Shown in pieces: positions 1-64,000 of a stretch of 64,000 nt of DNA (the first letter of the stretch is position 1; every line of letters begins with the position of its first letter). The translations under genes and the position numbers were made by a program. The DNA lies in contig CBDCTH010000012.1 in NCBI GenBank assembly GCA_965222155.1, positions 1,024,001 through 1,088,000 on the forward strand, given 5' to 3'. This DNA is from Gammaproteobacteria bacterium (lineage in GTDB: Bacteria; Pseudomonadota; Gammaproteobacteria; Eutrophobiales; Eutrophobiaceae). The notes under the pieces were generated by a model. It ran no database searches and had not been told where the DNA came from. It worked only from the letters and a program-made list of their open reading frames with translations.

Positions 1-206
1 GCGCAGTCATGGACGCCGGCGGCCGCGCCGCCACACTGGCCGCCGGCGCCATCTCGCTGACCTTTGCATTCGGACCGGCCTGCGGCGGTTTTATTGCGAC
101 CTGGTTCTCCTATGCTGCGATTGGCTGGTTTTCCTGTGCCTTGTGCCTGCTGGCAGCGCTGGCGTTTATCCTGGTCGAACCGGCTGATTTTTCGTACAGC
201 AGCTAA
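1..206 (+). CDS. MFS transporter, 3' end (partial; near-identical paralog of 25817..26956)
   Basis: nt 1-186 align almost exactly with 26757-26943; hydrophobic C-terminal helices. Confidence 0.8.
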   Translation, partial: AVMDAGGRAATLAAGAISLTFAFGPACGGFIATWFSYAAIGWFSCALCLLAALAFILVEPADFSYSS

Positions 207-295
207 TCGGGAATGTATACCGGAACATATTCCGATTGTGTCATCGTCGGGGCAGGCACGGCTGGTTTCATCATTGTTATTCCCCTGTTTCCATT

Positions 296-426
296 AATAA
301 ATATCGCCATCCATTGACGAATAAATCGTACCCTTGAAACCCGCTTCAATGATTTCGTCCCGGAGCCCTGTTCGTTTGAAACTCTCGGGGTTTACATAAT
401 TTTGCTCGTGTGCGAGCACGATTGCC
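296..426 (-). pseudogene. C-terminal gene fragment (possibly metallo-beta-lactamase fold) cut by an IS end
   Basis: Minus frame reads AIVLAHEQNYVNPESFKRTGLRDEIIEAGFKGTIYSSMDGDIY*; 5' part replaced by the IS end at 427. Confidence 0.35.
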
Positions 427-735
427 TGTTGTCAACAAATAGATTTGTCCGCTTCTGTAACAAATGAATTGTCCGCTTTTGTCTTCACACTGACACCATC
501 CAGAAGGACAGAGTCCGACAAGGATCGTCCAGTGCCGACTGTGCGGCGGACATTACGCGGCAGTCGGTAACTCATCGGCTATGACCTGTCCTTCGGCATC
601 GTACCTGGCCAAACGTCGCGGGCCATGAAATACACTCACTGTCTCATCCCAGAGCCTGCCCCTGCAGGACGTTGAGCAGGGGACGACAGACCTTCACCTT
701 GGTTTTGATGTAGTGATACCGATGCCGGTCGGTCC
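427..735 (-). mobile_element. IS481/ISNCY(IS1202-like) remnant: transposase C-terminus plus terminal repeat
   Basis: Minus strand encodes DRHRYHYIKTKVKVCR..WDETVSVFHGPRRLARYDAEG; end starts TGT with duplicated subterminal motif ACAAAT-N3/4-TTGTCCGCTT (435-478). Confidence 0.7.
653..681. repeat. Palindromic micro-insertion AGCCTGCCCCTG-N10-AGCAGGG (copy 1)
   Basis: Interrupts and frameshifts the transposase remnant; same element at 51430 and 54695. Confidence 0.8.
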
Positions 736-1076
736 TGCTGGTTGACTTTTCCATAGAAATTGTAACGCGTGTTCTGAAGTGTTCGAAAGTCCAGCACGGG
801 CATGTCTTCCTGTGGGATATTGATCCCGTCTATATGGAAGCGGTTACCAGGGCAAAAAGCGTTGACTTCCAGGATTTTGTGAGCGATTCCGATGTGTTCG
901 AGCATCTCGAAAGTACGCGCATGTACCGTAAATGCGCGGGTCGTACCAAGCGGGCTCTGCCTTTTTTCAATCCAGCGTACATCAATGCCACGACGCAGAA
1001 GTTCATTGGTGATGATTGTACCGGTCGGCCCTGCCCCTACTACCAGCACGTCACACTCGTTATTCGTTAACTTCAT
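733..1076 (-). pseudogene. FAD-dependent monooxygenase, N-terminal fragment truncated by IS
   Basis: DVLVVGAGPTG Rossmann motif and RA..V.ART.E.L motif; frame runs into IS sequence after VNQQD. Confidence 0.8.
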
Positions 1077-1271
1077 GTTTATCTCCGGCAAATTGCAAAA
1101 ACAATGTGTCGAATTATGGTGCTGTTATAAAAAAGATCAAGGAAAGGAAAATCAATCCGCGTCGTTGCCATTCCGAAGTTGTGTATTTGGGTTGGAAGAT
1201 GCGTCATCATATAGTTAAACTGATGTTTAACGGCTGAGTCCAGTGCAGCAAAAAACAACTGATTTTTAATT

Positions 1272-2075
1272 ATGCCTCTGCTTATCGGCAATCAGACCGT
1301 TCCTGATCACATGCTGGGTTGCTGGCGCCGGCGTTATATCCGGTTTGAAGATGGCACTGAGGATACAAGCACCCGTGTCATCTGGCTACAGACACCTTCC
1401 GGTTTGGTCGATATGCGCATCAGTGCTGAACGGCCTGACTTTTCCGATCGCCTGCAATTGTCGGATTGCAGTGATGATGAATTGATCGCATTGGCTGAGC
1501 AGGATTGTGCCTGTGGTGTAACTGTTGTGGATGAAACTGCGACGCCATATCCGACAGCAACATGGGAGGGTGGTGATTCCGGCTTCATGCAACAGCCTGT
1601 GATTAACTTTCCGGAAGATGGCTGGTTCGAATGGAAAGAGGAGGGTACCTGCATGCTGGAATATGCACCCAGTGGCGCCTATGTGGAAGACTGGCGATTA
1701 CAGGACAACTCCCAGGATTTCGCCATACATTTGCTTTGCCGGGACAGCGCAACTACAACGAACCTCTATGTTGCCGGTGCACATGCCGTGCTGGCCGTTG
1801 ATCGCTCAATAGTGATTGGTCAGGAACGACCATTGCAGGAAATTGTTTCTGAAAATATAGCTGACCGTGACAGTGTTTACGCTTATCTTGACACGGAATT
1901 CTCCTACGCCAGGTGTGAAGACAGTAATGAATATGAAATCGTCCTGTCGAACCTGCCCTGGAGAGAAGGTCAAGTTTTGCCTCTTCAATGGTTATTGGAC
2001 TCGGATAATGATGCAGTTGTAATTTCGGATAGTAGTGGACGCGAATGGGACGTCATCAGTTATTGCTCAAGTTAG
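1272..2075 (+). CDS. Hypothetical acidic protein, first gene of a Rieske-MFS-Rieske operon
   Basis: 267-aa ORF co-directional and closely spaced with the downstream oxygenase. Confidence 0.7.
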   Translation: MPLLIGNQTVPDHMLGCWRRRYIRFEDGTEDTSTRVIWLQTPSGLVDMRISAERPDFSDRLQLSDCSDDELIALAEQDCACGVTVVDETATPYPTATWEGGDSGFMQQPVINFPEDGWFEWKEEGTCMLEYAPSGAYVEDWRLQDNSQDFAIHLLCRDSATTTNLYVAGAHAVLAVDRSIVIGQERPLQEIVSENIADRDSVYAYLDTEFSYARCEDSNEYEIVLSNLPWREGQVLPLQWLLDSDNDAVVISDSSGREWDVISYCSS

Positions 2076-2095
2076 AATTAAAATTTGAATTAACA

Positions 2096-3238
2096 ATGAA
2101 AGACCTGCTGAACAAACTGGCAGAAGCCACAGCCGTGGATTTCGAGCATGCCACCAGCATGCCGCCGGAGATCTATTATTCAACAGATCTTCTTGATCTC
2201 GAAATTGAAGATATCTTCAAGAAGGAATGGATATGCATCGGGCGCACTGCTGAGATCCCTGACACAGGCGACTACCTGACTTTCGAACTCCTCGATCAGT
2301 CTGTGATAGCAATTCGACAAAAAGATGCATCAATCAAAGTGTTTGCCAACGTCTATGCACACCGCTGTGCAAAATTACTGGAAGACTACGGGAATTCAAG
2401 CCTCATCGTATGCCCCTACCATGCCTGGTCCTATCAAACTGATGGACAATTAATTGCAGCTCCCTACATGGATCAAACGCCTGGCTTCAACGTAACAGAC
2501 TATCATCTCAAGGAAGTACTCTGGGAAGTGTGGCACGGTTATATCTACATCACATTAAACCAGGATGCCGTTTCCGTTTCGGAACGTCTTGCCGGTTTTG
2601 AAAAAGTAATAGGGCGTTATCAAATTGAAAACTACGTCCATGCCTTCACCTGTGATGTCGTATGGCCCGCCAACTGGAAGTGCTTTATTGAAAATTACAT
2701 GGACGCCTATCATATTTTTAAAGTGCACAAGGACACTTTTGGCAAGTATGGCTCGGCAGAGGAAGCAACCACCATGCATGATGGCGATGATAACTTTACC
2801 TATCACCTGGTGGATATCGGCTTACAAACACAAAATACCCCTGATGCAGCGATAGGCATTGCCCATCCGGACAACAAACACCTGGACGGAAGCTGGCGCA
2901 CACTGACAGTCCTGGGCTGTGTATTCCCGGCCCATACCATGCAGTTACAACCGGACATGCTCTGGTACGTGACCGTACAGCCACACGGCGTCGGCCATTT
3001 TCGTATGCGTTGGTCTGTCTCCATACCACCGGAGATAATGAACGGCATTGATAACCCTGAACAGTACATTGAAGAAACACGCGAGTTACTGATTGCGGTA
3101 AACACTGAAGATGAAGGTATTATTCGCAAGGTCTTTCAGGGAGCAAAGTCCAATCAGGCCACGCCCGGTCCCTACGCCTACCTGGAAAGAAACGTATTCC
3201 ATTTCGGCCGGTATCTGGCGAGACGATTGACAAAATAA
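2096..3238 (+). CDS. Rieske non-heme iron oxygenase alpha subunit (choline monooxygenase/CntA-like); first Rieske Cys replaced by Tyr
   Basis: NVYAHR...CPYHAWSY Rieske region; NWK..ENYMDAYH..VH mononuclear Fe motif. Confidence 0.88.
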   Translation: MKDLLNKLAEATAVDFEHATSMPPEIYYSTDLLDLEIEDIFKKEWICIGRTAEIPDTGDYLTFELLDQSVIAIRQKDASIKVFANVYAHRCAKLLEDYGNSSLIVCPYHAWSYQTDGQLIAAPYMDQTPGFNVTDYHLKEVLWEVWHGYIYITLNQDAVSVSERLAGFEKVIGRYQIENYVHAFTCDVVWPANWKCFIENYMDAYHIFKVHKDTFGKYGSAEEATTMHDGDDNFTYHLVDIGLQTQNTPDAAIGIAHPDNKHLDGSWRTLTVLGCVFPAHTMQLQPDMLWYVTVQPHGVGHFRMRWSVSIPPEIMNGIDNPEQYIEETRELLIAVNTEDEGIIRKVFQGAKSNQATPGPYAYLERNVFHFGRYLARRLTK

Positions 3239-3295
3239 TATTGAAAAAACGACGCTGGGTCATTGAATAAAAAATCCCAATGCCAGACAAGTCTG

Positions 3296-4423
3296 ATGTC
3301 ATTCAATCCTGATCGCCCTTCATCGATATTCGCCTATGCCTATACTTCTGGCGTAGGTGTTGCGATATTGATGTTTGGGCCAATCATTATCGGCGCCTAC
3401 GTTGACATCGAAGGCATGACGGAAATGCAGGCCGGTTATCTCTTTTCCCTAGAAATGGCGGGTTATGCGCTCAGTTCGGCGATTGTGTTTGCCATCATCA
3501 CCCGTGTTAACTGGCGTCATATCCTGTTTGCCGGTGTGTTCACCGTCGTATTGAGCAATATCACCTCGATTTATTTACACGATTACGCTGAGCTGGCTGG
3601 ATTCAGGTTCTTGGCGGGACTCGGCGCCGGTCTGTTAATGAATGTCACCATGGTTTCTATTGGCCTGACCACAAATTTTGACCGTAACTATGGCTTCTGG
3701 GCGGTGATGCAGTTAACGATCGGCGCTGCGGGACTGTATGTATTGCCCGGTCTGATACCCGCATATGGTCTTGCTGCACCCTTCCTTACCGTCACTGTTC
3801 TTGCGTTGCTGGTATTACCCCTGGTAACAAGCTTCCCCCGCCATGGCAGAACTGCCGGTGCTGCACCGAATAAAAATTACAAACTGTTCCTCGGCCTCAC
3901 AGGACTGCTGGGTATATTTATTTACTATGGTGGGCAGGCAGCAGTATGGGCGTATTTCGAGCGCATAGGTATGGATGCGGGCATCGAACCCGACAGTGTG
4001 GGAAGTGTTCTATCGGCCTCCCTGGTGCTGGGTATCCTTGGTGCGGCCCTGGCCACCTGGCTTGGGGATAGACGGGGTCGCCGCCTTCCAGTCGTTGCAA
4101 GTATGATATGTTCAGCAATCGGTATCAGTTTCCTGTGGGGTATGCAATCCGTTTATCCCTATATCATCGCAGCATGCCTGTTTAACGCGGCCTGGTACTT
4201 TTGCCTTCCTTATCTATCAGCGATCATCGCCAATATTGATTCAAACGGTCGATTGTTGATAGGACTGTCAGTTGTGTTCCCGTCAGCACTGGCCGCAGGT
4301 CCGGCACTGGCAACGTACGTACTGGATGGTGCGGGTTACGGTCCGGTACTCCGGATAGGCTTGCTATCATTACCCATCGGACTGATAATTATGTGGAAAG
4401 CCGCCGGGAGGCACAGCGTATGA
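3296..4423 (+). CDS. MFS transporter
   Basis: About 12 hydrophobic segments; WLGDRRGRR loop motif. Confidence 0.88.
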   Translation: MSFNPDRPSSIFAYAYTSGVGVAILMFGPIIIGAYVDIEGMTEMQAGYLFSLEMAGYALSSAIVFAIITRVNWRHILFAGVFTVVLSNITSIYLHDYAELAGFRFLAGLGAGLLMNVTMVSIGLTTNFDRNYGFWAVMQLTIGAAGLYVLPGLIPAYGLAAPFLTVTVLALLVLPLVTSFPRHGRTAGAAPNKNYKLFLGLTGLLGIFIYYGGQAAVWAYFERIGMDAGIEPDSVGSVLSASLVLGILGAALATWLGDRRGRRLPVVASMICSAIGISFLWGMQSVYPYIIAACLFNAAWYFCLPYLSAIIANIDSNGRLLIGLSVVFPSALAAGPALATYVLDGAGYGPVLRIGLLSLPIGLIIMWKAAGRHSV

Positions 4424-5601
4424 CCCTGACACGTAATCAGTTCGTGACACCGGAACAACTCGCCAAACTCAGCCTGCCTTTGGAAGAGGCCTATAACCTG
4501 CCTCGGGCCGCCTATGTGTCAGAGCATATTTTCAAACAGGAAGCAGAACAATTGTTCCTGACACACTGGGTCAACGTGGCCCACGTCAGTCAGGTGCCGA
4601 ATCCCGGTGATTATCTATGTGTCGATGTATTTGACTATCCCCTGGTGCTGACGCGCGATAACAATAATGGCATTCACCTCATGTCCCGGGTCTGCCAGCA
4701 CAAGGGAACACTGGTTGCCGAAGGCAGTGGTAATGCAAAACTGTTCGTTTGCCCTTTCCATGCCTGGTCCTATGAACTCGATGGCCGGTTGAGAGCGGCG
4801 CCATTAATGGATAAGGCCAAAAACTTTGATCGTAAGAACTGTCGTCTGAGGGAAATGCGCACCGAGATATGGGAAGGATTTATATTCGTCAATATCAGTG
4901 GCGATGCGGAACCGCTGCATACCCAGTTGACGGATTTACAAAAAATATTGGCGAACTGGCAAATGGCCGGCCTGGTCCCGGCGCATGACGCCTTTTATTA
5001 TGATCAACGCCAGAACTGGAAAATCAATTCAGAATCATTTCTTGAGGCCTACCATCATCTCGGCGCCCATGTAAAAACGTTTCAGCCCACCTATCCGGCC
5101 GCCAACTCTTATCCCATAGCAAGCACGGGCAGGTATTCGGTCCTCAGCTTTGGTCCAGCACAGGCCGCATCGGCAACCAATATCGACGGTGGCATGGACC
5201 TGCCGTTTATTGAAACTCTCGGTGAAGCCGAACGGCTGGAACCCATGGTGGTGTTCGTCTGGCCTAATCTGCTGCTGGGAATTGGCGCCGACCAGGTCGC
5301 TTATTACCGGTTAATGCCGACTTCTGCAGAAAGTCATGATCTCTGGTTGAATGACCTGATGCCGCGCAGCACGGTTGAAGACCCGGCACTCGAACAGGCG
5401 ATCCGGGATCGTGTTCAATGGGCGCGCTCTGTTCACGAGAGTGACGACATGCCCGCTTTTGCACGTTGCCAGTCCGGTATTCGCAGCCCGTTTTATGCTC
5501 AAGGCAGATTGTCCGTCCCTTACGAACGTTGCCTCTGGGAGTTTAACCAATGGTGGGCGGAACGACTTGGTGAGCGAATCCTGGAAGGGCACACATCTTG
5601 A
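4420..5601 (+). CDS. Rieske non-heme iron oxygenase alpha subunit
   Basis: CQH...CPFHAWSY; NWKINSESFLEAYHHLGAH; ATGA overlap with the MFS stop. Confidence 0.9.
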   Translation: MTLTRNQFVTPEQLAKLSLPLEEAYNLPRAAYVSEHIFKQEAEQLFLTHWVNVAHVSQVPNPGDYLCVDVFDYPLVLTRDNNNGIHLMSRVCQHKGTLVAEGSGNAKLFVCPFHAWSYELDGRLRAAPLMDKAKNFDRKNCRLREMRTEIWEGFIFVNISGDAEPLHTQLTDLQKILANWQMAGLVPAHDAFYYDQRQNWKINSESFLEAYHHLGAHVKTFQPTYPAANSYPIASTGRYSVLSFGPAQAASATNIDGGMDLPFIETLGEAERLEPMVVFVWPNLLLGIGADQVAYYRLMPTSAESHDLWLNDLMPRSTVEDPALEQAIRDRVQWARSVHESDDMPAFARCQSGIRSPFYAQGRLSVPYERCLWEFNQWWAERLGERILEGHTS

Positions 5602-5626
5602 AAACCGGATGTAATTACATTATGCT
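5598..5626 (+). promoter_or_regulatory. Sigma70-like promoter with palindromic operator for the mazEF-like TA operon
   Basis: TTGAAA-17 bp-TATGCT with perfect palindrome ATGTAATTACAT (5609-5620) in the spacer. Confidence 0.6.
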
Positions 5627-5661
5627 TACTTAAAGTCGTTTAATGTACAAGGATCAAAATC

Positions 5662-5916
5662 ATGGTTCACTTAGTTAAAATTGGTAATTCGCAGGGTATC
5701 AGGATTCCGAAACCACTCGTAGAACAAGCTCAGCTGGAAGGGAAAGAGCTTAAATTACAGGTAGTCAGCAACGGTCTCCTGGTTACTCCGAATAACAGGG
5801 CCAGAGAAGGCTGGAAAGAATCCATTGAGGCAGCAATAGCTGCACATGGTGTTGAAGTAATAGATAATGCATGGCTGGATGCAACATTAACATCCGATGA
5901 AGAATTGGAATGGTAA
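5662..5916 (+). CDS. mazE: AbrB/MazE family antitoxin
   Basis: LVKIGNSQGIRIPK swapped-hairpin motif; overlaps the toxin. Confidence 0.88.
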   Translation: MVHLVKIGNSQGIRIPKPLVEQAQLEGKELKLQVVSNGLLVTPNNRAREGWKESIEAAIAAHGVEVIDNAWLDATLTSDEELEW

Positions 5917-6239
5917 TGCCTGAAATTGCCCGCTTCCAGATCTGGCTCATAAAGCTTACTCCGACCCAGGGCAGGGAAGTCGGTAAAACAAGGCCATGTA
6001 TCGTGATTTCACCCAATGAAATGGCTGCATTATCTACTGTGCTGGTAGCTCCAATGACAACAAAGGGGTTTCATTTATCCTGTCGAGTCAGGTGTGAATT
6101 TCAAGGGAAGGAAGGGATGATCCTCCTTGATCAAATCAGGGCGGTTGATAAATCACGGTTAGTAAAAAAACTGGGTGTTATTGATGAGACTGCTCAGAAG
6201 GAGTCGTGTAGGCGCCTCCAGGAGTTATTTGCGTACTAA
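5910..6239 (+). CDS. mazF: PemK/MazF family toxin
   Basis: P..G.E..KTRPCIVISP...VAPMTT...DQIRAVDKSRL. Confidence 0.92.
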   Translation: MVMPEIARFQIWLIKLTPTQGREVGKTRPCIVISPNEMAALSTVLVAPMTTKGFHLSCRVRCEFQGKEGMILLDQIRAVDKSRLVKKLGVIDETAQKESCRRLQELFAY

Positions 6240-6365
6240 ACGGGTGGTTTCAGGCCGTGACTACCCATACCGATGGCATGGTTAACAGTTTATACCGGAG
6301 ACCTTGCTAACACTTTCGCCATGAAGGGATTACCTGTCAGGGAAGTTTGCGCTATACTTTCTCAC

Positions 6366-6719
6366 ATGAGTAAATGTAACCGGCTAATGCTGTTTATTAC
6401 GCTATTCTCACTCGTCTTCCAGGTCCCCGCAGGCGTATTTGAATTTTGTTCCCAGACTTCCCGCGAGAACTCCCGGTTTGAAAACCAAAAAGACGTAACA
6501 AATATAACAGTGAATTGTCACCAGGCCGAGGCCGACAGGAACAACTCTACTGAAACCTGCGTTGCCCAGCATTGCTGTATCGGCGCCGGCGTCTCCGCCA
6601 TGTTCCAACTTGATGGCACCGGGCCGAATACCAATAGTACGCTTATCGCTTACTTTGGTAACGCCTACCCTTATTCTCGTCTGGACAGTATTTTCCATCC
6701 CCCAAAACTTCTCCTGTAG
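6366..6719 (+). CDS. Small Cys/His-rich exported metal-binding protein (CopL/DUF2946-like)
   Basis: N-terminal hydrophobic helix, CH and HCC motifs, C-terminal HPP; upstream of the multicopper oxidase. Confidence 0.55.
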   Translation: MSKCNRLMLFITLFSLVFQVPAGVFEFCSQTSRENSRFENQKDVTNITVNCHQAEADRNNSTETCVAQHCCIGAGVSAMFQLDGTGPNTNSTLIAYFGNAYPYSRLDSIFHPPKLLL

Positions 6720-6854
6720 CTCGTCTGTCTCAACAGAGAGTGCGGGCAGCTCTGTTTGATCCGGACGCGTATCCCTTGCGGGGGATATGCCGGGTCAATC
6801 CTGTATGGCCTTTGCGTATGGGGTCGACCTGTTACATATACAGGGACATAATTT

Positions 6855-8875
6855 ATGCACAAGTTTTTGTTATCCGTACTGCTATGGCACATCCTGTCTG
6901 TGCCGGGCAGGGCTATGGCTGATATGGTCAGTCATGAGTTTGATATCGACTACCTGGATGTCAACGTTACCGGCAAACCGGTGCGTGCCATGGTGATCGA
7001 TGGCAACATTCCCGGCCCGACGATACAGGCAAACCTGAATGACACGCTTAAAATTACCTTTAATAACCGGATGGACGTCGAGACTTCCATCCACTGGCAT
7101 GGTGTTCTCCTGCCGAACGATCAGGATGGCGTGCCGTACCTGACAACAGCGCCGATTGCAGCCGGAGGATCGTTAACCTTTGAATACCCCGTCACCCATT
7201 CCGGCACCTACTGGTATCACGCCCACACCGGCTTGCAGGAGCAGCGGGACTTTATGGCGCGCTGGTATTTCGCAACCCGGCAGAGACCTATCATTACGAT
7301 ATGGAACTGGTACTGGTCTTGTCGGATTGGACCGATGAACACCCGGGAACGGTGCTGAGGAATCTCAAACGTGAAGCTGATTATTATGCGCTGAAAAAAA
7401 ATACCGTCCAGTCCTGGCAGGGTGTGATGCAAAACGGCAGACAGGCGCTGAAAAACAGGATCAATGGTGCCTTGATACGTATGGGTACCATGGACCTTTC
7501 CGACGTAGGTTATGATGCGTTCCTGATTAATGGAAAACAAAGCCTGCATAATACTGAAATCAGACCGGGCGAACGGGTCAGGCTCAGGATAATCAATGCT
7601 TCGGCTTCCAGTTATTTTCACGTCGAGTTCAGCGGTGGCGACATGACCCTGATAGAGGCGGACGGCGTGGCCGTCGTGGAGAGGGCGATGGAGAGGTTGC
7701 GGCTGGCAACGGCTGAAACCTATGACGTAATCATTGAGATGCGCGCCGATAAACGTTATGAGCTGCGGGCAACGGCGGAAGACGGCTCAGGGTATGCCTC
7801 CTATTACCTGGGTTCGGGTGAACCGGTTCCCGTTCTCCCTGCGATGAAATCCAATCTTTACCTGGTGGGGCATGAAAGCCATAGTCGCAGGCGCGGTAAA
7901 ACAGTTCACGCTGACCGGCATGGTTCCATGCACGGTACCAGCGAATATGCCGGTTTGAGGGCGAAAAACCCGACTTCTTTTGATGCGGAACGGAAAACCA
8001 GGGAAATAGCCCTGCGGTTAACCGGGAGCATGGATAGATATACCTGGTCGTTTGATGATAAAACCCTGACCGAGGTCGACAAGATCAGGATCAAAAAGGG
8101 TGAGGTTGTACGTTTCAAGTTAATCAATGAGACGATGATGCACCATCCCATCCATTTGCATGGCCATTTCTTCCGGGTACTGAATGGTGAGCATGATTAC
8201 GCGCCGTTAAAACATACGGTCAATGTGCCACCATTGGATACGGTCATTATTGAATTCGCCGCTGACGAGGAAAAGGACTGGTTTTTCCATTGTCACAACC
8301 TGTATCACATGAAGAGCGGCATGGCGCGGGTGGTGAGTTATCTGCCTGCCGGGGAAGATGATTATCGCAATTCAAGGTACTACCGGTATCAGGTTAAAAA
8401 CGACGATCCCTGGTATCACTTTGCAGATACGTCGTTTCAATCCCAGATGATGGCCGGACGGTTATGGGCGTACAACCGGCGCAATGGTGTTGAGGTGGCG
8501 TATGACTACGATTACGACGCTGAATACGATGTTGAGGTAAGCTACCAACGGCAAATAACGCGCTTCTTTTCCCTGTATGCAGGCGCCAACTTTGAACGGG
8601 ACGACACCGGTACCGACGACCTTGTAGTAGCGGGGGTAAACTACACGCTGCCGCTGTTGATCGATTCAGAGTTGCGCATCGACAGCGATGGTCATTTCCG
8701 CCTGGAGTTGGAAAGCGCCCTGCAGTTGACCGATCGGCTTCGATTTAATTGGAACTGGAATACCGACGCTGAGTACCGGGTTCGGTTTTCCTATGAAATC
8801 AATAAGAAAATGGCCATTACCGCTGGCTATGATTCAGATTTCAAGTCCGGGGCTGGGTTTGAGTATCGATATTAA
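6855..8875 (+). pseudogene. copA: CopA-like multicopper oxidase with C-terminal beta-barrel-like extension, frameshifted near 7247
   Basis: HWHG and WYHAH in ORF 6855..7358; HPIHLHGH and HCHNLYHM in ORF 7301..8875; adding one G restores QRGLYG. Confidence 0.82.
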
Positions 8876-8954
8876 AGCGGCCGGGCCGATTTAATTCCTC
8901 GCTGGTTTTCTGGATGCCGTCCCGGGTTGCAGGGTTACCGATAGACACGGGTCA

Positions 8955-9275
8955 TTATTGGTTTGCTACCACATCGCCACCGGCCCGGTTATCCACCAGG
9001 ACCAGGATATCAAGGTAGGTAATCGTTGGTTCCACACCAAAGGCATCTCGGAAGCGCTGAATAAATGCTGGAGAAAAAAATTCTTCCGCCCGTGCTTGGG
9101 ATTCCCAAAGGTAGACGGAATGACCATTACCCGTGGTCTCATCGTAGCAAAATTGCTTGCTCAGTAATCCTGGCAGGTCCTTGAAGATGTTATTGGCGGC
9201 GCCGATAAACTGTTCCAGAATTACCGCGCGGGGTGGCTTACCGGGTAAGTGATAAGTAACTAAAACCGTTTTCAT
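8955..9275 (-). CDS. YdhR-like dimeric alpha/beta-barrel putative monooxygenase
   Basis: PGLLSK.F...G..VYLWES...AE.F pattern. Confidence 0.7.
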   Translation of the reverse strand: MKTVLVTYHLPGKPPRAVILEQFIGAANNIFKDLPGLLSKQFCYDETTGNGHSVYLWESQARAEEFFSPAFIQRFRDAFGVEPTITYLDILVLVDNRAGGDVVANQ

Positions 9276-9647
9276 AAATTATCTCCGTTTGTGTTTTCTC
9301 TATCAGGTTACTCGATGGATATCGCTGACCTCGTGACACGCCTTAACAGTTTAAGATATTCCGAATACGGACTGTGCGCAAGAGGAATATTTGTTGCCTT
9401 TTTTGCTTTGCATCATGAATTCACAAGCCCGCTTCAGCCCAGGTAAGAAAAAACACGTTCATTGCGATCTCAAATGCAACGTACGGATTAGAAAAATCGG
9501 TGTCTTTGTTCAGGGTGCTTCCGTATTTGAGCTATTCGGCTTCATGGGTGATGCTCTCGGTTGATGTTCCGAAGAAGGTTGAACTTGATATATTTCAGTG
9601 ATTCTATTATTCTCTATAACGTTTAGCCAACACAGGAGTAAGTCATC

Positions 9648-10403
9648 ATGGAAAACGAACCGCATCGAGAACCCGCCACCCCCGAAGAAATCTGGAATAT
9701 TCTGCGAGCCGTATCGGAGGAGCAAAAAAAAGCATCCCACGAGACGGAGGATATCAAAAAGCAGATAAAGGCTACAGGCAAGCAGTTGGAAGAAACCTGC
9801 AAGGTGATAAAGGAGGCCGGTGAACAGATAAAGGAAACAGACCGGCAGATGAAGGAAACTGACCGAAGGATGGACAAGCGGCTGAAAGACACTGACCAAC
9901 GGCTAAAGGACACTGACCAACGGCTAAAGGACACTGACCAGCAGCTAAAGGACACTGACCGACGACTGAAAAAGCTGGATGAGTTGTTTACCAGTCAGTG
10001 GGGTAAACTGGTGGAGAGTCTGGTGGAGGGTGACCTGATTCCCTTGTTGCAGCAACAAGGGATAAAAGTGCTGACGACACATCCCACAGTGAAGGGCCGA
10101 CGTCATGGCGAGCATTATGAGTATGACATTCTGGCGGCGAACGGTGAGGAAGTGGTGGTCGTGGAAGTCAAGACCACGCTACGGGCGGGGGACGTGACGC
10201 ATTTTCTGGAGAAGCTGGATAGATTCACGGGTTGGGTGCCGGAATTCAAAGGGCGGAAGGTTTTAGGCGCAGTGGCGTACCTGAAGGTGGATCATTCCGT
10301 GGAGGTATATGCAGAGCGACAGGGATTGTATGTCATCCGGGCCACCGGGAGCAGCGCCAGCATCATCAACCAAGCAGGTTTTCGGCCCAGAGTGTTCTGC
10401 TGA
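9648..10403 (+). CDS. Coiled-coil repeat protein with C-terminal PD-(D/E)XK-like domain (DUF3782-like)
   Basis: KETDRQ/KDTDQR heptads; WGKLVE...EYDILA.NG..VVVVEVKTTL. Confidence 0.8.
   Translation: MENEPHREPATPEEIWNILRAVSEEQKKASHETEDIKKQIKATGKQLEETCKVIKEAGEQIKETDRQMKETDRRMDKRLKDTDQRLKDTDQRLKDTDQQLKDTDRRLKKLDELFTSQWGKLVESLVEGDLIPLLQQQGIKVLTTHPTVKGRRHGEHYEYDILAANGEEVVVVEVKTTLRAGDVTHFLEKLDRFTGWVPEFKGRKVLGAVAYLKVDHSVEVYAERQGLYVIRATGSSASIINQAGFRPRVFC
9882..9965 (+). repeat. In-frame 21-bp tandem repeat x4 (LKDTDQR)
   Basis: CTRAARGACACTGACCRRCRR repeated four times. Confidence 0.9.
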
Positions 10404-10559
10404 TTGGCTAATTATACGGGTATATGTGAAATTAGGAACAGGTCACAGTCTGGTAGTTGGTTGTTGGAGTAGGGTGTGCCTCTTTCACTGACGGTGAATG
10501 AAAACTGAACGAGGAAGTGATGGTAAAAGGGGTCAGAGACTGAAGGATTCCCACGAAAT

Positions 10560-10636
10560 CGCAGTCCCGCCATTCCAGCGAAAGCTGGAATCCAGTAGAC
10601 TAACCTTCCTTTCCTGCTTGCGCAGGAATGACGGAC
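10560..10636. repeat. REP/REPIN-like palindromic element (GTCATTCC..GGAATCCAG family)
   Basis: GCCATTCCAGCGAAAGCTGGAATCCAG ... TTCCTGCTTGCGCAGGAATGACGG. Confidence 0.75.
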
Positions 10637-10680
10637 AGTATCAGGAGTCCGATCGTATAAACAGAAAAATACTGATTTCA

Positions 10681-13600
10681 ATGCCTGACACAAAGCACCG
10701 CACTGCAATCTCAAAATACCTGAGTTCCCTATCAGGCGAGCACCGCACCGGCAAAGCCACCGAGCACACTTACCGCCCGGCCCTGCAAGTCCTGCTGGAA
10801 GCCGCCCTGCCCGACGTGCGGGTTACCAACGAGCCGAAGCAGATAGCGTGCGGTGCGCCTGATTTTGTGTTGAGCCGCAATCAAATCCCACTCGGCTATA
10901 TTGAAGCCAAGGACATCGGCAAGAATCTGGACGACACGATCCACAAAGAACAACTGACACGCTACACCGAATCGCTGGATAATCTCATCTTTACCAACTA
11001 CCTGGAATTTCGCTTGATCCGCGCCGGCAAACTGGTATCGACGGTTGTCATCGGCGTGGTTGCCAACGGAAGCATCCAACGCAAGGCTGAAAACTTCGTC
11101 GCTTTTGCCGCTCTTCTCGATACGTTCATCGGCTACCAGGGGCAGACCGTCACCAGCGCCAACGACCTCGCCAAATATATGGCGCATAAGGCGCGCCTGC
11201 TGTCACAGGTCATTACACAAGCGTTACGACAGGATGAACAAGAGGCACAAACCGAAACGAAAAGCGTATTGCAGGGTCAATTGGGAGCGTTCAAGAAGTA
11301 CCTGATACACGACCTCGAAGCCCTAGCTTTCGCTGATGTCTATGCCCAAACGGTGGCTTACGGCATGTTCGCAGCGCGCCTGCACGACCCGACCCCGGAC
11401 ACCTTCACGCGCCGGGAAGCGGCCGAACTCATCCCCGCTACCAATCCGTTCCTGCGAAAGTTTTTCCAACACATTGCCGGTTATGAACTGGATGAACGGA
11501 TCCACTGGATCGTAGACAACCTCGCCGACATTTTCCGCGCCGCCGACGTTGGCGAGTTGATGAAGGGCTACGGCAAAGCCACCGCCCGCAACGACCCGTT
11601 CCTGCATTTTTACGAGACTTTCCTCAGAGAATACGACCCAAAATTACGTAAAAGTCGCGGTGTTTATTACACGCCCGAACCAGTGGTGAACTTCATCGTG
11701 CGGGCGGTGGATGACATTTTGCGCGACGAATTTAATCTGCCTCTCGGCCTCGCCGACACCAGCAAAACCACCATTGAGGTCGATGGGCAACCATCTCCCG
11801 ACAAACGTAAGAAAGGCAAAATCGAAAAGTACAAAAGGGAAGTCCACAAGGTGCAGATCCTTGACCCCGCCACCGGCACCGGTACCTTCCTCGCCGCCAT
11901 TGTGCAAGAGATTTATAGCGGGTACTTTTCCAAACAGAAAGGGATATGGCCGGAGTATGTCAGGAAAGACCTGGTTCCCCGCCTCAACGGCTTTGAGGTG
12001 CTGATGGCTTCCTACGCGATGGCCCATACCAAACTGGAAATGGTGCTGCGCGACAGGGGCTGCGAACTCGGCAACGAGCGCCTGCGCATCTACCTGACCA
12101 ACTCGCTGGAAGAACACCATCCCGATACGGGCACCTTGTTCGCGCAATGGCTTTCCACCGAGGCGAATGAGGCAAATTTCATCAAGCGCGATACGCCGGT
12201 GATGGTGATCATCGGCAACCCGCCTTATAGCGGCGAATCGGCGAACAAGGGCGAATGGCTCGCCGACTTATTGAAAACCTACAAGCAGGAACCAGGCGGC
12301 GGCAAATTACAGGAGCGGAACGCCAAGTGGCTCAACGATGACTATGTGAAATTCATCCGCTACGGTCAACATTATATCGAGCGCACCGGCGAAGGCGTGC
12401 TAGCGTACATCAATCCCCACGGTTTTTTGGACAACCCTACATTTCGCGGCATGCGTTGGAGTTTATTACAGAGTTTCGACAAGATTTATATCATTGACTT
12501 GCACGGCAACAGCAAAAAGAAAGAAACCGCGCCGGACGGCTCGCCCGACAAGAATGTGTTTGATATTCAGCAAGGCGTTTCCATCAACCTGTTTGTCAAG
12601 ACCGGAAAGAAAGGAAAGAATGCACTGGCACAAGTGTTTCACCATGATTTGTACGGTGTGCGCGAAGGCAAATACCAGTTTCTATGGGGAAATAATCTTG
12701 CCGAAGTTGGCTTCGAGGAACTGCATCCGAGAGCGCCGCAGTATTTTTTCGTACCGAAAAACTACGGCTTGCAGACCGAGTATGAAAAAGGATTTCAACT
12801 GAATGACCTGTTCCCGGTGAATTCGGTAGGCATTGTCACGGCGCGTGATAATTTTACCATTCATCATACGCCGCAGAGTCTTAAGGCCACTATGATGGAA
12901 TTTCTCTCCATTGACGATGAAGCAGCTCGCGAAAAGTTCTCATTGGGAGAGGATGTCAGAGATTGGAAAGTCAGTCTGGCAAGACAGGATTTGGAAAAAA
13001 ATGTATTTGGTGAACATAACGACAAGATAGTACCCATTGACTATCGTCCTTTTGATATTCGATACACCTATTACACGGGAAACTCAAAAGGGTTTCACTG
13101 TATGCCGCGTGGGAAAGTCATGCGCCACTTTCTTCAGGGCGGGAATATGGGGCTGGTTGTTGCCCGTCAAACTACAGATGATGATTGGTCTGGGGTCCAA
13201 ATATCGGACCACATTATTGACAACCGTTACCACTTTACATACAGGGGTATTCCTTCACAATTTCCTCTCTACCTTTACCCCGATGCCAAACAACAAAACA
13301 TTGACGGGCAACAAAACCGCGTACCAAACCTGAATCAGGACATCGTTCAAACCATCACCAACCGCCTCGGCTTGCGCTCCGTGCCGGAAAGGGTTGACAA
13401 CGACGCCGACACCTTAGCCCCCATTGACTTGCTGGATTATATCTACTCGGTGTTGCACTCGCCCTCGTATCGGGAACGATACAAGGAATTCCTGAAAACA
13501 GATTTCCCCCGTGTGCCGTACCCCACCGACAAAAACTTATTTGGAAAACTGGTTAAACTCGGCGGTGAATTGCGCGCTCTGCACCTGATGGAAAGCCCGG

Positions 13601-13905
13601 CTTTGGCGCAACTGGTTACCGGCTATCCCGCCAGCGGCGACAACATCGTATCGCAGCTGCAATACCAGATCACCGACACTAAAAACCGCACCGGCAAAGT
13701 CAATATCAACCAGACACAATACTTTGAAGATGTGCCCGAAATTGCCTGGAACTTTTACATCGGCGGCTACCAGCCCGCACAAAAATGGCTGAAAGACCGC
13801 AAAGGCCGCACCCTTGACCATAACGACATCATGCACTACCAGAAAATTATTGTCGTCCTGGTTGAGTCCGACCGTATTATGCGGGAAATAGACAGTCGAA
13901 CTTAA
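10681..13905 (+). CDS. Single-chain Type IIG/ISP-like restriction-modification enzyme (nuclease + m6A MTase + specificity domain)
   Basis: PDF...YIEAK nuclease motif; GVYYTP, DPATGTGTF (motif I), GNPPY (motif IV); C-terminal DFPRVP and IGGYQPAQKWLKDRK. Confidence 0.9.
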   Translation: MPDTKHRTAISKYLSSLSGEHRTGKATEHTYRPALQVLLEAALPDVRVTNEPKQIACGAPDFVLSRNQIPLGYIEAKDIGKNLDDTIHKEQLTRYTESLDNLIFTNYLEFRLIRAGKLVSTVVIGVVANGSIQRKAENFVAFAALLDTFIGYQGQTVTSANDLAKYMAHKARLLSQVITQALRQDEQEAQTETKSVLQGQLGAFKKYLIHDLEALAFADVYAQTVAYGMFAARLHDPTPDTFTRREAAELIPATNPFLRKFFQHIAGYELDERIHWIVDNLADIFRAADVGELMKGYGKATARNDPFLHFYETFLREYDPKLRKSRGVYYTPEPVVNFIVRAVDDILRDEFNLPLGLADTSKTTIEVDGQPSPDKRKKGKIEKYKREVHKVQILDPATGTGTFLAAIVQEIYSGYFSKQKGIWPEYVRKDLVPRLNGFEVLMASYAMAHTKLEMVLRDRGCELGNERLRIYLTNSLEEHHPDTGTLFAQWLSTEANEANFIKRDTPVMVIIGNPPYSGESANKGEWLADLLKTYKQEPGGGKLQERNAKWLNDDYVKFIRYGQHYIERTGEGVLAYINPHGFLDNPTFRGMRWSLLQSFDKIYIIDLHGNSKKKETAPDGSPDKNVFDIQQGVSINLFVKTGKKGKNALAQVFHHDLYGVREGKYQFLWGNNLAEVGFEELHPRAPQYFFVPKNYGLQTEYEKGFQLNDLFPVNSVGIVTARDNFTIHHTPQSLKATMMEFLSIDDEAAREKFSLGEDVRDWKVSLARQDLEKNVFGEHNDKIVPIDYRPFDIRYTYYTGNSKGFHCMPRGKVMRHFLQGGNMGLVVARQTTDDDWSGVQISDHIIDNRYHFTYRGIPSQFPLYLYPDAKQQNIDGQQNRVPNLNQDIVQTITNRLGLRSVPERVDNDADTLAPIDLLDYIYSVLHSPSYRERYKEFLKTDFPRVPYPTDKNLFGKLVKLGGELRALHLMESPALAQLVTGYPASGDNIVSQLQYQITDTKNRTGKVNINQTQYFEDVPEIAWNFYIGGYQPAQKWLKDRKGRTLDHNDIMHYQKIIVVLVESDRIMREIDSRT

Positions 13906-13957
13906 ATAATAGTGTCGTTACTGGGGGTACCTCACACAGTTTTAGTTACAGCCTCAA

Positions 13958-13984
13958 AGTGGACCTAATTCAGGGGAAGTGTCA
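13958..13984. mobile_element. IS3-family terminal inverted repeat remnant
   Basis: Minus strand TGACACTTCCCCTGAATTAGGTCCAC resembles IS3 ends and truncates the adjacent gene stub. Confidence 0.45.
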
Positions 13985-14036
13985 CTTTGACATAGCGGAT
14001 GATATCCTGCTGTTTCTGTTCTGTAAGCCTCGCCAT
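13985..14036 (-). pseudogene. N-terminal stub of a probable DNA methyltransferase
   Basis: MARLTEQKQQDIIRYVK after an AAGGA RBS; resembles the start of Type III Mod-like MTases; cut by the IS end. Confidence 0.4.
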
Positions 14037-14095
14037 TCAATTATCCTTTGTTCATCATTCTGGCTGTATATCCGGTATGCGAAGCTGAAATGAAA

Positions 14096-14152
14096 ACATA
14101 ACGCTCGGTTCAGCGGTGAGCGGAGCGAATTCGCTGCAACCACATGTTATAG
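14096..14152 (-). other. attC: Integron attC site (solo; no integrase in window)
   Basis: Minus strand CTATAAC-ATGTG-GTTGCAGC...GCTGAAC-CGAGC-GTTATGT: R''/R' boxes and L boxes with extrahelical G, 3 bp after a stop codon. Confidence 0.75.
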
Positions 14153-14155
14153 GCT

Positions 14156-14999
14156 TTATTCACTTGGCCACCTTTTTAATCTTTCTGCCACTCCATATAT
14201 ACTTTCCCACGATTCTCCCTTGGTATTCTCGTCAGTAGGTATTCCAGAAATATCAGGCACATCATCAGTCTCGTCTACATCGGTTCTGGCGACATGGGAT
14301 ACCAACATTTTTCCACCAAAACTATGACCACCTTCATGGATAGGAATAACCTGTCCTTCCCATCTATCTGACCCATTTCCATCAGAGCTGCTACCGTCCT
14401 CCCAATCAATGTAAGAGGCATCATCAGTAATCAAGTCCCTACTGTAATAGTGTGTCATATAAAGTGCCATTTTTCTGGCGCATAGATAGTCCTTTAAGTA
14501 TTGAGCTCTTATCTCTAATAGTGTTGGCTCATTACTTTCAGTAACTTTTTGCCTCGCAACTTCGATATAGCCATCCTGTGGGCATACCCAAGAATTTCCT
14601 TCTCGCTTTAAATCAAGCGCTAAAACTAAATCCTGATTTAGGTGCCAAATGTGAGGATCATCATCATCATAAGACATTTGTTTGAGTACAAGATGAACGC
14701 CTTCGAACTCACCGTTGTAATCTTTATATATATCTGCCGGAATATAAGCCTCATCTTCAACATGTCCATAATGTTGATGACCTATCCCGATATCCATCCA
14801 GCCGAGTTTTTTTGCTGATTCTAAATAAATAGTAGGAACTGCTATTGAACCACTACCAAAGAAGTCTTCTTTCTTTATAGCCTGTATAGCCATATCTTCC
14901 AATGTGTTCATTGCGAGAGACAGCTCTCAATGGAATCCAAACAGATTTACTAAAATTCCTTCGGCGAATGTCCTGCATTTCAAACCAGTCTTGGTTCAT
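14156..14999 (-). pseudogene. AT-rich hypothetical gene, frameshifted near 14870-14880 and probably 3'-truncated (cassette-like)
   Basis: ATG at 14999 (MNQDWFEMQDIRRR) with AAGGA RBS; continues in the frame of ORF 14156..14911; ends at attC. Confidence 0.6.
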
Positions 15000-15059
15000 C
15001 TTATATCCTTCTCTATATTTGATTCTTGCGCTCTCCTAACCCGGATATCTCACAAATGA

Positions 15060-15294
15060 ATTGATTATGAATTCGGCTCCATGCATCTCATATGGGTGTT
15101 TTTAGCGATAGAATGTATTCTGGGAAATGTCGTACCATTTGCAGGTATAGCTGATGTTCCCAGACTGTTTGGCATCCTCAAGAACCCAGGTTTTACGACG
15201 TATATCATGTACCGCTTGTCGCTTCATATTTCAGGTCTCCTAATTGATAGCTGTATGATAATAAACCGTCTGGCAAAGCCTGTAGTTTCATACA
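15060..15294 (-). mobile_element. IS481-family remnant (left end plus transposase N-terminus with stop)
   Basis: TGT end at 15294; ATG 15227 MKRQAVHDIRRKTWVLEDAKQSGNISYTCKWYDISQNTFYR* (HTH). Confidence 0.6.
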
Positions 15295-16748
15295 CTTATG
15301 TCGTCTATAGCATCGACACTTTTCTTTTCAGTCTTGACGGGTTTTTCAATTGGTGGTGCAGGAAATTCGACAATCTCGCCATCAGTATCCGCGATCGCTC
15401 TTCGGCAGGCCTCAGCGTAACCTTTATCTTCAGAATGTTCATTAAGGTATCGGGTTGGTTCGAACATATCTGGCGTTCGAACCAATGCAATTCCAGTCCT
15501 CTTCGCTGCCGTTAGGCATTTTTCGGTGAAAATATTAGAGCGCTCTTCTGGTGCCACTAACCGGTAGCCGTTGCCAAACAATACCCCATTTGCAATTTCG
15601 TCGACTTCATCGCGGCTGAAGTCTTCATGCAAGTTACGTTCTAACTGGCTAAATTTAGCTATACCAATAGCCTTATTGTCGCGACCTTCCGCTTCACCAA
15701 TGAACCGTCCCTCAGGTGCGGAAAAGACCGCATCGAATTCGGACTCGCCGTTTTCAAAACCATCTGCATCGAAGCCCATCAGTTTTAGGCTCTCTAAAAT
15801 AGTATCTTCAAGTGGTGTACCTTTTTCGAATAGAAGCTGGCGGGGCCAACCTATGATCACTAGTTCTTGTTGAAGTGTGTTTTTAGTCTCTTCGAGATGA
15901 GTTAGTTCTTCGGAAATATGGGTAATCTTGGCTTCAAGATGACCTTCGCTCGACAGACGATATAGGTCACTAGATGCCCAGTTCGGCGGCGGGGTTATGG
16001 TCCTATTCGCGGATATCGCTTCTGCAAGCGAACTTATGGCCGCCACAAATCTCTTACCCGCCTGCAAACCGGCCTCCGTCCAGACGTATTGACCGTCATC
16101 ATCTTTCTCAACGAACTCAGTATTGCCGAAATCAACGGGTGGCAGAAAAAGAATCTCACCGCCATCCTTAGATCTCTTCATTGCGCCTACAACTCTACTA
16201 CCCACTTCTGATTCTAGTACGACCTCGGAAAACTCCCCCATGATTTCAGCGCGATAGGGCGAATAATCTGAAAACTCATCCCAATACGGCGCAATAACTG
16301 ACCCCGCCTTGGTAGTTTTTATCCTCGTACCCGTCTTCGTCGAGTATGAATCTATGGTCGGTAACATATCGTAAGAACTTATGTTTGTAACCTCATCAGT
16401 AACTTTCTGGTTCCGGCCCGTGCCAGTGGTTTGTTTTTCACCGGTATACCGAAAACATTCGACTGGTGCCGCCAAATAAACGACAACCAACTTTCCGGCG
16501 TTGACCGCTGTGACGATTTCGCTCTTCCAATGACGTGTTTGCTCTGCCGCTGCAAATGAACCGTGCTCCGAAAGACAACTCTTACCTCGGAACAAACTAT
16601 TGTCGTAGTCGTACCAACCTCTTTTCAGAGTAGGAGTAAATAAAATAATGTCAGCGTCCAACAATGTTCGATTAGAATGAATATCTATTTCGAGAATATC
16701 TTCCCCAGGCACTTCCGTATTGACCGAGAAGATTGTTTTATTTGTCAC
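15288..16748 (-). CDS. Hypothetical protein with central coiled coil and C-terminal PD-(D/E)XK-like motif; defence-island candidate
   Basis: 486-aa ORF; LE..I...L..MGF...EFD.VF....RFIGEAEG. Confidence 0.7.
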   Translation of the reverse strand: MTNKTIFSVNTEVPGEDILEIDIHSNRTLLDADIILFTPTLKRGWYDYDNSLFRGKSCLSEHGSFAAAEQTRHWKSEIVTAVNAGKLVVVYLAAPVECFRYTGEKQTTGTGRNQKVTDEVTNISSYDMLPTIDSYSTKTGTRIKTTKAGSVIAPYWDEFSDYSPYRAEIMGEFSEVVLESEVGSRVVGAMKRSKDGGEILFLPPVDFGNTEFVEKDDDGQYVWTEAGLQAGKRFVAAISSLAEAISANRTITPPPNWASSDLYRLSSEGHLEAKITHISEELTHLEETKNTLQQELVIIGWPRQLLFEKGTPLEDTILESLKLMGFDADGFENGESEFDAVFSAPEGRFIGEAEGRDNKAIGIAKFSQLERNLHEDFSRDEVDEIANGVLFGNGYRLVAPEERSNIFTEKCLTAAKRTGIALVRTPDMFEPTRYLNEHSEDKGYAEACRRAIADTDGEIVEFPAPPIEKPVKTEKKSVDAIDDISV

Positions 16749-16989
16749 TATAGTCTCCGAGATGAAGCTCTATTTCACATTGATAAACACTGTATGATCG
16801 CGTGCGACTGGGACTAATAAGTGCGGATTCCGGTTGATTTTTATCATTTTATCTTTCTAATGTGGTAGGTTAGATCATAACACTCAGGATGGTCCGATTC
16901 ATTCTCCACTTCACTCATCACTTTAGTCTATCCCAATATATAGGTTACAGATTATGTGGCGGAGAGGGGAGGGTTTCGGGCCCACAAGG

Positions 16990-17060
16990 AGCTACCAACA
17001 GTATAAGGAAGGTTTGTCCACTGGATTCCCGCTTGCGCGGGAATGGCGGGACTGCGATTT
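16990..17060. repeat. REP/REPIN-like element half
   Basis: TATAAGGAAGG...CTGGATTCCCGCTTGCGCGGGAATGGCGG. Confidence 0.7.
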
Positions 17061-17110
17061 CGTGGGCGTCTTTCAGAGTCTGTCCTCTATTTTCCTATAT
17101 CCGTCCCTGA

Positions 17111-17356
17111 CTATGAATTCATATCATCAAGAATATCTTTTACTGTGCGCGGGCTGAATTTACCCTGCTCTGCCTCTATTGCACCCTGTGCTACCTCGTA
17201 ACGTAATCGTTCTGTTTTGAGCAGGTAGAGAAGTTTTTCATTCTGGTCCATAAATCTGAGCGCCTCCCTGATAACTTCACTGGCATTATTATACATGCCT
17301 GAGGCAACTTTTGATTTAACCCGGGCCTCAAGTTCCGGTGTAAGAGAAATATGCAT
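17111..17356 (-). CDS. parD: ParD-like (CC2985 family) antitoxin, orphan
   Basis: MHISLTPELE..V..KVASG.YNNASEVIREALR; no ParE downstream, repeats instead. Confidence 0.85.
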   Translation of the reverse strand: MHISLTPELEARVKSKVASGMYNNASEVIREALRFMDQNEKLLYLLKTERLRYEVAQGAIEAEQGKFSPRTVKDILDDMNS

Positions 17357-17559
17357 AGCGTGAAATGTTACCTGACCATCAACCCGTATAAGCATGAACG
17401 AATAGACAAAGATTGTCAAAGTCTGTATCTACAGCGGAATGTGACTTTACTCATATTTCCGCTGATTCTTCGCTTTTGAACTCAATCCGACCGGGTAAAA
17501 TCAGTATCGCTATAAGGAAACAAAGCAGCGGCCGTCCAGGCTTGACGGGAATAGACTTG

Positions 17560-17620
17560 TGTAGACGTTATAAGGAAGGTTATTTGACTGGATTCTGGCA
17601 TTCGCCAGAATGACGACAGC
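17560..17620. repeat. REP/REPIN-like element half
   Basis: TATAAGGAAGG...CTGGATTCTGGCATTCGCCAGAATGACG. Confidence 0.7.
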
Positions 17621-17733
17621 GCGGGAAAATGTGGTCTGTCCCTGAATGATCTATTGGAAAAAACTGGTGTTTGACAAAAGCTCGCCCCTCGCGTATGGTT
17701 GACAAAAAGGAAACTCAGTAAAGAGGGAGCAGT

Positions 17734-18039
17734 GTGCATGTTATATCCAGGAAGCTTTTTTATGCTGCTGCAAACAGATATCCGAATGATGCAGCGGCCA
17801 TTGAAAGAACGTATAAGGTTCTGCGCAAGGGCGAGTTCAAACGTCCGGATGATTTGAAGAAGGTGTTTCCATCACTGGATAACTTTAAGCATAGGGACAG
17901 ATGGTGGGTCATTGATATAGGTGGCAACAACTTGCGTTTGATTGCCTTTATTGAGTTCAAAGATAATCGTATGTATGTTAAACACATTGTAAATCATACC
18001 GAATATATCAAGCTTTCCAGACGCTACGCAAAAAGGTGA
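17734..18039 (+). CDS. higB: HigB family toxin
   Basis: MHVISRK...FPSLD.FK....WVIDIGGNNLRLIA.I.F. Confidence 0.88.
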   Translation: MHVISRKLFYAAANRYPNDAAAIERTYKVLRKGEFKRPDDLKKVFPSLDNFKHRDRWWVIDIGGNNLRLIAFIEFKDNRMYVKHIVNHTEYIKLSRRYAKR

Positions 18040-18045
18040 GTTAAT

Positions 18046-18459
18046 ATGGTATTTGCAGCCATTAAAGAACAGGCTTGTGAGCTCTTCAATCAAGCGCCAT
18101 TTATCAGCCACATAAGCAACGAGGCTGATTATGCGCAGGCTTTGGCTCTTATGGATGAGTTGATGGAGGATTACGATAACCAGAAACCACTTATTGACAT
18201 GCTTTCTGCTTCTATCGCTCGATGGGAGGATACATCTCCCGAGTTTAAATCATTCAATGACCGTATTGAAAAACTCGACGGTGGTATAACAACGCTGAGA
18301 GTCATTATGGAACAACATAAACTCGGGGTAGCCGACCTGCCGGAGATTGGGAGTAAATCACTGGTATCCAGAATATTAAGCGGTGAGCGCAGGCTGACGC
18401 GTAATCATATTGAAGTATTAAGTAAACGATTCAATATAAGTCCGGCCCTGTTTTTTTAG
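18046..18459 (+). CDS. higA: HigA family antitoxin (C-terminal HTH)
   Basis: DLPEIGSKSLVSRILSGERRLT..HI..LS.RF. Confidence 0.9.
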   Translation: MVFAAIKEQACELFNQAPFISHISNEADYAQALALMDELMEDYDNQKPLIDMLSASIARWEDTSPEFKSFNDRIEKLDGGITTLRVIMEQHKLGVADLPEIGSKSLVSRILSGERRLTRNHIEVLSKRFNISPALFF

Positions 18460-18507
18460 CTGGATTGGACGAAAATCCTATTTTACGGGGGGAGTTCAGG
18501 CATCGAA

Positions 18508-20832
18508 TTATTCAGGCGTAACGAATACCGGACTCGACCAGGCTGTCGCCCCATCTTCCTGTAACACGCGCACCCAGTATGCCGTTGTTTTACTTTGCAG
18601 TTGCTCATCCGTCCAGGTAAACGTGACTCTTGCAGGATAATCACTTCCCGTTTTTCTGACAACGATCTCCCGGTCAACGCCGCCGGCGTCATAGACCAGG
18701 TCCCGTTCGCTTATTTCCGTTAACGGTATCTCCAGGTTGACGGCATTTTTTTTCTTGCCGCCAGCGCCGAATTGACTTCTTGCGTTAATCGCTGCATCAA
18801 AATATAGCGTTCCATCACCCATGGAATCCAGGTCAAGGATCACGCCATCTTCGTCTCCTGCCGTAAAGGTATTGAAACTGATTGTATCGTCACTTTCCTG
18901 CATGAGTAATTCGGAGGGATAATCGAGCCGGTATCGTGTGATCTTCTTGATACCAGTTCCGTCAACCTGTATTCTCCCTCGCCAGATGGTCTGTCTTGCC
19001 CTTTCCCTTGAGGCCGCGCCACGCCAGATGATTTTAATCCTGTCCTTGTTTTTTCCAGCTTTCGGTCTGTGGGTATACGCGACCTCCGTACCGCGAAAAA
19101 TCTCTATGCGCTCGATACCTGCCGTGCCGCTGGCTTCCACGGTAAAAACGGGAGGTTCTGTCCCATGAATCTCTTCCCCGAGCCAGTGATCGCCGGTTTT
19201 AAATCGCAACTGCATACGTTCGCCGGTCGTGCCGTAGACGCGCCGGGCCTTGAATGCCCGCCACAGGTCTTGCCGGTTCAGGGCCTCTGCATAAACGCAC
19301 GTTATGCCGCCATGTACTGCAAACAGTCTGACACCGGGGATAGAGTCGCCCGGTTTTCCATAGACATCATCACTGCTGGCAGTAAACCCGACTTTTAATC
19401 CACGTGTTAATGCTTCTTCAAGAAACCATTCAAACTGACCATGGTCGGAATAGATCTCGATGAACGGCATCATGTCAGGATCATAAAAATCAAGATTGGC
19501 CCGGCGCCCGCCGATGTGCGGCATAAGAAATACATTATCCGGTATGAGCGACTTGATTAATGAGTCGACCGTATAGCGGTCCGTCTGGTGATCGTAGCCC
19601 CGCAGGTCTTCTTCCACATAAGCACTGCGGTACAGCGGCTGGTTTTCCGTCAGATAGATGACATTATGGTCCCCGCCCCGTCCTGTGGTCCCCGACCATT
19701 CATAACCGGGAAATACGACAAAGCGGCCGGGTTGATTGAACTCCTTGCTGGTTTTCTGGATACCATCCCAGGTTGCGCCGGTGATGTGGAAATCATTGAC
19801 GGCCCAGGACATGAAGTCGATCCCTGCAAAGCCGCGGGCATAGGAGGCATATTGATTGAGGTTGGACGAACCGCGAATATGCTGGCCATGCAAATCACCG
19901 CAATAGGGCCGGAGGCCGCCGTCTTTTTTAACTGTCATTACGTTGGTTCGGGTAGCCAGCTTGCTATTTCCGGTGTCTGAAATTCCGATTACATATTCAC
20001 CGGTTTCCGGAACGATGATATCTTCAAAGCGGTGATATCCCTTGTCATTTTCCGTAAAGCTATAAGTGGCCGGGAGGTTTCTGAATCCCGGGGCGGTAAT
20101 CCGGATGGTTCCGTTGTACGATTTCGCCGGATTGCCCCACTTATCCTTGGCTTTTACCAGCAACCAGGTTTGTTTCCCGGCGGTGGCTTCAGATGGCCAC
20201 AGGGCCTGTAACCTGACGGTTTCTCCACCGACGATATTGGTACTGGGAGAATCGTCCACCCGAACAGGATTGACCGCGTTCAGCGGATCCACCATAAAAC
20301 GGAACTCATGAGCAAGGTGTGAAGTGACAGTAGGCGCACGTATGCCGGGGCCACCGCCACTTCGATCGCCGAGCGTGATAAAAACTTTATTTCCCTCTAT
20401 CAGGTTCCCTTCCCGGACAGTGATTACAATTCCGCCCCAGTAGGGTCTGGGGCCTGCGTGGCGTGAATTTCTATGGGCAAAGACCCTGGCATTCCCATTC
20501 GTGCGTACAGACACATACCCGGCGGCCCCGGGATCATCGAATTGAAACGAACCCCAGTCCGCTACAGCATTAAACAGCAGGAAGATACGTCCGCCGTCAT
20601 CCACGCCGAGGCGTCCGATATGATAAACAAGCTCCCAGGTGCCCCATTCCCCGGCCTCGATATTTTCCTGTACCGGCAGGCTGCCATATCCGTACAGGTC
20701 CCGATTAAGTTCCTTTCCCTGTGGACCCAGGTCGAGTTCAAACTCTTCAGTCGTCGAATTTCCCGGGATGATTTCTGCATGCAGCAAAGCGGGCAGGGCG
20801 ACCAATAAAGTCAACAAGATTTTAACTGGCAT
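18508..20832 (-). CDS. Exported DUF3604/PHP-like metallohydrolase
   Basis: Signal peptide (MPVKILLTLLVALPALLHA); GDLHGQ, GYEWSG, GGDHNV, PHIGGR, SDD, RRVYGTTG motifs. Confidence 0.75.
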   Translation of the reverse strand: MPVKILLTLLVALPALLHAEIIPGNSTTEEFELDLGPQGKELNRDLYGYGSLPVQENIEAGEWGTWELVYHIGRLGVDDGGRIFLLFNAVADWGSFQFDDPGAAGYVSVRTNGNARVFAHRNSRHAGPRPYWGGIVITVREGNLIEGNKVFITLGDRSGGGPGIRAPTVTSHLAHEFRFMVDPLNAVNPVRVDDSPSTNIVGGETVRLQALWPSEATAGKQTWLLVKAKDKWGNPAKSYNGTIRITAPGFRNLPATYSFTENDKGYHRFEDIIVPETGEYVIGISDTGNSKLATRTNVMTVKKDGGLRPYCGDLHGQHIRGSSNLNQYASYARGFAGIDFMSWAVNDFHITGATWDGIQKTSKEFNQPGRFVVFPGYEWSGTTGRGGDHNVIYLTENQPLYRSAYVEEDLRGYDHQTDRYTVDSLIKSLIPDNVFLMPHIGGRRANLDFYDPDMMPFIEIYSDHGQFEWFLEEALTRGLKVGFTASSDDVYGKPGDSIPGVRLFAVHGGITCVYAEALNRQDLWRAFKARRVYGTTGERMQLRFKTGDHWLGEEIHGTEPPVFTVEASGTAGIERIEIFRGTEVAYTHRPKAGKNKDRIKIIWRGAASRERARQTIWRGRIQVDGTGIKKITRYRLDYPSELLMQESDDTISFNTFTAGDEDGVILDLDSMGDGTLYFDAAINARSQFGAGGKKKNAVNLEIPLTEISERDLVYDAGGVDREIVVRKTGSDYPARVTFTWTDEQLQSKTTAYWVRVLQEDGATAWSSPVFVTPE

Positions 20833-20992
20833 AATCCGGCCTACGCTGGTTGAGGAGGAACGATACATTCTACCCGTATAGGTTGTATCCAGCACAACAA
20901 TCAAATACAAATCTGGTTTCCGGTTTTGTGAGGGAATACAAATCAGCCTGGACTGTTGTAAACTCCAACTCCCGACCATATCAGGATCACTG

Positions 20993-21709
20993 ATGAACAT
21001 GAAGAGTGACTATCGACGTATGTATCCGGACCTGCCGGAACCGGTCTATGAACCGTTGAAATTTACCCGTTACCCGGAACAGGAAATGATCCGGAGGGCG
21101 AAGGACTGGTACGAGGAATGCGATAGACGCCGTACCACCCGGCATTTTTCCACTGAACCCGTTCCTGAAATCTTAATCGAATATGCTATCAGGACTGCGA
21201 ACACCGCGCCGTCCGGCGCGCATAACCAGCCCTGGAAGTACGTTGCGATTGATGATCCCGGGTTGAAGTCGCAAATTCGCAAGGCGACTGAAGAGGAGGA
21301 ATACCAGACCTATACGGAGCGCATGAGTGATGAGTGGCGCCTGGCACTGGCGCAACTGGGTACGGACTGGATTAAAGAGCACATTACCGATGCGCCCTGG
21401 GTCGTGGTGCTGTTCAAGGAACGTTATCGCGTCGACAGCGAAGGCAGGAAATCCAGGAATTATTATGTCGAAGAAAGCGTCGGCATCAGCGCCGGCCTGT
21501 TCATTTCTGCGGTGCATCACATGGGCCTGACCACCCTGACACACACGCCCAACCCCATGGGCTTTCTCAGCGAGTTGCTGGGCCGCCCGGCAAATGAAAC
21601 TGCGGTATTGTTGCTGCCCGTAGGTTACCCGGCAAAGGACGCCAGGGTGCCGAAATTGAAACGCAAAACACTGGAAGAGGTTATTCAATGGAATAGAGGT
21701 CGGGATTGA
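20993..21709 (+). CDS. Iodotyrosine deiodinase (nitroreductase superfamily reductive dehalogenase)
   Basis: RRTTRHFS, APSGAHNQPW, EEEE...Y, LGTDWIKEH, YYVEESVGI, LTHTPNPM: IYD signature segments. Confidence 0.88.
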   Translation: MNMKSDYRRMYPDLPEPVYEPLKFTRYPEQEMIRRAKDWYEECDRRRTTRHFSTEPVPEILIEYAIRTANTAPSGAHNQPWKYVAIDDPGLKSQIRKATEEEEYQTYTERMSDEWRLALAQLGTDWIKEHITDAPWVVVLFKERYRVDSEGRKSRNYYVEESVGISAGLFISAVHHMGLTTLTHTPNPMGFLSELLGRPANETAVLLLPVGYPAKDARVPKLKRKTLEEVIQWNRGRD

Positions 21710-21810
21710 TTTTGCCCGAACACCAGGCTGAACGTGTTTATTTTCTATATAAGTAGAAAATAACCGTGAGTATTTTTGACTATAGGTGAAAATCACAGTA
21801 AAGTTACCTG

Positions 21811-22929
21811 ATGAGTACGACCCCACGCTATTTGACCGGACAGATAAAACAGGACCTCGAAAAAAAGATGGTGTTCGTGGCCGGTCCTCGTCAGGTAGGT
21901 AAAACCACCTTATCCCAGGGTTTGCCGGGGGCTGACACAGGTTATCTTAACTGGGATGTCGCTGAACACCGCGAACGGATACTTAAACGAGAATTACCAG
22001 TATCAAACTTATGGATCTTCGACGAAATCCATAAATATAGACAGTGGCGCAATTATTTAAAGGGTCTTTATGACAAGCGTCGTTCCGGGCAACAGATACT
22101 GGTGACGGGAAGCGGTCATCTTGATTATTACCGCTTTAGCGGAGATTCCCTGCAGGGGCGATACCATCTGTTACGGTTACATCCCTTTACTGTTTCAGAG
22201 TTGGGATTTGAATCAAACCAGCAGCTATTGGAATTATCATCTCTGGGTGGCTTTCCTGAACCGTTCCTGCGCGGCAGTAAGACTGAAGCGCGACGCTGGT
22301 CTCGTGAAAATCGTACACGTCTGATTAGTGAAGAGGTCGTATCACTTGAGCGGGTGCAGGATCTGGGACAACTGGAACTATTGATGTTGCGTTTACCCGA
22401 ACTGGTGGGTTCGCCCTTATCCATCAATGCCATTCGTGAAGATTTGCAAGTCAGCCATAAAACTGCATCATCATGGCTGGATATTATGGAAAGGCTTTAC
22501 GCCATTTTTCGGTTAGCCCCCATTGGCAGTCCAAAAATCAGGGCAGTGAAAAAAGAACGTAAACATTATCATTTTGACTGGTCAGTAATTGAAGACGATG
22601 CCGCCCGATTTGAGAACCTTGTCGCGTGTCATTTACTGAAATGGGTACACTACCAGCAGGACGTCGAAGGGCTTGATTACGATCTGAATTATTTCAGGGA
22701 TACGGATGGTCGTGAGGTTGACTTTGTTGTCACTGAGCGTCGTCAGCCCATAATGCTCATTGAATGTAAATGGATGGACAGAGATATAGACCGCAGCCTC
22801 CGTTACCTGAAAGTGAAATTCCCTGAAGCACAAGCCTGGCAGTTATCCGCGCTGGGAAAGAAAGATTATATCAGTGACACCGGCGTACGTGTGTCTCCTG
22901 GCGTCAGATTTCTGAAAAACCTTGTATAG
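21811..22929 (+). CDS. AAA_14 ATPase with DUF4143 C-terminal domain
   Basis: GPRQVGKTT, DEIHK, VTGS, GGFP, FENLV, EVDFV...IECK. Confidence 0.9.
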   Translation: MSTTPRYLTGQIKQDLEKKMVFVAGPRQVGKTTLSQGLPGADTGYLNWDVAEHRERILKRELPVSNLWIFDEIHKYRQWRNYLKGLYDKRRSGQQILVTGSGHLDYYRFSGDSLQGRYHLLRLHPFTVSELGFESNQQLLELSSLGGFPEPFLRGSKTEARRWSRENRTRLISEEVVSLERVQDLGQLELLMLRLPELVGSPLSINAIREDLQVSHKTASSWLDIMERLYAIFRLAPIGSPKIRAVKKERKHYHFDWSVIEDDAARFENLVACHLLKWVHYQQDVEGLDYDLNYFRDTDGREVDFVVTERRQPIMLIECKWMDRDIDRSLRYLKVKFPEAQAWQLSALGKKDYISDTGVRVSPGVRFLKNLV

Positions 22930-22945
22930 TTGTTGTTACAGCTGA

Positions 22946-22983
22946 TGATGATCCAGGGCTGAAGTCGCAGATCCGCAAGGCGA
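22946..22983 (+). pseudogene. 38-bp fragment of a second deiodinase allele
   Basis: Matches 21250-21287 with 4 mismatches, all synonymous (DDPGLKSQIRKA). Confidence 0.65.
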
Positions 22984-23046
22984 GCGTATTTCCAGAATAG
23001 TCGCTGAAAGAAGCTTTGCCCTCAAATACCGGCAGTAGCCAACTAG

Positions 23047-23359
23047 ATGCCTCCCCCTTGGTTGCTATCTTTAGCAAATTCGTTTGGTATAGTGCGGTTC
23101 ATGTTTCCTGACAAACTTGGAATAACTGACCCGGAGGATCGAATTAATACGGTTGGACTTTCTCTCTTTCATCGCAGCCTTGGGCTTATCCCAAGGAATA
23201 CAGGGAGGATAAAGAACGTAGTTGGAGTGAATTACAGGAGGAGTTGTTGACGTTTTCGACCGATAGCAAACAAATGCTTGCGTACGAAAGTGGACACTAT
23301 GTACAACTTGACCAACCCGGAATCATAGTTGAAGCGATTAGAGGGTTACATAAAGATTA
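23047..23359 (+). pseudogene. Degraded alpha/beta-hydrolase C-terminal fragments
   Basis: Ends in SGHYVQLDQPGIIVEAIR*, the typical catalytic-His segment. Confidence 0.45.
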
Positions 23360-23417
23360 AGAATAATTATCATAAGGGTCAGAGTAATAATCCAGTGAAA
23401 CAAGTGAGTAAATAAAC

Positions 23418-23885
23418 ATGAGTAAAACAAACAATATATTGATCATAATTATGGTTATTCTCAGCACTATGGCCGCACCATTACTTGCTGATGAACCAGG
23501 TTCTGCAGAGTTTCTCAATTCGGGAAAAGTATTTCCCACCACTGTCCCTCTCTCAGAAGCAGTTCAAGTAGGCGACACACTTTACTTGTCCGGACAGGTT
23601 GGCATTGTCCCCGGCACGATGATCCTCGCGACGGGTGGACTGGAAGGAGAGACTCGACAAACAATGGAGAATATTAAAACAAGTCTGCAGGCACACGGCT
23701 ATTCCATGAACGATCTCGTCAAGTGCCTGGTCATGCTGGCGGATATATCCCAATGGGCAACGTTCAATGACATCTACAAAACTTATTTTGATGAACACTA
23801 TCCAGCCAGAAGTGCGTTCGGCGCTAACGGACTCGCTATTGGCGCACAAGTAGAAATCGAATGTATCGCCACTCGAAAACAATAA
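23418..23885 (+). CDS. RidA/YjgF family protein with N-terminal signal peptide
   Basis: PLSEAVQVGDTLYLSGQVG...YPARSAFG...VEIECIA. Confidence 0.9.
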   Translation: MSKTNNILIIIMVILSTMAAPLLADEPGSAEFLNSGKVFPTTVPLSEAVQVGDTLYLSGQVGIVPGTMILATGGLEGETRQTMENIKTSLQAHGYSMNDLVKCLVMLADISQWATFNDIYKTYFDEHYPARSAFGANGLAIGAQVEIECIATRKQ

Positions 23886-23955
23886 TATAAAGGGTCTGAC
23901 ACCTTTTATTGCAGACCCCATTGTATTCTGATCTTTTATCACCGAGGAAATCGAA

Positions 23956-24489
23956 ATGAAATTCTTGAAGCCCAATTATCCTGTCGGACTTTTCATGTTT
24001 TTCGTAGTACTCGTTGTTTGCCCCGCCTTCGCAGATGAAGATCCGATGTCGCCGATGTACGACATGGAGCGGTCGGAGCCGAGAATGGATTTATCGGCCC
24101 GGCCATTGGCCGGTAAAGTCATACGGTACGGTTATCACACCTTTTGGGAGGTAAACAAGGACAAAGGCGTGCAGGGCGCGCCGGCGGCAATGGTGCACGA
24201 CTTATTCTTTTATGAAGATGGCGAGTGCGAATGGTTTGCACACGATATTTTCGCCGGTGAGCATGCGCGACAACGCTGCGGTACGGTTAAGATTGCAGAG
24301 AATATATATCAGGTCAGTTGGCTCGAGCCTGAGAGCAAACAGGTCGTCACTCAGGTTATTAACCTGAATACCTGGACGATAAATTCCAGCTTTCATTTCA
24401 ACAGCGGCAAAGGTCTGGCGCTTTGGCAGGGAGAGATATTCTCGTTTGGCGACATTCCTGACCCGCCTATGGCCGTACCGGTGAAATAG
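23956..24489 (+). CDS. Exported MoaF/phenolic-acid-decarboxylase-like beta-barrel protein
   Basis: Signal peptide (..PAFA); KIAENIYQVSWLE...V..VINL pattern. Confidence 0.55.
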   Translation: MKFLKPNYPVGLFMFFVVLVVCPAFADEDPMSPMYDMERSEPRMDLSARPLAGKVIRYGYHTFWEVNKDKGVQGAPAAMVHDLFFYEDGECEWFAHDIFAGEHARQRCGTVKIAENIYQVSWLEPESKQVVTQVINLNTWTINSSFHFNSGKGLALWQGEIFSFGDIPDPPMAVPVK

Positions 24490-24518
24490 CTTCGCTTAGC
24501 CTTTGCCGGCGATCCCAA

Positions 24519-24701
24519 ATGACTATGCAAAGCAAGCCGATTAATCAGATTAACCGTCGTGAATTCATCAGCGGAGTAAGTGCAAGCGCCCTGGCACTCA
24601 ATACGGGGGCACTGACGTTCGGGTTTGAAAGTTCTGCCCATGCGGAGCCGACCGGCACGCGGAATTTTAAACAACATGTTACATTGAGTTTAAAATCATG
24701 A
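24519..24701 (+). pseudogene. Stub with Tat signal peptide only
   Basis: NRREFISGVSASALALN...AHA then stops after about 20 residues. Confidence 0.5.
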
Positions 24702-24722
24702 CTTTTGATATGGTTAGAAACA

Positions 24723-25769
24723 ATGAATACAAACACGCTCATTACAAAACTGCAGGATGATATCCTCATCTGCGCTGAAGGCTATGTCTTCGAACTGGAA
24801 CGGCGAGGCTATGTAAAATCTGGCCCTTACGTCCCGGAAGTTGTGCTCGATTTTCCCGAGGCAGTCAAGGAATTGCACCGGGAATTCGTTCGCGCAGGTT
24901 CGGATGTGGTGCTTGCGCTGACGTACTATGCACACAGGGATAAAATGAAGGTAGTGGGACGTGAACTTGACGCTGAGAAGTTAAATCGCCAGGCCGTCAG
25001 GTTGGCCAGGGAGGTGGCCCGGGAGTCAGGCAAGCTGGTCGCCGCGAATATCTGCAATACCTGGGTCTATGACCCCGGCAATCCGCTGGAGACCGGCAAG
25101 CAGGTTCGCGCCATGTATGAGGAACAGCTTTCCTGGGCGGTGGATGAGGGTGTTGATTACGTCGTGGCTGAAACCTTCGACTGGTTTGCGGAGGCGGATA
25201 TCGCACTCGATATGATCAAGAGTTTCAACCTGCCTGCCGTGATTACCTTTACGGCCGTGACACCGACCACGGCGGACGGTTATGCATTTGAAGATGCCTG
25301 CAGGATCTTAAGTGAAAAGGGTGCCGACGTGGTGGGATTGAATTGCGGACGGGGGCCTGCCACCTTGCTGCCGGTATTGGCAAAGGTCGTGGAAAGCGTC
25401 GAGTGTCCCGTTGCGGCGCTTCCTGTTGCCTACCGGACTGATGCGGTTCACCTGAGTTTTATCGACCTGAAACAGGAGGGCAGGGAAGCAGGATTCCCGG
25501 CAGAACTGGACCCGTTTGTATTGACCCGTTCTGAGATGGCGGAGTTTGCCCTGGCCGCTAAAGACCTGGGCGTGCGCTATATCGGCGTCTGCTGTGGCGG
25601 CGCCCCGCACCATGTCCGGGCCATGGCCGAGGCACTGGGTAAGATAGTCCCTGCAAGCCGGTACTCGCCGGATATTGCCAAGCATGCGGTTCTGGGGTCG
25701 GAGGACGTGGTCAGGGATTACCGCACCAGGTACCTCAAGGAGCATCACGAAGCTCTTTTCTCTGATTGA
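24723..25769 (+). CDS. Homocysteine S-methyltransferase (betaine-homocysteine methyltransferase-like)
   Basis: EGYVFELERRGY, GLNC, GVCCG Zn ligands. Confidence 0.9.
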   Translation: MNTNTLITKLQDDILICAEGYVFELERRGYVKSGPYVPEVVLDFPEAVKELHREFVRAGSDVVLALTYYAHRDKMKVVGRELDAEKLNRQAVRLAREVARESGKLVAANICNTWVYDPGNPLETGKQVRAMYEEQLSWAVDEGVDYVVAETFDWFAEADIALDMIKSFNLPAVITFTAVTPTTADGYAFEDACRILSEKGADVVGLNCGRGPATLLPVLAKVVESVECPVAALPVAYRTDAVHLSFIDLKQEGREAGFPAELDPFVLTRSEMAEFALAAKDLGVRYIGVCCGGAPHHVRAMAEALGKIVPASRYSPDIAKHAVLGSEDVVRDYRTRYLKEHHEALFSD

Positions 25770-25816
25770 AGAAATAAAGTCAACCAGCAGGGAGCATCAT
25801 TAACCTGGTCTCTATC

Positions 25817-26956
25817 ATGACGGCAAGCAATCAGCGTATACCGATAAAACTCCTGCTCGGCATCGGCTTCGGCATGTTCCTGGGAGTGCTGAGCGCCAAT
25901 TCCATACCGGTCATGATCGGTTCACTGCTCGATGGCCTGGCCATTACCGAAGCTGAAGTCGGGGTGTTGGGAACGGTTGAATTGCTTGCCGTGGCGGTCG
26001 CGGCCCTGGCCGCTACGCCGCTGGCCGGAAAAGTATCCAACAGCAGACTGGCCGTATTCGGCTGCCTGCTCGCGGTGGCGGCGCAGTTTCTCAGCGCGGC
26101 CGTCGACAGTTTGTACCTGCTGGCCGGTATGAGAGCCATCGCCGGCGCCGGTCTCGGCCTGGCTTATGCGGCTGCAGCCATGGCCGCCGCGGCAACCGCG
26201 AACCCCGACCGGGTGCTGGGTTACGGGGTTACCGCCGGCTTGCTGGCGCTAGTCATCTTCCTTCCCTGCCTGGCCATGGTGGTTACGGCTACCGGCTATA
26301 AGGGCGCGTATGTTGCCCTGGGTCTGCTGGTCATTGTCCTGATACCTGTGATGAGATGGCTGGGCCGGGGAAAAACGATTGCAGCGGAATCGGGCAAAGC
26401 ACCGGCCTTGCCGGTGCGCTCCCTGGTTGGCCTGCTGTTATGCATTACCTTTTTCAATATAGGCTCCGGCGCCATCTGGAGCTTTTCCGAGCGCGTCGGT
26501 CTACAGGCGGGTTTTTCTGTCGAGGAGTCAGGTTTTATCATTGCAACCGGCGCCGTCAGTGGGGTGCTGGGGGCTCTGTTGGCCGGGTGGCTGGGCGACA
26601 GGTGGGGTCGCAGGCGGCCCGTTATACTCGCCCTGGTCCTGGCGGGACTGGGGTATATGATCCTGGCGGGCGCGACGAACAGCGCGAGCTATATCTCCGG
26701 TGTCAATCTTTACTGGGTGACGTACATGTTCCTGTTGCCCCTGATGATCGGCACCGGCGCAGTCATGGACGCCGGCGGCCGCGCCGCCACACTGGCCGCC
26801 GGCGCCATCTCGCTGACCTTTGCGTTCGGGCCGGCCTGCGGCGGTTTTATTGCGACCTGGTTCTCCTATGCTGCGATTGGCTGGTTTTCCTGTGCCTTGT
26901 GCCTGTTGGCCGCGTTGGCATTTTTATTGGTCCAACCGGCTGATAATCCTGGATAA
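25817..26956 (+). CDS. MFS transporter
   Basis: About 12 TM segments; WLGDRWGRR motif. Confidence 0.88.
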   Translation: MTASNQRIPIKLLLGIGFGMFLGVLSANSIPVMIGSLLDGLAITEAEVGVLGTVELLAVAVAALAATPLAGKVSNSRLAVFGCLLAVAAQFLSAAVDSLYLLAGMRAIAGAGLGLAYAAAAMAAAATANPDRVLGYGVTAGLLALVIFLPCLAMVVTATGYKGAYVALGLLVIVLIPVMRWLGRGKTIAAESGKAPALPVRSLVGLLLCITFFNIGSGAIWSFSERVGLQAGFSVEESGFIIATGAVSGVLGALLAGWLGDRWGRRRPVILALVLAGLGYMILAGATNSASYISGVNLYWVTYMFLLPLMIGTGAVMDAGGRAATLAAGAISLTFAFGPACGGFIATWFSYAAIGWFSCALCLLAALAFLLVQPADNPG

Positions 26957-27012
26957 AGCATTCATCATGGCAGGTTTCCCGGCCGTGTTTCTATCCTTTG
27001 CGACAGAATTCG

Positions 27013-27184
27013 GTTCATTCCTTTATATGGTTATAAATACTGTATTTCAGGAAGAAGTCTGCTTCCCCGTAATCAGGGTAGAGTGAGATCATTTTTTCCA
27101 TGGCTTCTTCCCGGGTCTGCGCCGGCTGGAGAATGCAGGTGTAGTCATCAATGTAGCCGATCATGGCGTCAAACATGCTCATAT
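27013..27184 (-). pseudogene. C-terminal fragment of a probable MBL-fold hydrolase
   Basis: MFDAMIGYIDDY...EAMEKMISLYPDYGEADFFLKYS...*; 5' part missing next to the TA pair. Confidence 0.4.
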
Positions 27185-27194
27185 CTCCCGGTTC

Positions 27195-27623
27195 TTACAC
27201 TGTGCGACTAACAATGTTAACCAGCGAGCGAACAAGTGTTTTAGTGACATTTGAAAATAGTTTGGGGGGTAAAACACCGTAGCTGTATTTTTTATCACCT
27301 TGCCTGGTAATCGGCCTGATATCCGGTCCGGGCCAGACAAAGCGATTCACTTCCGTGCAGATAATCCATGAACAATCACTGTCCAGATTTAAGTATTCTT
27401 TTACTTTCAGCGGTATTTCCACCGCCATATCAGGATTCTCCGGTTGGCCATGAGTAATCGCTGCAACGGTGACTACCGTATCGTTCCCCTTTATTTTCCT
27501 GGATAAAACAACGGCACAAGGCCTGTCTTTTACCCCTTCTTCTTGCCCTGCCTTATAATCCTTACGCCAGAGATAAGAATAATTGATAACAAGACCCGGA
27601 AACGGCTCTGGGATCTGTGTCAT
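27195..27623 (-). CDS. PemK-like toxin
   Basis: PGLVINYSYLW...G.EEG.KDRPCAVV...VAAITH. Confidence 0.75.
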   Translation of the reverse strand: MTQIPEPFPGLVINYSYLWRKDYKAGQEEGVKDRPCAVVLSRKIKGNDTVVTVAAITHGQPENPDMAVEIPLKVKEYLNLDSDCSWIICTEVNRFVWPGPDIRPITRQGDKKYSYGVLPPKLFSNVTKTLVRSLVNIVSRTV

Positions 27624-27638
27624 GTAGCGGTGTTCTTA

Positions 27639-27899
27639 TTATTCTTCGTTGAGTAACTCATTCAGGTAGGCGTATTCTTCCGGTACATTTGCCGCAGCAA
27701 TATCACGAATATCTTCTTCACTTAATTCATCGATACCCAATACCTGTCTGTCCCGGCGTTTGAGACGTTGGTACTCTTCGGTCGATAGCAGGATATATTT
27801 TTCCCGTCCATTACGGGTAATAGAGACCGGCTCTTTTAAAGCCAACTCTTGAATATCGCCGATATGACGCTGTAGTTCAGAAATCGTTACACTTGTCAT
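27639..27899 (-). CDS. Phd/YefM family antitoxin
   Basis: VT.SE.QR..G..Q..AL.EPV.ITRNGR...L.S.EEY. Confidence 0.88.
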   Translation of the reverse strand: MTSVTISELQRHIGDIQELALKEPVSITRNGREKYILLSTEEYQRLKRRDRQVLGIDELSEEDIRDIAAANVPEEYAYLNELLNEE

Positions 27900-28098
27900 C
27901 TGAATAACCTGTAGTTTATATATATCATATATATTATGTAGAGTATGTCAAAATAGCAATACTGACTTCAGCAATTCTTGCTAACGCCTGCCAGCTATTT
28001 GATACCGGGTTCGACAAGCGGATCATTTAAATAGCCTGGTTGATTACTGTCTGACGACCTGGCGTTGAACCCGGCAAACTGGTATTACTGACCCTGCA

Positions 28099-29352
28099 TC
28101 AACGTTCCTGGCGAATGCTGTTTAAATACCAGCGGATAAAAGCAGCCACCTTCGCTTCCTGGGTGGAGTAGGGACCGGGCTGGTAGCGGCTGGACGATAT
28201 GCCTGCATTATTATCTTCGGTAATCCTCTTGTCCTGTCTGGTGGTTACATCCCAGACCCAGGCCAGGTTGTCCGGGTTGTAATCCACATTTTCCTCGGCG
28301 TCCTTGTGTACCAGCCAACTGAATTGTACGTCGGTATTGACGGCATCCCGCGGGGTGAAGCGCACCATCATCGCAAAGTCATTAAACGCCAGTATGTAAC
28401 CGATTGGATTGAATACAAATGCCGTTTCACCGCAATCATATTGCTTGAATTTACCCATTAATCTTTTACTGGCGGGTTTGCCGTCCCTGGTTTCAGAAGC
28501 AAAATTCCGATCGTTGATAGGCACTCTTGAGAACTCAGCAAAATCAATGGAATACTCGTCCCGTTCGAATTCACGGACAGGATGACCCATAGCCAGGGTC
28601 TTTTCAGTCCATTCATCCAATATGGGTTGGTACTTGTCCATTGCCTCCTGGGGGCCTGAGCCCGGGCCCGCTCCCAACGCAAGTAACTGGTCCTGGGGGT
28701 GAACACTGCAATATTCCGGATGCGACGGGGCACAGTGGTAACATTCGATAAAGTTTTCCACCACGAGTTTCCAGTTGCAGTGGTTCGGATAATCCCGTTT
28801 CACCGCGATCTTCGCGTCCCCGAAACCGTGAAAATCCAGCATTTCGTCGAAGGGCGCATACTCCTCGGTGAAATCCGGCGGAGCATCCTCGGACAGACAC
28901 ACGAAGATGAGGCCGTGGAAAACGGTTACGTGGCACTTATGCAGGTTGAACTGCGACCGGTCGAAACCGGCCGGCATTAACTGCGGCGGTCGCAATTCCC
29001 CGTTCAGGTTATAGGTCCAGGCATGGTAAGGGCAGGTGAGCAGCTTTTTATTCCCCTGTTGTTCCAGGCACACGCGTGAACCCCGGTGCCGGCAGACGTT
29101 AAAAAAAGCATTAATCCGCTGTTCGGACTCACGGATGAAAATGATGGACTCGTTTGCGATTTCAAACAGGAAGTAATCGCCCGGATTCGGGATACGCGAT
29201 TCATGGTCAACCAGGAGCCATCTCCGGAAGATCAGGCTCCCCATATCGTGGGCAAATATATCGGCTGACCGGTAAAACGCCTGGGGCAGGGTATAACCGT
29301 CCCGGCACTCTGCGATCATGCGGTCAATATCGGTCTTGATGACTGCGCTCAT
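28099..29352 (-). CDS. Rieske oxygenase alpha subunit, glycine betaine/stachydrine demethylase-like (GbcA-like)
   Basis: NVCRHRGS..CPYHAWTY; NWKLVVENFIECYHC...HPE; Y.PGPYS C-terminus. Confidence 0.9.
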   Translation of the reverse strand: MSAVIKTDIDRMIAECRDGYTLPQAFYRSADIFAHDMGSLIFRRWLLVDHESRIPNPGDYFLFEIANESIIFIRESEQRINAFFNVCRHRGSRVCLEQQGNKKLLTCPYHAWTYNLNGELRPPQLMPAGFDRSQFNLHKCHVTVFHGLIFVCLSEDAPPDFTEEYAPFDEMLDFHGFGDAKIAVKRDYPNHCNWKLVVENFIECYHCAPSHPEYCSVHPQDQLLALGAGPGSGPQEAMDKYQPILDEWTEKTLAMGHPVREFERDEYSIDFAEFSRVPINDRNFASETRDGKPASKRLMGKFKQYDCGETAFVFNPIGYILAFNDFAMMVRFTPRDAVNTDVQFSWLVHKDAEENVDYNPDNLAWVWDVTTRQDKRITEDNNAGISSSRYQPGPYSTQEAKVAAFIRWYLNSIRQER

Positions 29353-29458
29353 ATTCAACACTCACAATAATGTAAATAGAAACTGATTTTCTACCGGGAC
29401 GCGCTGTATTGTCAAATTATGGGCGTGTCTGTATTCTTGTGGATGGTAGTGGTTATCA

Positions 29459-29492
29459 TTAAGGAACCTCGAATAAGTCCGAGGTACCTTAA
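29459..29492. repeat. Collapsed IS/MITE footprint (TTAA-GGAACCTCG...CGAGGTACC-TTAA)
   Basis: Near-perfect inverted ends between duplicated TTAA. Confidence 0.4.
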
Positions 29493-29526
29493 ACCACTGT
29501 TCTATATTTCAACAGGGTAATAGACG

Positions 29527-30861
29527 ATGAGTACTACACCGGTATCCGACAATATGTTGAACCTTGAACCCTTCTGGTTGCCTTATACGGCAAATCGTGC
29601 TTTCAAGAATGCCCCGCGCATTATTGAATCAGCGCAGGGGTTTTATTACCGGACCCGGGATGGGCGGACTGTCCTTGACTCTTTCTCGGGGCTATGGAGT
29701 ACCGGCCTGGGACACTGCCATCCCAAAATCGTCAAGGCGGTGCAGGAACAGGTTGCCAGGCTGGATTATGCCGCAGCCTTCCAGGTTGCCCATGCCGGCG
29801 CGTTCGAGCTTGCGGAGAAGTTAATCAATTTTGCCCCGGATGGGTTTGACCACGTATTCTTCACTAACTCGGGTTCGGAATCCGTCGATACCGCCCTGAA
29901 GATAGCACTGGGCTGGCAGCGCGTACGCGGTGAGGGGACCCGCATCAAGCTGATCGGGCGCGAGAGAGGCTACCACGGCGTCAACTTTGGCGGGATGTCA
30001 GTGGGCGGTATTCCCGGAAACCGGAAAATGTTCGGTAACGCCATGCTGCCCAACGTGGATCATCTTCCCCATACCCTCGACCTGGAACATAACGCATTCA
30101 GCAAAGGGCAACCCCAATGGGGCCGGCACCTGGCCGATGAGTTGGAGCGCATTGTCGCGTTGCATGATGCGGAGAATATTGCAGCAGTGATCGTTGAACC
30201 GGTATCCGGTTCAGCCGGCGTACTGGTTCCTCCCCTGGGTTACCTGGAACGCTTACGGGAAATCTGTACGCAGTACGGTATCCTGCTAATCTTCGATGAA
30301 GTGATTACCGCATTTTATCGCATCGGCACGCCGTTCGGCTGTCAGCGCTTTGGCGTGATGCCGGACATCATCACCACTGCCAAGGGGATTACCAACGGGG
30401 TCATTCCCATGGGCGCGGTGCTGGTCAGTGATGATATCTACCGGAGCTTCATGAACGGTCCCGATCATGCTATCGAGTTTTTCCATGGGTATACCTATTC
30501 AGGTCATCCGGTAGCCGCTGCCGCAGGCCTCGCCGCACTGGATATTTATGTTGAGGAAGATATCGGCGCCAGAGTGAAACAGCTTGAGCCGTTGTTTGAG
30601 TCCGCACTACATGCTTTGCGGGACGCTCCCCACGTCATAGATATACGTAATTTCGGTCTGATGGGCGCTATTGAGATGAAACCGCGCCCCGGCGCGCCCG
30701 GCGCCCGGGGAATGGACGTCCACATTAAATGCTTTGAACAGGGTCTGATGGTGCGCCATGGCATGGACATACTGGCGTTCTCGCCTTTTTTAACTTCCAC
30801 GCCGGATTCGTTTGAGCAAACCTTCGATACTGTGCGCAAGGTTCTCAATACGATTGATTGA
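29527..30861 (+). CDS. Omega-amino acid:pyruvate aminotransferase (class III, beta-alanine:pyruvate type)
   Basis: FWLPYTANR.FK, SGSESVDTALK, YHG, FDEVIT, AKG, HGYTYSGHP. Confidence 0.93.
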   Translation: MSTTPVSDNMLNLEPFWLPYTANRAFKNAPRIIESAQGFYYRTRDGRTVLDSFSGLWSTGLGHCHPKIVKAVQEQVARLDYAAAFQVAHAGAFELAEKLINFAPDGFDHVFFTNSGSESVDTALKIALGWQRVRGEGTRIKLIGRERGYHGVNFGGMSVGGIPGNRKMFGNAMLPNVDHLPHTLDLEHNAFSKGQPQWGRHLADELERIVALHDAENIAAVIVEPVSGSAGVLVPPLGYLERLREICTQYGILLIFDEVITAFYRIGTPFGCQRFGVMPDIITTAKGITNGVIPMGAVLVSDDIYRSFMNGPDHAIEFFHGYTYSGHPVAAAAGLAALDIYVEEDIGARVKQLEPLFESALHALRDAPHVIDIRNFGLMGAIEMKPRPGAPGARGMDVHIKCFEQGLMVRHGMDILAFSPFLTSTPDSFEQTFDTVRKVLNTID

Positions 30862-30862
30862 T

Positions 30863-30922
30863 CCCGCCATTCCTGCGCAAGCAGGAATCCATGAGGTGGA
30901 TTCCCGCTTGTGCGGGGATGGT
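30863..30922. repeat. REP-like palindrome pair between convergent genes (may act as terminator)
   Basis: GCCATTCCTGCGCAAGCAGGAATCC...GGATTCCCGCTTGTGCGGGGATGG. Confidence 0.7.
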
Positions 30923-30931
30923 GTGTGTGGG

Positions 30932-32890
30932 TTAACTCATATCCAGGACTTGACTGGCAGCACGCGCGCCTTCTTCCGCGGCCGTGGTCCAGAGTTGGGC
31001 GCCGGTCAGTTCGGAATGACCGAAGGCTATGCGGCCGAAAGGCTCACGGATCACATCACTGGGAGCCGGGTCGCCGTGTTTGCCAAAGTAAAACCCGGGC
31101 GGTGATACGACGTAAGCATGTCCCCAGCGGTTAGAGACGATGCCGGCGATATCGCGTTTGGCATCGAAACCGTAAGGGGAAAACATCTTTGTGAACTGTT
31201 CCCGCACGCCGCGTTCAACGTCTGCATAAGACAAACCGAACAATTGCATGCGGGCTGTGGTGGCCTGCTGCGGCATGGGGATGCCCGGGTTGCAGAATGA
31301 GTTGTACATGGTGAGCAGCGTCGGTTTGCCCGGGTCCAGGGGCATGGGTTCCTTGCCGTCAATGATCATTTGCCGGCGCAGGCTGAAGAACCACCCGTAG
31401 CCCTCAAACCAGCGTACCGCAGTCGCCCCCAGTTTTTCCAGGAACTTCCAGTTACGCAGCGCCACGTTGACGGTGTGTATGGGCGCATGATGGAAGGTTG
31501 CCATGGCCTCCTGGTATTCCGGTGGCAGGTCCTTGCAGACCAGGCGGTTTACCCATTGACCGCAGGCCATGACGACGTGTTTCGCCCTGACCTTGTGGAG
31601 TTTGCCGTCCCGGTAATAAATCACTGAAACACTTTTGGCGGAGTTGGGCGAACCATCGTGCGTCACCCCGGCCACGGTAGCGGACAGGCGCATGCGTGTC
31701 GGCTGGCCGGCCCGGTCCAGTTCGTTCCAGTTGACGTCATTAAACAGTACCGCCGATAACGAATTATTACCCTTGATGCCTGCCGGGATCATGGCCTTGA
31801 CGAAGTGGCGGGCGATACCTGTGTTGCCGCCCGGGAAACTGGCCAGGTAAACATATTCGGACGGATCTTCCAGGCCCGCATAGCGTTTGTAGGAAAGAAC
31901 GCCAGGTTGGACGAACTCGTAGGCGGAATATGCGGATATCACGTCCGCCCCCAGTCCGCAGCCCATGGCCGCGGTCTGCGGGTTGAGATAAGGTGCCACG
32001 TCTTTTGAGACGCCTACATGACGGGTCAGGAACTCCTCATAGGTCATGGTATCCAGCCAGTGATGCCAGTCCTCCTTTCTGTACGGCACACCCTTGTAGA
32101 GTTCCATCTGCAACAGGTCGCGTTTCAGCCCGTCCGCTATCGGCGCGTCCTTGAAACCTGTATTCCAGGGGTTCATCACCATGCCGTGGTTTTCATGGTA
32201 ATGGGCTAAATCCGCATGTTCCCAGGCAATGTGCATGGGGCTGTAAATATCCTTGGGGATGCGCAGATCTTTTTCCAGGCCTTTTGCGGCCTGGTATTTA
32301 AACTCCTGCGGCAACCCCAGTTTATCCCAATAATGATGGTGCCAGCCTATGGGCTTGGTGCGGTTGGGCGGGAACACGCTGCCGTTGGAACCCTGCGGCC
32401 CCCATAAATGGACGCCGTCTACGTCGAATTCGTTCTGTTTGGCTTCACCGCCGAAGATGGCATGGTTGTCCAGTATCAACACCGAGCCATTCGGTCTGTC
32501 TTCGTGGTAGCGGTAGGCGGCGGAGAGACCGGAAAAGCCGCCGCCGACTACAACCAGGTCATAGACTTCGCCTGAATCAACAGCATCCTTGAAGGCTTTT
32601 TCGTAAGCGCCGTTGCGGATGCCGTGGCCGTCGTTCAATACCTGATGGGTATTGCCGTTTGCATCCTTGTAGTCGCCGACACCGCCGGGGCCGGTCCAGT
32701 CGGGACCCATGCCGGTCAGCGGAACTGGGAGTGTCTGGGCGCTTGCGTTGCGCATCAGGCCAGGCGCATTGGCGTACAACAAACCGGCGCCTGTGCCGAT
32801 TATGGTGCTGCCGATAAAATCCCGGCGAGTGATATCGGTGTCGAAGCCCAGTAGTTTGTCTTCGCAGGTGTTTTTCTTCGGTGTTGTCAT
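30932..32890 (-). CDS. spdH: Spermidine dehydrogenase-like Tat-exported flavoprotein
   Basis: ITRRDF Tat motif; VVVGGGFSG; DNH..FGGEAKQNEF; FPGGN; NRWGHAY. Confidence 0.78.
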   Translation of the reverse strand: MTTPKKNTCEDKLLGFDTDITRRDFIGSTIIGTGAGLLYANAPGLMRNASAQTLPVPLTGMGPDWTGPGGVGDYKDANGNTHQVLNDGHGIRNGAYEKAFKDAVDSGEVYDLVVVGGGFSGLSAAYRYHEDRPNGSVLILDNHAIFGGEAKQNEFDVDGVHLWGPQGSNGSVFPPNRTKPIGWHHHYWDKLGLPQEFKYQAAKGLEKDLRIPKDIYSPMHIAWEHADLAHYHENHGMVMNPWNTGFKDAPIADGLKRDLLQMELYKGVPYRKEDWHHWLDTMTYEEFLTRHVGVSKDVAPYLNPQTAAMGCGLGADVISAYSAYEFVQPGVLSYKRYAGLEDPSEYVYLASFPGGNTGIARHFVKAMIPAGIKGNNSLSAVLFNDVNWNELDRAGQPTRMRLSATVAGVTHDGSPNSAKSVSVIYYRDGKLHKVRAKHVVMACGQWVNRLVCKDLPPEYQEAMATFHHAPIHTVNVALRNWKFLEKLGATAVRWFEGYGWFFSLRRQMIIDGKEPMPLDPGKPTLLTMYNSFCNPGIPMPQQATTARMQLFGLSYADVERGVREQFTKMFSPYGFDAKRDIAGIVSNRWGHAYVVSPPGFYFGKHGDPAPSDVIREPFGRIAFGHSELTGAQLWTTAAEEGARAASQVLDMS

Positions 32891-32926
32891 GCTCTCCCCC
32901 TCCGGACCCGGGTTTTCCAGGGTTGC

Positions 32927-35149
32927 TCAAAAACTGTATGAGATGGTTCCACCGATCCATTGCGGTGGCGCATAGACACTCTCAATCAATCCACCAAGTG
33001 CAAGGTCAAGCATGTAGAGACGGTGTTCCGCATCTGTGAAGTTCTTTACAAATGCCTCGACCTTCCAATTCTCATCTGCCGTTGTGTATGAGGCACGGAT
33101 GTTACCCAGAAAATAACCCTTCTCTTCAGATGCGGCGGAGTTGAAAACGTCAAGGTAATGATCGTCGTTGTAGTTACCGTCAATCTGTAAAGAAAATTCA
33201 CCACCACCAAATGCAGCAGCCGGCCACGTGTAACGGGCCAGGAAGTTGATGGAGACCGAGGGCGCACTGGGCACTTCAGTATTTTGAAGTTCAGGCGGCG
33301 TACCGAATGTATTCGGCACAGAAGTGATCTCCGATTCCAGCAGGGACAACCCTGCAACTAAATCCAGTTGCTCGGCGGGCGACCAGAACAATTCTATTTC
33401 ACCACCGTAGATTTCAGCATCCCGATTTACAATCACGGGAAATGCTTCCAACAGACCAAATGCCTGATAATCGTCATAGTCGTAGTAAAAACCAGAGGCA
33501 TTGAGACGCATACCCGCTTCCGGAAACGACTTCTTGAACCCGATTTCGTAGGCGTGCAACACTTCTTCATCATGACGCAGACGCTCGACCGGGGTTATAA
33601 AAAGTGTGTAGCTTCCTCCCTTGATGCCTCGATTGAAAGAGGCAAAGGCCAGGAAATCCTCATTGGGCTTCCAGTCCAGTTGCAGGCGCACCGCGAAATC
33701 GCCGTAATCTATGTCGGGCGCCAGCGTTGGATCCGCTTCCGTATCAAGAAAAATCGTTCCTGCCGGAAAGTCCAGTCCGGGAAACAGACCAAATTCAGCG
33801 CCACCACCATCAGTAAAATTGATCAGGTCTATACTCTTGTCATCCTGGCTGAAACGAAGGCCGCCAATAAAGGTTAGTTCACTGGTCAGGTCGTACTCGA
33901 CCTGGCCGAAAACTGACCAGTTTTGTGAATCCATTGTCCATTCGTTGGCTATCCTGCCATCCGGCACACCGGTGACAAAAATCCCGCCGACGAAATCCCC
34001 ACCTTCAATGTCCACATCCATGTAATAGGCGCCGAGTTGCCAGCGCAATCGGTCATAGTCACCAGACAGCCTCGCCTCCTGGGTAATCTGCTCTGTTTCA
34101 GCAACCGGATTGTAAGGAAAATCAGGGACAAAACCACCACCGGCATCTTCCAGATAGTCCTTGAAAATGTCAGTCCAGCTCGTAATGGAGACAAATTCCA
34201 GATTGTCATTTATCTGCCAGGTCATTTTTCCGATGACAGAAGTCACATCGCGAGTGATACCGCCTTCCAGGTAGTTCGCATGTTTGTGGACATCACCGGT
34301 AATCGGTGACTGTTCCGGTTCTGCACCGAAACCAGTGGCCGGGTCCGGTGAAGCCGGATAAACAACGTAACCTCCGGTGGGCGCGTCATTGTCTTCGGTT
34401 CGGGAAACCCTCAAATCGATGAGCACGTCTTCAGACGCATCCCATTGCAGAGCGCCCCTGATTGAAAAACCATCTTTACCGTTAGTATCCCGGACACCTG
34501 GACGAATGGATTCGGTATATCCGTCTGCTTTCTCCCAACGACCTGCAACTCTGGCTCGCAATGTTGGCGACAGTGCACCCCCCACCGCACCTTCAAAAGT
34601 ATAGTTATCATATTCGGCAAAACCGGCCTTGAAATAACCGTTGAATTCTTCCTCATCCGGCGCATTGGTTAAATAGTGGATCACGCCACCCGTCGCATTC
34701 CGGCCGAACAAGGTCCCCTGAGGGCCACGCAATACTTCTACCCGTTCCAGGTCATAGGCTTGCTGCCCCAAGCCGTTGGTCGAGGACATATAGGCATCAT
34801 CGATATAGACGGCGATTGGCGCTTCTACCGAATCAAGGAAGGTATTTTGCGAAACGCCGCGCAGATTAAAGTAAATGTTCCCCGGGTTGTAAGTAAACAA
34901 TTGCAGGCCGGGGACCTGGTAAACGATATCAACCGTATTGGTCACACCCATTTTTTCCAGTTGCTCTCCGGAAAACGCAGCGATTGAAATACCTACGTCC
35001 TGCAGGCTTTGTTCACGTTTCTGTGCCGTGACAGTAATTTCTTCCAGTATCTGCGCACTTGCAGCATTCGAAAAAGACAGGATGATGCTTGAACCAAGCA
35101 ACGAGATAAATATCCATCTGTAAAGTTGATTAAATATGTGCATTTTCAT
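32927..35149 (-). CDS. TonB-dependent receptor
   Basis: EEITVTAQKREQ, ERVEVLRGPQGTLFGRNATGG, C-terminal YSF. Confidence 0.95.
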   Translation of the reverse strand: MKMHIFNQLYRWIFISLLGSSIILSFSNAASAQILEEITVTAQKREQSLQDVGISIAAFSGEQLEKMGVTNTVDIVYQVPGLQLFTYNPGNIYFNLRGVSQNTFLDSVEAPIAVYIDDAYMSSTNGLGQQAYDLERVEVLRGPQGTLFGRNATGGVIHYLTNAPDEEEFNGYFKAGFAEYDNYTFEGAVGGALSPTLRARVAGRWEKADGYTESIRPGVRDTNGKDGFSIRGALQWDASEDVLIDLRVSRTEDNDAPTGGYVVYPASPDPATGFGAEPEQSPITGDVHKHANYLEGGITRDVTSVIGKMTWQINDNLEFVSITSWTDIFKDYLEDAGGGFVPDFPYNPVAETEQITQEARLSGDYDRLRWQLGAYYMDVDIEGGDFVGGIFVTGVPDGRIANEWTMDSQNWSVFGQVEYDLTSELTFIGGLRFSQDDKSIDLINFTDGGGAEFGLFPGLDFPAGTIFLDTEADPTLAPDIDYGDFAVRLQLDWKPNEDFLAFASFNRGIKGGSYTLFITPVERLRHDEEVLHAYEIGFKKSFPEAGMRLNASGFYYDYDDYQAFGLLEAFPVIVNRDAEIYGGEIELFWSPAEQLDLVAGLSLLESEITSVPNTFGTPPELQNTEVPSAPSVSINFLARYTWPAAAFGGGEFSLQIDGNYNDDHYLDVFNSAASEEKGYFLGNIRASYTTADENWKVEAFVKNFTDAEHRLYMLDLALGGLIESVYAPPQWIGGTISYSF

Positions 35150-35207
35150 TGTCCCCTCGTCATCTCAGGCTGAGATTGTGTGAGTATGATAATATCTAGT
35201 TGGTCAG

Positions 35208-35235
35208 TTGACAAATATTATACGAGACTTAAACT
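35208..35235 (+). promoter_or_regulatory. Putative sigma70 promoter of the TetR gene
   Basis: TTGACA-16 bp-TAAACT in the divergent intergenic region. Confidence 0.4.
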
Positions 35236-35250
35236 TTTATCAATATCTCA

Positions 35251-35898
35251 ATGCGAGCCTCAGATCAGAATTCTCCTAAGATTACTGCAAAGTCAACAGC
35301 AGCGAGCAGTAATAAAGGCAGGAAACGTATCAAAGAAATCATGGAAGCCTGCAAGACCGTTCTGATTGACAAAGGCTATACTCAATTTTCCTTGCGTAAT
35401 ATCGCCAGGGAAGCCGGCATCCACCTCAGTAATCTCCAATACTACTTCCGTACCAGGGAAGAATTAATCAAGGCACTGATCGATTACAACAGCCAGTCCT
35501 ATTCCCAAAAATACACGGATGCGTTTGCAACACTGCCGACTACGCCTCATCTCAGGTTTCTAGCAGTCATTGACTACCTCATCGAAGATATCAGGGACCC
35601 ACTGACAAGACGTTTCTTTATTCAGTTCTGGGCCTTGCTTGATGCCTCTGGCGCGCATACCGATAGATTGCTGAATGACATGTATGCGCCGCACATACAA
35701 ACGCTCAATCAATTTATTGCGGAATTAAATCCGTTATTATCTCCCGGGGCCAGGCAGCAACGGGCCGCAATGATTGCCTCCATGATAGAAGGTATGATGT
35801 TGATGCTGGAAGAAGCCGATAATGATCTCGAGGAAAACGAAGCCGGGATTGAAACGGAGTTGCGAAAACAGATTATCCGAATTGCAATGGATACATAG
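35251..35898 (+). CDS. TetR/AcrR family regulator (BetI-like C-terminus)
   Basis: SLRNIAREAGIHLSNLQYYF HTH; divergent from the TonB-spdH operon. Confidence 0.92.
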   Translation: MRASDQNSPKITAKSTAASSNKGRKRIKEIMEACKTVLIDKGYTQFSLRNIAREAGIHLSNLQYYFRTREELIKALIDYNSQSYSQKYTDAFATLPTTPHLRFLAVIDYLIEDIRDPLTRRFFIQFWALLDASGAHTDRLLNDMYAPHIQTLNQFIAELNPLLSPGARQQRAAMIASMIEGMMLMLEEADNDLEENEAGIETELRKQIIRIAMDT

Positions 35899-35973
35899 TT
35901 ATTCATTTAGCATTCAGGGTCGGACCCACATAACCATCCTAAGATAGATTACCTGTATTATCAGTAAGCTGTA

Positions 35974-36972
35974 TCAGATTAGGCTGGTCTGACCCGATTC
36001 TTCGTTCATCTTCTCGCGAAAGGCGCCGGGAGACATGGCATACTGCTGTTTGAAACGCTTGTTGAAGTGGGCGGAGTCCTGGAATCCCCAGTAAAAAGCG
36101 ATGTCGGAGATTTTTCTGTTCTTCATGTGCGGGTTCAACAGGTCGAGCGCGCAGAAATCCAGCCGTTGGCGAAAAATGTACTGTTTGACCGTATCACCAT
36201 CAGCATTGGCATTGAACAACCAGTGCAGGTAGCGGGAAGACATGCCGCCCGCTTTTGCGATCATTGCCGGTGACAGGTCCGGGTTACGAATATTGGCTTT
36301 GATGTAATCCTTGATATGGTGCAATTGGGTAACGCGTAAAGGTTTTGCGTCTTCCGCGCTTCCCACATCCAGGGCATTGACCAGCACGCCGATAGTAGCG
36401 TCGATTAACGCATAGTTGTCCTTGCAGCCTCCGCCAAATACAGACGTGGATAATGATTTAACGTGATCGGTCAACAGGAGACCGCTGTTTGATTGTCCGT
36501 CCAGCGAGTGCCGGATTGAAAACCACGAGCGAGGTAGCCACGATTGAAAGCGCGGTAAGGGCAGGACTACGGATATCTTGTGCAACCGGTCCTGGACCTG
36601 GAAAGACATGGGTTTGGTGCTGTCCCAGATCAGCAGGTCACCTTGTCTCAAGGTGATATCCTCGCCGTTGAAGTTGATGTATTCGCAGCCCTGAAGTACG
36701 GCCTGTATGGTCAGAGTCTCGAGGCCGTCGGCCCGGATGCTGGAGCGGGTACGGGTCGCGCCACAGGGGTCACAGATGCATTCAATGACCTTCAGGATTG
36801 TATCGTCATAATACTTGACGGTACTGAAGAAGTCAGACGTCACCGGTTTATCCATTTCCCAGCGACCATAGGCCTCGTTCAGTACGCTCGTCCAGGCATC
36901 GAACCGGTCACTCTTCGCCAGTTCATTTGTCGTCCAGGTATTGACGAACGATTGTGCAGTATTATCTCCCAT
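35974..36972 (-). CDS. AraC family regulator (FeaR-like)
   Basis: LSP..IA...GMS.RYLH.LF; ISDIAFYWGFQDSAHFNKRFK.Y.MSP. Confidence 0.92.
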   Translation of the reverse strand: MGDNTAQSFVNTWTTNELAKSDRFDAWTSVLNEAYGRWEMDKPVTSDFFSTVKYYDDTILKVIECICDPCGATRTRSSIRADGLETLTIQAVLQGCEYINFNGEDITLRQGDLLIWDSTKPMSFQVQDRLHKISVVLPLPRFQSWLPRSWFSIRHSLDGQSNSGLLLTDHVKSLSTSVFGGGCKDNYALIDATIGVLVNALDVGSAEDAKPLRVTQLHHIKDYIKANIRNPDLSPAMIAKAGGMSSRYLHWLFNANADGDTVKQYIFRQRLDFCALDLLNPHMKNRKISDIAFYWGFQDSAHFNKRFKQQYAMSPGAFREKMNEESGQTSLI

Positions 36973-37141
36973 TGCCCCCTCTAGCCGTCTCCCTTACCAA
37001 TGTGCGCGATCACCACATCTAACGGTAAAGTATACGGGCTTGTGTGTTTTCAACAACACCAATCAGGTGATAATTTAACGATAAAAATGAATGTGCATCA
37101 TACCGCCAAAATTTACCGATACTCTTAAAGTTTAGCCTGTT

Positions 37142-37179
37142 TTCGCTTAAAACCAAGTTTATTTGCACTATTAACAAAG
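37142..37179 (+). promoter_or_regulatory. Putative tandem AraC-family binding sites
   Basis: TTCGCT-N6-CAA and TTGCAC-N6-CAA exactly 21 bp apart, upstream of the TonB gene. Confidence 0.35.
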
Positions 37180-37403
37180 ATATGGCTCGTAACTACCTTA
37201 AGAACCTGCTTTTCCTGCATCATTTGCACGTCCAGACAGGTTCAGTTTCACCAGGAAACAAGTTACTTTCAGCATTATCCGGTACACTTCCATTGTTAAA
37301 ATACAACAAGAAAATTAATCCACTCAAACATATCCGTACTGTTACGTGTAGAACTGAACAGCAACCGGGTAAAACCAATGTGGTTGGCAAAGGGGGAAAG
37401 TTA

Positions 37404-39764
37404 ATGAACAGATACTCGTTTAGCAATTGGCAATCGGCAGGCACTGACACTGCAGTCCGCCGAAGAATAAGCACCATTACGGGTTCCGCCCTCGGCACGG
37501 CAATGCTGGCGGTGGGGTTGTTGGCCGCGCCCGCGGGCGCGTTGTTGACGAGCCAGGCTGTCATGGCGCAAGGCGAAACACTGCTTGAGGAGATTATCGT
37601 CACCGCACGCAAACGCGAGGAAAATGTGCTGGAGATACCGGAGTCCCTCACCACATTCACGGGGGATATGGTGGAGAGGGCCAATATCAACGGCCTTGAA
37701 GATATCGGGCTGCTGGTGCCCAACCTCTGGATGAGCCGGCGCCTGGACGGTTACCCCAATGTCTCCATTCGCAGTCTGGGGGGATTCGGCAATACCCAGG
37801 GGGTCGGGTTTTACCTGGATGACGTGCAGTTGTTCGGGGATGCTTCGTCCCGCTTCGGCAATTTCGAACGGATCGAGGTGTTGAAAGGGCCGCAGGGCAT
37901 CCTCTATGGCGGCGCCAACATCGGCGGCGCGGTCAAATTTGTTACCAAACGGCCGGACCCCGAAGCCTTTTCGGGCCGGGTTAAAACGCAGGCCGGTGAA
38001 GATAATTACTATGACGGCGAGGTTCAGTTGAATGTGCCGCTGGGTAATGATTGGGCAATGGCGCTGTATGGGTTTGCCATGACCGATGATTCGTACCTGG
38101 TCAACCCCAATACCCCGCGCCTGAACGGCGGCGTTCCGGACGTTGATCCCGACGTGGGGCACACAGAGAAATACGGCGTGCGCGCGGCCCTGGCCGGCAA
38201 TATCAGCGAACAGCTTTCGCTTCACGCTACCCTACGTTACAACGAGTACGATGGCCCCAACAACATCTGGAACCGGGAGATGAATGGCGATCTCACCCAC
38301 ACCAACATCATCGACACCAGCTACAATGCGAGCCACGAGCGGGAAACCATCGCCGGCAGCATAGAACTGACCTATGATTTCGGCAACTTTGACGCCACAT
38401 ATCTTACCTCCTATACGGACACGGAGTCGGACCGGGAGACTGACCTTGATATCGACCAGGAGTTCGTGCTCGACCTGACCCGGTCATGGCCGGTCGAGGT
38501 ATGGACCCATGAATTGCGCTTTACCTCCACGGATGACAGTCCCTTGCAATGGCAGGCCGGCGCCTACTACCTGGACTGGAAGAGGCACAAGTTCGGGGAA
38601 CTTCCGGTTCCCTACGGTTACTGCTTCTTCCTGGCTAATTGCAACGATGATACAGCCCCGCCGCCTTACCCCGCAAACGCCGGGCCACCGCCGATTGCTG
38701 CCAACCCGGTCACTGGCGAACCGTCGGAGTCTGAGGTAGTCGTGGTAGTTCCTTTCGAGAACCTCCGCGAAAAGCGCGAACAGGTGGCAGGTTTTGCCAA
38801 TTTCAGTTATCGCATGAGTAACCTGGAGATTGGTGGCGGTGTGCGCGTGGACCACTGGGAATTCGACGCGAACAACCGTGACAGTGGCACTACCGGAAGT
38901 CAGTCCAATACCGAGGTATTGGGCCGTGCGTCCATCTCCATGTTCTTTGATGATGACCGGTCCATGGTGTACGCGCTCTTCTCCCAGGGTTTTGAGCCGG
39001 GGAGTTTCAATGCGTTCGACCTGGAGGGCGAGAACGCCCTGTTCGACATCAAGCCAGAAGAGGCAACACAGGTCGAAATCGGCTACAAGGGGAGGTTGCT
39101 GGATGACCGCCTGATATTGACCCTGGCGGGTTTCTATATTGATTACGAGGGCCGGCAGTTCGAACTTCAGACGAAGAACCCTCAAACCGAGACTGTACTT
39201 GAGGGCATCTTCAATATTGGCGATTCAGAGCAATGGGGACTGGAGGGCGATATGGTCCTGTCCATGCATGAGAACTGGACTCTTTCTGCCGGGTTTGGCT
39301 ATGTGGACGCGGAATGGGTCGGTGGCACTGAATTCGTGACCCCAAGCGATTATCTCTCTGACCTCTCGGGAAGGAGACCGCCCAACACCGTAAAGTGGAG
39401 CGCCACCGCGGCGCTGGATTACGACCAGCAGTTGAACGATGACATGCGCCTGTTCGGGCGCCTGCAACTACGCTACAAGGGGGGGGCTTCCACCAATGCC
39501 CAACTCTGGGATTCACCCGGGGATGATTTTCCGTTCTGGACAAACCCTGATTTTACTGTCGTGGACCTGGGCGCCGGGGTGGAGTGGAACAACTGGGAGT
39601 TCGGCATTCATATAGAGAACCTGTTCGACGAGGACTACTACATCGACGTGCAGGAATTTCCAAACTTTGCGGGTAGCAAACTGCAGGGAGCTCCAGGCTC
39701 TATCATCATCGGCACCCTGGAGCAACCGCGCCGTGTAGTCGGCTCGGTGCAGTACCATTTCTAA
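37404..39764 (+). CDS. TonB-dependent receptor
   Basis: EEIIVTARKREE, ERIEVLKGPQG.LYG, C-terminal YHF; ATG 37404 follows a GGGGA RBS. Confidence 0.95.
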   Translation: MNRYSFSNWQSAGTDTAVRRRISTITGSALGTAMLAVGLLAAPAGALLTSQAVMAQGETLLEEIIVTARKREENVLEIPESLTTFTGDMVERANINGLEDIGLLVPNLWMSRRLDGYPNVSIRSLGGFGNTQGVGFYLDDVQLFGDASSRFGNFERIEVLKGPQGILYGGANIGGAVKFVTKRPDPEAFSGRVKTQAGEDNYYDGEVQLNVPLGNDWAMALYGFAMTDDSYLVNPNTPRLNGGVPDVDPDVGHTEKYGVRAALAGNISEQLSLHATLRYNEYDGPNNIWNREMNGDLTHTNIIDTSYNASHERETIAGSIELTYDFGNFDATYLTSYTDTESDRETDLDIDQEFVLDLTRSWPVEVWTHELRFTSTDDSPLQWQAGAYYLDWKRHKFGELPVPYGYCFFLANCNDDTAPPPYPANAGPPPIAANPVTGEPSESEVVVVVPFENLREKREQVAGFANFSYRMSNLEIGGGVRVDHWEFDANNRDSGTTGSQSNTEVLGRASISMFFDDDRSMVYALFSQGFEPGSFNAFDLEGENALFDIKPEEATQVEIGYKGRLLDDRLILTLAGFYIDYEGRQFELQTKNPQTETVLEGIFNIGDSEQWGLEGDMVLSMHENWTLSAGFGYVDAEWVGGTEFVTPSDYLSDLSGRRPPNTVKWSATAALDYDQQLNDDMRLFGRLQLRYKGGASTNAQLWDSPGDDFPFWTNPDFTVVDLGAGVEWNNWEFGIHIENLFDEDYYIDVQEFPNFAGSKLQGAPGSIIIGTLEQPRRVVGSVQYHF

Positions 39765-39803
39765 CGTATCCGATTCCTGTAAACGCAATCACTGGTTAAA
39801 ACT

Positions 39804-40346
39804 ATGGCACTACCACAAGACATCAGTCCCGTTAACAGCGAACTGATGGCTTCGCTTTGCAAAACCGGTGAGATGGATTGGATTCCCATGGAAGCGGACC
39901 CCGAGCGGGGCTTCATGAAGGTCCTGTGGACAGGACCCGAGACCGGTGCCTGGGCCGCGCTGTTTCGCTGGTATAAAGGCTACGTGGCGCCGCCCCATAA
40001 GCACCTGAGTCCGGCCCATGTGTATGTCCTGTCGGGGAAGTTACAGGTGCGCGATGGCATCCTCGAAGCCGGCGATTACGTGTATGAACCGAACGGCATG
40101 ATGCACGGCTCTACTACGGCCCTGGAGGATACCGACTACCTGTTTATCTGTAATGGCCCGGTCCTTTTCTTCGATGATAACAACTTCACCAGTTACCTGG
40201 GTTGGGAAGAACTATGTCGTATCCAGGAAGAATATACAAATACCGCCGGGTCTCGTCATTCCGGCGAAAGCCGGAATCCAGTCGATCAAATGATTCCTTC
40301 GGGTCTCGTCATTCCGGCGAAAGCCGGAATCCAGTCGATTAAATGA
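39804..40346 (+). CDS. Cupin dioxygenase (2,4'-dihydroxyacetophenone dioxygenase/ChrR-like); C-terminus encoded by REP repeats
   Basis: PHKH...YVLSG...GDYVYEPNGMMH; GPVLFFDD. Confidence 0.8.
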   Translation: MALPQDISPVNSELMASLCKTGEMDWIPMEADPERGFMKVLWTGPETGAWAALFRWYKGYVAPPHKHLSPAHVYVLSGKLQVRDGILEAGDYVYEPNGMMHGSTTALEDTDYLFICNGPVLFFDDNNFTSYLGWEELCRIQEEYTNTAGSRHSGESRNPVDQMIPSGLVIPAKAGIQSIK

Positions 40347-40400
40347 TTCCTTATAAGGTAAAGTTTGTTCAACTGGATACCGGCATTCGCCGGTATGTCT
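40247..40400. repeat. REPIN-like element with 53-bp tandem duplication of the left arm
   Basis: 40247-40299 is approximately equal to 40300-40352; right arm CTGGATACCGGCATTCGCCGGTATG. Confidence 0.85.
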
Positions 40401-40479
40401 GTCCTGGAATATTGTTATCCAGGGACGGGTCATGTAAGGCTCTGTGAGAGATTGAAAAGAACAGTAAGGTGTATACGCA

Positions 40480-41016
40480 ATGAGTGATACGGTTCAAGAG
40501 AGCGGCGTTACCCAGTCCCCTGAAACTGAAGGGTTTGTATTCAACCAGACCATGCTGCGCATCAAGGATCCGGAACGGTCCCTTGCGTTTTACCAGGACG
40601 TCCTGGGAATGACCCTGGTCAAGAAACTTGACTTCCCGGAGATGAAATTTTCGCTGTTTTTTATGGGATACATCCGGCCGGAAGATGGCCCCGTCCCGCA
40701 GGACCCGCTGGAGCGGACAGCATACACCTTTGAACAGAAGGCGTTGCTGGAACTGACCCATAACTGGGGCACGGAGAACGACGAGACATTTGAAGGTTAT
40801 CACAATGGTAACAACGACCCGCGTGGTTACGGCCATATCGGCCTGTCCGTTCCCGATGTTTATCGCGCTTGTAGTCGCTTCGAGGAATTAGGAGTAGAAT
40901 TTGTCAAGCGGCCGGATGACGGCAAGATGAAAGGCATCGCTTTTATTAAAGATCCGGATGGATATTGGATTGAAATTTTGGAAGCAGGAATATCGGCGGC
41001 TTTATGTAACCAGTAA
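40480..41016 (+). CDS. gloA: Lactoylglutathione lyase (glyoxalase I)
   Basis: [34 protein letters not shown]. Confidence 0.95.
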
Positions 41017-41052
41017 AAATCAAAAACCCTGAATAAATGAGGAGGAAATAGC

Positions 41053-41514
41053 ATGAATCCACAAAAGTATGAGCCCGTTATCGGCCGTTCGGTACAAATT
41101 GACGAAATCGATTGGGTGGACTTTCCGGGACCGCTGAGCCAGGGCGGCATACGCTGGAAACTGTTAAACGTGGCGCCCGAACTGGGGTCCTGGGCAGCCA
41201 TATACGATTGTCCGAAAGGTTCATCTTTTGCGAGTCACATCCACGTCGGCCCGGGAGAATATTTCCTGACCAAAGGCCACATGGAAGTCAGGGGAGGCAT
41301 GGACGAAGGCGGTATAAGTGTAAAAGCCCCCGCCTACGGCTACGAAGCCTGCCAGGCCTTTCATGGGTTGACAAACTTTCTTGAAGACAGCGAGTTTTAT
41401 ATGACATTTCTCGGACCCCTGAATTTTGTTGACGATGATGGTAATACCGTTGCCCTGGTGACCTGGCAGACCGTTCAGGAAGCCTGGGAGGCATCGCAGG
41501 CAGCAAAAAGCTGA
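41053..41514 (+). CDS. dke1: Acetylacetone-cleaving beta-diketone dioxygenase Dke1 homolog
   Basis: 153 aa; GSSFASHIH.GPGEYFLTKG.MEVRGG..EGG and FYMTFLGPLNF.DD.G match my recollection of Acinetobacter Dke1; 3-His triad (HxH...H) present. Confidence 0.85.
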   Translation: MNPQKYEPVIGRSVQIDEIDWVDFPGPLSQGGIRWKLLNVAPELGSWAAIYDCPKGSSFASHIHVGPGEYFLTKGHMEVRGGMDEGGISVKAPAYGYEACQAFHGLTNFLEDSEFYMTFLGPLNFVDDDGNTVALVTWQTVQEAWEASQAAKS

Positions 41515-41614
41515 GGCAGTATCCGTTACGTTACCCCGCCATTCCCCCGCAATGGGAAATGGCGGGGAAAGTTCTGTAAGAACCACCCTTTCGCCATTTC
41601 GACGCATTCCCCTG

Positions 41615-41800
41615 ATTCGTCATTCCGGCGAATGCACCCCCGTCGTCATTCCGGCGAATGCCGGAATCCAGTACAATAATGAGTCGCCAAGGGCGACACG
41701 CTATTAGACTGGATACCGGGACAAGCCCGGTATGACGACTGAGGACAAGCCCGGTATGACGACTGAGGACAAGCCCGGTATGACGACATTTCGTCATTCC
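41615..41800. repeat. REPIN-like element with duplicated left arm and 24-bp tandem x3 at the right arm
   Basis: CGTCATTCCGGCGAATGC twice; GGACAAGCCCGGTATGACGAC(TGA) three times from 41719. Confidence 0.85.
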
Positions 41801-41941
41801 CCCATCATATGGGCATCCGCTGGTGTCGGAGTATTCTGTAATGACGTAATTTGACTAATCTCAGTCGTTCCTGGGATAATTGCCCGTATCCTCCGCTGCT
41901 TAAGATGCGTGTTTAATTATCATCTCCCAGCAGGAACTTAA

Positions 41942-42260
41942 CCCGGATTTCTCATCAGGTCGCTAGCTGCTATCGGAAACATCAATGTGCTGTCAATAAG
42001 TTATGGTAAAATTCTCAATATCCCGTCATTACAGACTGCGCTTGGTGCGTTCATTGCGCACATCCATGTACGCAACCCTGCGGGCGGCTGTTGCCGTGCA
42101 AATCGTCAGTCCTGACGATTTGTCCCTCAACCAGACAAATCTGCCTGGAGCAGATTTGGACATCCGCAGAGGATCCGCGGACGCCCGCAGGGTGTGCGCC
42201 ATGGAAGGCGCACATCTAAAATCCGGCGCGATCATCGCATCACCTGATGAGAAATCCGGG
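41942..42260. mobile_element. MITE (319 bp) with perfect terminal inverted repeats and TTAA target duplication
   Basis: TTAA-CCCGGATTTCTCATCAGGT ... ACCTGATGAGAAATCCGGG-TTAA; no transposase inside. Confidence 0.85.
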
Positions 42261-42268
42261 TTAAAACC

Positions 42269-44731
42269 ATGAAAACTCACGCGCGAGTGGTTGTCATCGG
42301 CGGCGGCGTAGTTGGTGTAAGTACCCTGTATCACTTGGCCGGGAAAGGCTGGGGAGAGGATGTCGTGCTGGTGGAAAAAGCGGAACTGACATCCGGTTCC
42401 ACCTGGCATGCCGCCGGTCTGCTGCCCCTTTTCAACATGAGTTACAGCGTCGGCCAGATTCACAAATACTCGGTGAATCTTTACCAGGAACTGGAGGCTG
42501 AAACAGGGCAACAGGTAGGCTTCAAGCAGGTCGGCAACCTGCGCCTGGCCATGAACCGGGAGCGCATGGATGAGTATTATCAATACGCGGCGACTGCCTG
42601 CACTATCGGCGTCAATGTTGAATTCCTGACACCGGGTCAGGTGGGAGAGATCTGGCCGCTGTGTAATACGGATGGGCTGGTCGGCGCGTTGTTTCATCCG
42701 GATGACGGTTATATCCAGCCGGCTGACCTGACCCAGGCCCTGGCAAAGGGCGCCCGGTCGCGTGGTGCGGTAATCTATCGCAATACCCTGGTCGAAGGGA
42801 TTGAACGGAGCGCTACGGGTGAGTGGCGGGTCAGGACCACCAGCGGCGATATCACCTGTGAACATATTGTCTCTGCGACCGGCAACTATGCCCGCCGCAC
42901 CGGGGCTATGGTCGGTCTGGACATCCCGGTGGTGCCGGTTGAACATCAATATATCGTGACGGAATCCCACCCCGACCTGGTTGCCCGGGCCGGGCAGGGC
43001 CTGCCTGAAATGGCTGTGCTGCGTGAATCCGACGGCTCCTGGTACCTGCGCGAAGAAAACCAGGGTTTCATCCTGGGACCCTATGAAAAGGGCGCACCAT
43101 GCTGTTACATCGACGGTCCTGACGAGACCGCCGAGTATGAACTGTTCCAAGAAGATATTGACCGTCTGGAACCCCATATTGAGGCAGCCATGAACCGGGT
43201 GCCGGCCTTTGCCGAATGCGGCATCAAGCAGGTATACAACGGCGCCATCGCCTACACCCCGGACGGCAACCCCATCGTCGGTCCTGCCTGGGGCCTGAGA
43301 AACTTCTGGCTCAATGAAGGGCACAGCTTCGGCATTACCGCGGCGGGCGGCGCCGGACGGCAACTGGCGGAGTGGATTGTTGAGGGTGAACCGGGTATCG
43401 ATATGCTGGGGGTAGAGCCGCGCCGTTTCGGCGATTACGCCGACAAGGATTATGTGCTCAAAAAGAATGAAGAAGCCTATTCCCACGTGTTCATCATCCA
43501 TTACCCCGATGAGGAACGGCTGGCGGCCCGCCCGCTGAAGACCGCGCCCTGTTATGGACGCCTGATGGAAATGGGGGCCATATTCGGCCAGAAATTCGGT
43601 TGGGAGCGGGCCAACTGGTTTGCTGTGGACGGCATGCTACGGCAGGATGACTGGTCGTTTCGCAGGTCGCGCTGGTTTGAAGCCATTGGAAAAGAGGCGC
43701 TGCACGTGAACCGGAGAGTAGGGCTGCTGGACATGACACCATTTGCCAAGTGCCGGCTATCCGGGCCGGGCGCCGAGGCGTTTCTGGATTTCATGGTCGC
43801 CAACCGGCTGCCCGCAAAGACGGGACGGATCCGCCTCTGCCACTCACTTAACCGGCGCGGCGGCGTACATTCGGAATTTACCATCACCCGCGAGGCTGAA
43901 GATTCGTTCTACCTGGTATCGGCTGCCGCCTGGCAAAGACTGGACCACGATTATCTCAGCAAGTTCATGCCCGCTGACGGTTCGGTAAACTACGAGCACC
44001 TGACCGACAGCATGGGCGTATTCGTCATAGCCGGACCCCTTGCCCGCAAACTGCTGCAACGTGTATCAGTCGATGATTTTTCCAATGAGGCATTCCCGTT
44101 TCTGGCCGCCCGGCAGGTTGATATGGCAGGAATACCGATGCACGCCCTGCGGGTGAATTACGTGGGAGAACTGGGCTGGGAACTGCATCACCCCATCGAC
44201 CGGCAGAACGCGTTGTTCGATGCCCTGTTTAAAGCCGGTGAAGACCTGGGTCTGCAGCCTTTCGGCATCCGCGCCATGGATTCGCTGCGCTTGGAGAAAT
44301 CCTATCGGATGGTAGGCACGGAATTATCCATCGAATACAGCGCCTATGAATCAGGAATGGATCGTTTCGTGTATCCGGACAAGGGGGAATTCCTGGGTCG
44401 GGAAGCACTGCTGGCGGGCAGGGAACGCGGTCTCAACTACAGGCTCGCCACCCTGGAAGTCCTGGATCCTGATGATGCCGATGCACTGGGAAACAATGCC
44501 TTGACCAGGGATGGCGAACTGATTGGGCGCGCCACCGGCGGCGGTTTTGGCTTCCGGGTCGATAAATCCTTGGCGCTGGGCATGGTTAAGCCGGAATACG
44601 CCGTAACGGGCACTGAAATGGAGATCGATATACTCAACAGGAACTACCGGGCCGTCGTGATACCTGACAGCCCGTTCGACCCCGATAACGAGCGCTTGCT
44701 GGACATCAATGACGCAAATGAAGTCGATTAG
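42269..44731 (+). CDS. Dimethylglycine dehydrogenase-like GcvT-family flavoprotein
   Basis: VVIGGGVVG, LTSGSTWHAAG, YTPDG.P, GELGWELH, SLRLEKSY. Confidence 0.92.
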   Translation: MKTHARVVVIGGGVVGVSTLYHLAGKGWGEDVVLVEKAELTSGSTWHAAGLLPLFNMSYSVGQIHKYSVNLYQELEAETGQQVGFKQVGNLRLAMNRERMDEYYQYAATACTIGVNVEFLTPGQVGEIWPLCNTDGLVGALFHPDDGYIQPADLTQALAKGARSRGAVIYRNTLVEGIERSATGEWRVRTTSGDITCEHIVSATGNYARRTGAMVGLDIPVVPVEHQYIVTESHPDLVARAGQGLPEMAVLRESDGSWYLREENQGFILGPYEKGAPCCYIDGPDETAEYELFQEDIDRLEPHIEAAMNRVPAFAECGIKQVYNGAIAYTPDGNPIVGPAWGLRNFWLNEGHSFGITAAGGAGRQLAEWIVEGEPGIDMLGVEPRRFGDYADKDYVLKKNEEAYSHVFIIHYPDEERLAARPLKTAPCYGRLMEMGAIFGQKFGWERANWFAVDGMLRQDDWSFRRSRWFEAIGKEALHVNRRVGLLDMTPFAKCRLSGPGAEAFLDFMVANRLPAKTGRIRLCHSLNRRGGVHSEFTITREAEDSFYLVSAAAWQRLDHDYLSKFMPADGSVNYEHLTDSMGVFVIAGPLARKLLQRVSVDDFSNEAFPFLAARQVDMAGIPMHALRVNYVGELGWELHHPIDRQNALFDALFKAGEDLGLQPFGIRAMDSLRLEKSYRMVGTELSIEYSAYESGMDRFVYPDKGEFLGREALLAGRERGLNYRLATLEVLDPDDADALGNNALTRDGELIGRATGGGFGFRVDKSLALGMVKPEYAVTGTEMEIDILNRNYRAVVIPDSPFDPDNERLLDINDANEVD

Positions 44732-44743
44732 GTTTCTCACGCA

Positions 44744-46000
44744 ATGAGCAGGCAGAAATATTCCATCTTCTCCCTGTTACGCAATGCCGTCTCTTATAAT
44801 GAAAACTGGCAACAGGCCTGGCGCAGCCCTGCGCCACGGAAGAAGTACGATGTGCTCATCATCGGCGCTGGCGGCCACGGCCTGGCAACCGCCTACTACC
44901 TGGCAAAAGAACACGGGATGCGCAACGTTGCCGTGCTGGAGAAAGGCTGGATCGGCGGCGGCAATACGGGACGCAATACCACCATCGTGCGCTCCAACTA
45001 CCTGTGGACGGAAGCCGCGTTGCTCTATGAGAAGTCGTTGAAGCTGTGGGAGGGGTTGAGCCAGGACCTGAATTACAATGTCATGTTCAGCCAGCGCGGT
45101 GTCTATAACCTGGGACACAGCCTGCAGGACTTGCGTGATATCGAACGCCGGGTCAGCGCCAATCGGCTGGACGGCATCGATGCCGAGGTGGTCACGCCGG
45201 CGCAGATCAAGGCCGCCATCCCCTTGATCAATATCTCTCCCGGGGTGCGTTATCCAATCCTGGGGGCCTCGCTGCAACGCCGGGGCGGGGTCGCCCGCCA
45301 TGACGCGGTGGCCTGGGGTTTTGCGCGCGCCGCCGATGCCCTGGGTGTTGATATCATTCAACAATGCGAAGTGACCGGACTGAACCGGGACGGAGGCAGG
45401 GTAGCCGGCGTTGAGACCAGCCGCGGCCGCATAGAGGCAGACCGAATCGGCGTCGTAGTCGCCGGCCATGCCAGTGTGCTGGCGGCGATGGCAGGGTTGC
45501 GCCTGCCGCTGGAGAGCCACCCGTTGCAGGCTTATGTGTCGGAACCCCTGAAGCCGGTCCTGGATAGCGTCGTCATGTCCAACGCGGTGCATGGTTATAT
45601 CAGTCAGTCGGACAAGGGCGAACTGGTCGTCGGCGCCGGTATCGACGCTTATACCGGCTACGGCCAGCGCGGCAGTTTCCGGACTATCGAACATGCCATG
45701 CAGGCGATCATCGAACTGTTCCCCGCCTTCAGCCGGGTGCGAATGTTGCGTCAATGGGGCGGTATCGTCGACGTGTCGCCGGACGCTTGCCCAATCATAG
45801 GCAAGACCCCCGTGCAGGGCCTGTATTTCAACTGTGGCTGGGGCACCGGTGGGTTCAAGGCCACCCCCGGTTCGGGCTGGGCCTTTGCCCATACAATCGC
45901 CCGGGACCGGCCCCATGAGTTGAATGGCCCGTTCGGCCTTGAACGCTTCACCACGGGAGCACTCATAGACGAACACGGCGCTGCTGCCGTAGCGCACTGA
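44744..46000 (+). CDS. soxB: Sarcosine oxidase beta subunit
   Basis: [58 protein letters not shown]. Confidence 0.96.
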
Positions 46001-46013
46001 ATGGGAGCCGAAC

Positions 46014-46265
46014 ATGTTGTTGATAAAATGTCCATGGTGCGGCGCACGCGACGAGAGTGAATTCAGTTACGGGGGCGAAGCCGATATCACCCGGCCGGCC
46101 GAACCGGATGCTCTGACCGATGAGGAATGGGCGGATTACCTGTTCATGCGCAGCAATACCAAGGGCCTGCACCGGGAACAATGGGTGCATGACCAGGGTT
46201 GCCGCCGCTGGTTCGTGCTGGAAAGGGATACCGTCAGCTATCAGATAACCGAGGACGGGGGATAG
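46014..46265 (+). CDS. soxD: Sarcosine oxidase delta subunit
   Basis: CPWCG.RDESEF.YGGEA...W.H..GCRRWF. Confidence 0.95.
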   Translation: MLLIKCPWCGARDESEFSYGGEADITRPAEPDALTDEEWADYLFMRSNTKGLHREQWVHDQGCRRWFVLERDTVSYQITEDGG

Positions 46266-46327
46266 AGGAAAGATGACAGAAAACAGAAGACATGGAATCT
46301 ACATCCATGCGCCAGGTAGTAATACCA

Positions 46328-46485
46328 CGTCATTACTGCGTCCCCCGGCGTCATTCCTGCGCCCCCCGGCGTCATTCCTGCGCCCCCCGGCGTCATTCCT
46401 GCGCAGGCAGGAAGCCAGTGGACAACTTATTCCTTATCATATGAAGGGTTGCTTACTGGATTCCAGCTTGCGCTGGAATGACGGC
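46328..46485. repeat. REPIN-like element with 21-bp tandem x3 at the left arm, inserted between soxD and soxA
   Basis: CGTCATTMCTGCGYCCCCCGG x3 then CGTCATTCCTGCGCAGGCAGGAA...CTGGATTCCAGCTTGCGCTGGAATGACGG. Confidence 0.85.
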
Positions 46486-46530
46486 AGAGAGTGATGCACT
46501 CATTCATTATCGAGTTCAGGAAGCGGGAGT

Positions 46531-49500
46531 ATGCAGCCCTATCGACTTGCTGAAAGCGGACGTATCGACCGCTCACGACCCCTGACGTTCAGTTTTAACG
46601 GCCGTACCTTGCAGGGCTATGCCGGCGACACCCTGGCCTCCGCGTTACTGGTTAACGGGATCCGGATTATCGGCCGCAGTTTCAAATACCATCGCCCGCG
46701 GGGCATCATGGGTATAGGCGTGGAAGAACCCAACGCCATAGTCCAGCTAGGCGCCGGGGCTGATACCATACCCGGACTGCGCGCCACTGAGGTGGAGTTA
46801 TACGACGGTCTGGCCGCAGCCACGACAAGGGGTTGGCCCTGTCTCAATTTTGATTTGCTGGCGCTCAATGATTTCTGCGCACGTTTGCTGGGGGCGGGAT
46901 TTTACTACAAGACCTTCATGGCGCCGCGTTTCCTGTGGCGCCTGTATGAGCATTATCTGCGGCGCGCCTCCGGCCTGGGTATCTCACCACAGTTGCCGGA
47001 CCCTGACAGTTATGAACACGTCAACGCCCACTGTGACGTCCTGGTGGCGGGGGGCGGGCCGGCAGGACTGATGGCGGCATTGGCGGCAGCCAAATGCGGC
47101 GCCAGAGTCATCATAGCGGATGAACAGAGCGAGTTCGGCGGCAGTCTGTTATATGACACGGCCAGGCTGAACGGCAACTCTGCTGCGGAATGGCTGCACA
47201 AGGTGTTGCAGGAGCTGGCACGATGTCCCGAAGTCGTACTCCTGTCCCGCAGTACGGTGTTCGGTTATTACGACCATAATTTCCTGACTATTCTGGAACG
47301 TTGCGGCGGTCGCCTGGGAGAACCGGGCGCAGAAGGGGTGCGCCAACGCGAATGGCGGGTTCGGGCCAGGCGCGTCATCCTTGCTCAGGGCAGCCATGAG
47401 CGACCCCTGGTATTTCCCAACAATGATCGTCCGGGGGTGATGCAGGCCGCCGCGGTATCCGGCTATATTCGTCGCTACGGGGTGTGTCCGGGCCGGCGCG
47501 GCGTGATCTTCACCAATAACGACGGGGGATACCAGGCGGCCCTGGACTTGATTCGGGCAGGGGCGAGCGTCGCTGCGATTGTTGATTGCCGTGTGGAGGG
47601 CGCAGGCGCCATTGCCGAGCCCTTGCGCCAGGCCGGTATTGATATATGCCAGGGGCAGGTCATCACCGGCGTGACGGGTACGAGGAAGGTGCGTACGGTA
47701 CAGGTTTCACCCTTGGCGGCGGATGGCAAGACCTTGACCGGGCCGGCAAAAAACCTTGACTGTGATCTGGTCGCCATGTCCGGGGGCTGGAACCCGGCGC
47801 TCCACCTGCATTCGCAGGCCGGTGGCGGGATTCTCTGGGACGCAGCCCGCTATTGTTTTGTCCCCGGTGCAACCCGGCAGAAACATGTGTCAGTAGGGGC
47901 GTGCAACGGTTCCTTTTCCCTGGACGCCTGTCTGCAGGAGGGAAACCGGGCAGGACTGGATGCCGCGCGCGAATGCGGGTTTGAGGCGTCACCGTTTTCC
48001 ACTCCGGAGGTTAATCAGGACTTGACTGGAGAAGCCCGTCCTCTGCAACCATTATGGCGGATTCCTTTACCGCGATCGCCGCATCGTTACCCGAAACAGT
48101 TTATCGATTACCAGAACGATACGACCGTGGCGGACGTGCGCCAGGCGGTGAGTGAAGGTTTCCGGAACGTGGAGCACGTCAAACGTTATACCGCGCTGGG
48201 GTTTGGCACCGACCAGGGCAAGCTGGGAAATATCAACGGCATGGCCGTGTTGGCGGAGTGTCTGGGCAAACCCATAGCAGATGTCGGCACGACCACCTTC
48301 AGGCCGCCCTACACGGCCGTAACTTTTGGCGCCTGTGCCGGCGCCGACGTTGGCGCGCTCTACGAACCGGTACGCAAGACCGCGCTGCACGACTGGCACG
48401 AAGCGGCCGGCGCTGAATTTGAGGTGGTGGGTCAATGGTTGCGTCCCTGGTATTATCCCGGGGCAGAGGAGGACATGCGTAGTGCGGTAAACCGGGAGTG
48501 TCTAGCCGCCCGCGGGTCACTGGCAATCATGGATGCCTCGACCCTAGGCAAGATAGAAGTGCAGGGGCCGGACGCGCTGACCTTCCTGGAACGTATCTAT
48601 ACCCATAATGTCGCCGCGCTGAAGGTCGGCCGCTGTGCCTATGGCGTCATGCTGGGCGAAGACGGCATGGTCATGGATGACGGGGTCATGGCGCGCCTGG
48701 GCGATCAGCATTTTTACCTGACCACCACTAGCGGCGGCGCGGCGCGGGTGCTGGGCTGGCTGGAACAGTGGTTGCAGACGGAATGGCCGGATTTAAAGGT
48801 ATACTTGACATCCGTTACGGAACGCTGGTGCGCCATTGTCCTGGTCGGCCCGGACAGCAGGAAGCTGCTGCAGGGTATGGAGAGCGATATGGAGTTCAAC
48901 CAGGCCGACTTTCCCTTCATGGCGGTGCGATCCGGATCCCTGGCGGGGTTCACCGTTCGGGTATTCCGCGTCAGCTTCAGCGGTGAACTGGCCTTCGAAA
49001 TCAACGTGGAAAGCGACTTTGCCCCGTCCCTGTGGCAAACCCTGATGGAGGCCGGTGAACAGTACGGCATCACCCCTTACGGTACCGAAACCATGCACGT
49101 GCTGCGCGCCGAGAAAGGGTTTGTCATCGTCGGCCAGGATACCGACGGTTCCGTGACTCCGCTGGACCTGGGGATGCACTGGCTGCTGTCCAAAGACAAG
49201 GACTACCTGGGCAAACGGTCCCTGGCGCGGCCCGACTGCCAACGCCTGAATCGTAAACAACTGGTCGGCCTGTTGTGTGAAGACGGGACGGAAGTATTGC
49301 CGGAAGGCGCGCAACTGGTAGAGCAGCCGGGCGGCGTCCCGCCCATCCCTAAACTGGGCCATGTCAGCTCCAGTTATTACAGTGCCTGTCTCGACCGGCC
49401 CATAGCCCTGGCGCTGGTCAGTGCCGGGCGCGCCCGCAAGAGCGATGTCATCCATGCCGCGTTGCGCGACGGACGATTTACCAGGGTCAGGGTCGTCTCT

Positions 49501-49545
49501 CCCGTATTCTACGACCCGAAAGGAGAGCGGCAACATGCCTCATAG
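46531..49545 (+). CDS. soxA: Sarcosine oxidase alpha subunit
   Basis: GDTLASAL, RSFKYHRPRG, KRYT..G.GTDQGK, TTFRPPY, SFSGELAFE. Confidence 0.96.
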   Translation: MQPYRLAESGRIDRSRPLTFSFNGRTLQGYAGDTLASALLVNGIRIIGRSFKYHRPRGIMGIGVEEPNAIVQLGAGADTIPGLRATEVELYDGLAAATTRGWPCLNFDLLALNDFCARLLGAGFYYKTFMAPRFLWRLYEHYLRRASGLGISPQLPDPDSYEHVNAHCDVLVAGGGPAGLMAALAAAKCGARVIIADEQSEFGGSLLYDTARLNGNSAAEWLHKVLQELARCPEVVLLSRSTVFGYYDHNFLTILERCGGRLGEPGAEGVRQREWRVRARRVILAQGSHERPLVFPNNDRPGVMQAAAVSGYIRRYGVCPGRRGVIFTNNDGGYQAALDLIRAGASVAAIVDCRVEGAGAIAEPLRQAGIDICQGQVITGVTGTRKVRTVQVSPLAADGKTLTGPAKNLDCDLVAMSGGWNPALHLHSQAGGGILWDAARYCFVPGATRQKHVSVGACNGSFSLDACLQEGNRAGLDAARECGFEASPFSTPEVNQDLTGEARPLQPLWRIPLPRSPHRYPKQFIDYQNDTTVADVRQAVSEGFRNVEHVKRYTALGFGTDQGKLGNINGMAVLAECLGKPIADVGTTTFRPPYTAVTFGACAGADVGALYEPVRKTALHDWHEAAGAEFEVVGQWLRPWYYPGAEEDMRSAVNRECLAARGSLAIMDASTLGKIEVQGPDALTFLERIYTHNVAALKVGRCAYGVMLGEDGMVMDDGVMARLGDQHFYLTTTSGGAARVLGWLEQWLQTEWPDLKVYLTSVTERWCAIVLVGPDSRKLLQGMESDMEFNQADFPFMAVRSGSLAGFTVRVFRVSFSGELAFEINVESDFAPSLWQTLMEAGEQYGITPYGTETMHVLRAEKGFVIVGQDTDGSVTPLDLGMHWLLSKDKDYLGKRSLARPDCQRLNRKQLVGLLCEDGTEVLPEGAQLVEQPGGVPPIPKLGHVSSSYYSACLDRPIALALVSAGRARKSDVIHAALRDGRFTRVRVVSPVFYDPKGERQHAS

Positions 49546-50125
49546 ACCGCAAAGACGGCACGCCCTGTCCTCTTTCCTCAAAGGGAAGATTGCACCCGGT
49601 CCGGATAACGCAGGCGTGACGCTGGAAGTACGACCCGATTTCGGCTACCTGAACCTGCGCGGCAACCCCGGCGATGAACAGTTTCTGCAGGCGCTGCAGG
49701 CAACGCTTGGACAGCCCCTGCCCACCAATGCCAATACGTTTACTGTCGGAGAAGACACAACTTACTGGTTAGGTCCCGATGAGTGGTTGCTGGCCACAGG
49801 ACTTGGCAAGGAAAGCGGCATAGCGGAACACCTGGGGAAAAGCCTGTCAGGTCAATGCTACTCCCTGGTCGATGTGACCGGCGGACAGGTTTTACTTCGA
49901 CTGGGCGGCAGTCATGCCCGGGAGGTACTGGCGCAAGGCTGTACCCTGGACCTGCATCCGCGCGCATTCAAAGTAGGCCAATGCGCACAGACCACCCTGA
50001 CAAAAACGTCCATGCTGATCGCCCTGATCGATGACGCACCGACCTTCGATATCATTGTCCGCCGTAGTTTTGCCGAATATGCGGCACTGTGGCTGCACCA
50101 CAGTGGCAGTGTCATTAATGGATAA
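49535..50125 (+). CDS. soxG: Sarcosine oxidase gamma subunit
   Basis: WLGPDEWL, DLHPRAF..GQCAQT, RRSFAEY. Confidence 0.94.
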   Translation: MPHRPQRRHALSSFLKGKIAPGPDNAGVTLEVRPDFGYLNLRGNPGDEQFLQALQATLGQPLPTNANTFTVGEDTTYWLGPDEWLLATGLGKESGIAEHLGKSLSGQCYSLVDVTGGQVLLRLGGSHAREVLAQGCTLDLHPRAFKVGQCAQTTLTKTSMLIALIDDAPTFDIIVRRSFAEYAALWLHHSGSVING

Positions 50126-50134
50126 TGAGGAGTC

Positions 50135-50201
50135 AGATACGAGGAAGCGCTTTTTTCAGCATGTCCCGTAGATAGGCAGCATCCCTGTCTTCAAGCTGCA
50201 T
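50135..50201 (-). pseudogene. HEPN/DUF86 toxin N-terminal stub
   Basis: MQLEDRDAAYLRDML overlapping the MNT stop, then lost. Confidence 0.55.
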
Positions 50202-50466
50202 ATAAAAGCTCCATGTCTTTCTCTATCTCACGACGACGGTAGGGATTATTCAAGATCGCCGATGTTACGATATCCACTTTACGACCGCCAAACAATGAAC
50301 TGAAAGCATTTTTGATGACCGTTAGGCCTCCCAGAGAAGGGACCATACCCTGTTCAAATTCGACCAGTAAATCGATATCGCTTGAAGGCGTTAATTCCCC
50401 ACGAGCGGCAGAGCCGAATAATATCAGTTGCTTGATATGATAATGTTTAGCTAATTCTGCCAACAC
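50191..50466 (-). CDS. Minimal nucleotidyltransferase (MNT antitoxin)
   Basis: LFGSAARG...SDIDLLVEF...RKVDIV. Confidence 0.88.
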   Translation of the reverse strand: MLAELAKHYHIKQLILFGSAARGELTPSSDIDLLVEFEQGMVPSLGGLTVIKNAFSSLFGGRKVDIVTSAILNNPYRRREIEKDMELLYAA

Positions 50467-50472
50467 GATACG

Positions 50473-50814
50473 CTAAACGGAAGCGAGCTCTCCCGGCAAT
50501 AAAATATCCTCATTGTCAGCGGCTGTGTACGACCCTTTGGAGTCAGCAAGCGCATTCTGAGATTTCCGGTTTATCTTGTGATTAACTGGCCGAATAATCA
50601 CATCGAGTCCCAGCGCTTCCAGCGCTTTCAAAATCTTGCCGATCTCTGATGTTTCCTTACCGCGCTCAAACTCCGATAAAAATCGTATGCCGGGGCCGGC
50701 CAGCTCACTTGTTGTTTTAAGGGTTAGTCCACGGGCTTTTCTGTGTCTGCGAACAAGGCTACCCAGTTCTTGCGTATTTCGAATCCGATCGTAGTAAGCA
50801 GGTTCATCTGTCAT
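50473..50814 (-). CDS. XRE/HipB-like HTH protein, in frame with MNT across one TAG
   Basis: LG..VR..RK..GLT.....LAG.G.RFLSE.ERGK. Confidence 0.85.
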   Translation of the reverse strand: MTDEPAYYDRIRNTQELGSLVRRHRKARGLTLKTTSELAGPGIRFLSEFERGKETSEIGKILKALEALGLDVIIRPVNHKINRKSQNALADSKGSYTAADNEDILLPGELASV

Positions 50815-50827
50815 AATTAAATATAAT

Positions 50828-50900
50828 ATTTATCCCGAGCAGGAATAAATATAACATAGATTGACGTTATATCAATAAAAAATAATCAGTACGGGATAAT
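50828..50900. promoter_or_regulatory. HipB-type operator-like palindromes upstream of the HTH gene
   Basis: TTTATCCCGAGCAGGAATAAA and TAATCAGTACGGGATAA. Confidence 0.4.
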
Positions 50901-50967
50901 TATAAAATAACAAGAATTCGATTGCCGCTCTCAGCGGAGTTCTCGAATAGGGCAGAACGGGAGTGAC

Positions 50968-51253
50968 TATGTTTTGTAAGCCCGCGCCACTGCTGCAGTA
51001 ACGGCCGCATGCGCCCCGGTCTCAAGCAACGTGCCGTGAGCGCTCAGGAGTTTGTCGAACTGCCATTTGAGCAATCGTTCTCGGCATTCAAGCGTATCGG
51101 ATTCACAAGTATGAGTTCGTCGTTATGACGCACTATTGCCATATTGCGGCTGATGCGCATCACAGCATTCATCTTCAGGCTGCCGCGGGCCATGTAAACG
51201 TCAGGCGCAATTTCTGAAATATCGTTGTGCGGGTAGGCGGGCGCAAAGGTCAT
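50968..51253 (-). pseudogene. DUF4336-like protein, internally deleted (copy 1)
   Basis: N-terminus MTFAPAYPH...RNMAIVR..L..VNPIRL joined to C-terminus LLSAHGTLLE. Confidence 0.6.
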
Positions 51254-51566
51254 TTTTGCTTGTTCGTATTGACGATCTGAGTTATTAAAACAATGGCAAT
51301 ACCGATTACTGTTATCCCAATTGCTGACACTGTATGATTTACATCACTTTCCAAGAAATAGGTCAGGGCGAACGCATACTTTAGAATCCGGGTTATCGTC
51401 ATTCCGGCGCAGGCCGAGTAGTGGCACATAGCCTGCCCCTGCAGGCTGTAAGCAGGGGGATGTGCCGTCAACGGAGCGTAGGATGCAAATCCAGTCGAAA
51501 AAGACGGTTCCTTATGGTAGAAGGTTGGTTTGTTAACTGGATTCCGGCCTGCGCCGGAATGACGAA
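51113..51566. repeat. Long direct repeat, copy 1 (copy 2 at 55598-56024)
   Basis: Near-identical apart from the 28-bp insert and about 2 SNPs. Confidence 0.9.
51430..51457. repeat. Palindromic micro-insertion (copy 2), absent from the duplicate at 55914
   Basis: GGCACAT[AGCCTGCCCCTGCAGGCTGTAAGCAGGG]GGATGTGCC vs GGCACATGGATGTGCC. Confidence 0.9.
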
Positions 51567-51567
51567 C

Positions 51568-51790
51568 CATGTAATTCAGGACATGTAATTCAGGACACCC
51601 ATATAATTCAGGACACCCATATAATTCAGGATACCCATGTAATTCAGGACACCCATGTAATTCAGGACACCCATGACCCATGTAATTCAGGACACCCATG
51701 TAATTCAGGACACCCATGTAATTCAGGACACCCATGTAATTCAGGACACCCATGTAATTCAGGACACCCATGTAATTCAGGACACCCATG
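51568..51790. repeat. 18-bp tandem array (CATGTAATTCAGGACACC) with 12 cores
   Basis: Direct count; two partial units; a single copy also at 53247-53265. Confidence 0.95.
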
Positions 51791-51837
51791 AAACATTGAT
51801 CGCCGGATTCCTGCTTGCGCAGGAATTGCTGTTTCCT

Positions 51838-52050
51838 TCCGCCACTCCCGAAGAAATCTGGGTCATCCTGTTCACGGTATACCAGCAGGTCTACAAGGGT
51901 AAACAGATCTATGGCGCCGTGGCGTATTTGCAGGCGGAGCAGGAAGTGGAAGTCTGTGCGCAATGGCAGGGCCTGTTCGTCGTCCGCACCACCGGCAGCA
52001 GCACGAGCATTATCAATGATGCGGGGTTTGTGCCCCGGGTGTTCGGCTGA
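51838..52050 (+). pseudogene. Internally deleted paralog of the 9648..10403 coiled-coil PD-(D/E)XK gene
   Basis: ATPEEIW.IL joined directly to YKG..IYGAVAYL...GLFVVR.TGSS.SIIN.AGF.PRVF. Confidence 0.75.
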
Positions 52051-52074
52051 TTGACGCGGAACACTCATAAAATA

Positions 52075-52285
52075 GGGACATGTTTACCCCTGTATGTGGC
52101 AAACAGGGGTTGAAACCTGACGTTGCTGAATCGTCTTCTCTTTTACCCCCGTCAATAAACTTCACATTCTCGATCACGTCGGCCAGGTGACGGAACCCGC
52201 GTAGCCAGCGCCAGTTCTTCTCCGCACACAATCCTAGCTTATAGACCATTGTCAGCAGGGTGGTGCGGCTGGGCAGGGACTGCAA
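52075..52285 (-). mobile_element. IS256-family transposase C-terminal remnant
   Basis: SRTTLLTMVYKLGLCAEKNWRWLRGFRHLADVIENVKFIDG. Confidence 0.75.
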
Positions 52286-52289
52286 TGTC

Positions 52290-52557
52290 ATCCATTTACC
52301 TATTGACATACACCCTTACCGATGTCGATGACAATACCATTGACGGCACCGGTGAAATAAACCGTAATACTGTCGGCAACCCGACCCCGGAGTTACGTGG
52401 CAGCCTGGGTTTGGACACATCACTCACCATAGGCGTGGTGAATGCGACAGACGAAGCCCCACCGTTTGTGGCCGTTTCTGGCAGCTATGACCCCCCGCAC
52501 CGGCGACCCGCGGGGAGGAGAATCTACGTAAAACTTGGAACAACGTCCGATTTTTAA
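52290..52557 (+). pseudogene. TonB-dependent receptor C-terminal fragments
   Basis: YLLTY...P.LRGSLGL / LTIGVVNATDEAPPFV...YDP...GRRIYVKL. Confidence 0.55.
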
Positions 52558-52607
52558 CCCGTATTCCTCTTTTCAGGCTCATTTCATGTTGAACAATGCT
52601 GTTTCTT

Positions 52608-52874
52608 TCAAAAAAGGTCCGCGTGTGTTCCCGTCCGGCGCAGGACCAGAGACCTGTCATCGATCTCGTAGATTAAAATCCAATCCGGGCCAACATGCGC
52701 ATCCCAGGCGTACTCATACTTCCCGGACAGTTTATAAGGCCTGGCGCTCGGCGGCATTGGCCGGCTGGTGGCCAGCACCTCGACAAATGCCTCGAGCTTT
52801 TGTAAATTCCAACCTCGTTTTTTGATCAGTCTGTAGTCTTTGAGAAAACGATTGGTATAGGAAATCTCCCGCAT
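52608..52874 (-). CDS. yafQ: YafQ/RelE family toxin
   Basis: F.KDY....KRG...L.G.Y....DAHV.PDWILIY......RTGTHADLF. Confidence 0.9.
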   Translation of the reverse strand: MREISYTNRFLKDYRLIKKRGWNLQKLEAFVEVLATSRPMPPSARPYKLSGKYEYAWDAHVGPDWILIYEIDDRSLVLRRTGTHADLF

Positions 52875-52876
52875 AT

Positions 52877-53146
52877 CTACCCGGCGTCACTCCGTGCATC
52901 AAGATCGGCGAAGAGCTCCCTGGTGGAGCTGAATCGCTGCAGGCCATTCGCGGGCTCCTCCAAGGCTGCAACGGTGTCGACATTGGGGATACGCGCCTCG
53001 AAAGGCAACCCGTTGCGCATGACCAACTGGCGCAACGCCATGCGGATAAACTCCGTGGGTTTCAGTCCAAGTTGAGCGAGTACGGCCTCGGCTTCAGCCT
53101 TCAGTTCCGGCTCCAGTCGGATTTGCATCTGTTCGGTTTTCATCAT
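52877..53146 (-). CDS. dinJ: DinJ/RelB family antitoxin
   Basis: IR.EPELKAEAEAVL..LGL....IR..L.Q.....GLPFE...PN..T..ALEE. Confidence 0.9.
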   Translation of the reverse strand: MMKTEQMQIRLEPELKAEAEAVLAQLGLKPTEFIRMALRQLVMRNGLPFEARIPNVDTVAALEEPANGLQRFSSTRELFADLDARSDAG

Positions 53147-53348
53147 GAGGATACCTCGTGTACGTTCTTACAGGGAACAGTCTAGGCGATCTTGCTACCA
53201 TTTGCAATACAATATTCAGGTTCGGTGTTGCCATTCTGAGAGTGTAAATTCAGGACACCCATGTATTTTACAATGGTGCGCAAGGCGTGAATGTGACGCG
53301 GTTGATTACCGGAAAGCAGGCGGTTGTTTTACGTTACATTTAGCCGAA

Positions 53349-54240
53349 TCAATGAATATGTTCATGCACCACAGTTTTTAATTCGTCTTCAAGAAGATTA
53401 GCCGCTTGTTTTAGCTGCGCAATAAACTTTCCGCCGACTTGGGCGGCGGCCGCCATTTGGATATCACCCGGCCTCAGACCTTTTAATACCTCAAGTACGC
53501 CCGCAGCCTGTTCCATATCTTTTCGGCTTTTTGCCGCCAGCGCCGCCGGCCGCCGTTGTGAAACAACCAGTTTATGCAGTGCAAAACGGGCAGGGTCGGG
53601 TATGCGTATCAGCAAACCTGAACCGACGGGGACGCAAGCAGGCTGGTTATCTCCGATCAAATAATCCAGGAAACGTACCGGCTCGGCGGCCACGTTCAGG
53701 CCTTTTATCATGACCGGTTTGTTTGATGGCCTGCCGCGCAGGGGCGTCAGCATCGATACGGTCAGGTTCTGGTTTCTTAATCCGAACCTGGTTGACGGCT
53801 GCCTCGAATCAAGACCGGGAACGGCGAGCACTCCTTTGTCCGCTTGCTGCAGTATCTCTTTAACATCCATTTCGATTGGAGGTGATGCAATGGTAATGGT
53901 CTGATCCTGAGCAATATCGATGTCTTGTGTTTGCCCCATGCTCCGTGTCCATTGCACACACAGCATATTGCCGATATGGAGAAAGGCATGCGTACCCACA
54001 ATGACCGCACCTGCTTCAAAGAGGCCGGATTGAGCCAGGACTTCATAGATGCGCCCTTCAGCAGGAGTTAATGTATGTAGTCCGGTTGCGACACATGTTG
54101 CAACGAGGCGTTCCCGTTCAATCCGATTTGGCTTGTCATCACGCTGTCTCTGGCTGGCCTTTTCTACCAGTTTACGGGTTTCCTCCGTATCCTTTCCGAT
54201 ATAGCAGGAACGTTTGTTCCTCCCTACGGTATATTGCAGG
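53349..54240 (-). pseudogene. GSU2403-like nucleotidyltransferase-fold gene, 5'-truncated by IS
   Basis: Frame open up to 54240; VGTHAF, TQDIDIA, PDPARFALHKL, KD..QA. Confidence 0.75.
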
Positions 54241-54427
54241 CAGCAATTCCCGCTAACGCCTGAGACGTACTGAAATCCTTATCAATACAGGGATTTTACA
54301 GGGGTTAAAAAAGTGTTCGTAAACGTTTCATGTTGATTCAGTCTAGTAGCAGGAATTAGTCAAGTCAAAGGTGACCCATCCTGTCCCGTCCTGCTCTGCG
54401 CAAGACCCTGAGCGCCCCCGGTTTGTC

Positions 54428-54518
54428 AGGATATTTGGGGTCAGAGTAAAAATACAGTCAGTTTGGCAAGTGGTAGTGGCTTGTTGTTGAGTATTTTTAC
54501 TCTGACCCCAAATATCCT
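54428..54518. repeat. 91-bp element with perfect 28-bp inverted arms inserted in the transposase
   Basis: AGGATATTTGGGGTCAGAGTAAAAATAC ... GTATTTTTACTCTGACCCCAAATATCCT. Confidence 0.85.
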
Positions 54519-54694
54519 TCAAGCTATCAACGATGACACGGTCGGTCGGGGTTTGACCCTGGCGGATTACCTGCTGTCGGGGTTGGCGGTGTTCGGCTTG
54601 ACGTATCCATCGTTGTTGCAGTTTGACCGGGGTCGGGAGGACGAGTTGGTGCGGTCGAATCTGCGGTCGTTATACGGGATAGGGCGGGCCCCAG

Positions 54695-54723
54695 AGCCTG
54701 CCCCTGTATGGCGTTGAGCAGGG
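54695..54723. repeat. Palindromic micro-insertion (copy 3)
   Basis: AGCCTGCCCCTGTATGGCGTTGAGCAGGG frameshifts the AP.DT motif of the transposase. Confidence 0.8.
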
Positions 54724-55516
54724 GGACACGGCCTTGCGGGCACGCGTGGACGCGCTGGCCCCCGCGGGGTTACGGCGTGCCTGCCGGCGGGTGGTTCAGG
54801 TGCTACAACGGGGCAAGCTGCTGGAAGACGTTCTCTGGTGGGGCGGTCACTACCTGTTGTCGGTGGATGGGACCGGGTAGTTTCAGTCGGACACGGTGCA
54901 TTGCGAGCAGTGCTGCGAGCGGCAGCACCGGGACGGGCGGGTGAGTTGGTATCATCAGTTAATACCCTGAAGCACCCAGGCGACCACGTTGAGCATACCC
55001 TCCAACACGGCTATCAGCACCTGTCCACGGTGCTGGCCTACCTGATGAGGCTGGCGTGTCTGATTGACCCGGTGCAGCAGCATTGCTGCGGGCTGTTTCA
55101 ACAGGGGGTGGCGAAGCGGGGCTGCAAGCGTGACGTCCGGGAGACACTGCGCAGCGTCTTCTGCACCTGGCTGGTGCCGGACTGGGAGACGTTGTATCGG
55201 GCCCTGGCCTACGGTGTATCGCCTACGGTGGTGGCGCCGTATGATACCGCTTGAGGACGGGCCGGGGTCGAGTAGTTCAAGGTGGGGGACTTCAGGGGAA
55301 GCCAAGCCACATCAACATAACCGGGGATAGCCGGCGGGTCGCGTATCCCCTGAGGGTCGGGTCACGGTGAAAAAAACGAACCTGACCCGACAATATAACC
55401 AGCTGATAAAGTTAACAGGAGCTGCTGGTCAACAACTAATATACTGTACGGTATATAATTTGTTGATATAAGATTGCAGAATTTATCCTGGCTCCCGAAC
55501 GGGGCCAGAGGAGTAA

Positions 55517-55738
55517 TTACTTTTTGTAGACCTGCTTTACTGCAGCCGTAACAGCGGCATGCACCCCGGTCTCAAGCAACGTGCCGTGGGCGCTCAGGAG
55601 TTCGTCGTTATGACGCACTATTGCCATATTGCGGCTGATGCGCATCACAGCATTCATCTTCAGGCTGCCGCGGGCCATGTAAACGTCAGGCGCAATTTCT
55701 GAAATATCGTTGTGCGGGTAGGCGGGCGCAAAGGTCAT
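55517..55738 (-). pseudogene. DUF4336-like protein, internally deleted (copy 2)
   Basis: Larger deletion than copy 1, joined at GAGTT microhomology. Confidence 0.6.
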
Positions 55739-56024
55739 TTTTGCTTGTTCGTATTGACGATCTGAGTTATTAAAACAATGGCAATACCGATTACTGTTAT
55801 CCCAATTGCTGACACTGTATGATTTACATCACTTTCCAAGAAATAGGTCAGGGCGAACGCATACTTTAGAATCCGGGTTATCGTCATTCCGGCGCAGGCC
55901 GAGTAGTGGCACATGGATGTGCCGTCAACGGAGCGTAGGATGCAAATCCAGTCGAAAAAGACGGTTCCTTATGGTAAAAGGTTAGTTTGTTAACTGGATT
56001 CCGGCCTGCGCCGGAATGACGAAC
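55598..56024. repeat. Long direct repeat, copy 2
   Basis: Matches 51113-51566. Confidence 0.9.
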
Positions 56025-56272
56025 TGAGTTATACAGCTGGTTTTCTATTCTTGACGGCCTGCGCCGGAATGACGAGATCAGGGCAACCAGGGCTTTCAAT
56101 TCAACTTTGATTTCATTACCGGTGATGACGTTCCAAGACGGGCATTCGTTGCGGGGGCAGTCAAGGGAGAGTCCCTGTATTTGATGTTCTATCAGGCAAC
56201 AAGCCTTTACTACTATGACAAATACCTGCAAGACGTGATGACCATGGCCGCTGGCATGAAATTAAATTAACA

Positions 56273-57076
56273 ATGAAAAGAGTTTTATACTTATTACTTT
56301 CGGCAGCTTTAATTTCAAACAACGTTTACGCGGAACAACGACTTAGGTTGGCCACGACCACCAGCACGGAAAATTCGGGTCTGCTGTCCCTGTTGCATCC
56401 GCCTTTTGAAGAGCGGCACAACGTCATGGTGGACGTGATCGCCGTCGGCACCGGCAAAGCCCTGCGCCTGGGCAGGAACGGTGACGTGGACCTGGTCATG
56501 GTCCATGCCCCTGCTGCGGAGCGGGAGTTCGTTAACAGTGGATTTGGCGTGGAACGCCTGACCGTCATGCACAATGATTTTATCCTGGTCGGTCCCGCTG
56601 CAGATGCGGCAGCCGTGAACGCGGCAAGTTCCCTGGCAGACGCCATGACGCGCATCGCACAATCCGCTACCGGTTTTATCTCGAGAGGGGATGATTCAGG
56701 GACCCACATGAAGGAAATGGCTCTCTGGCAGGCGGCTCGGATCAGTCCGGAGGGGGCATGGTATCTGTCTGTAGGACAGGGTATGGGCGCCGTATTGAAA
56801 ATCGCCGATGACAAGCTGGCGTACACACTGACCGACAGGGGGACGTACCTGGCATTTATCGGTAAAATAGAGTTGGCTATCGCCTATGAAGGCGCGGCGG
56901 AGTTACTGAATCCCTATCACGTTATCATCGTAAACCCCGAAAAACATCCCCATGTCCAAACGACTCTGGCGCAGAAATATGTGGACTTCATCCGGGGAGA
57001 GGAGGGCCAGCGTATTATTCGCGAATTCAGGATTTCAGGCGAGCAACTCTTCATCCCTGACGTTGTTTCTCCGTGA
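56273..57076 (+). CDS. tupA: Tungstate ABC transporter substrate-binding protein
   Basis: LATTTSTENSGLL, VGTGKAL, SRGDDSGTH.KE, YTLTDRGT, LLNPYHVI. Confidence 0.9.
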   Translation: MKRVLYLLLSAALISNNVYAEQRLRLATTTSTENSGLLSLLHPPFEERHNVMVDVIAVGTGKALRLGRNGDVDLVMVHAPAAEREFVNSGFGVERLTVMHNDFILVGPAADAAAVNAASSLADAMTRIAQSATGFISRGDDSGTHMKEMALWQAARISPEGAWYLSVGQGMGAVLKIADDKLAYTLTDRGTYLAFIGKIELAIAYEGAAELLNPYHVIIVNPEKHPHVQTTLAQKYVDFIRGEEGQRIIREFRISGEQLFIPDVVSP

Positions 57077-57081
57077 GAGAA

Positions 57082-58356
57082 TCAGGCACTTTGCTCCTTT
57101 TCCGGCGCCAGCGGGTCGCCCAGGTCCGTTTCATCCATCGCCTCGGCCACGATAACCTGTGAGGTCTGCATCATGACTGTCATGCCATGGGATTGCTCCT
57201 CAGCGGTAATGGGCGCTCGCACCGACATTCGGTACAGGGTGAACAGCGCCATGAACAGATAAACCAGGGCCACGAAGTAATACAGGCTGCCCGGACCGAA
57301 GAACTTCATCATCTGGGTACTGAGTATGGGACCTGTTAACCCACCGATTCCGTTTATGAAAATAATGCAGCCGCTGGCCGACAGGATTTGTTCGTTGCGT
57401 ACGTGGTCGTTGATGTGGGACAGGCACACCGAATAAAAACACAAGACCACCCCGCCCACCAGGAACAACAGGCCGGCCAGCAGCCACAGGTTGCCCAGGC
57501 GCGCGGCAAACGGCACGAACAGGCTTGCACCGGCAGCCAGGACTGATAATAACAGCAAGGTATGACGGCGTTCCTGGCGATCAGACAACCTGCCGACCGG
57601 CAGCAATAACACCAATCCTCCGAACATCAGGATGCCTACCAGCAAGGCGCTTTCGGCAACGGAAAAACCACTCTGGTTGCCGAATACCGCGGTTAACCAC
57701 ATCACTGCGCCGAAGGTAAGTCCCTGGACAAAGACACCCATGGCTCCCAGAGGAGTCAGCCTGATCAGCCTGCTTAGCTCAAGGTGCTCCGCGTACGCGA
57801 TCGCAGGGGCGGAAATATTACTCAGCAACATGGGCACGATAGCGATGGACAGCACCACGGAGGCAAGGATAAATAACTCGAAACTCAGGGGGGAGGCCAG
57901 ATTTATCAGGAATTGTCCGCCAGTGAAGCCAAGGGTGATAGTGAACATGTAGGCAGCCAGCAGGCGTCCCCGATTGTCGTTGCCGGTGATGGCGTTCAGC
58001 CAGCTTTCCGAGACCATGAACAGGCCGGACAGACAAAAGCCGGTGAGCATTCGGAACAGGAACCACATCACCGGGTTTATAACGGCAGAGTGCAACAGGA
58101 TAGCTACGGACGCTATCGAAGCCAGCGCGGCAAACACGCGGATATGTCCCACCTGTTTCACCCACCTGGGCACAACCCGGGCGCCCAGGAGGAAACCGAC
58201 GTAATAGGCGGACATGATGAGTCCGATAGTGTCCACAGCAAAGTCTTCCAGGGATGCCCTGATCCCCAGCAGCGTGCCTTGCATGCCGCTACACACGGAA
58301 ATCAATGCAACGCCGAACAGCAGGCTCCAAACCAGTATAATCTGTGGTTTTTTCAT
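57082..58356 (-). CDS. MFS transporter (YcaD-like)
   Basis: VGHIRVFAA, ESWLN, G.LSD...RR; about 12 TM segments. Confidence 0.88.
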   Translation of the reverse strand: MKKPQIILVWSLLFGVALISVCSGMQGTLLGIRASLEDFAVDTIGLIMSAYYVGFLLGARVVPRWVKQVGHIRVFAALASIASVAILLHSAVINPVMWFLFRMLTGFCLSGLFMVSESWLNAITGNDNRGRLLAAYMFTITLGFTGGQFLINLASPLSFELFILASVVLSIAIVPMLLSNISAPAIAYAEHLELSRLIRLTPLGAMGVFVQGLTFGAVMWLTAVFGNQSGFSVAESALLVGILMFGGLVLLLPVGRLSDRQERRHTLLLLSVLAAGASLFVPFAARLGNLWLLAGLLFLVGGVVLCFYSVCLSHINDHVRNEQILSASGCIIFINGIGGLTGPILSTQMMKFFGPGSLYYFVALVYLFMALFTLYRMSVRAPITAEEQSHGMTVMMQTSQVIVAEAMDETDLGDPLAPEKEQSA

Positions 58357-58559
58357 TTGCTGACCTGTATGTTTCAAGAGTGATTGCCCGATTAATCTGC
58401 TTCGATAAGTTCAAGGGTGGTTTCTGTTACCTGTTCACCGGCAAGTGGCGCGATTGTCCGCTAATTTTATAGATAGTCAAGCACAATCAATGGGTAGCTT
58501 TACGGTGTGTTCGGGGTTATAGTGTTGCGGGGGAAAAACTCACAACAATCAGATATATA

Positions 58560-60116
58560 GTGCTATCCCGCAAGCAATACGACAGCCGTTATACGGTCGG
58601 ACAGGACAACGTCCGCATCTTCAGGATGGAGTTACATAACCCGGTATTTTTTATCACTGCATTTCTCACCATCAGTTTTGTTGTAGGGACGTTGTCGTTC
58701 CCCCAGTATGCCAAAATCATACTTGAGCAGGCAAAGAACTGGTCCATTGAAAATTTCCATTGGCTGGTGATTATTTCGGGCAATTTCTTTGTCTTCTTCT
58801 GCATGATGCTGATCGTGCTACCTTGCGGCAAAATACGGCTGGGTGGAGAAGCGGCGAAACCCGAGTTTTCCAGACCATCCTGGTTTTCCATGCTGTTTGC
58901 CGCCGGGATGGGCATCGGTCTGATGTTCTGGTGCGTCGCCGAGCCGGTTGCCTACTACACGAACTGGGCCGGTACGCCGTTAAATGTACAGCCACATTCG
59001 CCTGAAGCTGCTGCCGTCGCGATGGGAGCGTCGCTGTATCATTGGGGATTGCATCCCTGGGCTATCTTTGCTGTGGTGGCACTGTCCCTGGCCTTCTTTT
59101 CTTTCAATAAAGGGTTACCATTGGCGCCCCGCTCTATCTTCTATCCGTTGTTCGGCGAACACTGCTGGCGCTGGCCGGGCCATCTCATTGATATGGTGGC
59201 TGTCTTCGCTACCATTTTCGGTCTGGCCACTTCCCTTGGACTGGGAGCAAAACAGGCCACCGGGGGACTACACTCCGTATTCGGCGTTGACAACGGCTTG
59301 ACGACACAGTTGATGCTTATCGCCGTGATCACGACAATAGCAATTATCTCGGTCATGCGCGGCCTGGATCGGGGTGTCAAGGTATTGAGCAACTTCAATA
59401 TACTGGTTGCCTTGCTGCTCCTGGTGTTCGTTATCAGCGCCGGCCCCACCTTGTCGGCTCTTTCCGGTATCGGTGAGAATCTTTCACATTATCTGACGTA
59501 CTTCATCCCCTTGAGCGACTGGGTCAGCCGGGAGGACGAGGTATGGTACAAGAGCTGGACCGTGTTCTACTGGGCCTGGTGGATATCCTGGTCGCCTTTT
59601 GTCGGCCTATTTATCGCGCGTATTTCCAGGGGCCGTACAGTCAGGGAATTTGTGACGGCTGTATTGTTATTGCCGACCCTGGTCAGTGCCATCTGGATGT
59701 CGGTTTTTGGCGGCATTGCACTGGACCAGGTCCAGCTCGGTATAGGTGAGTTGACCAACGGCATTGATGATCCCTCCCTGGCGCTCTTCCACATGCTGGG
59801 AAACCTGCCGTTTACAACCATGGCATCACTGGTTGCAGTGGTACTGGTGCTGACTTTTTTTATTACCTCAGCCGATTCCGGCTCCCTGGTCGTGGACATT
59901 ATCACCGCCGGGGGACGGCTTGATACTCCCCGTTACCAGCGCGCTTTCTGGGCGATACTGCTGGGTCTGATTGCGGCGGCCTTGCTCATCGGCGGCGGCA
60001 GCGACGCCTTGAGCGCGTTACAAGCCGGCACCATCACCATGGCCGTGCCGTTTACCGTGGTGCTACTCCTTTCCTGCCTGTGCCTGGTACTGGGCCTGTT
60101 GTCTGAGTCCTATTGA
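58560..60116 (+). CDS. BCCT family betaine/choline/carnitine transporter
   Basis: SWFSMLFAAGMGIGLMFW, HWGLHPWA, WTVFYWAWWISWSPFVGLFIARISRGRTVREF. Confidence 0.95.
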   Translation: MLSRKQYDSRYTVGQDNVRIFRMELHNPVFFITAFLTISFVVGTLSFPQYAKIILEQAKNWSIENFHWLVIISGNFFVFFCMMLIVLPCGKIRLGGEAAKPEFSRPSWFSMLFAAGMGIGLMFWCVAEPVAYYTNWAGTPLNVQPHSPEAAAVAMGASLYHWGLHPWAIFAVVALSLAFFSFNKGLPLAPRSIFYPLFGEHCWRWPGHLIDMVAVFATIFGLATSLGLGAKQATGGLHSVFGVDNGLTTQLMLIAVITTIAIISVMRGLDRGVKVLSNFNILVALLLLVFVISAGPTLSALSGIGENLSHYLTYFIPLSDWVSREDEVWYKSWTVFYWAWWISWSPFVGLFIARISRGRTVREFVTAVLLLPTLVSAIWMSVFGGIALDQVQLGIGELTNGIDDPSLALFHMLGNLPFTTMASLVAVVLVLTFFITSADSGSLVVDIITAGGRLDTPRYQRAFWAILLGLIAAALLIGGGSDALSALQAGTITMAVPFTVVLLLSCLCLVLGLLSESY

Positions 60117-60166
60117 TGGGGAGCGGTTGACGGCGTTGGCAGTTCAATTACCTTATGGAAGTACTG

Positions 60167-60379
60167 ATGAAGTACGAAATCGTCCTTCGCAAATCTGATG
60201 GAGGCAATAGCGTTTCAGTGCCTGGCCTGCCAGGTTATTGGTTGCAGGGAGAGACGGAAGATGAGGCGATTGCAAATATTGAGACGGCGATATGTGAATA
60301 TCTTGATGCCAAGGAGATTGACTTGTTCCCCATTTGTGGTACATTATCTGTTAATGAAAAAGGAGGTGTCCATGGCTAA
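60167..60379 (+). CDS. hicB: HicB-like antitoxin, orphan (possibly degraded)
   Basis: VSVPGLPG...QGETEDEAIANI..AI.EYL; no hicA adjacent. Confidence 0.7.
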   Translation: MKYEIVLRKSDGGNSVSVPGLPGYWLQGETEDEAIANIETAICEYLDAKEIDLFPICGTLSVNEKGGVHG

Positions 60380-60629
60380 GACAGAAACAATCCGTGCCCG
60401 TGTTGAACCGCGGTTGAAGTGCCAGGCCGAAGAGGTCTTCTCGGAGATCGGGCTGTCGCCAACCGAAGCGATTACGCTGTTTTATACGCAGGTAACCCTG
60501 CACCAGGGTTTACCGTTCGTCGTGAAGGTTCCCAATGCCGAGACCATCGAAGCGCTACGTCAGGCACGCTCAAGAGAGGGGCTTACTGAATACACCGACC
60601 TGGACGACCTCAAAGTCAGGCACGGCTAA
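60372..60629 (+). CDS. dinJ: DinJ/RelB family antitoxin
   Basis: IRARVEP.LK.QAE.VF..IGLS.TEAI.LFY.QV....GLPF.VK.PNAET. Confidence 0.9.
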   Translation: MAKTETIRARVEPRLKCQAEEVFSEIGLSPTEAITLFYTQVTLHQGLPFVVKVPNAETIEALRQARSREGLTEYTDLDDLKVRHG

Positions 60630-60631
60630 TT

Positions 60632-60675
60632 CATGCGCCTGCTCACCACGAATCACTTTAAAAAGGATATCATAT
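60632..60675 (+). pseudogene. YafQ/RelE toxin N-terminal stub
   Basis: MRLLTTNHFKKDI then homology is lost. Confidence 0.55.
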
Positions 60676-60725
60676 GTGCAGAATTCAACGTTACCTTGTT
60701 CAGAAAAAGCACAGGGCAGGTAGCG

Positions 60726-60800
60726 TCAGACACTTAAGCTTGAGGTCACAGTCTGTGACCTCAAGTGGTCAAATTTTTCCTTGTCGAACCAGTTAGGGAT
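60726..60800 (-). pseudogene. ORF6N-domain fragment
   Basis: EKFDHLRSQTVTSS, encoded by palindrome 60739-60765. Confidence 0.45.
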
Positions 60801-61060
60801 ATTTGAGTTTTTTTGAAGAATGTAGAAGCTCAATCCATGAGGCCATTATCACTTCATTTTATACGATAACAAATTTGTGCGTTGTGAGAGGATGTTCCGG
60901 GTTGGGCGGCAGGTATTGTATTTCTTCTTCCTCCGCTTTTGGCGTAGGTAATTCGTAGAGACCGCTAACTTCGATATATTGCTGGTATTGCTTTTTAACC
61001 TGTTCCAGAGTTTCCAGGTAATCGTCTAAAGCTGTTCTTTTCAGTCACTACAATCAAATC

Positions 61061-62011
61061 CTAATCAAATTTTATTTCTGTTGAAACGTCTGCAATGTTC
61101 TTGTGGTGTTCTTTACGCAGGGCCTGTTTCCACGCGCGATGCTGTGCCTGCTTATATTGCCATTCCCGGTATTGGCGATTGGCCTCGTCTGCCGCTAACA
61201 GGAGTGTTTCGCGATGATACTTCTTGACTTCATCAATGGTTGTTCCAGCCAGAATCACAGTGGCATTATTAATACTTGCGATTCCAGGACGATGCATACT
61301 AGTCCACTGGGGAGGGTGGTTCCAACTGGCGATGAACAGACTCTCCCATTCCGCAGGTGGCTGGCGAGAAAGGGCGAAGGGAATAGTGTACAGAGCACTT
61401 CCAGGGGTACCGTCGTTACGCGGTTCCGTAATATCTTCCACGATTACGTGCGTAATTTTGATGTCCTCAAAGTCTGGACTCCGATTAGTGTTGCGATGCG
61501 CTACTTTTGGTTGTTGGGTCGTGTTGGGATTGACTGTTGCCATCGGCTCTCCAATTGGCGGCGCGGTCTCGCGGCTACCTAGTAATGTACAAAGTAGGTC
61601 ATCATAATCCTGTTTACGATAGGGGTTAGTAGAAAGATCAATGTAGTATTTCCCAGCAAGCCAAGATGGTGCGGCCTCGTCCCAATCGCCGCTTCGTAAT
61701 ACTGGAATAAACTTCCGATTGTTCTGCTTGGTCATGACTTCTGCAGTCATAATGTCCCCCTCGTAGCCTACACCACCCAGGCGTTCGTCTGAGCGGCTCT
61801 TATAGCGAGGTGTGCAGATTATGACAATGAACCAGTTGTCGCGAATAGCTCGCTCCATAAAGGCGGGTAGCTGATCTCCAGGGGCCGTGTGCCATCTATC
61901 GAGAGTGACGTTGACACCGTCTTTGCGAAGACGCCCAGCAAGCGAGCGGACCCACTCTTTGTGAATCTCATTGTCCCATGAGTAAGAAATGAATGTCGGT
62001 GGAGAAGTCAT
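61061..62011 (-). CDS. TIR/SEFIR-domain protein with uncharacterised C-terminal domain
   Basis: FISYSWD..HKEWV..LA..L...G..V.LD.W...PGD.L..FME...ICTP.Y.....GGVGYE. Confidence 0.88.
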   Translation of the reverse strand: MTSPPTFISYSWDNEIHKEWVRSLAGRLRKDGVNVTLDRWHTAPGDQLPAFMERAIRDNWFIVIICTPRYKSRSDERLGGVGYEGDIMTAEVMTKQNNRKFIPVLRSGDWDEAAPSWLAGKYYIDLSTNPYRKQDYDDLLCTLLGSRETAPPIGEPMATVNPNTTQQPKVAHRNTNRSPDFEDIKITHVIVEDITEPRNDGTPGSALYTIPFALSRQPPAEWESLFIASWNHPPQWTSMHRPGIASINNATVILAGTTIDEVKKYHRETLLLAADEANRQYREWQYKQAQHRAWKQALRKEHHKNIADVSTEIKFD

Positions 62012-62014
62012 AAT

Positions 62015-62986
62015 TCAATCATTCTTTATCGAGTCTTCGTTACAGTCCTCTACCGAGGTATCTGCAGAACTCTCGCAAAGTGGAGTGTCAAGCGTATTTT
62101 CTTGGCGATTATCACCCTCATGTCCGTGTATATCATTTAATGTCGTAAAATTATCTGAACCATCTGCCTGAATGGCGTATTGGAATCGGACTTCGTCCTT
62201 GTTATCACCTCGTGTATCATCCTTGATTTCAATCACATGCACGGCAGCATAGAAGCCTTTTACATTCCGCAATACGAATGTTTCCCCGCATTGGGGAGTC
62301 CGGACATGCGACGAATAGTCCAACGACTCAGCATTCGATATCTGTACGATGGACGTACATCCTTTGGCTAACGCGACACCGTTAATCAAAAGAGGGTCAT
62401 TGTAAACATGGATGCTTTTGTCACTCGCCTTACTCCATTTCGTTTCAAATTCAAGCTCTCCATGACCGATAACGTAGCGGCCATTATGATTACTGTAATC
62501 GAATACTGCCTCGCCAGATAGTGACGTCATTCGCGGGGGTGGCAGATCCGACGCCTTACCCTCAAAATGCTTGACTCCAAGCTTTTCGGCGATCATTGCT
62601 GCAAGTGTCGCAGGCTGATGATCACAGGCCCATTCGTACTTGATGGAGGTCGGCAAACCTGGGACGGACGTTTCGTCAAAGCGTACTGGCAGAATATACT
62701 CTTCTTTCTGTTGGATTGCTCGACTTAAACTTGATTGTCTTTCATGACTTGGCCAAGCCTTTTTAACGTACTCCTCGGAAATGAACATTACGACATAAGC
62801 AGCCCTGTTTTCGAATACGTCATGTAATTCTTCTACGAGGTTTTTTCCCCAGAGTTGGATGGTCTCGAATTCGTCGTAGAATACGGAGATTTTTTGGCTC
62901 TGAAGTGCCAGCGCCACATCTTCAACATATTTACGCTGTTCGCCAGCGAAGGATAGTGCTACTTCATATTTTATGTTTTCTTTCAT
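62015..62986 (-). CDS. TIR-domain protein with uncharacterised C-terminal beta-rich domain
   Basis: YEVALSFAGEQR.YV, VFYD, LWGKNL, FIS.EY..K.W..HE (catalytic Glu position), ILPVRFD. Confidence 0.9.
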   Translation of the reverse strand: MKENIKYEVALSFAGEQRKYVEDVALALQSQKISVFYDEFETIQLWGKNLVEELHDVFENRAAYVVMFISEEYVKKAWPSHERQSSLSRAIQQKEEYILPVRFDETSVPGLPTSIKYEWACDHQPATLAAMIAEKLGVKHFEGKASDLPPPRMTSLSGEAVFDYSNHNGRYVIGHGELEFETKWSKASDKSIHVYNDPLLINGVALAKGCTSIVQISNAESLDYSSHVRTPQCGETFVLRNVKGFYAAVHVIEIKDDTRGDNKDEVRFQYAIQADGSDNFTTLNDIHGHEGDNRQENTLDTPLCESSADTSVEDCNEDSIKND

Positions 62987-63090
62987 CAATCAATTCTCCT
63001 TACGTTTTTTCCCTCCCGATCAATGCAGTCGTCACCCGTATTTTCTTCAGTTAATTCACGGTTAGCGGTGATGTGTGGGTATCAATCTTA

Positions 63091-64000
63091 TCAATGAGCT
63101 AAATACGGTCTGACATCTGCCTTCCTCATTGGTCTTTCCTTAACCTCAAAGTTAATTTCGAGAATGCACGGGACAGGCTCCGGTACGTTGTCGCCCCGTA
63201 GCTCTCCTTCCAGTTTTGTGATCCCACCCCTTGATCCAATGAGAAGTGCGCTGGTCGTCCAAACTTCGTCGCGAGGTCTAATATCGCCGAAGTCGATAGT
63301 AATCTTCCACCCGTCAGTAAATTCTTGGACATAGGGATCGGGATTGCTCTGAAGTTGTTGTGCAAGCGGGACGATATCTGAATACGCTCCTTCCATACTA
63401 TTACGATATGGACGCGTTGGTCGATTAGTCCGATCTAGGAGAAAAATAGTATTGTCTTTGGTAACTGAGCCGATGAAACGAATACGTTTTCCGACTACCC
63501 CGCTGTGATTATATAGCCGTAGGTGAAAAGATTTGAGGAAAGCCATATCACGGGTATACCGAATAATCTCCTTAGAGTAGTTTTCATTATCAAGAGCAAG
63601 GCGCGGAAGAAAGACAGGGGAGGGGCGAGGAGACTCAAACGTGTCATCCGGGAGTAATGGGCAGAGAATCAAGGAGTTTACGGTGTGGGGGGAAAGAAGA
63701 GCAGTATGTCTTTCTACATCCGCCCACTCAAGAACGAATTGAGGCGTGTCGTCAAAATTCTGATCCGCACCCATTCGCGCAACCTCGTCCGGGGAGGCAA
63801 TCGCTGTCGAACTACCGTCCCTTTTGTAGACAACATTATTCTCAAGCTTACCAAACCGTTTTTTGAGGTAGATAGGGCGCTCCTGTATCGGTATCACAAT
63901 CACGCCAATTTCCACATCCCCTGTACGAAATGGTTGGTACGAGAACTCAATAGGTCGTTGGGTCTTCGCGTTTACAAATTGATGTAATTTAGCGTCGTCC
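63091..64000 (-). CDS. Schlafen/AlbA_2-domain protein, 5' end outside window
   Basis: Frame open to the window edge: DDAKLHQFVNAKTQRPIEFSY...IGVIVIP.QERPIYL...VYKRDGSST..ASPDE. Confidence 0.75.
   Translation of the reverse strand, partial: DDAKLHQFVNAKTQRPIEFSYQPFRTGDVEIGVIVIPIQERPIYLKKRFGKLENNVVYKRDGSSTAIASPDEVARMGADQNFDDTPQFVLEWADVERHTALLSPHTVNSLILCPLLPDDTFESPRPSPVFLPRLALDNENYSKEIIRYTRDMAFLKSFHLRLYNHSGVVGKRIRFIGSVTKDNTIFLLDRTNRPTRPYRNSMEGAYSDIVPLAQQLQSNPDPYVQEFTDGWKITIDFGDIRPRDEVWTTSALLIGSRGGITKLEGELRGDNVPEPVPCILEINFEVKERPMRKADVRPYLAH

Follow-up and report, generated by a model that had tools for sequence, protein, structure and literature searches.

A probable small defence island of three independent sensor-effector proteins: a pSlfn5-type Schlafen, a TIR-Bct protein and a bSEFIR-like protein

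Organization of the locus

The window, that is, the whole stretch of 64,000 nucleotides that was analysed, ends in three ORFs on the minus strand, genes A, B and C, which run from 61061 to beyond 64000 in the ORF calls and are co-directional, as the original prediction had described. The genes, their parts and the adjoining features are listed below.

63091 to >64000, minus strand: gene A, with 302 codons inside the window and the 5' end cut off; 381 aa in full
62990 to 63090, minus strand: intergenic gap between A and B, 101 bp, with AAGGAG at 63001-62996
62015 to 62989, minus strand: gene B (TIR-Bct), 324 aa from a TTG or 323 aa from the ATG at 62986
62639 to 62962, minus strand: TIR domain of gene B, AbTir/BtTir-like, residues 10-117
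62132 to 62545, minus strand: C-terminal all-beta domain of gene B, here called Bct, residues 149-286, without a Pfam family
62018 to 62131, minus strand: acidic tail of gene B, residues 287-324, modelled as disordered and reaching the stop codon 3 bp before gene C
61061 to 62011, minus strand: gene C, a short bSEFIR-like protein, 316 aa
61595 to 61996, minus strand: SEFIR/TIR domain of gene C with the GGVGYE motif, residues 6-139
61064 to 61519, minus strand: C-terminal region of gene C, residues 165-316, unnamed
60155 to 60629, plus strand: flanking, overlapping antitoxin genes, HicB-like (60155-60379) and RelB (60366-60629)

Upstream of gene B, the AAGGAG sequence precedes the 62986 ATG by 9 nt, and a consensus scan of the A-B gap returned neither a promoter-like nor a terminator-like site. 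The predicted spacing of 3 bp between the two TIR genes is exact, counted from the gene B stop to the gene C ATG. Gene C lacks an evident Shine-Dalgarno sequence and the scan showed nothing terminator-like at the B-C junction, so that B and C are probably expressed together. The cluster had also been called AT-richer than the metabolic core, which is true only mildly: its GC content is 0.473 (whole window, 0.518), a value that 11.6% of windows of this size do not exceed. Searched by megablast, positions 60900-64000 matched neither plasmids nor E. coli genomes. The window has no tRNA and positions 50000-64000 have no Rfam match, which leaves the cluster without an integration-site tRNA or an RNA component. 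Two small ORFs adjoining the cluster were checked and had no Pfam match. The HicB-like/RelB antitoxin pair, which has no intact toxin gene, is context that lies outside the defence genes.

Gene A: a Schlafen nuclease head with Ig-like domains

The full-length product of gene A is protein P0121 of the same genome (381 aa), 79 codons of which lie beyond the window end. Its Schlafen/AlbA_2 head spans residues 16-145, and residues 80 onward fall inside the window. The Schlafen/AlbA assignment made from the window was marginal on the in-window part alone (AlbA_2, E 0.025, below the Pfam cut-off) and became solid with P0121, which matches AlbA_2 PF04326 over residues 16-145 (Pfam, 2.8e-13). The Ex4DxK motif reads E16-GATL-D21-F-K23 in P0121, outside the window, and its residues E16, D21 and K23 are kept in 73, 72 and 73 of 74 aligned sequences. 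Residues ~165-381 make up two Ig-like beta-sandwich domains. The AlphaFold model (pLDDT 85) has as its top Foldseek matches in the PDB the integrin alphaX and alphaV ectodomains (E 3e-6), and the AlbA_2 structures 3lmm and 2kyy are also returned. Neither Pfam on P0121 nor Foldseek revealed a nucleotide sensor of the Rossmann, SLOG, macro or SAVED type. The head is better conserved than the tail (74% vs 53%), and a close relative is 78% identical.

A tblastn search recovered four plasmid homologues of gene A. Three of them (WP_004764982.1, WP_012599511.1 and WP_013954435.1), with 32.5-33.5% identity over 98-99% of gene A, are assigned to the pSlfn5 group by supplementary file 21 of PMC13056530, and the gene A family HMM scores these three at 7e-96 to 8.5e-78; the fourth (NZ_CP017887.1) is absent from supplementary file 20 of the same paper. 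Judged by its sequence and its predicted structure, gene A is a pSlfn5-type protein. Full membership of PDC-S50 was rejected, as this PADLOC profile aligns only over positions 6-146 of 387, the nuclease head.

Gene C: a bSEFIR-like protein

The N-terminal domain of gene C matches TIR_2 (3.8e-21) above SEFIR (2.6e-14) when scanned against Pfam with hmmscan. Against PDB sequences, the SEFIR domain of Bacillus cereus, 5y8e, is found at 1e-21 and the best TIR, 3h16, at 7.6e-4. The PADLOC bSEFIR model PDLC03957 matches at E 4.7e-65 (219 bits), aligning residues 1-213 of gene C to profile positions 35-251 of 412. The model is covered over 53% of its own length, with profile positions 252-412 unmatched and the last 103 residues of gene C outside the match. 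Within GGVGYE, the putative catalytic residue E84 is present in 63/63 aligned sequences. The C-terminal region is conserved across a ~313-aa family, whose other members have N-terminal extensions, and is unrelated to Bct; an ESM Atlas search with the gene C tail gave no usable match. A close relative is 98% identical. By its match to the model over residues 1-213, gene C can be classed as a bSEFIR-type protein.

Gene B and the Bct domain

The TIR domain of gene B matches Pfam TIR_2 at 2.6e-15. Among solved structures it lies nearest to BtTir and AbTir, and its predicted fold is also closest to these two (Foldseek TM-score 0.79 on target). AbTir and BtTir make cyclic ADPR isomers. Further fold matches include the TIR domains of Brucella BtpA/TcpB. 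The Glu motif of gene B is W79..H82-E83, in which E83 lines up with the Glu of the W..YE motif and is invariant (83/83 aligned sequences). The two TIR genes do belong to different subtypes, with gene B nearest BtTir/AbTir and gene C nearest the SEFIR structure 5y8e, and the catalytic-type Glu motifs are retained in both, as had been proposed.

The PADLOC matches of gene B, namely PDC-S66, ThsB1 and RT-TIR, involve the TIR domain only. The ThsB1 match is weak (1.4e-5), and gene C has no ThsB match. A full assignment to PDC-S66 was rejected, the alignment being confined to positions 144-240 of 282, the TIR part. A weak Pfam match to NADase_NGA (E 0.0024) fell below the cut-off and partly over the acidic tail, and was dropped as unreliable. 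TIR-Bct was not met in the literature on SEFIR, Schlafen and PDC candidates, where this nameless domain was not a search target.

Gene B has 2104 relatives, mostly of ~286 aa, and the family spans phyla with unusually high conservation (60-77% identity). Longer relatives (405-454 aa) carry assorted N-terminal fragments, such as DUF1156 and DUF2513, and no consistent additional domain. The 38-residue acidic tail of gene B has no counterpart in 18 fully aligned relatives, three of which extend 3-6 residues past the family end. Gene B therefore looks as if it ends in a recent junction and not in an evolved coupling to gene C.

The Bct domain is found in 877 clusters at 50% identity, together with TIR_2, SEFIR, kinase, caspase, deaminase, PNP, AbiH, metallophosphatase, AbiJ_NTD4, AAA_21 and pentapeptide partners. 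Among these, the PD-T4-6-like kinase, the AAA_21/HEC-01A-like ATPase, AbiH, caspase and PNP are typical defence effectors. This partner pattern fits a sensor module that would be swapped between effectors. Bct also co-occurs with cadherin, PKD, matrixin and CsgG-like segments, and so need not be a dedicated immune sensor. Protein P0395 is a natural SEFIR::Bct hybrid that matches the bSEFIR model over positions 33-328, and hybrids of this kind show that the gene B and gene C families exchange parts. In the gene B family, Bct is conserved like the TIR domain (69% vs 66% identity to the window protein), which is unusual for a sensor of a phage protein. It may read a conserved infection cue or a host-derived cue, not a fast-evolving phage protein.

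The C-terminal domains of B and C differ, in agreement with the original prediction. A shared tail was considered and rejected, since gene C is not matched at E<=10 by a Bct profile even when filters are off, and a BLASTP comparison of the two proteins stays at E 0.71 or worse. When the whole gene B model is submitted to Foldseek, the TIR domain dominates the matches; SPARTA TIR-APAZ entries are superposed at an rmsd of 23-26 Å, which makes them uninformative on Bct. The best ESM Atlas score for Bct, 0.82, is to unnamed clusters and is a lead at most.

Genomic neighbourhoods

We compared the surroundings of the three families in other genomes, and the synteny expected of a single system was not conserved. 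Within ±8 kb of gene B family members, tblastn and family HMMs found relatives of A or C at 0/79 loci. The four plasmid loci of gene A homologues hold neither of the other families (0/4), and no TIR gene is seen there by annotation or HMM. Likewise, 0/4 plasmid loci of SEFIR proteins hold the A or B families; two of these four carry a full-length homologue of gene C, and both of these homologues stand alone.

The commonest neighbour of gene B relatives is an HExxH protein (184-222 aa, without a Pfam match) encoded 13-158 bp downstream at 9 of the 79 loci. It was rejected as a conserved partner, all nine loci being from Dehalococcoidia, and the small gene that follows the Croceicoccus homologue of gene B is unrelated to it. 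At one locus (L001) two gene B paralogues lie in tandem, which shows that stacking of TIR genes occurs. The flanks of gene B relatives are rich in restriction-modification, Avs2, DruE and HerA genes. A PADLOC match at <=1e-30 was found in the flanks of 19/36 sampled loci and in 21/71 flanking ORFs, compared with 2/37 for the control set, which consisted of other window ORFs and not of random genes matched by genome (Fisher p=0.003). UvrD-like helicases, perhaps housekeeping, account for three of the 21 flank matches, and p is 0.017 without them.

Interpretation

It is likely that the cluster is a small defence island of three independent single-polypeptide sensor-effector proteins and not one cooperative system. 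The original prediction had offered two readings, a TIR-signalling system with a Schlafen effector or a stack of sensor-effector fusions, and the evidence backs the latter. Its view of the cluster as one undescribed system fails for A and C because of their matches to named systems and the lack of co-occurrence. Two of the three genes most likely belong to already described kinds: gene C is tied to bSEFIR by PADLOC, and gene A to pSlfn5 by the published listing of its homologues. Gene B gave no such match to a named system, and the TIR-Bct family, for which no tie of this kind was made, is the sole part of the cluster that is possibly new.

The analysis itself shows the domain composition, the conservation of catalytic residues, the family assignments, the missing co-occurrence, the defence genes nearby and the movement of Bct among effectors; the triggers, the oligomerisation-driven activation and the reaction products in the following scheme are what we infer for the three proteins. 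On binding a phage protein through its C-terminal Ig-like domains, gene A would activate its Schlafen nuclease at the N terminus, which would then cut tRNA and stop translation. In gene C, infection would be sensed by the C-terminal region, upon which the SEFIR domain at the N terminus would self-associate and hydrolyse NAD+. In gene B, the Bct beta domain would sense a trigger and cause the AbTir-like TIR domain to oligomerise and to cleave NAD+ via E83. B and C would be co-transcribed and translationally coupled for no other reason than the packing of two cassettes.

That packing could also be given a functional meaning, with B and C as a two-gene operon whose two NADase sensors form a joint assembly or serve as backup for one another, with A independent. 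The 3-bp gap, the absence of a separate ribosome-binding site for C and of a terminator-like site between the genes, the tandem paralogues at L001 and SEFIR::Bct hybrids such as P0395 are all compatible with such an operon. However, the pairing is not conserved at any of the 79 gene B loci, the two full-length plasmid homologues of C stand alone, and the tail that bridges B to C is without a counterpart in the fully aligned relatives, all of which makes a functional operon unlikely.

Gene B might instead have no anti-phage role, with a TIR domain directed against other cells or a eukaryotic host, or with a housekeeping function related to NAD. We regard this as very improbable. The Brucella BtpA/TcpB fold matches, the typically extracytoplasmic cadherin, PKD, matrixin and CsgG-like parts found with Bct, and the unusual conservation across phyla are what one could cite for it. 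They are opposed by the strong PADLOC matches in the flanks of about half of the sampled loci, by the many Bct partners that are typical defence effectors (AbiH, PD-T4-6-like kinase, caspase, PNP, AAA_21/HEC-01A-like ATPase) and by the position of gene B here, between two defence genes.

A Thoeris-like three-gene system, in which two TIR sensors make an NAD-derived signal for Schlafen A as the shared effector, is barely credible: the tight co-directional packing, the AbTir and BtTir likeness of gene B and the existence of signal-activated prokaryotic Schlafens, such as Cash, in which a Csx15 sensor of cA4 is joined to the Schlafen, are outweighed by the Ig-like domains of gene A, which are of the protein-sensing kind and come without a nucleotide sensor domain, by the assignment of its homologues to pSlfn5, for which activity as a single gene in response to a protein has been demonstrated, and by the absence of A or C relatives from all 79 gene B loci and of TIR genes from all four plasmid loci of gene A.

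Returning to the reading as three independent proteins, gene B may represent a large, cross-phylum and uncharacterised single-gene defence family, TIR-Bct, in which Bct (~138 aa) would be a new, unusually conserved sensor module present on at least 10 effector types; we hold this part tentatively. If it is true, the window contains two NADase heads (TIR and SEFIR) with two different sensors on one transcript. For annotation, the region is best described not as a new multi-gene system but as a defence island with pSlfn5-type Schlafen, bSEFIR-like and TIR-Bct genes. Bct is the useful lead, since knowledge of its trigger would account for the activation of an entire set of effector fusions. SEFIR::Bct compared with SEFIR::other-tail proteins, and TIR::Bct compared with SEFIR::Bct, provide natural chimeras for the question of tail specificity.

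Comparison with known systems

Thoeris: The cluster resembles Thoeris in that its TIR proteins vary outside the TIR domain and are encoded by more than one adjacent gene. It differs in that no ThsA-type effector is encoded among the scanned window ORFs or as a conserved neighbour of gene B relatives. The predicted absence of a SIR2, macro or TM ThsA effector was borne out for the three genes and for 37 other window ORFs of >=150 aa (Pfam, E<=1e-10).

pSlfn5: This tested single-gene system senses a phage protein and cuts tRNA, according to a 2026 paper on bacterial Schlafens (PMC13056530). The same paper defines the prokaryotic Schlafen motif as Ex4(E/D)xK and reports that the pSlfn5 head is more conserved than the tail, which sets specificity. 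It also describes RorSlfn5 of Raoultella ornithinolytica, which is triggered by the tail assembly chaperone of T5-like phages and whose Ig-like part resembles integrin ectodomains (PMC13056530). The parts of gene A, a single gene of ~380 aa, are ordered as in pSlfn5, an N-terminal Schlafen/AlbA_2 domain with Ex4(E/D)xK being followed by integrin-like Ig domains, and its head is likewise more conserved than its tail. The listed homologues, however, are only ~33% identical to gene A, and the likeness to RorSlfn5 is by description.

bSEFIR: In the preprint by Millman et al. (10.1101/2022.05.11.491447), bSEFIR of Bacillus sp. NIO-1130 is a tested single protein that uses the SEFIR domain at its N terminus to deplete NAD+, and members are selected by an N-terminal SEFIR match that is stronger than the TIR match in HHsearch. 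Gene C shares the N-terminal SEFIR-type TIR domain, the model match runs past this domain to residue 213, and its full-length relatives at two plasmid loci are single genes. Gene C is shorter, however, with 316 aa against a 412-position model whose positions 252-412 are unmatched; its TIR_2 score exceeds that of SEFIR by Pfam, and it adjoins a TIR gene at 3 bp.

AbTir/BtTir-type TIR NADases: This group also includes the heads of SPARTA TIR-APAZ and TIR-STING proteins. Gene B differs from all of these in carrying Bct instead of APAZ, STING or a coiled coil, and in having no conserved partner gene. Its TIR domain is nevertheless nearest to AbTir and BtTir in both sequence and predicted fold, and the W..YE Glu is retained.

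Locus organization

Three minus-strand open reading frames (ORFs), A to C, occupy the final 3 kb of the window, and the other flank of the cluster holds two overlapping antitoxin genes, followed by a BCCT and then an MFS transporter. We use Bct for the unnamed C-terminal domain of the gene B product.

63091..>64000, minus: gene A, Schlafen/AlbA_2, 302 codons within the window
62015..62989, minus: gene B, TIR-Bct ORF
61061..62011, minus: gene C, bSEFIR-like ORF
60366-60629, plus: RelB antitoxin gene, overlapping the HicB-like gene
60155-60379, plus: HicB-like antitoxin gene, overlapping the RelB gene

Gene B is preceded by a good ribosome-binding site (AAGGAG, 9 nt upstream of the ATG at 62986). 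Co-transcription of the cluster is likely, judging from four signals: the stop codon of B is separated from the ATG of C by three bases; the start region of C lacks a clear Shine-Dalgarno sequence; a consensus scan of the minus strand from 60000 to 64000 returned no terminator-like site; and the promoter-like sites in that interval fall only within B and downstream of C. The cluster had been described as AT-richer than the metabolic core, which holds in direction, with a GC content of 0.473 versus 0.518 for the whole window, but the dip is mild, as 11.6% of same-size windows are equally low or lower. The lowest GC content among the stretches measured around the cluster is that of the spacer at 60630-61060 (0.413).

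No intact toxin gene accompanies the antitoxin pair. A 29-codon ORF after RelB (60634-60723, plus), with no Pfam match, may be a toxin remnant. Immediately downstream of C, a 61-codon open frame (60862-61044, minus), which has neither an ATG, GTG, or TTG start nor a Pfam match, may be what is left of the 3' end of a gene that was interrupted when the cluster inserted.

At a distance of some 47 kb, a second defence locus (10498-13902, plus) encodes a 1135-aa Type ISP/type IIG restriction-modification enzyme (PADLOC REase_MTase_IIG, E=0; Pfam Type_ISP_C, 6.8e-91), and an AAA_14 + DUF4143 ATPase at 21811-22926 (plus) matches the PADLOC candidate PDC-S01 (4.2e-43). Genes resembling dimethylglycine/sarcosine oxidase (DAO + GCV_T, SoxG; 42269-50122, plus), the BCCT betaine/choline transporter (58560-60116, plus), and several Rieske oxygenase genes (2045-5598 and 28102-29361) look like a region of quaternary-amine catabolism. 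An NTP_transf_8 nucleotidyltransferase ORF at 53352-53999 is followed, to 56270, by about 2.2 kb in which both strands carry nothing longer than short overlapping ORFs, possibly degraded or non-coding sequence.

No linkage of genes A, B, and C in the loci surveyed

The original prediction treated the three genes as a candidate undescribed anti-phage system; their distribution does not support a single system. A scan of genome contigs with the B alignment gave 194 matching stretches, 148 of them encoding a relative; the best 80 were kept, yielding 79 distinct B loci with up to 8 kb per side. Tblastn with A and C gave no match in these 79 loci, and neither did A-family and C-family profile HMMs across their 10,008 stop-to-stop ORFs, with the B profile found in 78 of 79. 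On plasmids, the other two families were absent, by annotation and HMM, from all four A-family and all four SEFIR loci, only two of the latter four carrying a full-length C homologue. With co-occurrence in 0/79 B, 0/4 A, and 0/4 SEFIR loci, the three genes are thus, as far as testable, unlinked elsewhere; the test is strong from the B side and thin from the A and C sides.

When every ORF lying up to 4 kb from B was clustered across the 79 loci, no neighbour family occurred in more than nine. The nine-locus family, confined to Dehalococcoidia MAGs, is a 184-222 aa protein with an HExxH motif. In these loci (L009, L019, L020, L032, L035, L037, L042, L049, and L075), the protein, whose HETVH motif is conserved, is encoded co-directionally, starting 13-158 bp after the TIR-Bct gene. 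No Pfam family covers it, and it could serve as a partner or regulator specific to this lineage.

Gene B and its defence neighbourhood

The TIR_2 domain of B spans residues 10-117, and among solved structures BtTir and AbTir are closest to B. E83, present in 83/83 B-family sequences, lines up with the W..YE glutamate of both, which we take to be the catalytic residue of these enzymes; both presumably make cyclic ADPR isomers. Residues 149-286 form the all-beta Bct domain, modelled at a pLDDT of about 80-95 and without a Pfam family, and residues 287-324 form an acidic tail, disordered in the model. None of the 18 relatives that were aligned over their whole length has a counterpart of this tail, and three of them extend 3-6 residues beyond the family end. 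The family comprises 2104 matches with identities of 60-77% over many phyla, and most of the 120 listed are about 286 aa. In a Latescibacterota MAG (L001), two full-length tandem B paralogues (5468-6397 and 7929-8864, about 1.5 kb apart) lie directly downstream of a type I methyltransferase/specificity ORF. At four loci (L020, L052, L070, and L076) the homologue is in two adjacent ORF pieces, which suggests frameshifted or decaying copies.

In about half of the loci sampled, B relatives lie near defence-type genes. From the 3.5 kb flanking B on either side we chose the longest ORF that reached 180 aa, and scanned these for the odd-numbered loci (71 of 149 ORFs, 36 of 78 loci). Of these 71 ORFs, 21 matched PADLOC models at E<=1e-30 (19 of 36 loci): type I, II, and IIG restriction-modification, Avs2, DruE, HerA, PD-T7-1, dCTP deaminase, PDC-S39, and UvrD/GajB-like helicases. 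The identical scan of other window ORFs, a rough control, matched 2 of 37 (a Type ISP restriction enzyme and a PDC-S01-like ATPase; Fisher's test, p=0.003, or p=0.017 without the three helicase matches in the B flanks).

Bct and apparent module shuffling

A Bct-only profile built from 41 sequences matched 877 clusters (E<=1e-3) in a 50%-identity library. Bct is mostly C-terminal, in proteins of widely differing length, and some proteins have 2-5 copies. Partner domains were surveyed in 80 of 150 listed proteins (Pfam, E<=1e-5): TIR_2 in 18; SEFIR + TIR_2 in 8 more; protein kinase, matrixin, cytidine deaminase, and pentapeptide repeats in two each; caspase, AbiH, PNP_UDP_1, metallophosphatase, AbiJ_NTD4, AAA_21, cadherin, PKD, and a CsgG-like segment in one each; 39 of the 80 had no Pfam match. 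PADLOC names for several Bct-linked heads were PD-T4-6-like kinase, HEC-01A/AriA-like ATPase, PDC-M60C, and PDC-S60. Bct equals the TIR head in conservation (69% vs 66%), and this, together with its occurrence in seemingly extracytoplasmic proteins, speaks against a simple role as sensor of a phage protein.

The Bct profile does not match window protein C. Natural hybrids that join a SEFIR head to Bct as the tail (P0395, L085 4419-5411, and L086 135-1343) are known from Croceicoccus and Prescottella plasmids and from the protein library, and match both the B and C family HMMs. P0395 (316 aa) has a SEFIR head 36% identical to that of C, and its match to the bSEFIR model spans positions 33-328. 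Because such proteins occur naturally, the window places a bSEFIR-like head (C) beside a tail (B) known from some bSEFIR-model members. The distribution of heads and tails fits the pattern expected from shuffling of sensor and effector modules.

Gene C

Residues 1-213 of C match the PADLOC bSEFIR model (4.7e-65), and matches to two crystal structures of Bacillus cereus SEFIR, 5y8e and 5y8f, reach about 1e-21. GGVGYE is invariant in the family, with E84 in 63/63 sequences. Family members are ~313 aa, conserved over their full length, and some carry N-terminal extensions; there are 2164 matches, the best 63-73% identical across phyla, and full-length homologues are found on Enterococcus and Lentilactobacillus plasmids. 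The last 103 residues lie outside the model match and received no name from any tool applied. In the preprint of Millman et al. (10.1101/2022.05.11.491447), a single-gene SEFIR-domain protein of Bacillus sp. NIO-1130 guards B. subtilis against phi29.

Gene A

The AlbA_2 match for the window part of A is marginal (E 0.025). A protein search retrieved the full-length product from the same genome (P0121, 381 aa), so only 79 codons lie outside the window. Here the Schlafen/AlbA_2 domain is clear (residues 16-145, 2.8e-13), and the residues of its motif, E16-x4-D21-x-K23, are present in 73/74, 72/74, and 73/74 aligned relatives, respectively. In the AlphaFold model (pLDDT 85), two beta-sandwich domains follow the nuclease head, and the closest PDB entries are integrin ectodomains, along with the AlbA_2 structures 3lmm and 2kyy.

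The study of Perez Taboada et al. 2026 (PMC13056530) defines prokaryotic Schlafens by an Ex4(E/D)xK motif and describes a group, pSlfn5, in which the nuclease is fused to an Ig-like sensor resembling integrin ectodomains. Its single-gene member RorSlfn5 guards E. coli against T5, cleaving tRNA when triggered by the phage tail assembly chaperone. Four plasmid-borne A homologues are 32-34% identical over 92-99% of its length; three appear in supplementary file 20 of that study, from which the fourth is absent, and all three carry the group label pSlfn5 ('pSlfn.Immunoglobulin-related...', 232 members) in supplementary file 21.

Proposed mechanism and relation to known systems

Most likely, A, B, and C are three independent proteins of the abortive-infection type, whose chemistry, triggers, and oligomerisation step we infer by analogy. 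First, binding of a phage protein to the Ig-like domains of A would switch on its tRNase. Second, B would be activated through Bct, leading to NADase activity or production of an ADPR isomer. Third, C would be activated through its tail, again leading to NADase activity.

Gene B appears to be a TIR sensor-effector fusion, a general kind already known, in which the sensor domain has no name. Gene C is best described as a short variant inside the bSEFIR model family, from which it differs in having its own tail, the model matching residues 1-213 only. Gene A, given its pSlfn5-classed homologues and matching domain make-up, belongs to a described single-gene kind and is, by these sequence features, a new pSlfn5 member. 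Conservation is higher in its head than in its tail (74% vs 53% identity to the window protein), as PMC13056530 reports for pSlfn5.
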